In this document: positions 1-57,774 of the stretch, piece by piece | Position numbering within the stretch: position 1 is the first letter of the stretch | Layout: each line of letters begins with the position of its first letter | From: an uncultured delta proteobacterium | GTDB lineage: Bacteria; Myxococcota; UBA727; VGSZ01 | Reading direction: 5' to 3' | NCBI GenBank assembly: GCA_963775425.1 | Contig: CAVZJB010000009.1 | Coordinates: 336,616-394,389, forward strand | Length of the DNA: 57,774 nt | Notes under the pieces: generated by a model | What the model was told of the DNA's origin: nothing | Databases searched by the model: none | Seen by the model: only the letters and a program-made list of their open reading frames with translations | Position numbers and translations under genes: made by a program

Positions 1-1085
1 GACGCGCCGGAGGCGCTGGCGGCGACGAGCGATGGGTCCGCGGCCACCGAGGCGTCGACGGCGATGGACGACGCGGCGCCCTCCACCGCGGCCGGCGGCG
101 TGAACAGGTCGTGGCCGCTGGTGCCGTCGAGCGCGACGCCTGCGCTGTGGACGGCGTTCATCTGGTTTGCGAAGTCGAACGCGGCCTGGTCGACGTTCTT
201 CTCGGCCGCGGCGAGCCCGCCGTCGCGCGCCTGCAACAGGCCGCCGATGGTCCCGCCGACCTGCGCGTTGTCGAGCACCTTGGCGGGCGCACCGTCGACG
301 CCGGTGGCGGTGAGCGCGAGGTGGCCGCGGTTTCCGGCGACGGCCCGGGTGCCGAAGGTCGCGGACTTGTCTCCCGCCACGAGGACCACGCTGCCGGTCT
401 GCACGTTCAGGTCGCCGTCCTGCTCGATGAGCTTTCCGCCGGTGAGCGCGGAGAGATCCTCGGCCGCCTTGCGGCGCGCGTCGAGGAGGTCGTTGGGCTC
501 GCCGCCGCCGGCGCGGGCCTTGCGCACCTCGGCGTTGAGGCGCGCGACGTTCTTGGCGAGGTCGGTCGCTTGCGCGGCCTCGCCTCCGAGCTGCCCGTCG
601 ACGGCGCGCCGGGCGCCGTCGAGCTCGGACGCCGACCGTTGAAACGTCTGCGCCACCTGTCCCGCGGCCGTGACGAACGCGCGCCGCGCGCCCGGATCGG
701 AGGGCTGCCGCGACAACTCGCGCACCGCGGAGAAGAAGTTGGCCAAGGTGGTCGGCAGGTTGAGCGGGTCGTCCGGGTCGAGCGACCTGACGGAGGTGAG
801 GGTCGAGGCCTGCGCGTCCGCGAACGCCGCGGCGCCGAGCGCGCCCGGCACCTGTGCCTCGAGGAAGCGGTCGCGCGCCTGGCTCACGGTGAGCACGTTC
901 ACGCCTTGGCCGATGAAGGCGCCGCCGAGCATGGCGGCCGGCAGCGCGGCGGTGAGCTCGGCGCGCTGGCGGGCGTAGCCGGGCGTCGACGCGTTGTCGA
1001 TGTTGTGGCTGGCGGTGGCGACGCCGACGCTCTGCGCGGAGAGGGAGCGCGCTGCGATGCTGAGTTGGGACAGCAGGTCGGTCAC
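1..1085 (-). CDS. flgK: flagellar hook-associated protein 1 FlgK, N-terminal ~360 codons (3' end beyond the left window edge)
   Basis: Absent from the ORF track because there is no in-window stop. Reverse-strand translation from GTG at ~1085 gives VTDLLSQLSIAARSLSAQSVGVATASHNIDNASTPGYARQRAEL, the conserved N-terminal segment of the flagellin/hook-associated family, and later GTSGHDLFTPP typical of FlgK. A GGAGGG sits 4-5 nt upstream, overlapping the flgN stop. Lies directly downstream of flgM-flgN. GC3 is high in this frame. Confidence 0.85.
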   Translation of the reverse strand, partial: MTDLLSQLSIAARSLSAQSVGVATASHNIDNASTPGYARQRAELTAALPAAMLGGAFIGQGVNVLTVSQARDRFLEAQVPGALGAAAFADAQASTLTSVRSLDPDDPLNLPTTLANFFSAVRELSRQPSDPGARRAFVTAAGQVAQTFQRSASELDGARRAVDGQLGGEAAQATDLAKNVARLNAEVRKARAGGGEPNDLLDARRKAAEDLSALTGGKLIEQDGDLNVQTGSVVLVAGDKSATFGTRAVAGNRGHLALTATGVDGAPAKVLDNAQVGGTIGGLLQARDGGLAAAEKNVDQAAFDFANQMNAVHSAGVALDGTSGHDLFTPPAAVEGAASSIAVDASVAADPSLVAASASGA

Positions 1086-1094
1086 GTCACCCTC

Positions 1095-1550
1095 CTAGGC
1101 TTGGGTCCTCGTCGAGGACGGGAGAGACGCGGCTCTCGCCTCGCCACCGCGTCCGTATGCTTGAGGGGCAGGGAAGAGCGCCGCGAGGTAGGCGCGCACG
1201 ACGGCGCGCGCGCGGGCGACCATCGCGTGACGGCGCGCGTCGCTGGCGGTGAGATCGCGGACGAGAGCGCGGACGCGTCCGATCTTGCTCCGGATGGCGT
1301 CGACGGCGTCGGGGCTCGTCGCAGAGAGGGCGTCGAGCGTGGGCTCGCGACCCGAGCGGCGCGCCTCCTCTTCGACGGCGGACAGGACGCTGCGCTCGAG
1401 CGCGGCCAGTCGCGCGCGGACCTCGCCGCGCTCCACGGCCCACCGGGCGAGCGCCGCGACGTCCGGCTTGTGCCGTTCTTGATCGATGGAGGCCTCGAGC
1501 GTGCGCACGATCTCGTCGAGGTCCTGCAGCGCGCGCTCGAGGGTGGTCAT
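1095..1550 (-). CDS. flgN: flagellar export chaperone FlgN-like protein
   Basis: Internal ATG of the 264-aa minus ORF (MTTLERALQDLDEIVRTLEASIDQERHKPD). 151 aa, helical. Start overlaps the flgM stop (ATGA). Position between flgM and flgK matches the canonical flgMN-flgKL arrangement. The upstream part of the ORF-track reading is Arg/Pro-rich wrong-frame text. Confidence 0.6.
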   Translation of the reverse strand: MTTLERALQDLDEIVRTLEASIDQERHKPDVAALARWAVERGEVRARLAALERSVLSAVEEEARRSGREPTLDALSATSPDAVDAIRSKIGRVRALVRDLTASDARRHAMVARARAVVRAYLAALFPAPQAYGRGGEARAASLPSSTRTQA

Positions 1551-1858
1551 GGGGTCACCGCGGCGCCCGGGTGTTCGTCGAGGGACGCCTCCACGCCCTC
1601 GAGGAGATCGGACGTCTCGAGCATGCGGGCCGCGATGCGGCCGGGGTCGGGTCGATAGGTGCCGTTGCGCACAGCGAGGGCCAGGACCCTCATGCGCTCC
1701 GCGCGCGCCTGCTTCTCTTTGACCAGGGAGGTGGTGACGGCGCGCTCCGTCCGGTCGAACGAGACGCGGTCGCCCGGGGGCTTCGCGGCTTCGCGCGGAT
1801 CGGCTGTGCGCGTCACGGGTCGTGCTTCGAGAGCGGGGAGGGGGCTGTTGATCTTCAC
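1547..1858 (-). CDS. flgM: anti-sigma-28 factor FlgM
   Basis: 103 aa, MKINSP... with C-terminal VRNGTYRPDPGRIAARMLE resembling the FlgM C-terminal sigma-28-binding motif. Overlaps flgJ stop and flgN start by 4 nt. Confidence 0.8.
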   Translation of the reverse strand: MKINSPLPALEARPVTRTADPREAAKPPGDRVSFDRTERAVTTSLVKEKQARAERMRVLALAVRNGTYRPDPGRIAARMLETSDLLEGVEASLDEHPGAAVTP

Positions 1859-2598
1859 GGCTTCGAGTCCTCACCCGAGTCTTCGACACGGGCGGGGCGG
1901 ACCTTTAGGGTGGATGTGGGATCCGGCGGCCGGCGCCACCGCGCGGCGTGCGCGTTGGGATCCACGGGAGTCCCGTGGATCCGAGCCTCGACATGGACGT
2001 GCGGTCCCGTGGATCTGCCCGTGGAGCCCACATCTGCCACCACCTGGCCGGCCTCCACGCGCTGGCCCCGCGCGACGAGCAGCTTCTCGGCGTGCGCGTA
2101 GCGGGTGACGACGCCGTCGTCGCCCTCCACCTCGACGGCGAGCCCGTAGCCGCCCTCGCGCCCGGCGGCCCGGACCACGCCCCCCGCGAGCGCGTGGATC
2201 GGGGTGCCGGCGGGCGCCGCGATGTCGATGCCCTCGTGAAACGCGGCGTGTCCGTCGATGGGGTCGCGCCGCGGGCCGAAGGGGCTCGTGACGTGGCCGC
2301 GCCCGGCGAGCAGCGCCTCCTCGAGTCCCGCCGCGCCCGCGGCCGCCGCCGGCAGGCCGCCCGCGCCGCGGTGAGGCGCGGGCGGGGCCTCGTGCGCCCC
2401 GCCGCCGAGCGAGCGCTCGACGGCGCCGGCGAGCCCGAGGCCGCCGGCCTTGGCCACGGCGTTGGCGATGACGTCGACGAACATGTCGCCGTAGACGTGG
2501 GCGCCGCTGTCCTTGCTCCCGAAGACCTTGGCCTCGCGCAGCAGTTGCCGCAAGAGCACCGCCTCGAGCTGCTGGGCTGCGTCGTGCACCGTCTTCAT
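1855..2598 (-). CDS. flgJ: FlgJ-like protein: N-terminal rod-binding domain fused to an M23 peptidase domain
   Basis: 247 aa. N-terminus AAQQLEAVLLRQLLREA matches the FlgJ rod-binding domain. C-terminus SPFGPRRDPIDGHAAFHEGIDIAAPAGTPIHA ... GYGLAVEVEGDDGVVTRYAHAEKLLVARGQRVEAGQVVADVGSTGRSTGPHVHVEAR is an M23/LytM peptidase fold with the HxxxD and HxH metal-ligand arrangement. Sits between flgI and flgM. Confidence 0.85.
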   Translation of the reverse strand: MKTVHDAAQQLEAVLLRQLLREAKVFGSKDSGAHVYGDMFVDVIANAVAKAGGLGLAGAVERSLGGGAHEAPPAPHRGAGGLPAAAAGAAGLEEALLAGRGHVTSPFGPRRDPIDGHAAFHEGIDIAAPAGTPIHALAGGVVRAAGREGGYGLAVEVEGDDGVVTRYAHAEKLLVARGQRVEAGQVVADVGSTGRSTGPHVHVEARIHGTPVDPNAHAARWRRPPDPTSTLKVRPARVEDSGEDSKP

Positions 2599-3696
2599 TC
2601 ACATCACCACAATCTCGGCGTCGACGGCGCCGGCGGCCTGCATGGCCTGCAGGATGGCGATGACGTCGCGCGGCGTGGCCCCGAGGACGTTGAGCGCCGC
2701 CACGAGCTCGTCGACGGTGGACGCGGCGGGCACGGCCTTGGCGGCGCCCGAGCCCTCTGTGACGTCGAGCTGCGCGCGGTTCGTCACCGCCGTGCGCCCG
2801 CCCGAAAACGGGCCCGGCTGCGACACCAGCGTGTCGCCCGCCACCGCCACCTGGAGGTCGCCGTGCGCGACGACCACCGGTCGGATACGCACGCCCTCGC
2901 CGGCCACGATGGTCCCGGTGCGCTCGCTGATGACGATGCGCGCGCGGCCCACGGCGTCGACCTCGAGGTCTTCGATCTTCGCCAGCACGTCCATGGCCTC
3001 GTCGCTGCCGCGGTCGATCTCGACGGCGGCGGGGTCGGTGGCGCGCGCGCGCGTTCCGCCGAGGGCGGAGTTGACGGCGTCGGCGATCTTCTTGGCGGTC
3101 TGGATGTCCGGCCGGCGCAGCGCGAGCACGAGCGGGCCGGCGTCGAGGTCGGGGCGCACCGCGGCCTCGACGACGCCGCCCGAGGGCACGCGGCCCGACG
3201 CGGTGTCGTTTCGTTGCACACGCGAGCCCGCGGCTTCGACGAGGACGCCGCCGGTCTGTACCGGGCCCTGCGCGGTGGCGTAGACCTTCCCGTCGGCGCC
3301 CACGAGCGGCGTGACGACGAGCGTTCCGCCCACGAGGGAGCGGGCGTCGCCGAGGGAGCTGACGGTGACGTCGAGGTGGGCGCCCGGCCGCATGAACGTC
3401 GGCAGCGTCGCCGTCACCATCACGGCGGCGACGTTGCGCGATCGGATCTGGCCGGGCTCCACGCGCACGCCGAGGCGCCCGAGCATCCCGCTCATCGACT
3501 GCTGCGTGAACAGGACGCGCGCGCTGTCGCCGGTGCCGGCGAGGCCGACCACGAGGCCGTAGCCGAACAACGCGTTGTCGCGGACGCCGCGCACGTCGAC
3601 GATGTCCTTGACGCGCGACTTGCCGTTGGCGGTCGGTGCGCCCGCCGCCGGCGCGGCGAGGAGAGCGAGGGCGACGGTGAGGAGGGCGGCGCGCAT
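2599..3696 (-). CDS. flgI: flagellar P-ring protein FlgI
   Basis: 365 aa starting MRAALLTVALALLAAPAAGA (signal peptide), from an internal ATG of the 579-aa ORF. Contains FGYGLVVGLAGTGD and the C-terminal ELVAALNVLGATPRDVIAILQAMQAAGAVDAEIVVM, both typical of FlgI. The upstream 214 codons of the ORF-track reading are Arg-rich junk. Confidence 0.95.
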   Translation of the reverse strand: MRAALLTVALALLAAPAAGAPTANGKSRVKDIVDVRGVRDNALFGYGLVVGLAGTGDSARVLFTQQSMSGMLGRLGVRVEPGQIRSRNVAAVMVTATLPTFMRPGAHLDVTVSSLGDARSLVGGTLVVTPLVGADGKVYATAQGPVQTGGVLVEAAGSRVQRNDTASGRVPSGGVVEAAVRPDLDAGPLVLALRRPDIQTAKKIADAVNSALGGTRARATDPAAVEIDRGSDEAMDVLAKIEDLEVDAVGRARIVISERTGTIVAGEGVRIRPVVVAHGDLQVAVAGDTLVSQPGPFSGGRTAVTNRAQLDVTEGSGAAKAVPAASTVDELVAALNVLGATPRDVIAILQAMQAAGAVDAEIVVM

Positions 3697-4394
3697 CAAA
3701 ACGGCCACAGGAAGTGGAGGAAGCGGGGCACGACGGGCTCCGTGGTGTTGTCGGTGACGACGCCCTGGCCGACGAACTCGATCTCGGCCTCGGCGATCTT
3801 GGACGACGCGATGCTGTTTTGTTGGTCGATGTCGACGGGCCGGACGATGCCGGAGACGTAGAGGTGGTGCTCCTCGGCGTTCACGAGGATCACGCGGTGA
3901 CCCTCGATCATGAGGTTGCCGTTGGGCATCACCTGCTTCACCACGGTGGAGACCGTGGCCACCAGGCGCTCCTTGCGGTTGGTGCTGCCGCCGCCCTGAA
4001 AGGTGCCGTCGGTGGTCGCCTGCGCGGTGGAGGCCACGTCGTTTCCCGTGGGGATGAGCGGGCCGATGAGGGGCACCGCGCTGAGACCGAGCGCGGTGTT
4101 GCTGTGCCGCTCGACGTCGGTGTCGGCGGAGCGCTCGGCGTCGGCGACCTCCTCCACGCGCACGACGACGACGTCGTTGACGCGAAAGGCGCGCGCGTCG
4201 ACGAACAGGCCGGCGCCGAGCTCGCCGTCGCGCCACAGGCTGCCGGTGGTCACGGGGCGCGCGTCGGTCGCCTGCGCCTTGGGCAGCTCGATGGTGCGCT
4301 TCTTCGGCGCGTAGGGCGCGATGTGCGCGGGCGCGCACGCGGCGAGGGCGCCGGCGACGAGCACCGCGGCGGCGCTGGCGATCCGGAGGATCAT
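3696..4394 (-). CDS. flgH: flagellar L-ring lipoprotein FlgH
   Basis: Internal ATG (MILRIASAAAVLVAGALAAC) gives a lipoprotein signal with an LAAC lipobox. Body has GSLW...GDVVVVRVEE...NLMIEGHRVILVNAEEHHLYVSGIVRP, diagnostic of FlgH. Stop overlaps flgI ATG by 1 nt. GAGGTG lies 7 nt upstream of the start. Confidence 0.92.
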   Translation of the reverse strand: MILRIASAAAVLVAGALAACAPAHIAPYAPKKRTIELPKAQATDARPVTTGSLWRDGELGAGLFVDARAFRVNDVVVVRVEEVADAERSADTDVERHSNTALGLSAVPLIGPLIPTGNDVASTAQATTDGTFQGGGSTNRKERLVATVSTVVKQVMPNGNLMIEGHRVILVNAEEHHLYVSGIVRPVDIDQQNSIASSKIAEAEIEFVGQGVVTDNTTEPVVPRFLHFLWPF

Positions 4395-4702
4395 CGGCGC
4401 ACCTCGACGACGAGGTCGCCGCCCGACAGGTGCCCCGCCACGCGCTTGCCGCTGCGGAGCATGGCGCACACGGGCTGCACCTCGTCGCGCGGGCAGGCGA
4501 CGGTGCGGCCGTGGTCGACCAGGGTGAGCGCGCCGATGTGCACCACGATGCGCACGAGCATGTTGCGCGGCACGTGCTTCGGCGCGGGCGATGTGGCCGT
4601 CGCCGCCGGCTTCACGGCCGCGGGGCGTGGGGCCCTTGCGTGCGTGGACGGCGCGAGGGCGAGCATCAGGGGGACGGCGACGGCCGCGAGCAAGGCGCTC
4701 AT
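4391..4702 (-). CDS. flgA: small FlgA-like periplasmic P-ring assembly chaperone (SAF-domain-only form)
   Basis: 103 aa with signal peptide MSALLAAVAVPLMLALAPSTHA. C-terminal GKRVAGHLSGGDLVVEVRR resembles the FlgA C-terminal SAF domain. Position between flgG and flgH matches flgFGAHI loci. Assignment rests mainly on synteny. Confidence 0.5.
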   Translation of the reverse strand: MSALLAAVAVPLMLALAPSTHARAPRPAAVKPAATATSPAPKHVPRNMLVRIVVHIGALTLVDHGRTVACPRDEVQPVCAMLRSGKRVAGHLSGGDLVVEVRR

Positions 4703-4706
4703 GAGC

Positions 4707-5471
4707 TCACCTCAAGTTGCTCAGACGCTGGAGCATCTGGTCGGCGCTCTGGATGACCTTCGAGGACATCTCGTAGGAGCGCTGCGCGGTGATGAGGTCG
4801 ATCATCTCCTCGACGGTCTTCACGTTGGCGCCCTCGAGCATCCCCTGCTGCAGGGTCCCGGCGCCGTCGCTGCCGGGCGCGGTGATGAGCGGCTCGCCGC
4901 TCGCCTCCGTCGCCTTCAGCATGGTGTCTCCGAGCGCCTGGAGGCCGCCGGGGTTCGCGAACACGGCGATGTCGAGCTGGCCGAGCACCTGCGGCGCGTC
5001 GCGCCCCGGGACCGTGGCGCTGACGCGCCCGTCGCGGTCGATGGTGACGGACGTGGCGTCCTCGGGGACCTCGATGCCGGGCTCCATGAGCAGGCCGTTT
5101 TGCGTCACGAGCTGCCCGGTGCCATCGACGCGCAGGTTCCCCGCGCGCGTGTACGCGACCTCGCCGTCGGGCGTGCGCACCTGGAAGAACCCGTTGCCCT
5201 GGATGGCGACGTCGAGCGGGTTCTGCGTGTTGATGAGGTCGCCCTGGCCGAAGTCGCGCGTGGTGGCCGCCACCCGCACGCCGAGGCCGCTCTCGAGCGG
5301 CGCCGGCTGACCCGCGGGCGCCGCGAGCTGCTCGACGAGGAGATCTTCGAACTCCGCGCGCGCCTTCTTGAAACCCGTGGTGGTCGCGTTCGCGAGGTTG
5401 TTCGCGACCACGTTCATCTTGGTCTCTTGCGCGATCATGCCGGTGGCGGCGATGGACAAAGAACGCATCAT
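4707..5471 (-). CDS. flgG: flagellar distal rod protein FlgG
   Basis: 254 aa from internal ATG (MMRSLSIAATGMIAQETKMNVVANNLANATTTGFKK ... VEEMIDLITAQRSYEMSSKVIQSADQMLQRLSNLR), a full-length FlgG signature. Start overlaps the flgF stop (ATGATG). Confidence 0.95.
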   Translation of the reverse strand: MMRSLSIAATGMIAQETKMNVVANNLANATTTGFKKARAEFEDLLVEQLAAPAGQPAPLESGLGVRVAATTRDFGQGDLINTQNPLDVAIQGNGFFQVRTPDGEVAYTRAGNLRVDGTGQLVTQNGLLMEPGIEVPEDATSVTIDRDGRVSATVPGRDAPQVLGQLDIAVFANPGGLQALGDTMLKATEASGEPLITAPGSDGAGTLQQGMLEGANVKTVEEMIDLITAQRSYEMSSKVIQSADQMLQRLSNLR

Positions 5472-6166
5472 GCGCGGATCCTCCCGATCTCGGCCGCGCG
5501 CTGATCGAGCGAGCGCGACGTTTGAATGGCTTGCATCGCGTGGTCGTAGGCGCGCTGCGCGCTCACGAGGTTGACGGTGGCGTCGAGCGCTGAGGCGTTG
5601 CTGCCCTCGAGCTCCCCGCTGTGCACGCGGGCCTGCACCGGCTCCGCCGCCGCCGGATCCGCCGGCGCGACCATGGTGGGCGCGACGCGGACGACCTCGC
5701 CGCCGAGGCGCGCGAGCAGGAGCGAATCGACGACGGCGCCGTTTTGCAGCACGCGCCCCTGCGCGTCGATGCTGACGTCGCCGGCGCCGGGTGTGACGAT
5801 GACGGGGTTGCCCGACGCGCCGAGGACGGCGTGACCGGCGGAGAGGAGCTGGCCTTCGGCGTCTATCTGCAGGGCGCCGTCGCGGGTGAAGCCGCCGTCG
5901 ACGCCGAGCCAGACGCCCTCGTCGAGGCGCACGTCGAGCGGCCGGCCGGTGGTGGTGGTGGGACCCTCGCGTACGTCGACGCCGGTGTCGGCGGCGGCGA
6001 CGTACGCGGGGCCGCTCGGCGCCTCCTTTGGCAGGAACGCCTCGAAGCGCGGCGTCTCCGCGCGGAAGCCGGGCGTCTCTGCGTTGCTGAGGTTGTCGGC
6101 GATGGCGTCGAGCTGACGGAGCCTCGCGCTCGCGCCGGCCATGCCGATGTAGATGCCGTCGGTCAT
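5468..6166 (-). CDS. flgF: flagellar proximal rod protein FlgF
   Basis: 232 aa: MTDGIYIGMAGASARLRQLDAIADNLSNAETPGFRAE ... LVSAQRAYDHAMQAIQTSRSLDQRAAEI, the rod/hook N- and C-terminal heptad segments. First gene of the minus-strand flgFGAHIJMNK run. Confidence 0.92.
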   Translation of the reverse strand: MTDGIYIGMAGASARLRQLDAIADNLSNAETPGFRAETPRFEAFLPKEAPSGPAYVAAADTGVDVREGPTTTTGRPLDVRLDEGVWLGVDGGFTRDGALQIDAEGQLLSAGHAVLGASGNPVIVTPGAGDVSIDAQGRVLQNGAVVDSLLLARLGGEVVRVAPTMVAPADPAAAEPVQARVHSGELEGSNASALDATVNLVSAQRAYDHAMQAIQTSRSLDQRAAEIGRIRA

Positions 6167-6275
6167 GGAAATGGCATCGACGGCTCGCTGACGTTCCTTG
6201 AGAGATCCGCGCGACGGACCTCTGGCGCACGCGGATCAGCTCCAGCGAGGGCGCGCCGATGACGATGGTGCCCAC

Positions 6276-6674
6276 ATGGGACTCGACCCGGTCTTGAAGG
6301 TCCGCGCCGCCGCCGAGCTCGCCGCGCGCCGCCGCCTCGCCGCCGCCGTGAAGGCGGCTGAGGACGCGCGCCGCGTCGCCGAGGAGGCGCGCGCGCTGGT
6401 GATGAAAGCCGAGAGCGCCGGCGGCGCCGCGTGGCTCATCGAGGTGCACGACGTGGGACATCGTCGCTCCGTCGATGCCCTCACGCGCGCCGAACAGGAC
6501 CGCGCCCGCGCCGAGAGCGCCGCCGACCAGGTCCGCGGCGCCCACGTCGAGGCGCGCATGCACCTCCGCGTCATCGAGCGCGTCGTCGAAGAGCGCGATC
6601 TCGAGGCGCGCCGCGAGGCCGCGCGCAAAGAGCAGCGCGAGCAAGACGAGCGCTCCGCCGCCCGCTTCTCCTGA
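6276..6674 (+). CDS. FliJ-like coiled-coil protein (candidate flagellar export component), lone plus-strand gene between two minus-strand operons
   Basis: Internal ATG of the 158-aa plus ORF (MGLDPVLKVRAAAELAARRRLAAAVKAAEDARRVAEEARALV ... EARREAARKEQREQDE). Pattern LDPVLKVR + REAxRKEQREQDE recalls the FliJ N- and C-terminal heptads. GC3 is strongly biased in this frame, whereas the antisense frame is Ser/Arg-rich. fliJ is missing from its usual place after fliI. Confidence 0.5.
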   Translation: MGLDPVLKVRAAAELAARRRLAAAVKAAEDARRVAEEARALVMKAESAGGAAWLIEVHDVGHRRSVDALTRAEQDRARAESAADQVRGAHVEARMHLRVIERVVEERDLEARREAARKEQREQDERSAARFS

Positions 6675-6746
6675 AGAGGTCCCCTGGCTCGCCCCGGGGC
6701 CGCCGGCCCGCTTCGAGCGATGCGCGCCCCACGAGGGCGGCGAAGC

Positions 6747-7442
6747 TCAGGCGAGGGCGAGGCGCAGCTTGGCGACGGCGGCGTTGTGGATCTGACACAC
6801 GCGCGGCTCGCTCACGCCGAGGACCGCGGCGATCTCTTTGAGCGTCAATTCTTCGACGTAGCGCAGCGAGAGCACCGCCTGGTAGCGGTCGGTGAGCGTC
6901 GCCACGGCGTCGCGCAGCGCGGCCGCGCGCTCCCGGCCCACGATCAGCTCGTCGACGTGCGTGTCGCCGCTCGCCACCGGCCCCGCGTCCTCGAGCGGCC
7001 TGTGCGCTTCGTTCGCCTTTTCGAGCCGGTCGACCTCGCGCATGTCGACGTCGAGCGCGCCCGCGATCTCGTCGCGCGACGGCGCCCGGCCGAGCGCCGT
7101 GGTGAGCTCGTGGCGCTTCTTCTCCAGCGTGGCCACGCGGCCGCGGAGCCGGCGCGGCAGGCGGTCCATGCGGCGCAGCTCGTCGAGCATCGCCCCGCGG
7201 ACCCGGTGGCTGACGAACCCCTCGAGCTTCACGCCGCGCGCGGGGTCGTACCGCTTCATCGCGTCGAGCAGGCCGAGCGCGCCTGCCGACCACAGGTCGT
7301 CCGCGTCCACGCCGGTGCGCGCGGCCAGCGCCAGCGCCGCCCGGCGCACGACGTGGCCGAAGCGCTTCAGGATCTCGTTGTCGTCGGCCGGCGCCGCCGC
7401 ATACCGCTGCAGCGCGTATTGCGTGTTGCTCGTCGTGGTCAT
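6747..7442 (-). CDS. fliA: flagellar sigma factor FliA (sigma-28)
   Basis: 231 aa from internal ATG (MTTTSNTQYALQRY...). Region 2 (DLWSAGALGLLDAMKRYDP, RRMDRLPRR) and region 4.2 (YVEELTLKEIAAVLGVSEPRVCQIHNAAVAKLR) are recognisable. ATG overlaps flhG stop (ATGA). Last gene of the flhA-flhF-flhG-fliA unit. Confidence 0.9.
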   Translation of the reverse strand: MTTTSNTQYALQRYAAAPADDNEILKRFGHVVRRAALALAARTGVDADDLWSAGALGLLDAMKRYDPARGVKLEGFVSHRVRGAMLDELRRMDRLPRRLRGRVATLEKKRHELTTALGRAPSRDEIAGALDVDMREVDRLEKANEAHRPLEDAGPVASGDTHVDELIVGRERAAALRDAVATLTDRYQAVLSLRYVEELTLKEIAAVLGVSEPRVCQIHNAAVAKLRLALA

Positions 7443-8347
7443 CCAGCAGACTCCCGGAACATGCGATCCCAAAACACCGACAGGCGCCCGCCCGCACCGC
7501 CGTCGGCGCCGTCGAGGACCCGGCGCTCCACCCGCGCGAGGGCGAGGCTCGCGCTGGCGTTCGGCGACAAATCCACCACCGCCCGGCGCGCCATCACCGC
7601 GCGGCGCACGGACTCGTCGCGCGGCACCCCGCCGGCGAAGCGCAGCCGCACGGGAAGGAAGCGCCCCGCGACCGCGGCGAGGCGGCCGAAGGAGTCGCGC
7701 GCGTCGGCGTCGGACATGGCGCAGTTGACGACGACGTCGACGGCGTCCACGCCCACCTGCGACAGCGCCTTCACGGCGGCGTAGGCGTCGATGAGGCAGG
7801 TGGGCTCCGCGTTCACCGTGAGCACACAGGTGCTCGCGGCGGACGCAAAGAACATGACGTTGCCGCCGATGCCCGCGCCGCAGTCGATGAGCACGAGGTC
7901 GAAGTCCTGCTCGACGAGCGCCAGCTCCTCCAGGATGCGTCTGCGGCTGCCGCCGTCCAGGTCGGCCAGCGCGCGCACGCCGCTGCCCGCCGCGAGGATC
8001 TTCACGCCGGACGGCCCATCGGCGATGGCGTCGCGGATGCCCGCGGTGCCCTCGATGACGTCCTCGATGGTGTAGCGGGCGCGTGCCTGCAGGATGACGT
8101 CGACGTTGGCGAGCCCGAGGTCGCCGTCGATGAGCAGCACGCGCACGCCGCGGCGCGCTGCGAGCACGGCGAGGTTGGTGCTCAGGAACGTCTTTCCCAC
8201 GCCGCCCTTTCCGCTCGCGACGGCGACGCAACGCGCCTTCGCCGTCGAGGGGGCCGGGCCGCGCTCGTCGCGCCGGTGCGCGTTCACGAGCACGCGGAGG
8301 CCGCCGGCCTGGTCGTCGTTCGAAGCGGGGTCCAGCTCGGGGGTCAC
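7439..8347 (-). CDS. flhG: flagellar number regulator FlhG (MinD/ParA-family ATPase, FleN/YlxH)
   Basis: 302 aa with deviant Walker A (VAVASGKGGVGKT) and LLIDGDLGLANVD. GTG start overlaps flhF stop (GTGA). Conserved flhF-flhG-fliA synteny. Confidence 0.9.
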   Translation of the reverse strand: MTPELDPASNDDQAGGLRVLVNAHRRDERGPAPSTAKARCVAVASGKGGVGKTFLSTNLAVLAARRGVRVLLIDGDLGLANVDVILQARARYTIEDVIEGTAGIRDAIADGPSGVKILAAGSGVRALADLDGGSRRRILEELALVEQDFDLVLIDCGAGIGGNVMFFASAASTCVLTVNAEPTCLIDAYAAVKALSQVGVDAVDVVVNCAMSDADARDSFGRLAAVAGRFLPVRLRFAGGVPRDESVRRAVMARRAVVDLSPNASASLALARVERRVLDGADGGAGGRLSVFWDRMFRESAG

Positions 8348-9417
8348 AGGAGCTCCTCGGTGAACGCACGCACATCGAAGGCGTGCAGGTCTTCGGGCAC
8401 GCGCTGCCCGTCGGTGAAGCAGGTGACGGCGCGGGCGAGGACGGCGGCGACGTTCACGAGCCCGCCTCGGCCGTCGGCTTCGTCGAGCTTGGTGACGACG
8501 ATGCCGCTCGTCGCCAGCGCCGCGTAGCGTTCGCGCAGCGCCCGGAGCTGCTTCACGCTCGATCCCGCGGCGGCCGCCAGGTGGATCTCGACGTCGGGCG
8601 CGCTCTTCAACACGGTGAGCTGCTGCGCGAACGTCTCGGTCTCGAGCGGCGAGCGGCCCGCCGTGTCGATGAGGACGAGGTCGGCGCGCGCGGTGCGCGC
8701 GAGCACCTCGGCGAGGGCCTTGGCGTCACGCGCGACGTACGTCGCGAGGTTCATGATCTCGCCGTAGCGCCGCAGTTGGTCGACGGCGCCGATGCGCCAG
8801 GTGTCGATCGTGACGAGCGCGACCGACAGCTTGGTGTCGAGGAGCGCGCGCGCGGCCATCTTGGCGATGGTGGTGGTCTTGCCGACGCCGGTGGGGCCGA
8901 CCAGCGCGACCACCCGCCGGCGCGGCGCGGGCGGCGCCGTCCACGGCGCGTCGCCCGCGCAGAGCACCTCGTCGAGCGTCGCGCCGACGCCGTCGGCGAG
9001 CGCCCGCCGCCGCGGGAGGCGCGCGGCGCGCTCGACGAGCCTGCGCGCGATGACCTCGGCGACGCCGGCGTCGACGAGGCGCGCCACCACCGCTTCGGGC
9101 GCGCACGCGGCCCCGGACGGCGGCGCCAACGGGCCGGCGTCGTTGAAGATGCCGCGCGGCTCGCTGCTGTGCGCCGCGGCCGGCGTCGGCGCGTGGAGGG
9201 CCGGGCGAGCGCCGGGCGCGCGGGCGAGGATCTCGATCTCCATCGGCCCGCGGGCGCTGCGCACCTCGCGCGTCGACAGGAGGATGGCGTCGCCGCCGAG
9301 CGCGCGCCTGACGGCGTCGAGGGCCGCGCGGGGCGTGGCGCCGCGGAAGGCGTGTGCGTCGACGGCAGCGTCGGCGGCGGCGCCGGGGCGGGAAGACGGA
9401 GGGGCGAGGTCGAGCAT
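8344..9417 (-). CDS. flhF: flagellar biosynthesis SRP-type GTPase FlhF
   Basis: GVGKTTTIAKMAA (G1), DTAGR (G3), TKLDE (G4), SRP-GTPase-like. Start moved from the ORF-track TTG (9432) to the in-frame ATG at 9417 (MLDLAPP), which has AAGGAG 7 nt upstream. The flhA stop then lies 12 nt before it. Confidence 0.88.
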   Translation of the reverse strand: MLDLAPPSSRPGAAADAAVDAHAFRGATPRAALDAVRRALGGDAILLSTREVRSARGPMEIEILARAPGARPALHAPTPAAAHSSEPRGIFNDAGPLAPPSGAACAPEAVVARLVDAGVAEVIARRLVERAARLPRRRALADGVGATLDEVLCAGDAPWTAPPAPRRRVVALVGPTGVGKTTTIAKMAARALLDTKLSVALVTIDTWRIGAVDQLRRYGEIMNLATYVARDAKALAEVLARTARADLVLIDTAGRSPLETETFAQQLTVLKSAPDVEIHLAAAAGSSVKQLRALRERYAALATSGIVVTKLDEADGRGGLVNVAAVLARAVTCFTDGQRVPEDLHAFDVRAFTEELL

Positions 9418-9428
9418 CCGGGCTCCTT

Positions 9429-11504
9429 TCAAGCGGCCAGCGCCTGCGGCTGCACCTGCAACACGCCGGCCGGCTCGATGGTCGTCGAGGGAAGAAGCTC
9501 ACGCGCGCACACCACCTGCAGGTCGGGGATGAAGCGCGAAGCGAAGTCGAAGAGCGCGCGGCGCAGATTGGGGGGCGCGAGCACCACCACGGGGCCGCCG
9601 GCGGCGAGCATCTTGGTGGCGTGCGCTTCGAGCCGGTCGATGAGCCTGCGCGCGTTGTCCACGTCGAGCGCGAGCACCGGTTCGCCGTCCGACGCGCCCA
9701 CGGCCTGGCGGAGCATGTGCTCGGTGGCGCGGTCGATGGTGATGGCGCGGGCGACGCCGTTTTCGCCGGCGACGTGCGCGGTGATCTGGCGCGCCAGCCG
9801 GCGGCGCGCGTGCTCGACGAGATACACCGGGTCCTTGCTCTTGGGCGCGCTCTCGGCCACGGCCTCGAGCACCGTGCGCAGGTCGCGCACCGAGACGCCC
9901 TCGCGCAGCAAGCCGCGCACGACGGCGACGATGTCGCCGAGCGAAGCGATGGCGGGCACCACGTCCTCCACCAGCTTCGGCGCGTCCTTGGCCACCACGG
10001 CGATGAGCTCCTGCACCTCCTGGCGGCCCACGAGCTCGGCGGCGTTCCTGCGCAACAGCTCGCCGAGGTGCGTGGTCACCGTCGACGGCCCGTCGACGAT
10101 GGTGAGGCCGAGGATCTCCGCATCGGTGCGGCGGTCGGTCGGGATCCACTTCGCCGGCAGCCCGAAGGCCGGCTCGCGCGTGGCGATCCCCTCGATGGCC
10201 GGCTCGGCTCCGCTCGGGTCGAGGACCATCAAGCGATCGGCGTAGGCGGTGCCGCGGCCGATCTCGTGCCCACGCAGCAGCACGCGGTAGGTGTTGCCGT
10301 CGAGCCCGAGCTCGTCGCGCAGGTGCACGGCGGGCAGCAGGATGCCGAGGTCGCCCGCGATGCGTTTGCGCAGCGCCGCCACGCGTCCGGGCAGCTCGCC
10401 GCCGCGGGCGGTGTCGATGAGGGGGACGAGGTCGCCGCCGAGCTCGAGCTCGAGGGCGTCGAGGCTCAGGAGATCGTACGGGCGCTCCTCCTTCGGTTTG
10501 CCGCCCGCCGCGCCCGCGTCGCCCGCCGCGCCGGAGGCGGAGGCGGCGTCGGGCGCGCGGCGCACGAGGCGCGCGACGAGGAGGAGGCCGGACCCGATGG
10601 CGAGCATGACGAGCGTCGGCATGCCGGGGATGAGCGCGAGCACGCCGAGCATCCCGGCCGCGCCGAGGAGGACGGCGGGGTCGCGCGTCATCTGCCCCTT
10701 GAACGCGTCGCCGAGGTCCCCGCTCGTGCCCGCGCGCGTGACGACGAGCCCCGCGGCGGTGGAGACCAGCAGCGCCGGCATCTGCGAGACGAGCCCGTCG
10801 CCGATGGTGAGGATGGTGTACGTCTCCGCCGCCTTCTGGAGGCTGAGGCCGTCGCGCGCGAGGCCCGCGATGAGCCCGCCGGCGATGTTGATGAGGATCA
10901 CCGCCAGGCCGGCGACGGCGTCGCCGCGCACGAACTTGGATGCGCCGTCCATGGCGCCGAAGAACTCCGTCTCCTGTTCGAGCCTGCGCCGGCGGGTGCG
11001 CGCCGTGTTTTCATCGATGAGGCCGGCGGCGAGGTCGGCGTCGATGGACATCTGCTTGCCGGGCAACGCGTCGAGAGTGAAGCGCGCGGCCACTTCGGAG
11101 ATGCGTCCGGAGCCCTTGGTGATGACGGCGAAGTTGACGACCAGGAGGATGACGAACACCACGGAGCCGATGAGGACGCTGCCGCCGACGGCGAAGCGGC
11201 CGAAGGCCTCGACGATGTGGCCGGCGGCGCCGTGGCCCTCGCTGCCGTGAAGGAGGATGAGCCGCGTGGTGGAGATGTTGAGCGCGAGCCGCAAGAGCGT
11301 GATGAGCAGCAGCAGCGAAGGAAACACGCTCAGGTCGAGCGGGTCGCGCAAGCGGAGCGCCACCAGGAGCACCAACACCGACGCCGCGATCGTCGACGCG
11401 AGCAGCGCGTCCACCGCCAAAGCCGGCAGCGGGATGACGAGCGTCGCCAGGATTCCGACGACGGCGACGGCGAGGACGTTCGCGCTGCTGTTCGACGAGG
11501 ACAT
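9429..11504 (-). CDS. flhA: flagellar type III export gate protein FlhA
   Basis: 691 aa from internal ATG (MSSSNSSANVLAVAVVGILATLVIPLP). Transmembrane N-half plus cytoplasmic C-half with FlhA hallmarks (VITKGSGRISEVAARFTLDALPGKQMSIDADL, GAMDGASKFVRGDA). GGAAG lies 6 nt upstream. Confidence 0.95.
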   Translation of the reverse strand: MSSSNSSANVLAVAVVGILATLVIPLPALAVDALLASTIAASVLVLLVALRLRDPLDLSVFPSLLLLITLLRLALNISTTRLILLHGSEGHGAAGHIVEAFGRFAVGGSVLIGSVVFVILLVVNFAVITKGSGRISEVAARFTLDALPGKQMSIDADLAAGLIDENTARTRRRRLEQETEFFGAMDGASKFVRGDAVAGLAVILINIAGGLIAGLARDGLSLQKAAETYTILTIGDGLVSQMPALLVSTAAGLVVTRAGTSGDLGDAFKGQMTRDPAVLLGAAGMLGVLALIPGMPTLVMLAIGSGLLLVARLVRRAPDAASASGAAGDAGAAGGKPKEERPYDLLSLDALELELGGDLVPLIDTARGGELPGRVAALRKRIAGDLGILLPAVHLRDELGLDGNTYRVLLRGHEIGRGTAYADRLMVLDPSGAEPAIEGIATREPAFGLPAKWIPTDRRTDAEILGLTIVDGPSTVTTHLGELLRRNAAELVGRQEVQELIAVVAKDAPKLVEDVVPAIASLGDIVAVVRGLLREGVSVRDLRTVLEAVAESAPKSKDPVYLVEHARRRLARQITAHVAGENGVARAITIDRATEHMLRQAVGASDGEPVLALDVDNARRLIDRLEAHATKMLAAGGPVVVLAPPNLRRALFDFASRFIPDLQVVCARELLPSTTIEPAGVLQVQPQALAA

Positions 11505-11514
11505 CGGGGCTTCC

Positions 11515-11540
11515 GTGTTCACGACTCGTGCCACGAGCGC
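11515..11540 (-). promoter_or_regulatory. conserved 15-nt element TGGCACGaGTCGTGA upstream of flhA (copy 1 of 2)
   Basis: Minus-strand reading ...GCTCGTGGCACGAGTCGTGAACACGGAAGCCCCG-ATG. Contains a TGGCAC (-24-like) hexamer and the inverted repeat CACGA-g-TCGTG. The same element recurs at ~12497-12520 upstream of the second fliA-family gene. Coordinates approximate. Confidence 0.4.
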
Positions 11541-11661
11541 GGCGCTCGAGGAGCGCATGACAGCGCGACGTCGTCATCGCGCCGACGCTTTCGTGCGCGC
11601 AAACATTTGACGCCGCGCCATGCTGTTGACGACGACGAATGCCGCGGTGACGACGACGAAT

Positions 11662-11706
11662 TGAAAAAAGACGAAGCCGGCACTCCGTGAGGAGTGCCGG
11701 CTTCGA
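11662..11706 (-). terminator. intrinsic terminator downstream of the second fliA-family gene
   Basis: Perfect 14-bp stem GAAGCCGGCACTCC / GGAGTGCCGGCTTC with a GTGA loop. Read on the minus strand it is followed by TCTTTTTTCAATTCG. Lies about 45 bp after the stop at 11748. Coordinates approximate to a few nt. Confidence 0.7.
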
Positions 11707-11747
11707 GGGACGACGTCGCGGGGGGGAAACGACGCGCCCCTGGGGGA

Positions 11748-12461
11748 TCAAGCGAGGTCGATGTCGTCGACGAGCTCGGCGCGGAGCTTGATGATGGCCT
11801 GGCCGTGGAGCTGGCAAGCGCGCGACTCGGTGATCTGGAAGATCATGCCGATCTGCTTCAGCGTGAGCTCCTCGACGTAGTAGAGCGAGAGCAACTGGCG
11901 CGTGCGGAGCGGGAGGCGCGCGATGGCGGCGGTGAGGCGCTGCTTACGCTCACGCAACTCGAGCGCCTGGTTCGGCGTGGGCGTCTCGCCGTCGAAGGAA
12001 TCGAAGCCGTCCTCGCGGAGGTCTTCCACGCTGACGACGCCGGCGACGCCGCCGACGGAGCGCGCGGAGACACCGAGGTACCCGGCGAGCTCCGACGAAT
12101 CGGGCGCGTGGCCGAGCGTGTGCTTGAGCTTGCGGTCGGCCTCGTCGAGGCGACGGTTGCGCGCCCGCACCGACCGCGGGAGCCAGTCCATCGCGCGGAG
12201 GTGGTCGAGGATGGCGCCCCGGATGCGAATCTCCGCGTACGCCGGGAAGGTCTCGGCGCGCCCCGCGTCGAAGCGCTGCGCGGCGTCCATCAAGCCGATG
12301 GTGCCGGCGCCGACGAGGTCGTCGAGGTCCACCACGCTGGGCAGCCGGCGCGCGATCTTCTTCGCGACGCGACGGACGAGGGGAAGGTGCTCGTCGACGG
12401 AGAGGGTCTCGGTGGTGGTGGCGGCGGCGGCGGCATGAGCTGTGTTCATCATCGGGTTCAC
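11748..12461 (-). CDS. second FliA/WhiG-family (sigma-28-like) sigma factor
   Basis: 237 aa (GTG start with GGGAAG upstream). Region 2 GTIGLMDAAQRFDAGRAETFPAYAEIRIRGAILDHLRAMDWLPRSVR and region 4 YVEELTLKQIGMIFQITESRACQLHGQAIIKLR parallel the first fliA but are clearly divergent. Separated from flhA by a terminator. Confidence 0.85.
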   Translation of the reverse strand: MNPMMNTAHAAAAATTTETLSVDEHLPLVRRVAKKIARRLPSVVDLDDLVGAGTIGLMDAAQRFDAGRAETFPAYAEIRIRGAILDHLRAMDWLPRSVRARNRRLDEADRKLKHTLGHAPDSSELAGYLGVSARSVGGVAGVVSVEDLREDGFDSFDGETPTPNQALELRERKQRLTAAIARLPLRTRQLLSLYYVEELTLKQIGMIFQITESRACQLHGQAIIKLRAELVDDIDLA

Positions 12462-12494
12462 CTTGCGCTTCCCTGCGCAGGCATCCCTTACTCA

Positions 12495-12522
12495 CGACGC
12501 GTGCCAGCGATTTCGCTGCGTC
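12495..12522 (-). promoter_or_regulatory. conserved 15-nt element TGGCACGcGTCGTGA upstream of the second fliA-family sigma gene (copy 2 of 2)
   Basis: Minus-strand reading TGGCACGCGTCGTGAGTAAGGGATGCCTGCGCAGGGAAGCGCAAG-GTG. Identical to copy 1 except the central base. The -12 position reads GA rather than GC, so a canonical sigma-54 promoter is doubtful. The palindromic CACG-N-(G)TCGTG favours a dimeric regulator site. Confidence 0.4.
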
Positions 12523-12697
12523 CGGACGCGAAGCAGCCACGCGGGGGGAGTCGCGCGGACCTCAGCCGGGCCGGTTTGGCGAGGGTGCGCTCGACCCACC
12601 GGGGGTCGGTCGTACTCGGGTAGACCTGCTCATCGATCGTGGCGGGGCACGCGGGGGCCGAGCCCCGCCGCACGAAGCGCGCGGACGAGCCAACGCT

Positions 12698-14143
12698 CTA
12701 CAGAGATTCGCCCTCGCCGGACGTGGAGGTCTCCCCGCCGAGGCCGGACTCGCGGAGCAGGCGCTTGAAGTTCGAGCAATCCATGCCGGCGTCGCGCGCG
12801 GCCTGCGAGATGTTTCCGCCGGAGGCTTTGAGCTTGGCGTTCAGATACGTGCGCTCGAACGCGGAGAGCGTCGCCTTCTTGGCCTGCGCGTAGGGGAGGT
12901 GCGCGACGCCGGCGGCCTCGACGTCGGCGAGCGGGACCGCGCCGCCGATGCCTGGCGGGAGCTGGGCCGCGTCAATCTCCTGGCCGGGGCACAACACGAT
13001 GGCGCGCGCCACGGCGTTTTCGAGCTCGCGCACGTTACCGGGCCAGTCGTGGGTGGTGAGGGCGTGGACCGTGGCGTCGGAGAAGCCGTTGACGCTCTTC
13101 TTCATCCGCTCGCGGTGCTTCAGCAGGAAGTGGTGCGCGAGCAGCATGATGTCCTCGGGCCGCGACGCGAGCCGCGGCAGGTCGATGGCGAGGACGTTGA
13201 GCCTGTAATAGAGGTCTTCGCGAAACGTCTTCTTCTGGATGGCGGCTTCGAGGTCGACGTTGGTGGCGGCGATGACGCGAACGTCCACGATCACCACGTC
13301 GTTGCTGCCCACGGGCTTGATCTCGCCCTCCTGCAGCGCGCGCAGCAGCCGCACCTGCGTGGCGGCCGAGATGTCACCGATCTCGTCGAGGAAGAGCGTG
13401 CCGCCGTCGCTCGCCTCGAACAGCCCCTTGCGGTTGGACACCGCGCCGGTGAAGGCGCCCTTCACGTGGCCGAACAGCTCGCCCTCGAGCATGCTCTCGG
13501 AGAGCGCCGAGCAATTCACCGCGTGAAACGGCTTCTTTGCCCGGTCGGAGCGGCGGTGGATGGCGCGCGCCACCAGCTCCTTGCCCGTGCCGCTCTCCCC
13601 CCGCACGAGCACCGTGGCCGGCGTCGGGCTGACGGCTTCGATGAGCTGGAAGACCTCGCGCATCTTGGCGCTTTGCCCGATGAGCTCCTCGAAGCCCTCC
13701 TTGGCCTCGAGCATGCGCTCGAGGTTGTTGTTGCGCGCGATGAGGCGGTGATGCTCGAACGCGCGCCGCACCGTGAGGACAATCTTCTCGAGCGAGTCGA
13801 AGGGCTTGGTGAGGTAGTCGAACGCGCCAGCCTTCACCGCCTCCACCGCGGTCTCCACAGACGAGCTGGCGGTCATCATCACCACGGCCAGGTGGGGGCG
13901 ACGATTCTTGATGTCTTTGAGGATTTCGAGCCCGTTGATCTTCGGGAGCATGACATCGAGGACGGCGACGTCGACCGCGCCGTCTTCGCTCAGAGTGCGG
14001 TGCGCCTCCGCGGCGTCGGCAAATCTCACCACCTCGCACCCGCCGCGCTCGAGAACGCGGCTCACCGCCATGAGGACACCGGGATCGTCGTCGACGACGA
14101 CCACCCTCGGCCGGTCCTGATTCCCGTCATTGCTCGCCGCCAT
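12698..14143 (-). CDS. sigma-54-dependent response regulator (NtrC/FlrC-type: REC + AAA+ sigma-54 activator + HTH)
   Basis: Internal ATG (MAASNDGNQDRPRVVVVDDD). Receiver domain, then GESGTGKELVARAIH (Walker A), GAFTGA, GTLFLDEIGD, NVRELEN, and C-terminal HTH (NISQAARDAGMDCSNFKRLL). The upstream 156 codons of the ORF-track reading look like wrong-frame text. Confidence 0.9.
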   Translation of the reverse strand: MAASNDGNQDRPRVVVVDDDPGVLMAVSRVLERGGCEVVRFADAAEAHRTLSEDGAVDVAVLDVMLPKINGLEILKDIKNRRPHLAVVMMTASSSVETAVEAVKAGAFDYLTKPFDSLEKIVLTVRRAFEHHRLIARNNNLERMLEAKEGFEELIGQSAKMREVFQLIEAVSPTPATVLVRGESGTGKELVARAIHRRSDRAKKPFHAVNCSALSESMLEGELFGHVKGAFTGAVSNRKGLFEASDGGTLFLDEIGDISAATQVRLLRALQEGEIKPVGSNDVVIVDVRVIAATNVDLEAAIQKKTFREDLYYRLNVLAIDLPRLASRPEDIMLLAHHFLLKHRERMKKSVNGFSDATVHALTTHDWPGNVRELENAVARAIVLCPGQEIDAAQLPPGIGGAVPLADVEAAGVAHLPYAQAKKATLSAFERTYLNAKLKASGGNISQAARDAGMDCSNFKRLLRESGLGGETSTSGEGESL

Positions 14144-14302
14144 GGCCGGCGACTCTAGACCACAACGAGCTGCCTTCGCGAGCGCGAGGGGGTTCGTCCG
14201 CACCCGCCCGTGTCGTTTGCACCCCGCGCATCGACGACGCGATTGGGGCGGCCGCGACCCTGCGCAGACCTGCGACCTCGCGATCGGATGCGCCGGCGCG
14301 CG

Positions 14303-14318
14303 TGGCATGATCGCTGCG
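14303..14318 (+). promoter_or_regulatory. candidate sigma-54 (-24/-12) promoter, TGGCAT-N5-CTGCG, upstream of the metalloprotease operon
   Basis: TGGCATGATCGCTGCG has correct GG-N10-GC spacing and matches about 10 of 12 consensus positions (TGGCACG-N4-TTGCW). It is divergent from the NtrC-type activator gene, a common enhancer-binding-protein/target layout. Caveat: only about 13 nt separate it from the annotated ATG at 14331. Coordinates approximate. Confidence 0.35.
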
Positions 14319-14330
14319 TAGTGGCCCGGC

Positions 14331-15062
14331 ATGGCCACGACGATCCTCACCATCTTGAGCATCGCGATGGCGTCTTCGACGGCGACGTCGGTGGCGACGA
14401 GCGATGCTCCGAAACCCAAACGTTGGACGGCGTCGTCGTTCACCCTCGAGCTCGAAAACACCGAGCCGTTCATCAAGACCAAGGACGTTGAGACCGCGCT
14501 TCGGTCCGCCGCCACGACGTGGAACATGGTCGGCGCCGGCACCGAAATCCAGGTCGAGCGCGCGCACGGAGAAGACGAGGACGGCGACAGCATCGCTCTC
14601 GACGGCGTCAATCGTGTGACGATCTATCGCGGGAGCTGGCCCTATCCGCCGCAGGCCGGCGCGGTCACCGTGGCGTGGGCGCGGAAGACGGCGGGGGCCG
14701 AGGACGAAGTGGTCGAGGCTGATCTCGCGCTCAACCCCGCCTTCGATTGGAGCCTCGATCACGGCGACAGCTCGGGGCTGTACGACCTGAAGAACGTGCT
14801 CACGCACGAGCTCGGACACGCGCTCGGGCTCCCGGATATCAAGGATCCGCGCGACGCGACGATGTTCTACTTGATCCTGCCTGGGGAGACGCTCAAGCGG
14901 GATCTGACGGGAACGGACACGAGCATGCTCCTCAAGCTCTACGACGACATCGATGACGGCGCCGAACCCGGCTGCAACGCCGCCGGCGGCGAGACCACCA
15001 CCGTCGGGGCAGCACTTCTGCTCAGCCTGCTCGCGGTTCGCCGCCGCCGGAGCTCAAAATGA
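14331..15062 (+). CDS. secreted zinc metalloprotease (HExxHxxGxxD, matrixin-like) with a MYXO-CTERM-type C-terminal sorting tail
   Basis: 243 aa. HELGHALGLPD zinc motif. C-terminus PGCNAAGGETTTVGAALLLSLLAVRRRRSSK is Cys + Gly-rich + hydrophobic helix + Arg cluster, matching the MYXO-CTERM architecture. Weak N-terminal signal-like segment. High GC3 throughout. Confidence 0.75.
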   Translation: MATTILTILSIAMASSTATSVATSDAPKPKRWTASSFTLELENTEPFIKTKDVETALRSAATTWNMVGAGTEIQVERAHGEDEDGDSIALDGVNRVTIYRGSWPYPPQAGAVTVAWARKTAGAEDEVVEADLALNPAFDWSLDHGDSSGLYDLKNVLTHELGHALGLPDIKDPRDATMFYLILPGETLKRDLTGTDTSMLLKLYDDIDDGAEPGCNAAGGETTTVGAALLLSLLAVRRRRSSK

Positions 15063-15394
15063 ACGACAAGTACCTGTTCCTCATCCGCGACGACGCGTTC
15101 GGCAAGACCAGCGCGCGTACGCTCGGCACGCAGTTGATGGCCCTCGGCCACACCGTGTTCCTTTCGGACACCGACGAGGACCTCGAAGTCTTCGGAGAGG
15201 TCGTCGACGCCTTCGTCGAGATCAGGCCGGACGGAGACGCGCCGCAAGCGGTCCTCTACGCGTGGGCAGACCACGCGCGGCCGTCGCGGCAGGCCTTGCT
15301 CGAGAAGGCGACGGTACTGCTGCCCGCGGACGACGCCGCGCTCAGCGTGTTTTCGAAGAACCTCGTCGCTGCTGGTGAAGGGAGAACGCAATGA
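15059..15394 (+). CDS. hypothetical protein (possible degenerate receiver-like fold)
   Basis: 111 aa. ATGA overlaps with both neighbours. High GC3. KYLFLIRDDAFGK resembles a receiver N-terminus, but no clear phospho-acceptor context. Confidence 0.55.
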   Translation: MNDKYLFLIRDDAFGKTSARTLGTQLMALGHTVFLSDTDEDLEVFGEVVDAFVEIRPDGDAPQAVLYAWADHARPSRQALLEKATVLLPADDAALSVFSKNLVAAGEGRTQ

Positions 15395-15879
15395 CCTCGA
15401 CCGTCAAGATCCTGTTCGTCGACGATGAACAGCTCATCCTCAACGCTCTCAAACGGACGCTTCGCCGCGAAGGCTTCGAGCTCTTTTTCACGGCGGACCC
15501 GCTCGAGGTCCAGAAGCTCGTCGGCGAGCACCGCATCGACATCGTGGTCAGCGACCACATGATGCCGCAGATGACCGGCGTCGAGGTCCTCGCGCTCGTG
15601 CGCCGCCTCCACCCCAACACCACCCGCATCATGATGACGGGGCAGGCGGACCGTCAGGCCACCATCCGCGCCATCAACGAGGGGAACATCCACCGCTTCA
15701 TCGAGAAGCCGTGGGACGACAACGAGCTCAAGAACGTCCTCCACGAGGCCGCGCGCTCCATCCTCGTCCGCCGCGCCGCCAGCGCCGGACCCGACGTCGC
15801 GATCGCGAGCAAGAGCTTCCACCGCACCATCCTCCGCGATGCGCGTGGCGCAATCGTCCTCGACGCAGCGGCGAAGTGA
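15391..15879 (+). CDS. single-domain response regulator (CheY-like receiver)
   Basis: 162 aa: KILFVDDEQLILNALKRTLRREGFEL ... DIVVSDHMMPQMTGVEVL ... IMMTGQAD ... KPWDDNEL, a complete REC domain. Start overlaps the upstream stop (ATGA). Confidence 0.9.
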   Translation: MTSTVKILFVDDEQLILNALKRTLRREGFELFFTADPLEVQKLVGEHRIDIVVSDHMMPQMTGVEVLALVRRLHPNTTRIMMTGQADRQATIRAINEGNIHRFIEKPWDDNELKNVLHEAARSILVRRAASAGPDVAIASKSFHRTILRDARGAIVLDAAAK

Positions 15880-15883
15880 CGTC

Positions 15884-17602
15884 GTGAAGGCCGCGCTCTC
15901 CGCACTCCTGATCGGGGATCCGGGCTCGCCGTGGATGGCGCGCACGACCTCCATCCTCGGGCAATACGGGGCCGACTTCATCGTCGCCGACGGGTTTGGT
16001 GAGGCCACGGAGGCGTTTTCGGACGTCGACGTGGTGGTGGTCCACGTCACGCCGGGCGGAGACCCGCTCGTCGAAATCGCAGCCCTTTGGGAGGTCCGGG
16101 CGCAGGTGCCCGTCATCTTCCTCGGCGACGACATCGACGACGATCTCCGCTCGGCCGCGTTCGAGGCCGGCATCGCCCATGTCACGCGCGGAGAGCCCAC
16201 GCCCGAAGAGCTCATCGCGATGATGCACATGGCGACCGAGCAGAGCAGGGTCGGCTCGCCGGAGCTCGTGCGCGCCATGTGCCGGACCATGTGCACGCTG
16301 TCGACGCTGGTGGCGTCGGCGAAGGACACGAGCTTCCTCGGCGCCGCCGTGCTCCAGGTGAGCGCGCTGTTTCAGGCCCCCATCGTGTCGATCATGCTGT
16401 TCGACGACGACGATCCCCACGCGCCCCTCCGCGTGGTGGCCCAGGTGGGCCTCGGCGCGGGCGCGGTCTTCTCGTCGCCGCGGCGAGGCGGCGTGGCCGA
16501 GCGCGTGGCGCACGCGCGCGTCCCGCGCATCATCCTGCGCGACGCAAAGCGCGACGACGCGTTCCCGGGCGTGGCGGGCCGCGCCGAGATCACGGGTTCC
16601 ATGTGCGTGCCCATTCCGGCCACCACCTTCGGTGGCGCGGTCGCGCGCCCGCGCGGTGTCATCAACGTCGCCAAGACCCGGCCGTGCGCCGTGTTCACGC
16701 CGCGCGACCTCGACGTGTGCGTCTCTCTCGCCGGACTCATCGGCGACGCCCTGATGCTCATGGAGAGCCGCGAGCTCCACAACACCCTGCAGCAGCGCCT
16801 TCAGGCCGTCGAGCGCTTGAGCACCGTCGGCGAGATCGCCGGCGGCATCGCGCACGAGGTGGCCAACCCCATCAGCTGCGTGCGCGCCAACGTCGACACG
16901 ATGATCGAGTATATGCGCGACCTCGGGCCCGTCCTGCAGCAGGCCGACGAGGACCACCCGGAGCTGCGCCCCATCCTCGACGACCTTCCGTCGGTGCTGT
17001 GCGAGACCTGGGAGGGCCTCGCGCGGGCCGAGGACGTCGTGCGCCAGATGAAGGCGCTGGTTCGCATGAACGGACCCGTCGGGCGCGACGAGCGCGTGTC
17101 CCTCTCCCACCTCGTCGAGGACAACATGCGGCTGCTCCGGCCCCGGCTGCGGGTGCCCGTCGAGCTCAACCTCGAGAACGACGTCGTGGTGCGGGGCTCC
17201 ACCGTGGAGCTGTCGCAGGCGTTCCTGAACCTCATCGTGAACGCCGCCGACGCGTGCGAGGAGCGACACCTGAAAGAGCCCGAGCTCGAGCCCAAGGTGA
17301 AGGTCGGCGTGGCCGTGGACGGCAAGAACGCCGCCATCCACGTCGTCGACAACGGCGCCGGTATGCCCGCGGACGTGATGAAGCGGATCTTCCTGCCGCT
17401 GTTCACCACCAAGAGCGGCGAGCGTGGCACCGGCCTCGGGCTCAGCATCGTTCGTCGCGTGGTGGAGGAGCACGGCGGCAACGTACGCGTGCACTCCACG
17501 CCCAACTCCGGGACCGCGTTCATCGTCACGCTGCCCCTGATGGACGGCGCCGCGGACTCGCGGGCCCCGGTCGACGCGGACGTCATCGGCCCGATGGCTT
17601 GA
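15884..17602 (+). CDS. sensor histidine kinase with a GAF-like sensory region (HisKA + HATPase_c)
   Basis: H-box ERLSTVGEIAGGIAHEVANPIS. N, G1 and G2 boxes present (LIVNAADA, VDNGAGMP, GTGLGLSIV). GAF-like stretch upstream. Start set to the in-frame GTG at 15884 just after the receiver stop. The ORF-track ATG at 15839 would overlap the receiver gene by 41 nt. ATG 15935 is an alternative. Confidence 0.8.
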   Translation: MKAALSALLIGDPGSPWMARTTSILGQYGADFIVADGFGEATEAFSDVDVVVVHVTPGGDPLVEIAALWEVRAQVPVIFLGDDIDDDLRSAAFEAGIAHVTRGEPTPEELIAMMHMATEQSRVGSPELVRAMCRTMCTLSTLVASAKDTSFLGAAVLQVSALFQAPIVSIMLFDDDDPHAPLRVVAQVGLGAGAVFSSPRRGGVAERVAHARVPRIILRDAKRDDAFPGVAGRAEITGSMCVPIPATTFGGAVARPRGVINVAKTRPCAVFTPRDLDVCVSLAGLIGDALMLMESRELHNTLQQRLQAVERLSTVGEIAGGIAHEVANPISCVRANVDTMIEYMRDLGPVLQQADEDHPELRPILDDLPSVLCETWEGLARAEDVVRQMKALVRMNGPVGRDERVSLSHLVEDNMRLLRPRLRVPVELNLENDVVVRGSTVELSQAFLNLIVNAADACEERHLKEPELEPKVKVGVAVDGKNAAIHVVDNGAGMPADVMKRIFLPLFTTKSGERGTGLGLSIVRRVVEEHGGNVRVHSTPNSGTAFIVTLPLMDGAADSRAPVDADVIGPMA

Positions 17603-17697
17603 TCAGCGCGGCCGCTCCCTCCGGTCGCTGATCCGCGCGGCCGCTCCCGGGTGAGCAAGTCCGCTCACGCGAATGGATCAGGCTCAAGTCCACCGCC

Positions 17698-19393
17698 GTG
17701 CCGCCGATGGTGTGCGCAGAAGCGAACACATTGGAGGCAGTTGTGGTTTCAGTCGCACTTCAGATCCTCGACGTCCTGCGGGAAAACGGCGTCGACACCG
17801 TCTTCGGCATCCCCGGCGGCGCCATCTCACGCGTCTACGCCGAGCTGGTGAACCGCCCCGGCATCCGCGTGGTGAACGCGACGCACGAGACGAACGCCGT
17901 CTTCATGGCCATCGGGCATGCGCTCGCCACGGGCAAGCCCGCGGTGGCGTTGACGACGTCGGGCCCGGGCTTCACCAACGCCCTGACCGGGCTCGCCTCC
18001 GCGCAGGCGGACGGCGTCCCCGTGCTCGTCATCTCCGGCGAAGTGCCGCGCTCCGCCTTCGGGCGGGGGGCGTTGCAGGAGGGGATCGTCCTACGGCTTC
18101 GACGCGCTCGCCATGGCGCGGCCCGTCTGCAAGTTCGCCACGCAACTGGCGCGCCCCAACGCGGCGGTGACCACCGTTCGCAAGGCATTGGCGACGATGC
18201 AGTCCGGCAAGCCGGGGCCGGCGTTCATCTCCTTGCCGCTCGACATCTCCAACGCCGACGTTGCGCAGCAGACCTACGCCGGCCACCCGCACCTCACGTT
18301 CGAGATCGATCAGGTGGCCTGCCGCAACGCCGCGGAGGTCCTCTGCAAGGCGAAGCGGCCGCTCCTCGTCGTCGGCGCGGGCGCGCGGGCCACCAAGGAT
18401 CGCCAGGCGATCGCGGAGCTGGCGCACCGCACGCGCACCCCCGTGGCGGTGACGCCCAAAGGCAAGGGCGTGTTCGCTGAAGACGACGAGCTCTACCTTG
18501 GTGTGCTCGGCTTCGGCGGACACGAGTCCGTGATCGACTACCTGAAGCAGGAGCCCGACGTCATCCTCGTGGCCGGCTCGTCGCTCAATGACTTCGCCAC
18601 GAACGCGTGGACCCCGCTGCTCGGCACCGCCAAGACCTTCATCCAGATCGACGTCGACGCGGGGCAGCTCGGCAAGAACTACCCGGTCGACATCGGCCTG
18701 CTCGGACCGCTGCACGAGATCATGGGCGAGATGCTGCTTCACACCTGCGACGGCTGTGATCGCGAGCCGTATCCGCGCCTGCGCTTCCAGACCGTTCCCC
18801 CTTCGCCGAGCGGAGCCATCACCACCGTCGACGCCGTTCAGATCATGAACGAGGTGTGCCCACGCGACGCGGTGTTCACCTCGGACATGGGAGAGCACCT
18901 CGGCATCGCCCTCCACTTTCTGCGCACCCGCACGCCGGGATCCTTCGTGACGTGCCTCGGCTTCGGCTCGCTCGGATCCGGCGTGGTCTCCGCCATCGGC
19001 CTGGCGCTCGGTGATCCTCGCCGTCGTGCGTACGCCATCTGCGGCGACGGTGGCTTCCTCATGTCCGGCAACGAGCTGCAGAGCGCGGTGTTGCACGAGG
19101 CGCCGGTCACCTTCGTCCTCATGAACGACAGCCGCTACAACATGTGTCACCACGGCATCAAGGCGCTCTACGGGGCGACCGGCGTCTGCGACATCGGCGC
19201 GGTCGACTTCGCGAAGGTGGCTGACGCGTTCGGGGCCCAGGGTCGCATCGTGCGCACGCCGCGAGAGCTGGTCGACGGGCTCCGCTTGCGCGGGGGGCCC
19301 GTCGTCCTCGACGTCAGAATCGATCCGGAGGTGCGCTTGCCGGCGAGTCAGCGCGAAGCAGGTCTCAAGAGCTTCAAGGATGGTGCAAAGTGA
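17698..19393 (+). pseudogene. thiamine-diphosphate-dependent enzyme (acetolactate-synthase/benzoylformate-decarboxylase family), reading frame broken by a +1 shift near 18080
   Basis: Frame 1 (17698-) gives the TPP_N domain (VDTVFGIPGGAISRVY...TSGPGFTNALTGLASAQADGVPVLVISGEVPRSAFGRGALQEG) and then degenerates into Arg-rich text. A +1 frame continues correctly with SSYGFDALAMARPVCKF (equivalent to the IlvB QEVDTYGISIPITK segment), then the central and TPP-binding domains (GDGGFLMSGNELQSAV). The junction lies in a GAGGGGA run. Genuine frameshift or sequencing error cannot be told apart. Confidence 0.6.
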
Positions 19394-20475
19394 AGTCTGC
19401 AGGAATTCAATCCATCGCCGTCGGCTTTCCCAAGACGGTTCGCAACAACGACTGGTTCCGCGACAATTACCCCGACGCGCTCGCGGCCATGGAGAGCAAG
19501 GCGCTCGCGCAGGTGTTCAGCACCAAAGGGGCGACGGAGAGCACGCGCGCCTTCGACCAGGCGATGACGCAGTACCTGCGCGACCCGTTCCGGGGAACGA
19601 AGCGTCGGCGCGTGTTGGCGCCGGGCGAGAGCCAGATCGAGCTCGAGCGGGACACCGCGCTCGAAGCGCTTTCGAAGGCGAACCTCGCCGTGGAAGACAT
19701 CGACGTCATCTTGACGTCGGCGTTTCCGACGGAGAACGTGGGCGTCGGTGACGGCGTGTTCCTCGCGAAGGCGCTCGGCACGCGGCTGCCCGCGTTCAAC
19801 GTCGAGACCGCCTGCAGCGGCGGCCTCGCGAGCCTCCAACTCGCATCTGCGATGGTGCAGTCGGGACAGGCAAGGAACGTGCTCGTCGTCGTCTCCTGCA
19901 TCTACTCGCGCTGCTGCGATTGGAACGACACGCTGACGTGGTTCCTCGGCGACGGCGTCGGCGCGTACGTCGTCGGCGAAGTGCCCAGAGGTGAAGGCTT
20001 CCACGCGTTCCATGCCCTGAATACCGCGGAGTCCTGCGGCAGCTTCTCCTATGAGCTGGAGATCGAGCAAGGCGCCCCGCGCGCCGTGATCCGGTCGAGC
20101 GCGGCGGCGGGCAAGGCGCTCCGCGACGTCACGCCACGCGCGATCCGTGATGCCTGCGGCGGCGTCCTCAAGAAAGCGAGGCTCACGCTGGACGACATCG
20201 ACTTGTTCGTCCCGAACACGCCGTTGGCGTGGTTCGCCGAGCTCTTTGCGGACACGCTCGGGATCCCCGTGGAAAAGACCGTGTCGACCTACGAGGACTA
20301 CGCCAACATCGGCCCCGCGCTCAACCCGGCGAACCTGCACCGCGCGCTCGTGGATGGGAGAGCGGGCCCCGGGACGCGAGTCCTGTTCTTCTCGATCGGC
20401 TCCGTGTCGACCGCGGCGGCGGCGGTGGCCACGCTCGGGGACGTGGGCGTCGGCTCGCTCGAAGAGACAGGTTGA
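19390..20475 (+). CDS. KAS III (FabH)-like condensing enzyme, thiolase superfamily
   Basis: 361 aa. Active-site Cys context AFNVETACSGGLASLQLA. C-terminal YEDYANIGPALNPANLHRAL resembles the FabH Asn motif. The expected VPHQAN His motif appears as VPNTPLA. GTG start overlaps the upstream stop (GTGA). Confidence 0.75.
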   Translation: MKSAGIQSIAVGFPKTVRNNDWFRDNYPDALAAMESKALAQVFSTKGATESTRAFDQAMTQYLRDPFRGTKRRRVLAPGESQIELERDTALEALSKANLAVEDIDVILTSAFPTENVGVGDGVFLAKALGTRLPAFNVETACSGGLASLQLASAMVQSGQARNVLVVVSCIYSRCCDWNDTLTWFLGDGVGAYVVGEVPRGEGFHAFHALNTAESCGSFSYELEIEQGAPRAVIRSSAAAGKALRDVTPRAIRDACGGVLKKARLTLDDIDLFVPNTPLAWFAELFADTLGIPVEKTVSTYEDYANIGPALNPANLHRALVDGRAGPGTRVLFFSIGSVSTAAAAVATLGDVGVGSLEETG

Positions 20476-20518
20476 CCGGAGTGCACGTCGATGGATTCGA
20501 TCGGTTAGCATCCCCACC

Positions 20519-21118
20519 GTGGTTCTCAGCGCACCTCCCGAGGGCTTCACGATTCCGGATTTCAGCGCGCCGCTCGACGTCGACGCGTACCTGAGTCGGC
20601 TCCCCGCGGGCGCGACGTTCAAGGGCACGGTGGCGGCGGCGACGTTGAACACCCTGCGGACCGCGAACGTCGCGCCACCGACGACCAAGGTCTACACGGA
20701 ATTCCGCGACTACCCGATGCACGAGCTCCTCGAGCTGAACATCGCGAGCGCGCGGGCGCTCTGTCCCGACCTTCCTGTGCGGGAGGGGCTGAGGAGAATC
20801 GGCCGCGCGCTCTTTCCGACGTTCGCGCAGACGCTCATCGGGAGGGTCATGTACGGGGTCTTTGGCGGCAACGTCTCGGCGATCTTTCGGCTCGCCAACA
20901 AGAGCTTCGAGATCACACAGAACACCGGCAAGGTGCGCACCGAGGTCCTCGGCAAAGACACCGTGCTGCTCGCCTTCACCAACACCTACACGTTCCTGAG
21001 TAGTTATCACTACGGCGTGCTCGAGGGCGCGCTCGAGCGTTGCGGGGTGCGCGGCGAGGTGTGGTTCCGCGAGGCGTCGCCTTCCGAGGGAGAGTTCTTC
21101 GTCGCGTGGTCGCCGTAG
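20519..21118 (+). CDS. hypothetical protein resembling the Myxococcus-type paralogous family TIGR02265 / DUF2378
   Basis: 199 aa from GTG (VVLSAPPEGFTIPDF). RALCPDLPVREGLRRIGRALFPTFAQTLIGRV ... YHYGVLEGALERCGVRGEVWFRE matches my recollection of that family. Start is uncertain: no ATG in frame between the fabH-like stop and this GTG. High GC3. Confidence 0.45.
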   Translation: MVLSAPPEGFTIPDFSAPLDVDAYLSRLPAGATFKGTVAAATLNTLRTANVAPPTTKVYTEFRDYPMHELLELNIASARALCPDLPVREGLRRIGRALFPTFAQTLIGRVMYGVFGGNVSAIFRLANKSFEITQNTGKVRTEVLGKDTVLLAFTNTYTFLSSYHYGVLEGALERCGVRGEVWFREASPSEGEFFVAWSP

Positions 21119-21202
21119 AAGCGGAATTCTCGTTGTCGGTCAGAATGCAGAGTCGCGCGCGGTCGATGGACGACGCCGTCGGCGTCCCTTAGGCTGTGCG
21201 CC

Positions 21203-21583
21203 GTGAAGGCCTCGTTGGAACACCTCGCCGCGGCGGTCGCCTCCATGGCCGAGGCGAGCGAAGCGGCTTCGCAGGCGTTATTGACCGCCGGCTACGACAC
21301 GGAGGACATGCCGGTCATCCGGGAGCAGGTCGGGCGCGCGGCCGGCACCGTCGAGGGTCTGTGCACCATCCTCGGCGGCGAGGGAGAGCGGGACGAGGTC
21401 TTCGTTCTCCTTCACCAGATCAACAATCAGCTCACCGGAATCCTCAGCCTCACGTTGCTCGTCAAGGACGACCTCGGGAGCGACCACCCGTCGCGCGCGG
21501 CGCTCGACACGCTCGACGTCGTCTCGCGCGACGCCGCGGCGGTGGTGAGAGACGTCGCCGCGCGGCTCAAGCGCGGGGCTTAG
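21203..21583 (+). CDS. small stand-alone histidine-kinase DHp (HisKA-like) domain protein, possible phosphotransfer or kinase-modulating protein
   Basis: 126 aa. LLHQINNQLTGILSLTLLV resembles an H-box (phospho-acceptor His plus NxLT). No ATPase domain follows. High GC3, while the antisense 150-aa ORF is low-complexity. Confidence 0.55.
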   Translation: MKASLEHLAAAVASMAEASEAASQALLTAGYDTEDMPVIREQVGRAAGTVEGLCTILGGEGERDEVFVLLHQINNQLTGILSLTLLVKDDLGSDHPSRAALDTLDVVSRDAAAVVRDVAARLKRGA

Positions 21584-21766
21584 GGTCCTCGAATGAACAC
21601 GTCGGTCGAAGATCGCGGTCGAGGCGCGCCGATGGCGAGGCGCGAGGAGGGAGCGTGGCCGTCGCCACGTGACCGACGGCAACGAAGCCAGCGGCGATGG
21701 ATCGGCCGCGAGGGCGATCGAGTTGTTCATTCGGGGGCCCTTGGGCGCCCGTCCTGACGAGCGCGC

Positions 21767-23668
21767 TCAGAGCTCGATGCGCTCGCCGTGGCGGGTCATC
21801 ACCTCTGTCACCGCCCGCGTGAGGTCCGCGGGCACGAACGGCTTCTCCAGGCGCACGTTCTGCGTGTTCTCAAAGAGCTCACTCGCGCGTGGCGTGAACG
21901 CGTTGCCCGTCATGAACACGATGCGGGACTTCATGTCGGGCGCGGCGTCGTCGAGGCCCTCGTAGAGATCGACGCCGGAGAAGCCCGGCATCATCAGGTC
22001 GCACAGCACCACGTCGTAGCGCTCGCCGTTGGCGAGCCTGTCGAACGCGGCGCGGCCGCGCCCCTCGACCACGACCTCGATGCCGTGCTTGGTGAGGATG
22101 CGCCGAATGGCGGTGCAGATGAGCGTCTCGTCGTCCACGACGAGGACGCGGGCGCGCGACATGGCCGCGGCGGCGCTTCTGCGCTTGTCCGTGACCGCCG
22201 CGTGGACCGGCTCCGCCGGCGGCAGGGAGATGACGACCGCCGTGCCTTCGTCCGGAACGCTGTCGGCAGTGATGGTGCCGCCGAAGCCGGTGACGATGGT
22301 GTGCGCGATGGACAGGCCGAGGCCGAGGCCTTCGCCCACCGGCTTTGTGGTGAAGAAGGGCTCGAAGATGCGGCCGATGTGTTCCGCGGGGATGCCCTTG
22401 CCGGTGTCGCTGATGCGAATCACGACGCGATCGCCCTCGAGCCCGGTGGACACGGAGATAGTGTGCGCAGGCTTGTCGTCGAGCGCCTGCACCGCGTTGG
22501 TGAGCACGTTGACGAGCACTTGCACGAGCTTGCCCTCGTCGGCGAGGACCGGCGGCGCCGAGCCGAGGCGGAGCTCGAGCTCCGCGCGGTGCTTGATCTC
22601 GGTGTTGACCAGGCGCACAGCGAGGGACGCCGCGCGGTTGACGTCGACGAGGAGCTTTCCGTCCGCCTCCGCGCGCGTGAACACCTTCATGTCCTTGACG
22701 ATGGTGGCCGCGCGGGCCGCGCCGTCGCGGGCCTCGCCGAGCGCGTCGAGCGACTCCGACAGCGCGTCGAGGGAGGCGCGCGACGCGTTGGTGGGGGCGA
22801 GCTCCTCGGTGAGGCGCGTGAGCTCGCCGAGCGCGAATTCGATGTTGCTCGTGACGAACGCCAGGGGGTTGTTCAGCTCGTGCGCGATGCCTGCCGCCAG
22901 TGTCCCGATGGACACCATGCGGTCCGCGAGCGCGAGGCGTTGGGCCAGGCGCCGCTGCTCGGTGATGTCGCGAAACACGACGACGACGCCGTGCAGGGCG
23001 CCGGACTCCTCGATGATGGGAGAAGCGTTGTGCTCGATGATGATGCTCGGCCCGGATCGCGGCACCAGTCGCAAGACCGGCTGGCTCGTCTCTTCAGCGC
23101 TCTTTTCGTTCGCGTCGGCGGTGACGGCGAAGACGTCGTTCAGCGGACGGCCGAGCGCGTCCGCTTCCGACCAACCCGTGAGCTGCTCGGCGGTGGGGTT
23201 CATGAACGTGATGTGCGCGACGTCGTCGGCGGTGATGACGGCGTCGGCGATGGAGCGCAGCGTGGTGGTGTACCAACGCTCGCGCGCCGCAGATTGCCGC
23301 TCGATGTTGCGGCGGAACAGCGCCAGCTCGAAGGCGGACGCGAGCTCCCGCCCCGACACCGGCTTGAGGGCGTAGCCCGCGGGGTGCGCGCGCGCCGTTG
23401 TGCTCAGGACGTCGTGATCGAGCGAGGAGAGGAGCAGCACCACGGGGGCGTCGACGGCCGCTTGCAGGGCCTCGACGTCGTCGAGACACGAGTCGAGCCG
23501 GCCCTCCGGCACGTCGACGAGGATGACGTGTGCGGTGACCGCCGGCCCGTCCTCCAGCGCGTCCGCCGCCGTGCTCGACGACGTCACGTCGTACCCGAGA
23601 CCGGACAGGAGGGGAATCAACGTTGCGCGCAACTGCTCGTCATCGACGAGCAGCAGGACCGAGTGCAT
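21767..23668 (-). CDS. hybrid sensor histidine kinase (REC - PAS - HisKA - HATPase_c - REC)
   Basis: Internal ATG MHSVLLLVDDEQ (N-terminal receiver, Asp in HVILVDVP). PAS-like segment. H-box GTLAAGIAHELNNPLAFV. ATPase boxes (VLTNAVQA, DTGKGIP, GLGLGLSI). C-terminal receiver (RVLVVDDETLI...VVLCDLMMPGFSG). The upstream 227 codons of the ORF-track reading are wrong-frame text. Confidence 0.9.
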   Translation of the reverse strand: MHSVLLLVDDEQLRATLIPLLSGLGYDVTSSSTAADALEDGPAVTAHVILVDVPEGRLDSCLDDVEALQAAVDAPVVLLLSSLDHDVLSTTARAHPAGYALKPVSGRELASAFELALFRRNIERQSAARERWYTTTLRSIADAVITADDVAHITFMNPTAEQLTGWSEADALGRPLNDVFAVTADANEKSAEETSQPVLRLVPRSGPSIIIEHNASPIIEESGALHGVVVVFRDITEQRRLAQRLALADRMVSIGTLAAGIAHELNNPLAFVTSNIEFALGELTRLTEELAPTNASRASLDALSESLDALGEARDGAARAATIVKDMKVFTRAEADGKLLVDVNRAASLAVRLVNTEIKHRAELELRLGSAPPVLADEGKLVQVLVNVLTNAVQALDDKPAHTISVSTGLEGDRVVIRISDTGKGIPAEHIGRIFEPFFTTKPVGEGLGLGLSIAHTIVTGFGGTITADSVPDEGTAVVISLPPAEPVHAAVTDKRRSAAAAMSRARVLVVDDETLICTAIRRILTKHGIEVVVEGRGRAAFDRLANGERYDVVLCDLMMPGFSGVDLYEGLDDAAPDMKSRIVFMTGNAFTPRASELFENTQNVRLEKPFVPADLTRAVTEVMTRHGERIEL

Positions 23669-23732
23669 GACCGTGAATCTAGCAGAGGTCAGGAGGCCCG
23701 GGCCGTCTTGTGCGTCACCGGAGATCGGGGCG

Positions 23733-23762
23733 GCACAGGCCGGGCTTAAGTGCACAGGCCGG
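23733..23762. repeat. direct repeat GCACAGGCCGG x2 (19-bp register) in the divergent kinase / HDOD intergenic region
   Basis: CGGCACAGGCCGGGCTTAAGTGCACAGGCCGGCGCG read from the sequence. Lies between the divergent starts at 23668 (-) and 23871 (+). Coordinates approximate. Confidence 0.6.
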
Positions 23763-23870
23763 CGCGCCGATGACCGATCCGACGTGTCAGCACCAGCCGC
23801 TCCGAGGAACGCCTTGGTCGCCGACCTCTCGGCGGTGGAGCCACGCGCGCTCGCGAGCGTGGAGCGGTTG

Positions 23871-24653
23871 ATGGACGCCCTCGCCCGGGGGCGGCTCCCC
23901 CTGCCGGTGCTGCCCGCGGTGGCCATGGAGCTGTTCGAGCTCGCCTCCGACGCCGACATCCCCTTCGAGCGGCTCGCCCGGCGGGCGGTGACGGACCCGA
24001 ACGTCGCCGCCCGCATCATGGCGCTGGCGTCGTCGTGTGCCTTTGGTGTCAACCGGCCCACCGGCGTGAAGGACGCCCTCGCGCGCATCGGCCTCGACGG
24101 TGTGCGCCACGTGGCGTTCGACATCGCGTACTCCGCCCGCGTTTTGCGCCGCGGGCCGCACCTGCCTCTCGTGGAGCGCGCAGTCCGACATGCGCGCACC
24201 GCGAGCGCGCTGTGTCGCCTGCTCGCGCGCGACGTCGGCATCGCGCCCGGCCCCGCCGCCCTCGCAGGTCTGCTGCACGCGCTCGGGGCCATCGTGATCA
24301 TCGATGACTTGAGCAAGGCGCGGCCGCCCGTGACGGGCCGCGCGGCCATCCTCGCCGTCCGCCGCTTGCACGGCTGGACAGCGGCGCGCGTGGCGGCGCG
24401 CCACCAGGTCGATCCCGATGTGGTCGACGCCCTGGACGAGCATCACCTTCCGACGTCGCGCACGCCGCTGTCTGCGCTCTTGCAGCTCGCCGACCTGATC
24501 TCGCCGAGCGAGCCGGGGGGGCGGGCAATTCCTCTCGGAGACGCGCTCGCGAGGACCGGCCTCCCGCTCGCCGAGCGGGCGGTGCGCGAGCGGCTCTCGC
24601 CGCTGCTGGCGACGTTCGAGGAGTCCCGCCGGGTCCTGCTGCCCGCGTCGTAG
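23871..24653 (+). CDS. HDOD-domain protein (first of two)
   Basis: LPLPVLPAVAMELFELASDADIPFERLARRAVTDPNVAARIMALASSCAFGVNRPTGVKDALARIGLDGVRHVAFDIAYSARV fits the HDOD pattern. Start set to ATG 23871 (GGAG 6 nt upstream). The ORF-track start at 23523 would overlap the divergent kinase gene, and GTG 23784 is an alternative. Confidence 0.6.
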   Translation: MDALARGRLPLPVLPAVAMELFELASDADIPFERLARRAVTDPNVAARIMALASSCAFGVNRPTGVKDALARIGLDGVRHVAFDIAYSARVLRRGPHLPLVERAVRHARTASALCRLLARDVGIAPGPAALAGLLHALGAIVIIDDLSKARPPVTGRAAILAVRRLHGWTAARVAARHQVDPDVVDALDEHHLPTSRTPLSALLQLADLISPSEPGGRAIPLGDALARTGLPLAERAVRERLSPLLATFEESRRVLLPAS

Positions 24654-24703
24654 ATCGCGCGCGCACCCTTAACTCCGGGGCCGTTTGCGACGACTTCACA
24701 GAC

Positions 24704-25801
24704 ATGACCGAGCACGCGCATCACCCGGCGGCGCAGACGCTGTCGGCGATCCTCACCGGCGCCGTCGCGGCAGGCGCGTCCGACGTGCACCTGCGCACGG
24801 GATCGCCGCCGTTCTTTCGCGACAACGGCCAGATCGTGCGCATGGGCGAGACACCCGTGAGCGCCGTCGACGTCGTCGAGATGATCCGGATCTTCTCAGG
24901 CCGCGAGATCGGCGCCGTGGGACCCGCGTTCGAGTTCTCGTTCGACGCCGGCCCCGCCTTCCGGGTTCGAGCTCATGCGTTCCGCTCCAACGAGGGCTGG
25001 GGTCTGGCGCTGCGGCTGGTGCCGGCGGCCGTCCCCGGGTTCGCCGACCTGCGCCTGCCGCCGGTGGTGAAGACCTTCGCCCAGGCCCGTCCCGGCCTCG
25101 TCCTGGTCACGGGGCCGATGGGCAGCGGCAAGTCCACGACGTCCGCGGCGATGCTCCAATACATGGCGGGCGAGGAGAGCATCCACATCGTCACGCTGGA
25201 AGATCCCATCGAGTACCGCCTGCGCACGCAGCGGTCCTGCGTGAGCCAACGCGAGCTCGGCCGCGACGCCGTCGACCTGCCCACCGCGTTGCGCGACGCC
25301 CTGCGCGAAGATCCCGACGTCCTGTTCATCGGTGAGCTGCGCGACTCCAAGGACCTCGACGTCGCGCTGCACGCCGCCGACATGGGCGTCGGCGTCTTCG
25401 CCACGTTTCACACGCACGGCGCTGCACAAACGCTGGCGCGGCTCGTCGCGATGCACCCGGTCGAGCAGCAGATCGCAGCGCGCGAGCGCATCGCCGAGTC
25501 CCTGCGCGGCGTGCTCTCGCAGCGCCTCGTGGCCCGCCGCGGCTCCGCCTCGCGCGTCCTCGCCACCGAGGTCCTCGTCAACACGTACTCGGTCAAGGAG
25601 TGCGTGCGCGACCCCGCGCGTCAAAAGACGCTCCCGAGCGTGCTCGAGCGCGGCGGCGATCAAGGGATGCACACCTTCGACCAGAGCCTGCTCGCGCTGT
25701 GCAGCGCGGGGATCGTCGACGTCGAGAACGCCGCCAGCCTGGCGTCGTCCCCGGGAAACCTGCGGCGCGCCCTCAACCTCTCGGCGATGAACGCCGCATG
25801 A
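24704..25801 (+). CDS. PilT-family hexameric ATPase (type IV pilus retraction ATPase family, GspE/PilT/PilU clade)
   Basis: 365 aa. N-terminal GASDVHLRTGSPPFFRDNGQI. Walker A LVLVTGPMGSGKSTT. Asp box IVTLEDPIEY. Walker B DVLFIGELRD. His box ATFHTHGAAQT. C-terminal GMHTFDQSLLALCSAGIV. Collinear with PilT across its full length. Confidence 0.88.
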   Translation: MTEHAHHPAAQTLSAILTGAVAAGASDVHLRTGSPPFFRDNGQIVRMGETPVSAVDVVEMIRIFSGREIGAVGPAFEFSFDAGPAFRVRAHAFRSNEGWGLALRLVPAAVPGFADLRLPPVVKTFAQARPGLVLVTGPMGSGKSTTSAAMLQYMAGEESIHIVTLEDPIEYRLRTQRSCVSQRELGRDAVDLPTALRDALREDPDVLFIGELRDSKDLDVALHAADMGVGVFATFHTHGAAQTLARLVAMHPVEQQIAARERIAESLRGVLSQRLVARRGSASRVLATEVLVNTYSVKECVRDPARQKTLPSVLERGGDQGMHTFDQSLLALCSAGIVDVENAASLASSPGNLRRALNLSAMNAA

Positions 25802-25823
25802 ACGCGGAGCGAGGTCTGTTCCC

Positions 25824-26030
25824 ATGATCCCCCTGACGCGCCTCGATGGAACCACGTTCTTCTTGAACCCGGCGCTGATGGTGACCGTGGAAGAGGCGCC
25901 GGACACGGTGATCAACCTGTCCACCGGCACGAGCATCATGGTGCTCGAGGACGCGGCGGAGATCGTCGACCTCATCATCGTCTTCCACCGCCGCATTCAG
26001 CTCGGGCCCATGCTCGAAGGAGCGGAGTGA
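25824..26030 (+). CDS. flbD: flagellar protein FlbD
   Basis: 68 aa: MIPLTRLDGTTFFLNPALMVTVEEAPDTVINLSTGTSIMVLEDAAEIVDLIIVFHRRI matches the FlbD family (MIKLTRLNG...PDTVI). Lies immediately upstream of motA. Confidence 0.85.
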   Translation: MIPLTRLDGTTFFLNPALMVTVEEAPDTVINLSTGTSIMVLEDAAEIVDLIIVFHRRIQLGPMLEGAE

Positions 26031-26033
26031 GAC

Positions 26034-26789
26034 ATGGACTTCGCGACGCTCGGTGGCTTGATCTTCTCGCTGGGGTGCATCCTCGGTGGGCAGGCGCTCG
26101 AGGGAGGCCACGCGGGCTCCCTCATGCAGCTCACCGCCTTCATCATCGTTCTCGGCGGCACCATCGGCGCCGTCTCCGTCGGGTCGCCCCCCGCCCTGAT
26201 CAAAGACGGCGCTGCGATGATCAAGCTCGCCCTGTTCCCGCCCAAGGACGACACCGCCAAGCTCACGGGGGAGCTGCTGGAGCTCGCGACGCTGGCGCGC
26301 AAGGAAGGCGTGCTCGCGCTCGAGCCCAAGCTCGCCGAGCTCGAGGACCCGTTCTTCAAGAGGGCGCTGCAGATGATCGTCGACGGCGTCGACCGCGCGG
26401 TGACGCGCGACATCCTCGAGGCTGACGCCATTCACGCCGCGAAGAGCGAGCTCGCCGCGGCAAAGCTCTGGGAGCAGGCGGGAGGGTACTCGCCCACCGT
26501 CGGCATCCTCGGCGCCGTCCTCGGCCTCATCCACGTGATGGAGAACCTGTCCGATCCATCCAAGCTCGGCGGCGGTATCGCCACGGCGTTCGTCGCCACG
26601 GTCTACGGCGTCGGTACCGCCAACCTCTTCTTCTTGCCGGTTGCCAACAAGCTCAAGCTGCGTATCCAGAACGCCAAAGACCGCAAGATCCTCGTCATCG
26701 AGGCCGCGCTCGGCATCCAGGAGGGCCTGCCCACGAGCGTCCTCGCGGAGAAGCTCACCTCCTACGGGGGCAAGCATGAGCAGACTTGA
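26034..26789 (+). CDS. motA: flagellar stator protein MotA (MotA/TolQ/ExbB channel family)
   Basis: 251 aa with 4 TM segments and the conserved plug/TM3-TM4 region (ILGAVLGLIHVMENL...IATAFVATVYGVGTANLFFLPVANKL). Confidence 0.9.
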   Translation: MDFATLGGLIFSLGCILGGQALEGGHAGSLMQLTAFIIVLGGTIGAVSVGSPPALIKDGAAMIKLALFPPKDDTAKLTGELLELATLARKEGVLALEPKLAELEDPFFKRALQMIVDGVDRAVTRDILEADAIHAAKSELAAAKLWEQAGGYSPTVGILGAVLGLIHVMENLSDPSKLGGGIATAFVATVYGVGTANLFFLPVANKLKLRIQNAKDRKILVIEAALGIQEGLPTSVLAEKLTSYGGKHEQT

Positions 26790-27558
26790 CCACGAGGAGG
26801 AGGAGCACGAGAACCACGAGCGATGGCTCGTGTCCTACGCGGACTTCATCACGCTCCTCTTCGCGTTTTTCGTCGTGATGTACGCCATCAGCTCCGTGGA
26901 TCAGAAGCGCGCCATCCGCGTGGAGAACTCGGTGCGCTGGGCGCTGCATATCGCCGGGCACGGCGGGGGCGGCGACCGCATGCTCAATCCGGAGGCGCTC
27001 ATGCCCGGTGCCCCGTCGGTGGAGATGATCCGCAAGACCGACCGCGAGAGGTCGAGCGACGAAAAGCTGGTGAAGACCGTGCGCGCGCACATCGTGCGCA
27101 AGGTGTCCAACACGGGCGCGGGTGAGGCGCGGCCGTCGGTGTTGGTGATGCTCGAGGGCCGAACGCTCGTGGTGCGCGTCTCCACTTTGAACCTCTTTGA
27201 CGAGGGGAAGGCGGTGTTGCGGCCGTCGGCGCTCGGCACCCTCGACGCCGTGCTCGCGGAGGTGGGCGCGCTGAACAAGCCGGTCCGCGTCGAGGGACAC
27301 ACCGACAGCTCGGGCGCGTCCGCGGTGTTCGACAAGAACTGGGCGCTGTCCGCCGAGCGCGCCGCGTCCGTGGTCGCGTACGCGGAGGCCGCCGGCTACA
27401 TCGACACCAAGCTGCTGTCGCTCGCCGGCTACGGCGCGCGGCGGCCGGTGGCGCCCAACGACACGCCCGAGGGGCGGGAACGAAACCGCCGCATCGATAT
27501 CGTCGTGGACCTGGCGGCGCCCGACGTGTCGGACGTTGTAAGTGCGCCGGCGGACTGA
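26776..27558 (+). CDS. motB: flagellar stator protein MotB (OmpA-like C-terminal peptidoglycan-binding domain)
   Basis: Internal ATG MSRLDHEEEEHENHERWLVSYADFITLLFAFFVVMYAIS (conserved MotB TM with the Asp in YADFITLL). C-terminal OmpA-like VEGHTDSSGASAVFDKNWALSAERAASVV. Overlaps the motA 3' end by 14 nt. Confidence 0.9.
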   Translation: MSRLDHEEEEHENHERWLVSYADFITLLFAFFVVMYAISSVDQKRAIRVENSVRWALHIAGHGGGGDRMLNPEALMPGAPSVEMIRKTDRERSSDEKLVKTVRAHIVRKVSNTGAGEARPSVLVMLEGRTLVVRVSTLNLFDEGKAVLRPSALGTLDAVLAEVGALNKPVRVEGHTDSSGASAVFDKNWALSAERAASVVAYAEAAGYIDTKLLSLAGYGARRPVAPNDTPEGRERNRRIDIVVDLAAPDVSDVVSAPAD

Positions 27559-27614
27559 CGGATCTCCGATTCCCGAGCCTTCAGAAGGCCGGACCGTCGC
27601 CGATGTGACGGTGC

Positions 27615-28739
27615 ATGCATATCGTCTACGCACCCGGTTCGGCGCTCGCTCCCGTGGTCGAGCAATGCCGCTTCGTCGCTCCGAGCGACGCCACAGTGCT
27701 CCTGCTCGGCGAGACCGGCACCGGCAAAGAGGTGTTCGCGCGCCACATCCATGACAGCAGCAAGCGCGCGGCCGGCGCATTCGTCGCCGTCAACTGCGGC
27801 GCGATCCCCGAAGCGTTGCTCGAGGCCGAGCTCTTCGGTCACGTGCGCGGCGCCTTCACCGGGGCCGACCGCAGCCGCCGGGGACGCGTGGCTGCGGCGG
27901 AGGGCGGCACCCTCTTCCTCGACGAGGTCGCCGAGCTGCCGCTGTCGCTGCAGGTGAAGCTCCTGCGCCTGCTGCAGGAGCGCACCTACGAGCCCGTGGG
28001 CGAGGCGTCGTCGGTGCGGGCGGACTTTCGTTTGATGGCTGCCACCAACAAGGACCTCGAAGCGGAGGTGGAGGCGGGCCGCTTTCGCCGCGACCTCTAT
28101 TACCGGCTCTTCGTTTGCCCCGTGGAGCTCCCGGCGCTCCGCGAGCGCCGCGACGACGTCGACGCGCTGTTCGCGCACTTCTGGGCGGAGCGCGGCGAGC
28201 AGCGCCCCGTCGAGCCGGCGGTGCTGGCGCACCTGCGCGCGTATGCGTGGCCCGGGAACGTGCGCGAGCTCGAAAACGTCATCGAGCGCCTCTCGGTGTG
28301 CTCGCCGGGGCCCGCGATCACGGAGGACGACCTCCCCGCCGGCTACCGCGGCCGCGCGCCGGCCGCGCCGCGCGCGCAGCTCATGCTCACGCGCCCCGTG
28401 CCGCGTCGTCCGGATCACGCTTCGCCGCTCGACGGCGACGACGTCGCCGCCGCCGACGGCTCCCTGCTCCCGCGGATGCCGGCCCCCGTGCCGGGCCGCC
28501 TCCCCCCGATGAGCCTCGGCGCGCTCCTCCGCGACGTCGAGTGCGCCTACATCGACGCCGCGCTCGCGCAGACGCAGGGCAACCGCCAGGCGGCGGCGAC
28601 GCTGCTCGGCCTGCAGCGCACCACGCTCGTCGAGAAGCTGCGCCGCCGCCAGGCGAGCGACGGGCGAGCGTCTGTGAGCTCGGCGGAGGGCGACGCGGTC
28701 CTGCCGGCGTCTCCTGCGTCCGTGGTGCGGAGCGCCTGA
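27615..28739 (+). CDS. sigma-54 enhancer-binding protein lacking an N-terminal regulatory domain (AAA+ sigma-54 activator + Fis-type HTH)
   Basis: Starts directly in the sigma-54 interaction domain ([23 protein letters not shown]). GAFTGA present. [24 protein letters not shown]-terminal [27 protein letters not shown]. Embedded between motB and flgB. Confidence 0.88.
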
Positions 28740-29975
28740 GTGCTGCCGCTCGCCGTCCTCCTGACCCTCGCGCCGTCCGCGCCGCCCGCCGCTCGTACGG
28801 CCCTCGGCGAGGTCGTGGGCATCGAGCGCTTCGCGGTGCCGGCGGTGGCGCGCGTGAGCGTCGACGCGCTGGCCGGCACGGTGACGCTGCGCGGGGTCAA
28901 GCGGGCGCCGACGACGTCGTCGATCTGTCCCCGTGTCGACGACGCGCGTGCGCGGCACGGGGTCGTCGAGCTGCGGTGCCGGACGCATCACCTCGAGGCG
29001 CGCATCGTCCACGCCCCGAAGGGTCGGCGCGCCGCGCGCACGCCCGGCGCTCTGCTCGAGATCGTGGAGCTGAGCGCGGCGCCGCAAAAGGACGGCGAGG
29101 GCTCGCTGCCGTTGTTTGCGTACGACCAGGAGGAGATCGGCGCCGGCGGCGCGTGCCCCGGCGACACCCCCGCGAGCCGCGGCGAGTGCGCCCTCGACGC
29201 GGGGAGCGTGTCGACGGCCGTGAAGGAATTCACGCTCGCGCTCGAGGGCGCGAACGCGCCGTTCGCGGCGCTCCGCCTCGGCGACATCGCCGCGTCGCTC
29301 GACGACATCGACCGCGCGACGCGCTTTTGGGACCGCGTCGGGCCGCGAGGATCGCTCGCGCGCCTGGCCGCCGCGCGCCTGTGTGAGTACGTGGGCGGTT
29401 GCCTGGAGAGGACGGAGGCTGGCGTGACCTTCGCCGCCCTCGACGACGCTGGGCTGCCCGCGCCCCTCGCCGACGAGCTGGTGCTGCGCCACGCCCGCGT
29501 CCTCGCCTACGACGGTCGCCTCGGCGACGCCCTCTCGCTGCTCGTCGACCGCACGCACGACGGCCGCGCGCCTTGCGCTCGCGCGACGCCGCTGTGTCGC
29601 CGCCTCGCACGCGCCGGTCTCGAGAGCGACAGCGACGCCGACGGCGCCGCCGCGCTCGCCCTCGCGCTCGGCCTCACGCGCAAAGGCGAGCCCGACATCG
29701 AGCTCGTGCGCCTCGCGGCGGAGCGCGCCGCGGCCTTCGGCGCGCCCGGGTTCGCCGCGAACCTCCTGGCGTCGTCGACGGCGGGGGCGCCGGCGGCGGC
29801 GGTGGAGGAGCCGCTGTTGCGGAGCGCCGAGCTGTACCTCGCCTCCGGCGACGCCGTGCGCGCCGCCACCGTCATGCGGTTCTTGCGCGCGCACTTGAAA
29901 CACCCGCGCGACCGCCGGCGCATTCGCGACATCACCGCCCGCATTCGCGCCGCGGGGGAGCAGGAGGGAACGTGA
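28740..29975 (+). CDS. hypothetical secreted protein (signal peptide, multiple Cys, Ala/Leu-rich C-terminal half) inside the flagellar operon
   Basis: 411 aa. GTG start overlaps the activator stop (TGAGTG). N-terminus MLPLAVLLTLAPSAPPAA. High GC3. No family recognised. Stop overlaps the flgB GTG. Confidence 0.6.
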   Translation: MLPLAVLLTLAPSAPPAARTALGEVVGIERFAVPAVARVSVDALAGTVTLRGVKRAPTTSSICPRVDDARARHGVVELRCRTHHLEARIVHAPKGRRAARTPGALLEIVELSAAPQKDGEGSLPLFAYDQEEIGAGGACPGDTPASRGECALDAGSVSTAVKEFTLALEGANAPFAALRLGDIAASLDDIDRATRFWDRVGPRGSLARLAAARLCEYVGGCLERTEAGVTFAALDDAGLPAPLADELVLRHARVLAYDGRLGDALSLLVDRTHDGRAPCARATPLCRRLARAGLESDSDADGAAALALALGLTRKGEPDIELVRLAAERAAAFGAPGFAANLLASSTAGAPAAAVEEPLLRSAELYLASGDAVRAATVMRFLRAHLKHPRDRRRIRDITARIRAAGEQEGT

Positions 29976-30325
29976 AGATCTTCGACGCATCGCTCGTGTC
30001 GCTCGAGCACGCGCTCGACGTCCGCGGCCGCCGGCACACCGCGCTCGCCGGTGACCTCGCCAACGCCGACACGCCCGGGTTCATGCCCGTGGATGTCCCG
30101 TTCGACGAGGCCATGGCGGCGGCGGGGCGCGAAGGCGCGGCCCCCGTGGAGGCGCGCGAGAGCGAAGAGATCGCGGGCGCGCCCGGCATCGACGGCAACC
30201 GCGTCGACGTCGACCGGACGCTCGCCGCCCTCGCCGAAAACGGCATGCAGTACAGCGCCGCCGCGCGCGCCGCGAGCAAGAAGCTCGCGATCCTCCGCTA
30301 CGTCGCCGGCGACGGCGTCGGCTGA
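29972..30325 (+). CDS. flgB: flagellar basal-body rod protein FlgB
   Basis: 117 aa from GTG (AGGAGGG 5 nt upstream). LAGDLANADTPGFMP and C-terminal MQYSAAARAASKKLAILRYV. The ORF-track reading 29399- is an Arg-rich extension in the wrong start context. Confidence 0.88.
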   Translation: MKIFDASLVSLEHALDVRGRRHTALAGDLANADTPGFMPVDVPFDEAMAAAGREGAAPVEARESEEIAGAPGIDGNRVDVDRTLAALAENGMQYSAAARAASKKLAILRYVAGDGVG

Positions 30326-30338
30326 AAGGAAGAGAACC

Positions 30339-30743
30339 GTGAACGTCTTTCGAGCCCTCGAAGTCAGCGCGTCCGGCATGGCGGCCGAGCGCACGCGCGT
30401 GAACCTGGCTTCCTCCAACCTCGCCAACGCCGAGACCACGCGCACCGCCGACGGCGGCCCCTACAAGCGCCTCGACCCCGTGTTCGAGGCGCAGCCGCTC
30501 GAGGAGGACGGCGCCGTCGGCGTCCGCGTGGCCGAGGTCAAAGAGGACCAGTCGCCCGGGCGGCCGGTGTACATGCCGGGCCACCCCGACGCCGACGAAA
30601 ACGGCTTCGTCACCCTCCCGAACGTGAACCCGGTCGACGAGGTCGTGAACATGCTCTCGGCCCAGCGGGGCTACGAAGCGAACGCCTCCGCCGTGGACAC
30701 GGTCAAGGTCATGGCGCAGCGCGCGCTCGACATCATGAGGTAG
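30339..30743 (+). CDS. flgC: flagellar basal-body rod protein FlgC
   Basis: 134 aa from GTG (AGGAAG upstream). VNVFRALEVSASGMAAERTRVNLASSNLANAETT ... MLSAQRGYEANASAVDTVKVMAQRALDI. Confidence 0.9.
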   Translation: MNVFRALEVSASGMAAERTRVNLASSNLANAETTRTADGGPYKRLDPVFEAQPLEEDGAVGVRVAEVKEDQSPGRPVYMPGHPDADENGFVTLPNVNPVDEVVNMLSAQRGYEANASAVDTVKVMAQRALDIMR

Positions 30744-30746
30744 CCG

Positions 30747-31061
30747 ATGAAGATCCAGACGCCGAGCTTCGAGATTCCCACGCCCCCCGCGTCCGCGCGC
30801 ACGAACGCGGCGGCGCCCGCGGCGGCGCAGCCGGCGACGGAGGCGGGCGGCTTCGGCCAGGCCGTCGCAGACGCCATCGACGGCGCCGAGCAGGCGCAGC
30901 AGGCGGGCGACGTCGAAGCCGGCAAGCTCGCGCGCGGCGAGGGCAACCTGCACGAAGCGGCGCTCGCCCTCGAGAAGGCCGACATCTCGATGCGCCTGAT
31001 GGTGAAGGCGCGCAACAAGATCGTCGAGGCGTACCAGGACATCATGCGCATGCCGGTGTGA
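30747..31061 (+). CDS. fliE: flagellar hook-basal body protein FliE
   Basis: 104 aa. C-terminal [37 protein letters not shown] is the FliE signature. Confidence 0.9.
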
Positions 31062-31093
31062 CGTCGACGACGTCGTCGATGGAGGAGTGAGAC

Positions 31094-32701
31094 GTGAACC
31101 AGATGGCCAACGAGCTGCGGAAGCTCCCCGGACGCGTGATGACACTGCCGCGCGGCGCCAAGATCGGCGGCGCCGTGGCGCTCGCGCTCGTCGCCCTGCT
31201 GGTGGCGGCGGCGGTGGCGCTCGGCGGCGGCGACGCCGGCTACCGCTACGTCTTCACCAAGCTCACGCCCGAGGACGGCGCCGCCAGCGCGGACGCGTTG
31301 CGCGCCGCCGGCATCCCATTTCGCGTCGAGGCCGCCGGCGACGCCATCGCCGTCCCCGCGGATCGCGTGCACGACGCGCGGCTGCTGCTCGCGTCGCAGG
31401 GGCTGCCGCGCGCCGGCGGCGTCGGCTTCGAGCTGTTCGACAAGGGGGATCTCGGCGTCTCCGAGTTCACCCAGAAGGTGAACCTGCAGCGCGCGCTCGA
31501 GGGTGAGCTGACGCGCACCATCGCTTCGATGCCCAAGGTGCGCGAAGCGCGTGTGCACATCACCATGCCGCGCAAGGGCCTCCTGCGCAGCGACAGCGAC
31601 GGCGCCTCGGCGGCGGTGATGGTTCGGCTCGAGCCGGGCCGCCGGCTCGACGACCGTGAGGCCGCCGGGCTGCGGCACCTCGTCGCCGCCGCCGTGCCGG
31701 ACCTGTCCGCGGAGCGCGTGACCCTCGTCGACGAAAACGGCGACAGCATCGGCAACACGCCCGACTCCGGGGGCGGCGCGCAAGAGGCCGCGCAGAAGCT
31801 CGAGCGAGAGCTCGAGCGGCGCGTGACCGCGCTCGTCGAGCCCGTGGTGGGCAAAGGCAACGTGGTGGCGCGCGTGACGGCCGACATGGACATGGCCGAG
31901 GAGGACGAGACGCAGTCGAGCTACGACCCGGATCGCTCGGCGCTGCGCAGCGAGCACAAGCGCACGGAGCAGCAAAACAGCAGCGACGGCGCGCAGGCCG
32001 GTGTCGCCGGCGCCGCGGCGAACAAGCCGGTGCCGCCGCCGCAGAACCTGGCGCCTGCGCGCGTGCAGCAGAAGAACGACAACGTCGTGGACTCCACGAG
32101 CAACTTCGAGGTCACCGGTACGGTCACGCGCCGCGTGAAGCGCGTCCCGCGGCTGGTGCGGCTGTCCGTGGGCGTCGTCGTCGACGCCAAGGACGGCAAG
32201 GCGCGCAGCGACGACGAGATCAAGCAGCTCACCGCCTTGGCCAAGCACGCCGTCGGCTTCGACGAGGAGCGCGGTGACCAGATCGAGGTCACGAGCGCGC
32301 CGTTCCTGCGCGAGGCGCCGGAGCCGCTGCCGCCGGCCGCGCCCGTCGGCGTCATGGCGAGCCTCCCTTCGTGGGCGCCGGTGGGCGCCGGGGCGCTCGC
32401 GGCGCTCCTCGCGGCGGCCGCGGTCGGGGTCGTGTTGCTGCGGACGCGGAGCCGTGCGCGGCGCTCGCGGGAAGCGCTCACCGCCGGCGCGGGCAACCAG
32501 CTCGAGGCAGGGCTGCTCAAGGCCGCCTCGTCGGGCGCCGTGACCGTCTCCTTGTCGCGACCGGCGCAGGAGCTTGGACCGCGCGAGCGCGCACGGCAGC
32601 TCGCCGAGATGGAGCCGCAGCGCGCCGCGCGCGTCCTCGAAGCGTGGCTCGAAACAGACATCGACAGCGAAGATCACGCGGAGGTGCTCCATGGCCGCTG
32701 A
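31094..32701 (+). CDS. fliF: flagellar MS-ring protein FliF
   Basis: 535 aa. N-terminal TM. YVFTKLTPEDGAASADALRAAGIPFRV. ring-building motifs. C-terminal TM and FliG-binding tail. ATG at 31103 is an alternative start. Confidence 0.92.
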   Translation: MNQMANELRKLPGRVMTLPRGAKIGGAVALALVALLVAAAVALGGGDAGYRYVFTKLTPEDGAASADALRAAGIPFRVEAAGDAIAVPADRVHDARLLLASQGLPRAGGVGFELFDKGDLGVSEFTQKVNLQRALEGELTRTIASMPKVREARVHITMPRKGLLRSDSDGASAAVMVRLEPGRRLDDREAAGLRHLVAAAVPDLSAERVTLVDENGDSIGNTPDSGGGAQEAAQKLERELERRVTALVEPVVGKGNVVARVTADMDMAEEDETQSSYDPDRSALRSEHKRTEQQNSSDGAQAGVAGAAANKPVPPPQNLAPARVQQKNDNVVDSTSNFEVTGTVTRRVKRVPRLVRLSVGVVVDAKDGKARSDDEIKQLTALAKHAVGFDEERGDQIEVTSAPFLREAPEPLPPAAPVGVMASLPSWAPVGAGALAALLAAAAVGVVLLRTRSRARRSREALTAGAGNQLEAGLLKAASSGAVTVSLSRPAQELGPRERARQLAEMEPQRAARVLEAWLETDIDSEDHAEVLHGR

Positions 32702-33758
32702 CGGAACCGTTGCGGTGAAGACCGCCAAGACGACCCCGACGACGTCGACGACGCCCGCGGGGGCGGGGGCCGCGCCGCGGGGCGCACGTGCGGCCGCGGC
32801 GCTCCTCGCGCTCGGGCCGGAGGCGGCGGCCGAGGTGCTGCGCCTGCTGCCGCAGTCGGCGGTGGCCAAGCTCGCGCGAAGCGCGCACGTCCTCGAGAGC
32901 GCGCCGTCGAGCGCCGTCGACGACGTCGCCCGCGAGTTTGTGTCGGCCATGGAGGGCTACGCGACGGGCGCGGAGACGCGCGGCATCGCGCTTCGCGAGA
33001 TCATGGAGCGCGCGCTCGGCGAGGACGGCGTGCGCCGCGCGTTGGCGCCGCCGCCGACGCCCGAGGACAAGCGCATGCAGCCGCTGGTCGACGTCGAGGC
33101 CGGCAATCTCGCGTTGCTCCTGGAGGCCGAGCAGGCGCCGACGGTGGCGCTCGTGCTGTCGCTCCTGCCCGCGGCGAAGGCCGCGGCGGTCCTCGCCAAG
33201 ATGCCCGAGCAGGCGCGCGGGGCGGTGCTCCGGGGCGTGTTCTCGTTGTCGTCGGTGTCACCGGACGTGGTCGACGACGTCGTCGCCGGCCTCACCGACC
33301 AGGTGCAGCGCTTCGTGAAGAACGGAAAGCGCCGCACCGTCGACGGCACGCAAGCGGCCGTGTCCATCCTGCGGCTCCTCGCGCCGGACATGCAGCGCGC
33401 CGCCGTCGACGACATCGAGCGCGGCGACGCCGCGCTCGCCGAGACCATCCGCGGCAAGCTCATCGCGTTCGAGGACATCGGCGACCTCAGCCGCAAGGAG
33501 ATCCAGCTCTTCCTGCAGACCTGCGACGCCCGCACGCTGGCGTTGGCGCTCAAGGGTGCGCCGGAGTCCCTGGTCGAAAAGATGCTCGCGAACATGTCGC
33601 AGCGCGCAGGCGCCGCCTTGCGCGAGGAGATCGAGATGATCGGCCGCGCGCGGCTCTCGCAGGTGGAGGCGGCGCAGGCGGACCTCATCAAGGTCGTCCT
33701 GCACCTCGCTGAAGAGGGCAAGGTCAACCTCCTCGGCTCCTCCGAGAAGATGGTCTGA
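32691..33758 (+). CDS. fliG: flagellar motor switch protein FliG
   Basis: 355 aa from internal ATG (MAADGTV, GGAGGTG 6 nt upstream). Overlaps the fliF end. ARM-repeat body with MgtE_N-like segments and the C-terminal torque helix region (LREEIEMIGRARLSQVEAAQADLIKVVLHLAEEGKV). Confidence 0.92.
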   Translation: MAADGTVAVKTAKTTPTTSTTPAGAGAAPRGARAAAALLALGPEAAAEVLRLLPQSAVAKLARSAHVLESAPSSAVDDVAREFVSAMEGYATGAETRGIALREIMERALGEDGVRRALAPPPTPEDKRMQPLVDVEAGNLALLLEAEQAPTVALVLSLLPAAKAAAVLAKMPEQARGAVLRGVFSLSSVSPDVVDDVVAGLTDQVQRFVKNGKRRTVDGTQAAVSILRLLAPDMQRAAVDDIERGDAALAETIRGKLIAFEDIGDLSRKEIQLFLQTCDARTLALALKGAPESLVEKMLANMSQRAGAALREEIEMIGRARLSQVEAAQADLIKVVLHLAEEGKVNLLGSSEKMV

Positions 33759-33820
33759 CGCCTCGCCCGGTCGCGAAGGGATCGGGTCAAGGTCCTGGCG
33801 GGGCTGCCGATGGTGACAAG

Positions 33821-34483
33821 GTGAGCAAGTCCCAGACCCCCTCGTGGCTCGTTTCCCAGGAAGGACCGGAGCGCCCGCCCCCGTGGGCGACGTCGAGCGA
33901 AGGGGAGCCGGTTCCCTACCTGGGCGCACCTTCCGCATCGCCGCCGGGCGCGGCCCCGCCGGCGACGCCACCCGCGCGCGACGACGGCACGCCCCTCGCG
34001 GCGCCGCCGACCCCGTCGCGCTCGCCCGATCCCGCGCGCGAAGAGGCGGACGCGAAGGCGCAGCGGGCGAACGCGATGCAGCGCGTCGCGCTCGCCATCG
34101 CCAAGCTCGAGGAGCTGCGGGACGACCTCGTGGAGCAGGCGCGCAACGATGCCGTCGAGCTCGGGCTCCTCATCGCGCGCGAGGTCGTCGGCGCCGAGCT
34201 GCGCGCCGGCCATGACGTCGCCGTGGCCGTGGCGCGCGACGCCATCGCAAGCGTGGGCGCTGCACACAGCATCACGGTCCGCGTTCACCCCGACGACGTC
34301 GCGGCCGTGGAGATCGCGGGGCTCGCGGGCCCCGACGGCGGCCTCGTCGACGTCGTCGGCGACGCGCACCTGCGCCCCGGCGACGTCGTCGTCGACACCG
34401 AGAGCGGCCACATCGACGCCCGCATCGACACGCGCCTCGACGTCGTCATGCAGAGCGTGCGCACCGCCGTGGAGGCAGCGTGA
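33821..34483 (+). CDS. fliH: flagellar export ATPase regulator FliH
   Basis: 220 aa from GTG. Pro/Ala-rich N-terminus, then the FliH/YscL C-terminal domain (AIASVGAAHSITVRVHPDDV...LVDVVGDAHLRPGDVVVDTESGHIDARIDTRLDVV). Stop overlaps fliI GTG. Confidence 0.75.
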   Translation: MSKSQTPSWLVSQEGPERPPPWATSSEGEPVPYLGAPSASPPGAAPPATPPARDDGTPLAAPPTPSRSPDPAREEADAKAQRANAMQRVALAIAKLEELRDDLVEQARNDAVELGLLIAREVVGAELRAGHDVAVAVARDAIASVGAAHSITVRVHPDDVAAVEIAGLAGPDGGLVDVVGDAHLRPGDVVVDTESGHIDARIDTRLDVVMQSVRTAVEAA

Positions 34484-35865
34484 GCCCCGACGGCGCGGCG
34501 GGCGTTCGCCTCTTCGACCTCGCGCGGGTCGCGCGTGCGGCGGAGCGCGCGCCGCGGCACACCGTCTCCGGGCGCGTGGTGCGCGCCACCGGCCTCGTCG
34601 TCGAGGCCGCGCTGCCATCGGTGGCCATCGGCGCCGCGTGCGAGATCGCCGTCGACGACGGCGCGGTGCTCGCCGAGTGCGTCGGCTTCAACGGCGAGCG
34701 CGCCATCCTGGTCCCCCTCGGCGACGTGCGCGGCATCCGAAGCGGGGCGCCGGTCACGCCGCTCGGCCACGCCGTCGACATCCCCCTCGGCGATCGCCTG
34801 CTCGGGCGCGTGGTGGACGCGCGCATGAAGCCGCTCGACGGTGCGTCGGCTCCCGCGCTCGACGAGCGCGCCCCGCTGGTCGCGTCGCCGCCGCCGGCGA
34901 TGTTCCGCCGTCGCATCGCGAGCCCGTTCGTCACCGGCGTCCGCGTCATCGACGCGCTGCTCGCCTGCGGCGAGGGCCAGCGCGTAGCCATCATGGCCGG
35001 CGCGGGCGTGGGCAAGAGCGTGCTGCTCGGGATGCTCGCGCGGCACTGCGAGGCGGACGTCACGGTGGTTGGCCTCGTCGGCGAACGCGGCCGCGAGGTG
35101 CGCGAGTTCATCGAACGCGACCTCGGGCCGGACGGCCTCGCCCGCTCCGTCGTCGTCGTCGCCACCGCGGACACGCCGCCGCTCGAGCGCGTGCACGCCG
35201 CGCTCGCGGCCACCGCGGCGGCCGAGCACTTCCGCGCGCAGGGAAAGCGGGTCTTGCTCCTCGTGGACTCGCTCACGCGCGTGGCGATGGCGTTGCGCGA
35301 GATCGGGTTGGCGGCGGAGGAGCCGCCGACGTCGAAGGGCTACCCGCCGTCGGTCTTCGCCGCGCTGCCGCGCCTCGTGGAGCGCGCCGGAAACGACGAG
35401 GGTCCCGGGAGCATCACGGCGATGTACACCGTGCTCGTCGAGGGGGACGACCTGTCGGATCCCGTCGCCGACGCCGCGCGCGCGGCTCTCGACGGCCACG
35501 TGGTGCTCTCGCGCAAGCTCGCGGGGCAGGGACACTTCCCCGCCGTCGACATCCTGCAGAGCGTGAGCCGCGTGATGCTCGATGTCGCTTCACCCGACCA
35601 GCGTGAGCTTGCCCGCAAGGCGCGCGACGTGCTCGGCGCGCTGCACGAGTCACAGGATCTGGTCGACGTCGGTGCGTACGTCGCGGGCAGCAACCCGCGC
35701 GTGGACCACGCGCTCGCGGTGAAGTCGGCGCTGAACGCGTTCCTGCGCCAGCCGCCCGAGGAGAAGATGTCGCTCGAGGACACGTTGCGCGCTCTCACGG
35801 CCGCGCTCGGTGCTCCGAACGGCGCAGCGCGCGGGCGTAGACCCGAGGAGTCACGGCATGCGTGA
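34480..35865 (+). CDS. fliI: flagellum-specific ATPase FliI
   Basis: 461 aa. Walker A MAGAGVGKSVLLGMLAR. LLLVDSLTRVAMALREIGLAAEEPPTSKGYPPSVF. Walker B region TVLVEGDDLSDPVADAARAALDGHVVLSR. F1/T3SS-ATPase fold. Confidence 0.95.
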   Translation: MSPDGAAGVRLFDLARVARAAERAPRHTVSGRVVRATGLVVEAALPSVAIGAACEIAVDDGAVLAECVGFNGERAILVPLGDVRGIRSGAPVTPLGHAVDIPLGDRLLGRVVDARMKPLDGASAPALDERAPLVASPPPAMFRRRIASPFVTGVRVIDALLACGEGQRVAIMAGAGVGKSVLLGMLARHCEADVTVVGLVGERGREVREFIERDLGPDGLARSVVVVATADTPPLERVHAALAATAAAEHFRAQGKRVLLLVDSLTRVAMALREIGLAAEEPPTSKGYPPSVFAALPRLVERAGNDEGPGSITAMYTVLVEGDDLSDPVADAARAALDGHVVLSRKLAGQGHFPAVDILQSVSRVMLDVASPDQRELARKARDVLGALHESQDLVDVGAYVAGSNPRVDHALAVKSALNAFLRQPPEEKMSLEDTLRALTAALGAPNGAARGRRPEESRHA

Positions 35866-36490
35866 TGCGCGCTTTGAAGAGATTGGCCGCCTGCGACGGG
35901 CGCTCGCCGCCGTCATCGTTCTGGCCGGCGTCGTCGTCACGGGCGGCGCTGCACCGGCGGCAGCGGGCCCTCCGATCGACGACCCGCCGGCGCCGGCGAA
36001 GAAGCCGGAGCCCGCGCCGCTGGTGGTGCCTGCGCAGGCGTGCAGCGATCCGGCGGCGGGCGCGCTCTCGATGAAGGCGCTCGTCGCCGAGCTCACCCGC
36101 GTGCACACGCGCCTCGAGGACGTGAAGAAGGAAGAAGCGAAGTTGCAGGCGCAGCGAGACAAGCTCGAGAAGGAGACCGCCGACGCCAAGGAGAGCCTCG
36201 AGGCCGAGCGCGTCGACCTCGATCTGCGGCGCCAGGAGCTCGAGAGCTTCCGCATCGAGCAGGACAAGCCCAAGGGCCCGAGCGCGGACGACATCGCCGC
36301 CGTCGCCGGCCTCATCAAGAAGATGCGGGCCGACAAAGCCGCGGCCGTGCTCGAGCGCACAGACCTCACGCTCGCCACCGAGGTGGTGCGCGGGATGGGG
36401 CGCGTGAGCGCGGCGGCGCTGCTCGAACGGCTGAAGCCCGAGCTGGCGGCGCAAATCGCCGAGCGCCTGGCGAAGGAGCCGGCGAAGTGA
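35858..36490 (+). CDS. membrane-anchored coiled-coil protein with a MgtE_N-like C-terminal domain (YlxF/MotE/FlbB-like flagellar protein)
   Basis: Internal ATG MRDARFEEIGRLRRALAAVIVLAGVVVTGG (one TM). Lys/Glu coiled coil (EDVKKEEAKLQAQRDKLEKETADAKESLEAE). C-terminus IAAVAGLIKKMRADKAAAVLERTDLTLATEVVRGM resembles the MgtE_N fold also found in FliG. Occupies the slot between fliI and fliK as ylxF does in Bacillus-type fla operons. Confidence 0.6.
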   Translation: MRDARFEEIGRLRRALAAVIVLAGVVVTGGAAPAAAGPPIDDPPAPAKKPEPAPLVVPAQACSDPAAGALSMKALVAELTRVHTRLEDVKKEEAKLQAQRDKLEKETADAKESLEAERVDLDLRRQELESFRIEQDKPKGPSADDIAAVAGLIKKMRADKAAAVLERTDLTLATEVVRGMGRVSAAALLERLKPELAAQIAERLAKEPAK

Positions 36491-36503
36491 AGGAGCCGCG
36501 GCT

Positions 36504-37526
36504 ATGACCTCGACGATCTCGTCCCCCGCGACGGACCCCGGCGCGCGCGCGGCCGACGCGGGCGGCGCGCGCTCCGACGGAGCCACGCCCACGAACGGAA
36601 AGCGCGCCGATCGGTTCGACGACGAGATGACGGCGGCGAGCCGCGACGTTCACGACGACGCGGGCCCGGCCCGCGAGCGCCGCGCCTCCCGCAAGGACGA
36701 CGACCAGCGCAGGCCCGAAGACGGCGACGGCCGCGCCGCGCTCGCCGCCGGCGCGAACCCCGCGCACGTCCCACAGCCGGTCGCGCACGCGGCTCACGCC
36801 GTGGACGCAGACGTCACCGCGCGGATGGTGGAGCGGGCCGCGCTCGCGGCGGGGCCAAAGGCGAAGGCGGCGCGGGCGGCGGGCGCGGCGGCGGCCGCGC
36901 CGACGCCGACGCCGTCGCCGTCGACAACGGACCCGAAGGGCAAGGGGAGGGCCGGGGACGACGACGGCAAGCAGGCCGGCAAGCCCGCGGGCGACGCGAG
37001 CGGCGCCGCGCAGCACGCCGCGCAGGCCACCCACGCGCACGCGGACGCGAAGAGCGCACCGCCGCCCCCCGTGGCGGCGCCGAACCGCGCGCCGGCGACG
37101 CCGGATCGCGCGCCGGCCGCGGCCCACGCGCTCTTTTCGCGTGACGACGTCCAGGGCGTGCTCGCGGGCCACGTGGCGCGCCTGCACGTGGACGTCGGCG
37201 CGGCCGAGCCCGTGTCGATCTTCGTACGCACGCGTGACGGCGTCGCGAACGTGTCGGTCCAGGCCCCGCCGGGGACGGCCCCGCTCACCGAGCGCGGCGT
37301 GCGCGCGGCGCTCGCGTCCGAGGGCCTCTCGCTCGGCAGCTTCGACTCGCGGCAGGGAGACGGCTCACAGGGCGATCCCGCCGAAGCGGCGCGCGGCCCC
37401 GCGCTCGCCGCCGCCCGCGGGCCCCGCGTCGCCGGCGCCGCGCCCGTCGCCGAGGACGTCGCGCGCGGGGGCGACGTCGCGCGTGTCACCGGGAGCGCCC
37501 GCAGGCGCGTGTCGGTGCGGGCGTGA
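36504..37526 (+). CDS. fliK: flagellar hook-length control protein FliK
   Basis: 340 aa. Ala/Pro/Asp low-complexity N-part. C-terminal FliK_C-like core (GHVARLHVDVGAAEPVSIFVRTRDGVANVSVQAPPGTAPLTERGVRAALASEGLSLGSFDSRQGDG). GAAGGAG 9 nt upstream. Confidence 0.8.
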   Translation: MTSTISSPATDPGARAADAGGARSDGATPTNGKRADRFDDEMTAASRDVHDDAGPARERRASRKDDDQRRPEDGDGRAALAAGANPAHVPQPVAHAAHAVDADVTARMVERAALAAGPKAKAARAAGAAAAAPTPTPSPSTTDPKGKGRAGDDDGKQAGKPAGDASGAAQHAAQATHAHADAKSAPPPPVAAPNRAPATPDRAPAAAHALFSRDDVQGVLAGHVARLHVDVGAAEPVSIFVRTRDGVANVSVQAPPGTAPLTERGVRAALASEGLSLGSFDSRQGDGSQGDPAEAARGPALAAARGPRVAGAAPVAEDVARGGDVARVTGSARRRVSVRA

Positions 37527-37554
37527 GCTGGGTTTCACAACGACGGAGGACGAG

Positions 37555-38241
37555 ATGGACGTGAGCACGCTCGTAGCGGCGGCGGACCCGACGGCGACGC
37601 CGTCGACGGCGACGCCGGTGGGATCGAACAACCTCGGCAAGGACGAGTTCATGAAGCTCCTGATGGCGCAGCTCGCGAACCAGGACCCGACGTCGCCGCA
37701 ATCGAGCGAGGCGTTCGTGGCACAGCTCGCGCAGTTCGCGTCGCTCGAGCTGCAGCAGAACACCAACGGCAACCTCGAGTCGCTCCTGGTGGCGCAGGCC
37801 GCCAACAACCAGACATCCGTGGCGCAGCTCGTGGGCAAGGACGTCGTCTACAAGGCCGACCACGTCGATCTCAAAGACGGCAAGGCGACGGAGCTCGACC
37901 TCGACCTCAAGGGCAAGGCCGGCGATGTCGTCGTCACCGTCACCGACGAACACGGCAACGTGGTCCGCACCGAGCACCTCGGCGCGCACGACGCGGGCTC
38001 CGCGTCCTACACGTGGGATGGCCGCGACGAGCGGGGCAACCCGCTGCCCGACGGCGCCTACACCGTCTCCGTCACCGCCGTCGACGCGTCGGGCCAGCCG
38101 GTGGACGTCGAGGTAGGTGCACGTGGGCACGTCGACGGCGTCACCTTCACCGACGGAGCGGCCAAGCTGTTGGTCGGATCGCTCAAGATTTCGCTGGGCG
38201 ACGTCGTTTCGGTCTCTGAGCCCAGCACGGAGACCCCATGA
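37555..38241 (+). CDS. flgD: flagellar hook assembly (capping) protein FlgD
   Basis: 228 aa from internal ATG. LGKDEFMKLLMAQLANQDPTSP (FlgD N-terminal motif). C-terminal FlgD Tudor/Ig-like domains (YTWDGRDERGNPLPDGAYTVSV). Stop overlaps flgE ATG. Confidence 0.92.
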   Translation: MDVSTLVAAADPTATPSTATPVGSNNLGKDEFMKLLMAQLANQDPTSPQSSEAFVAQLAQFASLELQQNTNGNLESLLVAQAANNQTSVAQLVGKDVVYKADHVDLKDGKATELDLDLKGKAGDVVVTVTDEHGNVVRTEHLGAHDAGSASYTWDGRDERGNPLPDGAYTVSVTAVDASGQPVDVEVGARGHVDGVTFTDGAAKLLVGSLKISLGDVVSVSEPSTETP

Positions 38242-39512
38242 CCCTGTTTTCCTCCCTCTACATCGGCGCCAGCGGCCTCGCGGCCAACAGCCTCGACCTG
38301 TCCGTGGTCGGCGACAACATCGCCAACTCGAACACCATCGGCTTCAAGGGGAGCCGCGCGGCGTTCGAGGACGTGCTCGGGCAGAACCTCATCGGCGGCT
38401 CCGGCGAGCTCGGGATGGGCGCGCGCCTCCAGGCGGTGCAGAAGCTGCTCCAACAGGGCGCGATCACGTCGACGGGCATCGCCACCGACCTCGCCATCCA
38501 GGGCAACGGCTTCTTCCAGGTGAAGGGCCCCGATGGTCCGCTCTACACGCGCGCGGGCAACTTCACGCTCGACCAAAGCGGGTTCCTCGTGAACCTCGAC
38601 GGCCTGCGCGTCCAGGGCTTCGCCGGCGACGTCAACGGCGTCCTCGGCCGCTCCCTCTCCGACCTTCAGCTCGCGGACGCCACCACGCCGCCCAAGGCCA
38701 CGACCTCGGCGGTGGTCCGCGCCAACCTCGACTCCGGGGCGTCCGTGCTGCCGCCGTTCGACATCAACGACGTCAGCGGCACGTCGAACTTCTCGACGAG
38801 CGTCACCGTCTTCGACTCGCTCGGTGCGTCGCACCAGGTCGACCTCCACTTCCGCAAGGCGGCCGACGGCTCCTGGGAGTGGCACGCGGTCACCGACGGC
38901 AGCAACGTCGACGGCGGCACCGCCGGCACCCCCGTCGAGATCGGCGGCGGCACCATGACCTTCGACGGCGACGGCAACCTCGTCGACGCCACCGGCACTG
39001 CCGTCAGCTTCGACCCGGCCGGCGCCGCCGGCGCCCAGACCATCAACTTCGACCTCGGCGACCCGACGTCGACGGGCGGCACCGGCGCAGCCGGCATCGT
39101 GCAGCAGGCGGGGACGTCGGCGGTGCGCTTCCTCTCCCAGGACGGCTTCTCCGCGGGCACGCTCGCGGGCGTGAAGGTGGACGAGCAGGGAAACGTGGTC
39201 GGCACCTTCACCAACGGCGAAACGCGCACCCTCGCGCAGGTGGCGCTCGCGGACTTCCCGGCGGCGGACCAGCTCGAGCGTGTCGGCGGCAACCTCTATC
39301 GCGCGCTGCCCGACGCCGGGGACGTCAACGTCGGCGCGCCCGGCAGCGGCGGTCGCGGCACCATCGTGGCGGGAGCGCTCGAGCAGTCCAACGTCGACCT
39401 CGCCTCGGAGTTCGTGCGCATGATCGTCGCTCAGCGCAGCTTCCAGGCGAACAGCAAGACCATGACGACGGCGGACTCGCTGCTCGCCGAGCTCATCCAG
39501 ATCAAGAGGTGA
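38238..39512 (+). CDS. flgE: flagellar hook protein FlgE
   Basis: 424 aa: MTLFSSLYIGASGLAANSLDLSVVGDNIANSNTIGFKGSRAAFEDV ... SEFVRMIVAQRSFQANSKTMTTADSLLAELIQIKR. Confidence 0.95.
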   Translation: MTLFSSLYIGASGLAANSLDLSVVGDNIANSNTIGFKGSRAAFEDVLGQNLIGGSGELGMGARLQAVQKLLQQGAITSTGIATDLAIQGNGFFQVKGPDGPLYTRAGNFTLDQSGFLVNLDGLRVQGFAGDVNGVLGRSLSDLQLADATTPPKATTSAVVRANLDSGASVLPPFDINDVSGTSNFSTSVTVFDSLGASHQVDLHFRKAADGSWEWHAVTDGSNVDGGTAGTPVEIGGGTMTFDGDGNLVDATGTAVSFDPAGAAGAQTINFDLGDPTSTGGTGAAGIVQQAGTSAVRFLSQDGFSAGTLAGVKVDEQGNVVGTFTNGETRTLAQVALADFPAADQLERVGGNLYRALPDAGDVNVGAPGSGGRGTIVAGALEQSNVDLASEFVRMIVAQRSFQANSKTMTTADSLLAELIQIKR

Positions 39513-39516
39513 GCCG

Positions 39517-40017
39517 GTGAACAAGATCATCGTCGCCGTCCTCGGGGTGAACACGCTCCTCGCCGCCGCCGCGCTCGCGCTCCCGTTGCTGCGCGCGTCC
39601 GCCGGCGCGCCTGCGACGGCCGAGGCCGAGGGGGCGGAGGCCACCGGGCACGCCGACAACGGCGACAAGGCCGCGCCCGTCGGCGCCGGGAAGGACCGCG
39701 CCGGCGAGCCGGGTCCGGGGCCCATGGTCTCGGTCGACAACATCGTCGTTCACCTGCGAAATCCGGAGATGGACCGCTACGCGCGGGTGGCCTTCAACGT
39801 CGAGCTGTCGAAGCCCGACGACCTCGCGTCGTTCCAGTCGGCCCTGCCGCGCGTGCGTGACGCGATGATCTCGCTGTTGAGCGACCGCACCGCCGAGCAG
39901 CTCGCGGGCTCGGCCGGGCTCAAGGCGCTCAAGGACGACGTCACCGCGCGCACCTCCGCCGTCATCGGCGAGGGCCATGTCCGCGGCGTCTACATCACGG
40001 ACTTCGTGGTTCAATAA
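39517..40017 (+). CDS. fliL: flagellar basal-body-associated protein FliL
   Basis: 166 aa from GTG. Single N-terminal TM, then VSVDNIVVHLRNPEMDRYARVAFNVELSK ... VRGVYITDFVVQ (FliL C-terminal signature). Confidence 0.85.
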   Translation: MNKIIVAVLGVNTLLAAAALALPLLRASAGAPATAEAEGAEATGHADNGDKAAPVGAGKDRAGEPGPGPMVSVDNIVVHLRNPEMDRYARVAFNVELSKPDDLASFQSALPRVRDAMISLLSDRTAEQLAGSAGLKALKDDVTARTSAVIGEGHVRGVYITDFVVQ

Positions 40018-40967
40018 TGGCGACCCTCGACGAAGCCGAAGTGCGGGCGATCGACGAAGCCATGGCGATGTCGTCGCCGGCGGAGCGCTCGGCGCGCCCG
40101 CACGCCCTCGTGCAGCCCGACAACGGCGCGCGCGCTTTGCTCGTCGGCGTCACGCGCGTCGCCGAGGCCGCGAGCCGCGCGGTGGAGTGCGGTCTGCGCG
40201 TCGCGCTGCGCGCGGCGTGGGACGTGACGGCGCGGGAGCCCCGCGTCGTCGACGGCGTCGTGGTCCCGCCCGGCACCCGCGTGCTCGGCCTCGTGCTCGG
40301 CGACGGCCGAGGCGCGGAGCAGGGCGCGCTCTTCATCGACGAGGCCGCCGGTCACCGGGTCGCGCTGTCGTCGCTCGGCGCCAACGCCGACGACGCCCCG
40401 CCGCCGCCGCGCCTGAGCCGTGTGGACCGGCAGCTCGTGAGCCGCGTGCTGCGGACGGTGCTCGAGGAGCTCGCTCCGACACTTCCCTGCACCGGCGCCG
40501 TCTGTGACACCGGCGGCGACATCGAGCGCGCGCTCGAAGACGTGCGCGCCGGCAAGGCGGTCATCCTCGAGATGGACGCGCGCGGGCCGTTCGCGCTGCG
40601 CGTCACGGTGGTGCTGCCCTCGGCCTGGACGGGGGCGGCGGCGCCGCGCTTGCCGTCGGCGACGCGCTCGCTGGCCGAGCACGTGCCCGAGGTGGAGATC
40701 GATCTCGTGGTGGAGCTCGGGAAGCTCGCCTTGACGCTGGAGCAGCTCGTGGCGCTGCGGCCCGGCGACCTGCTGCCGCTGTCGACGACGGAGAAGTCGG
40801 CGCTGCCGGTGTTCCTCCAGGGGGAGCGCCGCTTCACCGCCAGACCCTTGGCGCACGACGGCCGGATCGCCGTCGAGATCGTCAAGAATGACGACGCCTC
40901 GCCGATTGAGGTTGTGAGCGCCGGCGGAGATCCGTCGCGCGCGCCCAACGAGAGAGGCGAGCGATGA
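40017..40967 (+). CDS. fliM: flagellar motor switch protein FliM (divergent N-terminus, SpoA-type C-terminal domain)
   Basis: 316 aa. C-terminal LGKLALTLEQLVALRPGDLLPLSTTEKSALPVFLQGERRFTARPLAHDGRIAVEIV is the FliM/FliN surface-presentation-of-antigens fold. Position between fliL and fliN. Confidence 0.8.
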   Translation: MATLDEAEVRAIDEAMAMSSPAERSARPHALVQPDNGARALLVGVTRVAEAASRAVECGLRVALRAAWDVTAREPRVVDGVVVPPGTRVLGLVLGDGRGAEQGALFIDEAAGHRVALSSLGANADDAPPPPRLSRVDRQLVSRVLRTVLEELAPTLPCTGAVCDTGGDIERALEDVRAGKAVILEMDARGPFALRVTVVLPSAWTGAAAPRLPSATRSLAEHVPEVEIDLVVELGKLALTLEQLVALRPGDLLPLSTTEKSALPVFLQGERRFTARPLAHDGRIAVEIVKNDDASPIEVVSAGGDPSRAPNERGER

Positions 40968-41317
40968 TCGAAAAGACCGACGACGCGGGCCCGTTCGAAG
41001 CGAGGACGGACCCCGCCATGCCGCTGACGCCCGCGAGCGTGCGCTCGCAGGAGGCGGAGCCCTTCGACCGCATCGAGATGTTCCTCGACGTCGGGCTGGA
41101 CGTCCGCGTGGAGCTGGGGCGCGCGAGCATCAGCATCCAGCGGGCGATGCGGTTGCAGGAGGGCTCGGTCATCGAGCTCGACAAGATCGCCGGCGACCCG
41201 CTGAACGTCGTCGTCAACGGGCGCATCGTCGCTCGTGGCGAGGCCGTCGTCATCGGCGAGCGCCTGGGCGTTCGCATCCTCGAAGTCCTCCCCGCCGAGC
41301 GCACCCGCGCCCGCTGA
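40964..41317 (+). CDS. fliN: flagellar motor switch protein FliN
   Basis: 117 aa: DVRVELGRASISIQRAMRLQEGSVIELDKIAGDPLNVVVNGRIVARGEAVVIGERLGVRILEV is the SpoA domain. ATGA overlap with fliM. Confidence 0.9.
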   Translation: MIEKTDDAGPFEARTDPAMPLTPASVRSQEAEPFDRIEMFLDVGLDVRVELGRASISIQRAMRLQEGSVIELDKIAGDPLNVVVNGRIVARGEAVVIGERLGVRILEVLPAERTRAR

Positions 41318-41329
41318 ACGGAGCCCCCG

Positions 41330-41908
41330 ATGAACGCCCTGTTGCTCGCGGTCGCCCTGGCGGCGACCGCTCCGGATGCCCGCGTGACGCGAGAGCTCGA
41401 TGAGGCCCTCGCCGTGGCCCCCGCCGCGCCCCCCACGACGGCGCCGCTCGCTGCGGCGCCCCCCACGACGGCGCCGCTCGCAACGGCGCGCCCGACGACG
41501 GAGCCGCCGCCGCTCGTGGTCGGGGCGCGCGCGCCCGAGACGGGCGCGTTCCCGTGGGTGGCCGGCGGAGGGCTGGTGGCGCTCGCGGGTGCCGCGTGGC
41601 TCGCCGCACGCAGGAAGCGGGGCGCGCGCGGTTCGCTCTCGGTGGTGGAGAGCACGGCGCTCGGCAAGGGCCGCGCGGTGGTGATCGTCGACGTCGAGGG
41701 CCGCCGGATCCTCCTCGGAGTGACCGACCACGGCATCACCCTGCTGTCATCGCTGCCGGCGCACGAGGGCGAAGCGGCGCCGGCGCGCGAGGCCCCGCTG
41801 CACGATGAGCGTCGGCCGTCGTTCGACGACGCGCTCTCCTTCACCGACGAGGTCACCGACGAGGACACGCGGCTGCGCCAGAAGCTCGCCGCCGGGAGGA
41901 GCTCGTGA
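41330..41908 (+). CDS. fliO: flagellar biosynthesis protein FliO (FliZ-type), with an internal tandem-repeat linker
   Basis: 192 aa. Signal/TM N-terminus. ALGKGRAVVIVDVEGRRILLGVTDHGITLLSSL is the FliO core. Precedes fliP with a 4-nt overlap. Confidence 0.8.
   Translation: MNALLLAVALAATAPDARVTRELDEALAVAPAAPPTTAPLAAAPPTTAPLATARPTTEPPPLVVGARAPETGAFPWVAGGGLVALAGAAWLAARRKRGARGSLSVVESTALGKGRAVVIVDVEGRRILLGVTDHGITLLSSLPAHEGEAAPAREAPLHDERRPSFDDALSFTDEVTDEDTRLRQKLAAGRSS
41426..41512. repeat. three tandem 30-bp units (two near-identical, one degenerate) encoding APPTTAPLAA repeats inside fliO
   Basis: GCGCCCCCCACGACGGCGCCGCTCGCTGCG / GCGCCCCCCACGACGGCGCCGCTCGCAACG / GCGCGCCCGACGACGGAGCCGCCGCCGCTC, read directly from the sequence. 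Confidence 0.85.
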
Positions 41909-42573
41909 ACGCCGCCGACGCCATCCAGATCGGCGTGCAGGGCGGCGGCTCTGCGGCGGTGAAGGTCTTCCTCCTCCTCACGGTGCTTTCGTTCGCGCCC
42001 GCCATCGTCGTCTCCGTCACGTCGTTTACGCGCATCGTCATCGTGCTGTCGTTCCTGCGCCAGGCGCTGGGCACCCCGCAGCTCCCGCCGAACCCCGTTG
42101 TCATCGGCCTGGCGATCTTCCTGAGCGCGTTCATCATGCGCCCCACTCTCGAGCGGCTGCACGACGACGCCGTCGCCCCCTACCTCGACGACAAGATCGG
42201 CTACCAGGAGGCGCTCGACAAAGGCGGCGCCGACCTCAAGGGCTTCATGTTGCCGCAGACGCGCGAAGAGGATCTCGCGCTGTTCTACGACATCGCCGGC
42301 GAGCCGCGCCCCGCGAGCGTCGACGAGATCTCGACGTCCATCGCGGTCCCCGCGTTCATGGTCTCCGAGCTCACCACCGCGTTTCGTATGGGGCTCACCA
42401 TCTTCATCCCGCTCCTCGTCGTCGACCTGCTCGTCTCCGCTGTGCTCATGTCGCTCGGCATGATGATGGTGCCGCCGCAGATGATCTCCCTGCCGCTCAA
42501 GATCGGCGTGTTCCTCCTCGCCGACGGCTGGCACATCGTCGTGCTCAACCTGGCCCGGAGCTTCCATGGGTGA
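41905..42573 (+). CDS. fliP: flagellar export apparatus protein FliP
   Basis: 222 aa: IVIVLSFLRQALGTPQLPPNPVVIGLAIFLSAFIMRPT ... TAFRMGLTIFIPLLVVDLLVSAVLMSLGMMMVPP. Confidence 0.95.
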   Translation: MNAADAIQIGVQGGGSAAVKVFLLLTVLSFAPAIVVSVTSFTRIVIVLSFLRQALGTPQLPPNPVVIGLAIFLSAFIMRPTLERLHDDAVAPYLDDKIGYQEALDKGGADLKGFMLPQTREEDLALFYDIAGEPRPASVDEISTSIAVPAFMVSELTTAFRMGLTIFIPLLVVDLLVSAVLMSLGMMMVPPQMISLPLKIGVFLLADGWHIVVLNLARSFHG

Positions 42574-42829
42574 CATGCCCGGCGGGCTCGTCCGCGAAGC
42601 GTTCGCGCTGCTCGCGCTCGCGGGTGGCCCCTTCGTCGGCGCCCTCCTCGTCGCCGGCCTCATCGTCGGCGTCCTTCAGGCGGCCACGCAGATCAACGAC
42701 CCCGCCGTCAGCTTCCTGCCGCGCATCCTCGTCGGCATCCTCGTCGCGTGGCTCGCGGGCCCCATGGTGCTGGAGCGCCTGGCGACGTTCTTCGCCAGCG
42801 CCCTCGAGCGCGTCGGGTCCGGCCCGTGA
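42566..42829 (+). CDS. fliQ: flagellar export apparatus protein FliQ
   Basis: 87 aa, two-TM hairpin. PFVGALLVAGLIVGVLQAATQINDPAVSFLPRIL. Confidence 0.92.
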   Translation: MGDMPGGLVREAFALLALAGGPFVGALLVAGLIVGVLQAATQINDPAVSFLPRILVGILVAWLAGPMVLERLATFFASALERVGSGP

Positions 42830-43569
42830 CGGCGTCCGCGGCGCTCGCGTTCGGCTTCCTGCTCGTGCGGGCCACCTCCCTGTTCATGGTGGCGCCCATC
42901 TTCGGGGCCAAAGCCGTGCCCGTGCGGGTTCGCCTCGGCCTCGCCGTCGTCGTCGCAGCCTCCGCCTTCGCCCTCGTCGCGCACGGCGCCGCGGTTCGCT
43001 CCCTCGACGCCACCAGCCTGTTTGGCTCCCTCGCCAGCGAGCTGGCGCTCGGCCTCGTCGCCGGCACCGTCCCCCGCGTCTTCATCGACGCCGCCAACGC
43101 CGCCGGCCAGACCCTCGGCCTGTCCGCGGGCCTCGGCTTCGGCGCCACCATCGACCCCGTCCACGGCGCGTCGTCGACGGCGGTGGGCGAGCTCACCTCG
43201 CTGGTCGCGCTCGGCGCCGCCGTCGCCCTCGGCCTTCACCGCGAGGTGGTCGCGTGGTTTTGCGCGAGCGCCGAGCAGATCCCGCCCGGCACCGCCGTGG
43301 ACCTGTGGGGGTTCACCGACGCCGCCGTGACGGCGTCGCTGTCGTCGGTGGCGTTGGCCGTGCGCCTCGCGTTTCCGGTGATGGCCGCGACGACGTGCGT
43401 GCACCTCGTCCTGGGCATCGTGGGGCGCGCCGTGCCGCAGATGAGCTTGTCCAACGTCGGCTTCGCCGTGCCGCTCCTCGCGGGCGGCTGGGCGTTGTCC
43501 ACGTGCGCCAACGACATGGCCGCCATCGCGGCGCGCGCCGCGTTGGACGCGCTGCACCGGCTGTCCTGA
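42826..43569 (+). CDS. fliR: flagellar export apparatus protein FliR
   Basis: 247 aa from GTG overlapping the fliQ stop (GTGA). Polytopic: FLLVRATSLFMVAPIFGAKAVPVRVRLGLAVVVAASAF ... PVMAATTCVHLVLGIVGRAVPQMSL. Confidence 0.9.
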   Translation: MTASAALAFGFLLVRATSLFMVAPIFGAKAVPVRVRLGLAVVVAASAFALVAHGAAVRSLDATSLFGSLASELALGLVAGTVPRVFIDAANAAGQTLGLSAGLGFGATIDPVHGASSTAVGELTSLVALGAAVALGLHREVVAWFCASAEQIPPGTAVDLWGFTDAAVTASLSSVALAVRLAFPVMAATTCVHLVLGIVGRAVPQMSLSNVGFAVPLLAGGWALSTCANDMAAIAARAALDALHRLS

Positions 43570-43581
43570 GGGAGCGAACCC

Positions 43582-44637
43582 ATGTCGGACGCTCCGGAGA
43601 AAGACGAAGACGCGACCGAGGACCCAAGTGACCGGCGCCTCGAAGAGGCGCGGCGCGAGGGCCGCATCCCGCTCAGCCGCGAGGCGGTGCACACCGGGGC
43701 GCTGGTCATCGGCGCCGCGGTGCTCGCGGCGGCCGCGCCGTCGCTCACGACGGCGCTCGTGACATCGATGCGCGGCGCGCTCTCCTCACCGGGGCTGCTG
43801 TTTCAGATGTGCGCGCGGGCGGCGCTCCTGGGCGTCGGCGTGGTCGCGGCGGTGGCGGCGGCGGCGGTGGTCGCCACGATGGTGCAGACCAAGGGCGGCG
43901 TGTGGCCGCAGCTCCTCGTGCCCAAGGGCGATCGGCTCTTCTCGACGCAACGTCTCACGCACACCTTTTCGCGCGAAGGCGCCGTCGACATCGGCGTGAG
44001 CGGGCTCAAGGCGCTCGGCCTCCTCGCGGTAGGCCTCGCGTCGCTGCGCCCGCACCTCGGCGAGCTGCGCAACCTGTTGGTGGCGCCGGTGGCGGGCATC
44101 CTTCCGGGCATCGCGCACGTGCTCGCGGGCGTGGTCCCGCGTGTCGTGCTGGCGTTGGTGGCGCTGGCGGCGCTCGACGTGTTCCTCGTGCGACGCCGCT
44201 ACACGAACAAGATGCGCATGAAGCGCGAGGACTTGAAGCGCGAGCACAAGGAGGACGAGGGCGACCCGCAGATCAAAGGCAAGCGGAAGCGCAAGCACCG
44301 CGAGCTCGTGCAGGGGCGCGTCGCCGTCGAGGTCCCGCGCGCGGACGCCATCGTCGTGAACCCGACGCACATCGCCGTGGCCATCCGCTACCGAAAGAAG
44401 TCCGACACGGCGCCGCGCGTGACGGCCAAGGGCAAGGGGCGTCACGCCGAGGTGATGCGCGAGCTGGCGGCGCAGCACGGCATCCCCGTCGTGCGTGACA
44501 TCCCCCTCGCGCGCTTCCTGGTGAAGCGCGTGAAGGTCGGGCAGGAAGTGCCGAGCGACGTCTACAAGTCCGTCGCCGCGGTGTTGGCGTACGTCTACAA
44601 GATCACCGGCAGGGTCCCCGGCACCGGCGCGGAGTGA
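43582..44637 (+). CDS. flhB: flagellar export switch protein FlhB
   Basis: 351 aa. N-terminal TM domain. Cytoplasmic domain with the NPTH autocleavage motif (IVVNPTHIAVAIRY) and RELAAQHGIPVVRDIPLARFL. Confidence 0.95.
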   Translation: MSDAPEKDEDATEDPSDRRLEEARREGRIPLSREAVHTGALVIGAAVLAAAAPSLTTALVTSMRGALSSPGLLFQMCARAALLGVGVVAAVAAAAVVATMVQTKGGVWPQLLVPKGDRLFSTQRLTHTFSREGAVDIGVSGLKALGLLAVGLASLRPHLGELRNLLVAPVAGILPGIAHVLAGVVPRVVLALVALAALDVFLVRRRYTNKMRMKREDLKREHKEDEGDPQIKGKRKRKHRELVQGRVAVEVPRADAIVVNPTHIAVAIRYRKKSDTAPRVTAKGKGRHAEVMRELAAQHGIPVVRDIPLARFLVKRVKVGQEVPSDVYKSVAAVLAYVYKITGRVPGTGAE

Positions 44638-45253
44638 GGCGGCGCTGGGGTGCCGCAGGCTGCTTGAGAAGTGATCCAGGTAGGTGTGCCGGCACGCGCG
44701 GTGGTCCCGCCGCCGGTGCGCTGACACCGAGACGTCGAAGTGGAAGATGGAGCGGTGTCGCTGTGGCGACTTCGCAGCGGTGTGGAGGGCTCTCGTGCGC
44801 ACCGGCGGCGGCGACCACCGCGGGGAGACACTGGCCTTGGAGACCGCGACGCCGTCGAGACCGCCGAAAACGATCGGCGATGGCAGGCGATCCTCGGAAC
44901 GCTCGGCCGGGACGAAGCCGGCTTTGGCCAAGGTAGCCTCGTGCGCTTCCGCATCAAGATGACCGAGCACGACCTGGACAACAAGCTCGTCGATCGGACG
45001 ATCGGGATACCTCAAGGCGGTCCTCGACTCATCGCCGGTCGAAGGGGCGGGTCGCCTCGAGGACACGTGGAGCTTGATCGGCCGCGCGATGTCGAAGGTC
45101 GTGGGGGCGGTCGCGAGGGCGACGGGGACCGACGCGAAGGTGATCGTCGAGGGCGCGGGTCTTACGTTGCTCGAAGCGTCGAGCATCAAAGCCGCGCTGG
45201 ACGTCCATGTCGTGATCGAGCAAGCCGAGCTGCTCGACGCATGGGTTCGCTCT

Positions 45254-46183
45254 CTAGAGCGAGGCGCGCAGCGCGCGCAAGGCCGCGCCGACGTCGATGC
45301 TGATGCGGGCGCGGGGGAGGCGGCCGAGGCCGAGGGCGCGCAGGCCGGCTTCGGCGCTGTAGTAGAGGACGTCGAAGGCGGTGGGGGTCTCGGCGACGTC
45401 GATGGCGAAGCCCTGCGCGACGGCGAGGTTCTCGGCCGTGACGAGCGCGGCCAGCAACGGATCGGTGCGGTCGTCGATGATGGCCGGGTGGTGGCTGGCG
45501 ACGAGCTCCGCCACGCGTGTGGGGACGCCGTACGACCTCGCCACCGCGCGGCCGGCGTGTTCGTGGACGGCGCCGACGAGCTGCGCGAGCGCGGAGGCGT
45601 GCGGCCGCCCGAACACGTCCGGCGCGGCCGAGATGGCGCCGAGCGCGGCGCCGATGCCGGCGTCGTGAAACAGGCCCAGGAGGAAGGCGTCGAAGGGATC
45701 GGCGCCGGCGACGCGTGCGATCGCCGCGGCGGCGTGGGCGACGGCGGCGGCGTGATGCCGTGCACGCAGCGCGATGTCGGTGAAGCCGGGTGCACGATAC
45801 ACGTGCAGCTCCACCGCGGCCTCGACGACGGCGGCGGGCGCGCGGGGCCCGGCGTCCTCGAGCAGCTCCGCGACGCCGGCGCCGTCGCAGGCGTACACGG
45901 GCGAGCGCAGGAGCCACTCGACCGCACCGGCGAGCATCGGATCGCGCTCGAGGTCGCGCGCGAGCGCGGCTGTCGTCGTCCCGCCCGCGAGCGCGCGCAG
46001 CGCGGCGGGGGGCGGGAGCGCACAGCAGGGCAGCGATTCGGCGCAGGCCAGGAGCAGGCGCTGCTCCTCGACGTGATCGAGCGCGGCCGCACCCTCCGGC
46101 CGGCGATCGAGCGTGAAGGACAGCGCCGGGGGGAGGGCCGGCCACGACACGTCGAGCTGCGGGGTGGCCTCGTCGAGCGGCAT
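45254..46183 (-). CDS. HDOD-domain protein (second copy)
   Basis: Internal ATG MPLDEATPQLDVSWPALPPAL. LARDLERDPMLAGAVEWLLRSPVYA...FLLGLFHDAGIGAAL...VASHH follows the HDOD pattern. ATG overlaps the upstream gene stop (ATGA). Assignment from motif memory only. Confidence 0.5.
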   Translation of the reverse strand: MPLDEATPQLDVSWPALPPALSFTLDRRPEGAAALDHVEEQRLLLACAESLPCCALPPPAALRALAGGTTTAALARDLERDPMLAGAVEWLLRSPVYACDGAGVAELLEDAGPRAPAAVVEAAVELHVYRAPGFTDIALRARHHAAAVAHAAAAIARVAGADPFDAFLLGLFHDAGIGAALGAISAAPDVFGRPHASALAQLVGAVHEHAGRAVARSYGVPTRVAELVASHHPAIIDDRTDPLLAALVTAENLAVAQGFAIDVAETPTAFDVLYYSAEAGLRALGLGRLPRARISIDVGAALRALRASL

Positions 46184-46965
46184 CAGCGCACCAGCTCCCG
46201 CAGCGCGCCCACCTGGCAGTCGAGCTCGTCGCTCACGAGCACACCGAGGGTGAAGAGCTGCACGATGGCGTTCATGTGGGCGTCGCCCGGACCCGCGGCG
46301 CGCAGCCGCGCCGCGAGCTCGCGGTTGATGACCGCGAGATCCGCGTAGAAGGCGCGCAGCGCGCCGAGGTCCAGATCCGGCTCGGCACCGTCCTCGCGCG
46401 CGAAGTGCGCGCGCAGGAGGTGCACCGCGACCGCGCGAAAGAGCGTCTCCTGCAGCGTCGAAAACGGGAGGTGCGTTCGCCCCATGGGCTTGAAGCGGGC
46501 GAGCACGGGGCACCCGCTCGTACTCATCAACAGGCCCACCAGGCTGCGCAGCAGCTCCTGGAGGTCGGTGCTCTTTTGCACCATGCGCTCCTCGGTGACG
46601 ACGCGGACGTCGACGCGCTCGTAGGAGGCCATGCCGGAGAACGCCTCCACCAGGGGTGCGAGATCCACCGCCGCAGGACAATGTGTGTGCCGCGTCGCTT
46701 CCAGCGGACACCCGGGGCAGGGGTGGTTCGACAGCTCCGTCCACACCGGCAGGCCGCTCCCCGGCGGCGCCGCGCTCCCGCGCTCGACGTCGACGACGAA
46801 GCGCCAACGTCGCCCGTCATCCACCCGCACCTGGTATTCGACCTGGTCTCCCACGACCCCTTCATCGGCTCCCGGCGACGCGGACTGAACCTGGCGATCA
46901 GGCGCGGCCGCTCCCGCGGTGGCAGATCCGCCCGGCGGGCCCCTCGGCGCATCGAGCTGATGCAC
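46183..46965 (-). CDS. hypothetical protein with a CPGCP...HTHC Cys/His motif
   Basis: About 260 aa from GTG (VHQLDAP) chosen to avoid the Ser/Arg-rich upstream text. High GC3 from there to the stop. WTELSNHPCPGCPLEATRHTHCP suggests a metal-binding knuckle. No family recognised. Divergent from the 1110-aa signalling gene. Confidence 0.45.
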   Translation of the reverse strand: MHQLDAPRGPPGGSATAGAAAPDRQVQSASPGADEGVVGDQVEYQVRVDDGRRWRFVVDVERGSAAPPGSGLPVWTELSNHPCPGCPLEATRHTHCPAAVDLAPLVEAFSGMASYERVDVRVVTEERMVQKSTDLQELLRSLVGLLMSTSGCPVLARFKPMGRTHLPFSTLQETLFRAVAVHLLRAHFAREDGAEPDLDLGALRAFYADLAVINRELAARLRAAGPGDAHMNAIVQLFTLGVLVSDELDCQVGALRELVR

Positions 46966-47014
46966 ACCCGCCGCGCCGTGCGCACCCGGGCGGCGGGCGC
47001 GCGAAGATGGGTGC

Positions 47015-50347
<3,333 letters not shown>

Positions 50348-50361
50348 CGGGAGCGTCCCTG

Positions 50362-51722
50362 CTAGCGCGTGGGCGCTGCGCCGACGCCGAGGAAGCGCTG
50401 GGCGAAGACGTCGAGCGGCACCAGGAGCACGCCGCCGTCGAGCGCCTTGAGCCCGAGCGCGCTGCGCGGCGCGGCCCAGCCGTTCTGGCCCCAGGGGTTG
50501 CGCACGCGCACCATGCGCGCGCCGCCGGACCGTTCGACGCCGAGGACGGAGTAGGCGTGGTCCTGCGCGAGGCCGCTGTTGGCGAACGGGAGGTCCGGCG
50601 TGTCGAGCCGTGTCCACCCGACCATCACCTCGCCGCGCTGCTGGCGCTTCTCGAGCGCGCTCCCCAGAGCGTCGGCCGGCGTGACGTCGAATCGAAGTGT
50701 CGGCCGGCGGCGCCGAGGACGGCCTCGAAGGCCTCGAAGGGATACCCGGAGCGCACGGCTTCGTAGCCGCCCTTCCACGCGGCATACGCCTTCTCGACGA
50801 CGGCGAACCACAAGTCGCCGCTCGCGCAGGAGCCGTACGCGGGCATGTTGGCGAAGCCCGTGACGTAGAAGCTGTTGTCGACGGTGACGGGCTCGGGGAC
50901 GTAGCGCTCCTGTTCATGGTCGTAGCGCTGGAACGTCACGGTGAACGTGCCGTCCTCGTTGTCCTTGATCATGTCCTTGATGCGTTGCGGGTCCACCGCC
51001 GCGATGGCGTCCATGGTGGACACGAGCCAGCAGTCGCCGATGCGCCCCTGTTTGGCCGTGGCCACGCGCGGGGAGCCGTCGGCGAAGAGCGGGCCGTCGA
51101 GCTTCTTCAGCCGCACGTTCCCCGTCGCCGCCACCGGCGGGGGCTGCGCGCCTGCGGCGAGCGGCGCGCACAAGGCCCCGCACACCTCGGCGAAGCTGTC
51201 GTTGTGGGCGCCGTCGCTGGTGGCGAGGTCGAAGACGTCGCCGGGCGCGCCGGAGACCTGCGCGTCCGCCGGCAGCCGGCCCTCGTCGTCGAGCGTGAGC
51301 ACGGCGGCCTCGCCGCTCCTGCGGTTCTTCACCTGGAGGAGCTGGCCGGGCTCGCCGACGACGGTGCTCTTGCACACGTGCGAGAAGAGGAACGTCCCGG
51401 GCTCGCCGGCGACCAGCCGCAGGCCCTGCTGGCGGACGACGGGCGGCCGGCCGTCGACGCTCTCGACGTTTTGGAGCCGCACCGCGAGCGCGCTCTTGCC
51501 CGCGCGCACCTGAAGGCGATCGCCCTCGCGCGCGGCGGGGAGCGTCACCGAGAACGTGCCGTCGGCGCCCGCCTTTGCGTGCGCGAACACGTCGGGCGTG
51601 TCGGCCGGGGCGAAGGGCGCGAGGCTCTTGTTTTCGACGACGACCTCGCTGTCGGGCGCGACCTTGCCCTGGGCGACGACGACGCTGCCTGTCTTTTTGA
51701 ACCCGAGCTTGTCGATGGTCAT
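50362..51722 (-). pseudogene. calpain-like (peptidase C2) cysteine protease gene interrupted by a 5-bp tandem duplication
   Basis: Frame A from ATG 51722 (MTIDKLGF...) contains the catalytic-Cys context KQGRIGDCWLVSTMDAIAA. Frame B (50811-50362) contains the catalytic His/Asn contexts AQDHAYSVLG and VRVRNPWGQNGW. The two frames meet at CACTTCGATTCGACGTC (minus-strand reading, near 50685-50700), where TTCGA is duplicated. Removing one copy gives continuous ...GRHFDVTPADAL.... Confidence 0.6.
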
Positions 51723-52078
51723 CGCTGCGCTCCCGTGATGAGCGCGCGCTCGATCTCTTCGAGCGCGTACGTGTCCGGACCGTAGCGCCCGAGGACGGCG
51801 TCCTTGTCGTCGATGAGGAACGGCCCGCGGACGCCGGGCGTGAGCGCGTAGCTGCCCGCGGGCTTGGTGGCGACGATCTCCTTGTCGGCGTGGCCGCGCA
51901 GGACGCGCGAGACGGCGACGTGCACGCGCTGCGGCGGCCGGTCGGGGGCGGCGTCGACGGCGGCACCGCGATCGTCCTCGGGCCAGGGAGCGAGGTCTTC
52001 CACCGACCGCACCACGCCCACGACGATGAGCGCGGCTTGGGGCAGGACCTCCTCGATCGGATCGGGGGGCAGGGCCAC
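51719..52078 (-). CDS. hypothetical small protein upstream of the calpain-like gene
   Basis: 119 aa from in-frame GTG (VALPPDPIEEVLPQAALIVVGVVRSVEDL...). High GC3. Stop overlaps the calpain-like ATG (ATGA). The longer ORF-track reading would overlap the divergent ung start. Confidence 0.4.
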   Translation of the reverse strand: MALPPDPIEEVLPQAALIVVGVVRSVEDLAPWPEDDRGAAVDAAPDRPPQRVHVAVSRVLRGHADKEIVATKPAGSYALTPGVRGPFLIDDKDAVLGRYGPDTYALEEIERALITGAQR

Positions 52079-52154
52079 GCCGCACTCTACCTGCGCCGGC
52101 GGCTGCGGCAATGTGACTTCGGCCGCTGTCCGGTGCCCGGGATACAATGGCGGG

Positions 52155-53087
52155 ATGCCGCGCATCGCCCGCACCGAGGACGTCATGGCGCGCGTGCGCG
52201 CCTCGCTCCTGGCCGAGCACGCGCCCAAGAAGGCCACGGCCGCGGCGGAGAAGCTGGTCTCGGAGATCGACACCGTCGGGAAGGGCAGGCTGTCCATGGC
52301 CGAGGTGCGCGCCATCGCCGCCCGGGACGCCGACGTCGGCGTCCACGTCGCGCGCGCGTACGAGCTCATCACGGGCCGGCACGTCGACATCGAGCCGAGG
52401 CTCGGCGCGCTCGCGAGCCGCATCCCTGCAGACTGGCGAAAGGCGCTCGCGGGGGAGATGGACAAGCCCTACTTCAAGGAGCTCGAGCGCTTCGTCGCCC
52501 GGGAGCGAAAGCACGTCCACGTCGAACCGCCGCCCGGCGAGGTGTTCGCGGCGCTCGCGCGCACGCCGCTCAAGAAGGTGCGGGTGGTGTTGCTCGGCCA
52601 GGACCCGTACCCCACCAAGGGCAACGCCTGCGGGATGAGCTTCTCGGTGCCCACGGGAAAGCCCATCCCGGCGTCGTTGAAAAACATGCTCAAGACCGCT
52701 CACGCCGACGTCGGCACCACGGTTCCGAACAACGGCGACCTCGGACCGTGGGCGGACCAGGGCGTCCTGCTCCTCAACACCATCCTCACCGTGCGCGAGG
52801 GCGAGCCCGACTCGCACAAGGACCATGGCTGGGAGCAATTCACCCAGGCCATCCTCGACAAGGTGAACGCGCAGAACAAGCGCGTGGTGTTCCTCCTCCT
52901 CGGGAAGCAGGCGCAGGCGGAGGGCGCCCACGTCGACACCGCCAAGCACGTCGTGGTCACGGCGCCGCACCCCTCGCCCATGGTTCCCGGCAACCCCTTC
53001 GGCAAGACGCACGTCTTCTCCGACGTCAACAACGCGCTCTCCGACGGCGGCCGCGGCACCATCGACTGGCAGCTCCCCGACGCCTGA
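52155..53087 (+). CDS. ung: uracil-DNA glycosylase (family 1 Ung) with a ~90-aa N-terminal extension
   Basis: Internal ATG MPRIARTEDV. Core has W-R-x-A-L...KPYFKEL, the water-activating loop GQDPYPTKGNACGMSFSV (GQDPYH family motif) and the HPSPMVPG leucine-loop region (HPSPLS). Confidence 0.85.
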   Translation: MPRIARTEDVMARVRASLLAEHAPKKATAAAEKLVSEIDTVGKGRLSMAEVRAIAARDADVGVHVARAYELITGRHVDIEPRLGALASRIPADWRKALAGEMDKPYFKELERFVARERKHVHVEPPPGEVFAALARTPLKKVRVVLLGQDPYPTKGNACGMSFSVPTGKPIPASLKNMLKTAHADVGTTVPNNGDLGPWADQGVLLLNTILTVREGEPDSHKDHGWEQFTQAILDKVNAQNKRVVFLLLGKQAQAEGAHVDTAKHVVVTAPHPSPMVPGNPFGKTHVFSDVNNALSDGGRGTIDWQLPDA

Positions 53088-53197
53088 CGGGGATTCGTTC
53101 GCACCGCGGCCGCTCCAACGGTCACGGTCACAATTCCCCTTGTCCCGCGATGTGGGCGTGTTGCAGAGCGACAAAGCTGCATGCGACGTTTGCGTCG

Positions 53198-53677
53198 ATG
53201 ACGCCGCGCGCTCTCGCCCACAGCCTCCTCGCGCAATGCAACGAAGAGATCGCGCGCGGCATCCATCCCCTGATGTGCACCGTGGTGCCGGCCTACACCC
53301 GGGTGGACCGGGACGCCTCGCAGCGCGCGGCCGCGGCCATGCTCCGGAGCCTCGCGGGCTTCCTCAACGACGGCGACCTCGAGCGCATGGTGGGCGCGGC
53401 GCGGAGCCTCGTGGAGGTTCGCCGCCTCGGCGGCCTCGACAGCGCCGACATCGTGGTGCTCACCCACGTGTACCTGGCGGTCATCCGGCGCGCCTTCTTT
53501 GCGCGAGCGTCGTCGGTGCCCGAGGTCTTCGCGGCGTTCGAGGTGCTCGAGGACGTTTCGCTTCCCCTCATGCGTCGACTCGTCCAGATGATCCTGGCGG
53601 ACGACAAGCAACCCGCGCTCGGGGAAGATCTCGAGCACATCACCCTCAATGACGGCGGCTTCCCCGGCGACGAATGA
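53198..53677 (+). CDS. hypothetical protein, possibly RsbR-N-terminal/globin-like sensor fold
   Basis: 159 aa from ATG (MTPRALAHSLLAQCNEEIARG). ATG 53150 is an alternative. GC3-biased. ERMVGAARSLVEVRRLGGLDSADIVVLTHVYLAVIRRAFF loosely recalls the non-haem globin N-domain of RsbR-type proteins. Low confidence on function. Confidence 0.4.
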   Translation: MTPRALAHSLLAQCNEEIARGIHPLMCTVVPAYTRVDRDASQRAAAAMLRSLAGFLNDGDLERMVGAARSLVEVRRLGGLDSADIVVLTHVYLAVIRRAFFARASSVPEVFAAFEVLEDVSLPLMRRLVQMILADDKQPALGEDLEHITLNDGGFPGDE

Positions 53678-54191
53678 GCGTCGGCACGGCGTCCCGGCTC
53701 CTATCGCTCGCGGGCGCGGACCCTCGGGCGGAGCTTCAGCTTTCGGGTTCGCTCGCGCGATGCGCGAGACTGCCTCATCCGTGACGCCGGTGCCGACGAG
53801 GTCGAGGTAATCTCGTGCCGCGTCCGCTCGTTGCAGACGGCGTCGCCGTTGAGCTCATGGACCATGGACCCTTGAAGGCGGGACACATCGACTTCGAGGA
53901 CGGTTGGGACCTCCCGCGATGGATCGAGCGCCTTACAGTAACGAGCTCGTTTTCTTCTGGCCAGGCACGGAGCGTGGGCCCATCAAAACGGGCGTGAACC
54001 ATCGACGGAAGTACTCGAAGGCGGGTTGCGTTACGCTGCGCGTACCGACGGCGGCGGTCGTCGCGGCCAATGCGCCGTCCTCACCGCTGTTCGCGCGCGT
54101 GAACAGCGGCGCTCCCCGATCGTCGGGTGGCCGCCACACCTTGCGCGGATCTGCGACGTTCACACGCGCCCCCGCGTTCCCCATGGGCGAG

Positions 54192-54338
54192 CTACGCGAA
54201 GTCGTTTTCGAGTTGGAGGCGCTCGTCCCTGGCGTCCAGCACTGGCAGTGAGCAGATGTTGCCGTCGTCGTCGGCGTCGCCCTCGACGGAGTCGGGCGAC
54301 GTCGACGCGTTGCCGGAGTCGAAGGCCGAGCCCTCCAC
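54192..54338 (-). CDS. candidate small acidic protein (~48 aa), below the ORF-track length cut-off
   Basis: Reverse-strand reading GTG/TTG-...VEGSAFDSGNASTSPDSVEGDADDDGNICSLPVLDARDERLQLENDFA-TAG. 44 of 48 codons end in G/C, although the surrounding segment is visibly less GC-rich. Divergent from the McrB-like gene. Coordinates approximate to about 2 nt. Confidence 0.3.
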   Translation of the reverse strand: MEGSAFDSGNASTSPDSVEGDADDDGNICSLPVLDARDERLQLENDFA

Positions 54339-54377
54339 TCTCAACCCGCGGTAGGCTGCCGACCGAGGGCTCTACTG

Positions 54378-57377
54378 ATGATCGACGAGACGAAAGCGCG
54401 GGATCTCGCTGCGAAATTGCGAGCGGCCGCAAAGCGGTCTCTTGTCGAGGAGCTCCCGGCGGACGACCTCCGGACGAAGAACTGGCTTCAAGGCGCAGGG
54501 AAACCCGTTGTCGTCGGCACATTCCGCTTCGCCACACCCACTCCCTTCTTCGTCCAAATCTTCGCGAACGCCCGCGGCGGGGCGGGATTCAACGTGGCGA
54601 TCTGCCGGACGATCGGGCAGACCATCATGGACCTGCGCGAGGGCACAACGACTGGTCTCGAATGGACCTATCGGCCAGCAAAGCGGGATGCGCGGAACGG
54701 CGAACGCAAAGTCGCATTCGTGAAACGCGCCGGCAGCGACACCGTGCCCATACCGCTGCCCGACGGCGACGTCGTCGGATTCGCGGAAGCGATCGCCCGA
54801 GCCCTTTCGATCCGGGACGAGGTAGAGCAGAGACTCGGCGGCGATGACGACGACGACGATAACGTGGGCGACGACGCAGAGACGCCGCTCGACGTCTTGC
54901 AACGCTGGTATCCCGACGAGAACGACCTGCGCACCTTGGCTGCCGCGATGGCAGGATCGATCAGGGTGGCCGACGCTGGGAACCGCCGAAGCTGGGTGGT
55001 GAACTACCGGAAGGATCGGGAGGTCGTCCGCCTCAACGTCGGATTCGCGCGCGTCTTCGATATCCGCCGCGGCGATGTCCTCGTCGCCATCAGCACGGAG
55101 AAGCTCCCAGCCACGAGATTGAAAGCGCTGGATGAGCTTGTGGATGAAGAAGGCGGCTCCCTTAGCGAGCAGAAGTACGGGAGGAACGTCGCGCTCCGCC
55201 TTTCGCCGGCGCAGCTCCGCGCGCTCGATGAGGACGTCAAAGCCGCGCACACGGAACTTGTCGTGCGCTGCTCGGCACATGGGACGACCCCGTTCGCTAA
55301 GTTTCACAAGCCGGGTGTCCTCCATGCGCTTCGCGCGCTCAGCGGTGAAGACATCCCCGACCCGACCCTCTCCGTCATCAAGAAGAACTCCTTTTGGAAG
55401 GTCTCACCTGGTGAACACGGCAGTGAGTGGGCCCAATGCCGTGATGGGGGGTATGTCGCCATTGGATGGACTGAACTCGGTGACTTGCAGAACGTCGACG
55501 AGGCTGAGTTCGATCGACGTGCGAGCGCGGCTCGAGCGAAGCACGGGTGGGGGACCGGCGGGCCACTCCAAGTCTGGAAGTTCCGGAACATCAATCTTGG
55601 CGACCGCATCGTCGCCAACGCGGGCACGTCGCGTGTGCTCGGGATCGGAACGGTAGTCGAGCGGTACTACTTCGTGGACGGGACCGAGTTCGGTCACCGC
55701 CTCGGTGTCCGTTGGGACGATGTCACCGAGCGCGTCGTCGACGAATACGGCTGGCGGAGCACGGTGATCCGGCTGACGGAGGAGGCGTTCGACGAGATCA
55801 CGCGGGCGCCGGCTGCCGACGCGGAGGAAGCGGCGCCAGTTCCTGCCGTCGCGCAGCCGAGCGGCGGTATCGACTTCGAGGGGATCATCTCCCGACTAGA
55901 AAGCCGGTCGCTCTCGTTCCCGGCAGAGTTGATCGCGGCGTACCTGCTGGCGCTTCAGGCGCGCCGCTTCGTGTTGCTCACGGGGATCTCCGGTACGGGC
56001 AAGACGCAGCTAGCCCTCGAGGTCGCGCGGCTCTTCGCGCCAGCGGCATCAAGCGCCCGGCACACGCCCGACAACGATCGCGTAGTCATGACCGTAAAGC
56101 CGTACATGTTGAAGTACGGGCGCTTCGTTCTCCCAGTGAAGCTCGCGCAGGACTTCGACGTGCTTTACGACGACAAGAAGCGGCTCGACGTTCGGATGCT
56201 CGGGCGCAGCGCGCCCGAGTCGATGGCGCTCGTCAAGCGCGGCGAGGGCGGCACGCTCCTCTACGTCCTGCTCAGCGGCGAAACGAGACGGGAGTTCATG
56301 CAGAACGTCGTCGAGGGGACTCAACTTGTGGTTCGCCGGGAGGAGAACGAGGGGAAGGAGGTGCTCGTCGTCGAACGAGCAAATGAAGACGTGGCTGCGC
56401 CGACGATCGTGAGTCATCAGCTGGTCGCTGTCCGGCCCGATTGGACCGACGGCCGCGCCCTACTCGGCTTCTACAACCCGCTCACGCGGACGTACGCGTC
56501 GACGCCGACCCTCAACTTGGTCATCCGCGCCGCCGAGGAGGCGCGTCTTGCGGTCGCTGAAGCCCGACCGCCTCGGCCGTTCTTCTTGATCTTCGACGAG
56601 ATGAACCTCGCGCGCGTGGAGCAGTACTTCTCGGATTTCTTGTCGGCGATGGAGTCCGGCGAGCACATCGACCTTCATGACGACGACGAGATTGAAGATG
56701 TGCCCAGCCGGGTCGCTCTTCCGCCCAACCTTTTTGTTGTCGGGACCGTGAACGTCGACGAAACGACGTACATGTTCAGCCCGAAGGTCCTCGACCGCGC
56801 TTTCGTTCTGGAGTTCAACGAGGTGGACCTCGACCTCCTGTCTGGCCGCGGGCCGAAGGAGGAGCCCGACTCGACGCCGCTCGCACTCACGAAGTTGTCC
56901 GGCGGCCTCAAACTGATCGGCAGGCAGACGGACGCCGAGTGGACCGCGTTCGAGCAGCACCGAGGTGGCGAGCTCCGGCGCCTTCTTGACGCCGTTCACC
57001 AGGTTCTCGTCGATGAGAACCGCCACTTCGGCTATCGCGTCGCGCGCGAGATCGCGCGCTTCACGAATCTCGCGTCGGAGCAGACGAACGGAGGTCACGA
57101 TTCTCTGCTCGCGGCGTTCGATGTCGCGCTGCTCGCAAAGGTTCTCCCGAAGCTCGGCGGCACCCAAGCCGACCTCGAACACGTGCTCGATCGCCTGCTG
57201 CTCATCGCATTTGGCGAGGCCCTCAGCGAAACGAAGGCGCTCGACGGATGTCGGCTCGCGCGCGGGAGGCTCTCGGCTGCTGGTGGCGAAGAGCCGCTGC
57301 TACCGAGAACCGCGGCGAAGCTCTGGCGAATGCGGCGGCGACTGGGCGTGCAAGGCTTCGTGAGCTTCATCGAGTAG
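54378..57377 (+). CDS. McrB-family AAA+ GTPase-like protein with a ~500-aa N-terminal region (candidate modification-dependent restriction/defence motor)
   Basis: 999 aa. C-terminal half has Walker A VLLTGISGTGKTQLALEVARLF, the McrB signature PFFLIFDEMNLARVEQYFSDFLSAMES (DEMNRA-type motif) and LFVVGTVNVDETTYMFSPKVLDRAFVLEF. The N-terminal half includes a segment (FWKVSPGEHGSEWAQCRDGGYVAIGWTELGD...GDRIVANAGTSRVLGIGTVV) reminiscent of PUA-like (EVE/ASCH) reader domains. This identification is tentative. Confidence 0.75.
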   Translation: MIDETKARDLAAKLRAAAKRSLVEELPADDLRTKNWLQGAGKPVVVGTFRFATPTPFFVQIFANARGGAGFNVAICRTIGQTIMDLREGTTTGLEWTYRPAKRDARNGERKVAFVKRAGSDTVPIPLPDGDVVGFAEAIARALSIRDEVEQRLGGDDDDDDNVGDDAETPLDVLQRWYPDENDLRTLAAAMAGSIRVADAGNRRSWVVNYRKDREVVRLNVGFARVFDIRRGDVLVAISTEKLPATRLKALDELVDEEGGSLSEQKYGRNVALRLSPAQLRALDEDVKAAHTELVVRCSAHGTTPFAKFHKPGVLHALRALSGEDIPDPTLSVIKKNSFWKVSPGEHGSEWAQCRDGGYVAIGWTELGDLQNVDEAEFDRRASAARAKHGWGTGGPLQVWKFRNINLGDRIVANAGTSRVLGIGTVVERYYFVDGTEFGHRLGVRWDDVTERVVDEYGWRSTVIRLTEEAFDEITRAPAADAEEAAPVPAVAQPSGGIDFEGIISRLESRSLSFPAELIAAYLLALQARRFVLLTGISGTGKTQLALEVARLFAPAASSARHTPDNDRVVMTVKPYMLKYGRFVLPVKLAQDFDVLYDDKKRLDVRMLGRSAPESMALVKRGEGGTLLYVLLSGETRREFMQNVVEGTQLVVRREENEGKEVLVVERANEDVAAPTIVSHQLVAVRPDWTDGRALLGFYNPLTRTYASTPTLNLVIRAAEEARLAVAEARPPRPFFLIFDEMNLARVEQYFSDFLSAMESGEHIDLHDDDEIEDVPSRVALPPNLFVVGTVNVDETTYMFSPKVLDRAFVLEFNEVDLDLLSGRGPKEEPDSTPLALTKLSGGLKLIGRQTDAEWTAFEQHRGGELRRLLDAVHQVLVDENRHFGYRVAREIARFTNLASEQTNGGHDSLLAAFDVALLAKVLPKLGGTQADLEHVLDRLLLIAFGEALSETKALDGCRLARGRLSAAGGEEPLLPRTAAKLWRMRRRLGVQGFVSFIE

Positions 57378-57381
57378 TCGA

Positions 57382-57774
57382 GTGCTTGGGTCGCTCACCT
57401 TCCGAGCGCGCTACGGCATTGAGGTCGCCGAGGATCTCGGGCGCGGTGTGTCGCTCCGTGGCGAAGTGGAGTGGTTCGTCAACGGCGCGCCGCACGAGAT
57501 CGAGCTGCTCATCGCAAGCGTCGGACCGGCCGCGACACGGGTCTCATCGGACGCCGTCCTGCTGCGGTTCGGCAACAGCGTGGGACGATTCGTCCTCGGC
57601 ACGCTCGGAACACTCGTGGTCCGTTGCGGCAAGTGGGGCGACGACGAGTTCGAGGCGATGCTCAACGAGCTCACGGAGGTCGCGCTCGCGCTTCCGTTCG
57701 CGGCGGATCAGACCGCGGGGCTCCCCCACGATCGTTCCTTGGCGCGGCACAACGAGATCCTGCTCCACGCGTTT
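57382..57774 (+). CDS. hypothetical protein, 5' part only (runs off the right window edge); possible partner subunit of the McrB-like protein
   Basis: GTG 5 nt after the McrB-like stop. High-GC3 reading VLGSLTFRARYGIEVAEDLGRGVSLRGEVEWFVNGAPHEIELLIASVGP... continues open to the window end. Not in the ORF track (no stop). Partner role inferred from position only. Confidence 0.4.
   Translation, partial: MLGSLTFRARYGIEVAEDLGRGVSLRGEVEWFVNGAPHEIELLIASVGPAATRVSSDAVLLRFGNSVGRFVLGTLGTLVVRCGKWGDDEFEAMLNELTEVALALPFAADQTAGLPHDRSLARHNEILLHAF

Follow-up and report, generated by a model that had tools for sequence, protein, structure and literature searches.

The window, i.e., the whole stretch of DNA analyzed (57,774 nucleotides), ends in two adjacent forward-strand genes which we infer, with good confidence, to constitute a McrBC-type (type IV-like) restriction module of two genes, gained by horizontal transfer and with an anti-phage role. 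McrBC enzymes, which serve as tools to map DNA methylation, are the classic example of restriction systems that depend on modification. The upstream gene (54378..57377, + strand) encodes a 999-residue McrB-like AAA+ NTPase of the NxD branch, and the downstream gene (57382..57774, + strand), visible as a 5′ part of 131 codons cut by the window end, encodes a McrC-like partner. The two genes are coupled, with the partner ORF starting at a GTG at 57382, 4 nt downstream of the motor ORF. The pair is widely distributed: in essentially all related loci, about 80 from many phyla, a McrC-like partner lies directly downstream of the motor. The motor clade falls within the 2024 McrBC census and is already catalogued (Bell et al., eLife 2024); the element new in this analysis is a domain of ~120 residues, probably a B3-like barrel, located between Walker A and Walker B.

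AAA+ core and signature motifs of the motor

The AAA+ domain comprises two parts, (i) 55869..56054 (+), containing the Walker A motif GISGTGKT (GxxGxGKT; aa 536-543, nt 55983-56006), and (ii) 56418..56867 (+), containing the VAVRPDW strand, the Walker B motif FLIFDEMN (hhhhDE followed by N, DExN; aa 736-743, nt 56583-56606) and the signature N-V-D-E (aa 792-795, nt 56751-56762, +). The remaining C-terminal region (56868..57374, +) is helical and lid-like according to the AF2 model and family conservation, the helices starting at ~aa 853 after a low-confidence stretch (aa 825-850). GISGTGKT, DEMNLA and GTVNVDETT show no variation in 80+ relatives, the signature being present as GTVN[VI]DE[ST]T in all 80+ related loci. 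The canonical NxxD signature was not found in the motor, where the motif reads G-T-V-N-V-D-E-T, that is N-x-D-E; the canonical form, as NTAD, is carried by distant homologues (P0025-27). Since the NxD branch of McrB GTPases is defined by NxD, usually followed by E or D (PMC11090510), the motor, with N792-V-D794-E795, fits this branch.

The motor displays a McrB-like fold together with McrB-like motifs, its AAA+ domain being closest to the solved McrB structures, with dynein and NorQ ranked equally high by Foldseek. The first-pass annotation of a McrB-type AAA+ motor is upheld, with the NxD variant in place of the canonical NxxD. At the level of sequence, the ties to characterized McrB proteins are weak: hhalign against E. 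coli McrB (93.5%, E 2.3e-7) extends over only 83 columns, the best phmmer match of the motor to a PDB McrB has an E value of 0.004, and the family profile returns only marginal matches among PDB sequences, to McrB (E ~0.03) and to the Walker A region of RuvBL. The RuvBL matches span the P-loop only and were not read as kinship. In addition, Pfam AAA_5 scores 14.9 bits against the motor, below its cut-off of 22, and Pfam and NCBIfam searches with the whole motor and with its halves gave sub-threshold P-loop matches only.

An insertion within the AAA+ core

Walker A and Walker B are separated by 200 aa in the motor, compared to 73-102 aa in insert-free relatives. The intervening insert (aa ~560-680; 56055..56417, +), overlooked in the first-pass annotation, lies between Walker A and strand β2 and is homologous across phyla. 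It is predicted to fold as a β-rich domain (pLDDT 80-90 in the AF2 model) and is probably, if tentatively, a B3-like DNA-binding barrel: the insert aligns full-length and colinearly, at sub-threshold scores, with the B3 domains of NGA1 (E 0.49) and RAV1 (E 0.84), gives a sub-threshold match to Pfam B3 (E 0.18), the sole family to which several inserts (3 of 27, E 0.11-0.18, likewise sub-threshold) show a match, and aligns with B3 by hhalign, again below threshold (48%, E 1.8e-4). B3 pseudobarrels are open barrels of seven strands that carry two short helices. In the AF2 model, the secondary structure elements of the insert follow the order β-β-α-β-β-β-α-β-β, with an additional short helix (model residues 79-84) after the first strand, and this predicted order agrees with the topology of the RAV1 B3 domain.

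N-terminal modules

Three modules precede the AAA+ domain, including (i) module A (aa 1-154; 54378..54839, +), a basic (pI 9.7) α/β domain that leads into an acidic linker (aa 155-169; nt 54840-54884, +), (ii) module B (aa 170-337; 54885..55388, +), an optional α/β module that recurs at McrB-like N-termini, and (iii) module C (aa 338-480; 55389..55817, +), an EVE/YTH-like PUA-fold reader domain. Residues 1-501 have zero matches in Pfam even at E<=10, including the EVE model PF01878, and none in NCBIfam. Modules A and B could not be matched to any known fold, which sets them beside the insert as new elements of this analysis. Module B, modeled with a pLDDT >90 (AF2), is missing from family members of 816-857 aa and is found in other phyla, sometimes twice in tandem; in nine of ten sampled distant proteins it is located N-terminal of an AAA_5 core, and its neighbors in this sample are EVE, MrcB_N or DUF2461.

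Module C adopts the PUA-like β-barrel fold common to EVE, YTH and ASCH domains, in agreement with the first-pass reading of one N-terminal segment as PUA-like, and its top fold neighbors include VcaM4I, THYN1 with 5mC DNA, and McrB N-terminal domains. In VcaM4I, THYN1 and T. gammatolerans McrB, it is the EVE/YTH-type PUA fold that recognizes modified bases. Module C is the best-conserved N-terminal module in the family, and its invariant aromatic residues, W364, W400, F402, Y430, W446 and W459, would be compatible with, without proving, a pocket for a flipped modified base. The fold is EVE-like, and the sequence family is separate from Pfam EVE, probably DUF8426. The region had been described as a long, uncharacterized sensor; it is less novel than this suggests, since module C probably belongs to DUF8426, further McrB-like proteins also contain modules B and C, and the clade is included in the 2024 census. 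No match to a non-DNA-binding domain, which would have spoken against a sensor of modified DNA, emerged from the N-terminal region.

A YTH-like domain could also read methylated tRNA, rRNA or tmRNA, and the pair would then be a CoCoNuT-related system attacking RNA or causing abortive infection. We consider such RNA targeting very improbable: both AF2 models are globular, with no coiled-coil; the related loci encode a single PD-(D/E)xK partner and no HEPN, other RNase genes or tandem nucleases; the DNase-type PD...DxK motif is intact in the partner orthologues; the DNA readers listed above are also among the top neighbors of module C; and the insert resembles B3 domains, which bind double-stranded DNA. 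Membership in the CoCoNuT group itself was rejected, given the lack of a long coiled-coil and of extra nucleases.

The McrC-like partner

The partner fragment is 49% identical (E 9e-36) to the N-terminus of the partner encoded at locus L001, and its start aligns to the orthologues from residue 1. The L001 protein comprises DUF2357 (1e-26) and PDDEXK_7 (1e-13), the McrC architecture, and in the partner orthologues the PD...DxK motif is retained as LRPD...DAK(L/F)K. The partner is called McrC-like because its orthologues carry these two Pfam domains, the fragment's own Pfam match being weak (E 0.25, from 131 visible residues). By sequence comparison, the fragment is orthologous to McrC-like nucleases, its own nuclease domain lying beyond the window edge at nt 57774. 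The suggestion that the downstream ORF encodes the nuclease or specificity subunit is supported, a PD-(D/E)xK nuclease domain being found in the orthologues.

A PADLOC check, proposed with the first-pass annotation, succeeded for one gene of the pair: the candidate model PDC-M26A matches the motor (E 5e-42), and no model is matched by the partner orthologues or by the window fragment. Filing the pair as PDC-M26 was rejected on the latter ground. Annotation with the standard models of Pfam, NCBIfam and PADLOC leaves the pair unrecognized as McrBC, so such modules are probably under-counted in high-GC Myxococcota-like genomes.

Proposed mechanism and target selection

By analogy with the McrBC enzymes of E. 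coli and T. gammatolerans, the 999-residue protein would assemble into an NTP-dependent AAA+ hexamer, and the DUF2357/PD-(D/E)xK partner would enter the ring, stimulate NTP hydrolysis via the N-x-D signature loop and contribute the DNA-cleaving active site, hydrolysis powering DNA translocation up to cleavage. Hexamer formation, the use of GTP or ATP and the stimulation of the motor by its partner are read across from these enzymes; the DNA target, a dependence on base modification and a defense role are presumed for the pair. The target would be picked by the reader modules appended to the motor, in which (i) the EVE/YTH-like domain (aa 338-480) would recognize a modified base after flipping it out, (ii) the probable B3-like barrel (aa ~560-680) would hold on to double-stranded DNA, perhaps depending on its sequence, and (iii) modules A and B would contribute additional contacts.

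That all these elements, the EVE/YTH-like reader, modules A and B, and a B3-like barrel within the AAA+ ring, select targets jointly in a multi-reader McrB is a possible, if rather doubtful, extension of this scheme. If true, six copies of the barrel would decorate the hexamer, and a modified base could be needed in a sequence context or, alternatively, the grip on DNA could be coupled directly to the nucleotide cycle. This would be a mode of target selection undescribed for any McrBC, and it would open the way to an initial biochemical characterization of the NxD branch. This branch is large and spans many phyla, and to our knowledge no NxD-type McrB has been experimentally characterized to date. 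The pair is a reasonable candidate for asking how the shortened signature loop affects partner-stimulated hydrolysis, for finding the base modification recognized by a DUF8426-type reader, and for asking whether ring-inserted domains join in target choice.

Comparison with known systems

The pair shares with the McrBC systems of E. coli K-12 and T. gammatolerans (6hz4, 6ut5/6ut6) the Walker A and B motifs, the two-gene operon with the motor upstream, and an N-terminal modified-base reader, predicted in the case of module C; the T. gammatolerans reader is YTH-like, a superfamily shared with module C. On the other hand, differences comprise (i) the signature, NxxD in those enzymes and NxD in this motor, (ii) the 120-aa insertion that separates the two Walker motifs of this motor, (iii) N-terminal modules of ~500 aa, compared to one 160-180-aa domain, (iv) sequence similarity confined to ~85 residues, and (v) no significant similarity between the partner family and E. 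coli McrC by hhalign. EVE-HNH enzymes such as VcaM4I and the PADLOC candidates PDC-S02 and PDC-M26 are also among the closest known systems; in our pair, the effector is not HNH but consists of a motor and a separate nuclease. We know of no experimental test of these two PADLOC candidates.

The pair corresponds to the non-CoCoNuT part of the NxD branch (PMC11090510) in N-x-D followed by E, in a McrC-like partner directly downstream, in the links of its relatives to DNA methyltransferases and to BREX, and in an insertion within the GTPase domain, insertions of this kind being likely specificity domains in that branch (PMC11090510). The B3-like insert and modules A and B are unnamed in the main text of PMC11090510. 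A two-component association is reported for the NxD branch (PMC11090510), whereas the operon of the pair has no two-component regulator and its function is assigned by analogy only. A REC/kinase/GGDEF-like gene (47015-50347) was rejected as such a partner, being 4 kb off, separated by unrelated genes and native in GC3.

LlaJI (R1/R2) likewise combines a McrB-like motor with a McrC-like nuclease and recognizes DNA by a B3 domain, and LlaJI.R1 of H. pylori, a homologue of McrB, binds DNA site-specifically through that domain (PMC7680126). The pair might supply the restriction activity of a LlaJI-like, site-specific restriction-modification system, its B3-like insert reading an unmodified site and a nearby methyltransferase, possibly just past the window, protecting the host, so that unmethylated rather than modified DNA would be cleaved. 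Some related pairs do lie beside MmeI-like or PglX-like methyltransferases and a helicase-methyltransferase, and methyltransferase association is frequent in the NxD branch (PMC11090510). We nevertheless judge this unlikely: LlaJI includes methyltransferases and none is seen upstream of the pair in the window, loci L001 and L006 have no adjoining methyltransferase, the B3 assignment is itself tentative, and the best-conserved N-terminal module has a fold that typically reads modified bases. As to architecture, the B3 domain is N-terminal in LlaJI; in our motor the B3-like insert lies within the AAA+ core, and an EVE-like reader is also present.

Genomic context

The two genes are foreign in composition: GC3 is 0.80-0.84 in the pair and 0.94-0.95 in neighboring genes. 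This lower GC3, and the lack of any flanking context common to the upstream genes of the window and any related locus in the synteny comparison, point to horizontal acquisition; no tRNA gene marking an integration site was found. Upstream of the pair, a UDG-like gene and a small ORF are followed by a gap of ~690 bp (53690-54377) with no clean ORF, possibly a gene remnant, and a nearby calpain-like gene looks frameshifted.

These two features, and the equally high Foldseek ranks of dynein and NorQ, would also suit a decaying or inactive defense-island remnant, or a non-defense AAA+ chaperone of the MoxR/dynein clade with an unrelated neighbor. Either is highly improbable, as comparison with its homologues shows the 999-aa ORF to be intact throughout, the catalytic motifs are all invariant, the partner aligns from its first residue, and the strict pairing with DUF2357/PD-(D/E)xK proteins over about 80 loci is a signature of McrBC and not of MoxR. 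Among these loci, one pair is located within a BREX locus, and others adjoin MmeI-like methyltransferases, GmrSD, OLD-like ATPases or ApeA.

Gene pair and foreign composition

The gene of the McrB-like motor (54378-57377, + strand) comprises 999 codons with a TAG stop at 57375-57377, and is followed after 4 nt, on the same strand, by a partner ORF that starts from a GTG at 57382 and runs through 131 codons, open at the window end (57774). The motor ORF is a real gene, since NCBI/ENA holds a record of a protein identical to the 999-aa product and more than 20 homologues align with it end to end at 43-65% identity. Both genes display a GC content of 64-67% and a GC3 of 0.80-0.84, with neighbour genes at 71-72% and 0.94-0.95, respectively. 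The fall in GC and GC3 occurs exactly at the ca. 690 bp located 5′ of the pair (53690-54377), a region of short overlapping frames on both strands with no clean ORF that is probably the edge of an acquired segment or a decayed gene. This outlier composition, the ORF-poor 690 bp, the absence of tRNA genes in the window, and the lack of synteny between the upstream genes of the window and any of the related loci indicate that the pair was horizontally acquired. The closest relatives of the motor are found in Myxococcota MAGs, including locus L007 at 65% identity; taken with a GC content of 72-75%, this hints at a host of myxobacterial type.

Architecture and family placement of the motor

Family alignment and two AlphaFold2 models (mean pLDDT of 87.1 for aa 1-497 and 80.3 for aa 497-999) delimit the motor into (i) module A (aa 1-154), followed by an acidic linker (aa 155-169); (ii) module B (aa 170-337); (iii) module C (aa 338-480), followed by a linker (aa 481-497); and (iv) the AAA+ domain (aa 498-999), split by an insert at about aa 560-680. 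The McrB-type motifs quoted in the first-pass annotation are all present, including GISGTGKT (aa 536-543), FLIFDEMNLARVEQYF (from aa 736), GTVNVDETTY (aa 789-798), and LDRAF (aa 805-809). By sequence methods alone, the link to characterised McrB proteins is weak, comprising sub-threshold P-loop matches in Pfam, a phmmer match to T. gammatolerans McrB among PDB sequences (E 0.004, motor aa 734-810), and a match of the motor family profile to McrB in the same set (E about 0.03). The signature loop of the motor reads N-V-D-E, in contrast to the canonical N-x-x-D; a 2024 census of McrBC systems assigns the shortened NxD motif to one major McrB branch, with no characterised member, and notes insertions in GTPase domains that likely encode specificity domains (PMC11090510). 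In the PADLOC search proposed earlier, the motor matched the PDC-M26A model (E 5e-42) and the partner matched none. PDC models represent untested candidates whose selection relied on their placement within loci of BREX, DISARM, and type I RM systems, termed "guilt by embedding" (bioRxiv 10.1101/2024.01.29.577857).

The insert in the AAA+ core

Walker A and Walker B of the motor are separated by 200 residues. Among 80+ relatives, taken from contigs at one genome per species, this spacing has a bimodal distribution: about 27 loci fall at 73-102 aa and about 57 at 195-252 aa. An HMM built from the insert detects it in Myxococcota, Gemmatimonadota, Chloroflexota, Acidobacteriota, Planctomycetota, Actinomycetota, and one archaeon. 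In the AlphaFold2 model, the insert is compact and β-rich (pLDDT 80-90), with the element order b-b-a-b-b-b-a-b-b and an extra short helix between strands 1 and 2. Fold-search lists were dominated by AAA+ matches; a profile of 27 diverse inserts aligned with the plant B3 domains of NGA1 (E 0.49) and RAV1 (E 0.84), full-length and colinear at sub-threshold scores, and hhalign against the NGA1 B3 domain gave 48% probability (E 1.8e-4, 79 columns). Pfam B3 is the sole family matched by more than one insert, the window's own copy matching positions 4-84 of 101 (E 0.18). The insert is thus a probable, predicted B3-like DNA-binding pseudobarrel.

In addition, the Walker A region of the family profile matched RuvBL1/2 in the PDB (E about 0.04-0.05; motor aa 521-554). 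In RuvBL proteins, a DNA-binding domain likewise separates the two Walker motifs, an architectural parallel to the motor rather than homology, as the sequence match spans the P-loop only.

N-terminal modules

The segment initially described as PUA-like is confirmed and corresponds to module C, for which the model predicts an EVE/YTH-like fold; the Pfam EVE model does not match it. Module C is probably PF28530 (DUF8426), judging from the distribution of this family among truncated and distant homologues. It is matched by the PADLOC single-gene candidate PDC-S02 (E 2e-11), and also precedes the canonical NxxD McrB cores of the homologous proteins P0025-27.

With aa 1-337 as the query, phmmer run exhaustively over 1.84 billion representatives recovered 73 clusters only; module A is confined to close relatives, and module B is spread wider. 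Module B is N-terminal in all 10 sampled distant proteins, ahead of AAA_5-type matches in 9 of the 10, accompanied by EVE, DUF2461, or MrcB_N, the methylcytosine-binding domain of E. coli McrB. In the Palauibacter MAG loci L027, L030, L033, and L060, a tandem double module B stands before an insert-bearing NxD motor, supporting a shuffled accessory module. In its distribution, companions, and tandem copies, module B has the behaviour of a further interchangeable accessory module of McrB proteins.

The partner gene

Over its visible 131 residues, the partner shares 49% identity (E 9e-36) with the N-terminal part of the downstream gene product of the related locus L001, a 543-aa protein with matches to Pfam DUF2357 (E 1e-26) and PDDEXK_7 (E 1e-13), the combination of DUF2357 and PD-(D/E)xK described as the McrC architecture (PMC11090510). 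This homology favours a nuclease subunit, one of the two options proposed earlier (nuclease or specificity subunit); as the nuclease part lies past the window edge, we infer the nuclease of the window copy from related sequences. Partner orthologues retain LRPD(V/I)VV ... DAK(L/F)K ... KMH(A/T)YRDAL, an intact PD...DxK motif, and hhalign of the partner family against E. coli McrC was not significant. A partner-type gene lies directly downstream of the motor homologue in 5/5 homologue contexts retrieved by exact-protein look-up; in the 80 genome loci with enough sequence, the partner HMM recovers such a gene right behind the motor in essentially every case. A remnant or a non-defence AAA+ protein is very improbable, given intact motifs and strict pairing with an McrC-like gene, and we give equally little credence to a CoCoNuT-like system directed at RNA, since coiled-coils and RNases are lacking and the partners keep an intact DNase-type motif.

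Genomic context of related pairs

The defence contexts of related pairs are varied. In locus L003 (Polyangiaceae MAG), the pair lies inside a BREX locus that also encodes PglZ, PglY, and a PglX-like methyltransferase. In the contigs of homologue P0011 and in loci L004/L005 (P0006), an MmeI-like restriction-methyltransferase and a DUF4379-helicase-methyltransferase precede the pair on the same strand with short gaps, and may form with it a larger four-gene system; both genes are absent upstream in the window. A LlaJI-like site-specific system, protected by a methyltransferase, is an unlikely reading of the pair. Other pairs occur near GmrSD, OLD-like ATPases, ApeA, or AbiEii. Locus L031 encodes two McrB-like/partner pairs (1-3276 and 7560-11185), the upstream one more divergent (partner E 6e-17). 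Locus L064 (Hydrothermarchaeales archaeon, 7989-12692) encodes an archaeal insert-bearing NxD member with its partner and module C apparently in a separate upstream ORF, suggestive of transfer between the domains of life and of gene splitting or a frameshift.

Proposed mechanism

With the fold, motifs, pairing, distribution, and foreign composition observed, the pair is likely an McrBC-type restriction module of the NxD branch, with activity, nucleotide preference, ligand, and a role in phage defence presumed. On the model of the E. coli and T. gammatolerans complexes of solved structure, the motor would assemble into an NTP-bound asymmetric hexamer, and the finger domain of the partner would enter the ring, where one of its basic residues would contact the signature loop and stimulate hydrolysis; this would drive DNA translocation, with the cut made by the PD-(D/E)xK site of the partner. 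Target choice would fall to the reader modules, the EVE/YTH-like module C acting as a candidate reader of a modified base and the B3-like inserts, six per ring, gripping duplex DNA, perhaps with sequence preference. For such an NxD-branch module, modified DNA is slightly favoured as the trigger. The module belongs to a branch already catalogued, in a family that is well known; the literature searched yielded no description of a B3-like domain at this position within an McrB core, of modules A and B, or of several reader-type modules combined in one McrB. Together, these three features make a modest, testable case for an uncharacterised branch.

Other genes in the window

The gene at 47015-50347 (+ strand) encodes a 1110-aa protein read by eye as REC - histidine kinase - REC - REC - GGDEF-like, in which A-G-D-D-F replaces the GGDEF motif, so that this last domain may be degenerate; its native GC3 (0.95) and location 4 kb upstream led us to reject it as part of the McrBC-like operon. 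At 50362-51740 (− strand), what reads as a calpain-like cysteine peptidase (…QGRIGDCWLVSTMDAIAAV…) is distributed over two overlapping ORFs on that strand, the end of 50625..53174 together with 50362..50811; the implied frameshift would reflect either a pseudogene or an error in the assembly. On motif reading, an ORF at 51864-53087 (+ strand) appears uracil-DNA-glycosylase-like (GQDPYP … HPSP), followed by a putative small ORF ending at 53677.
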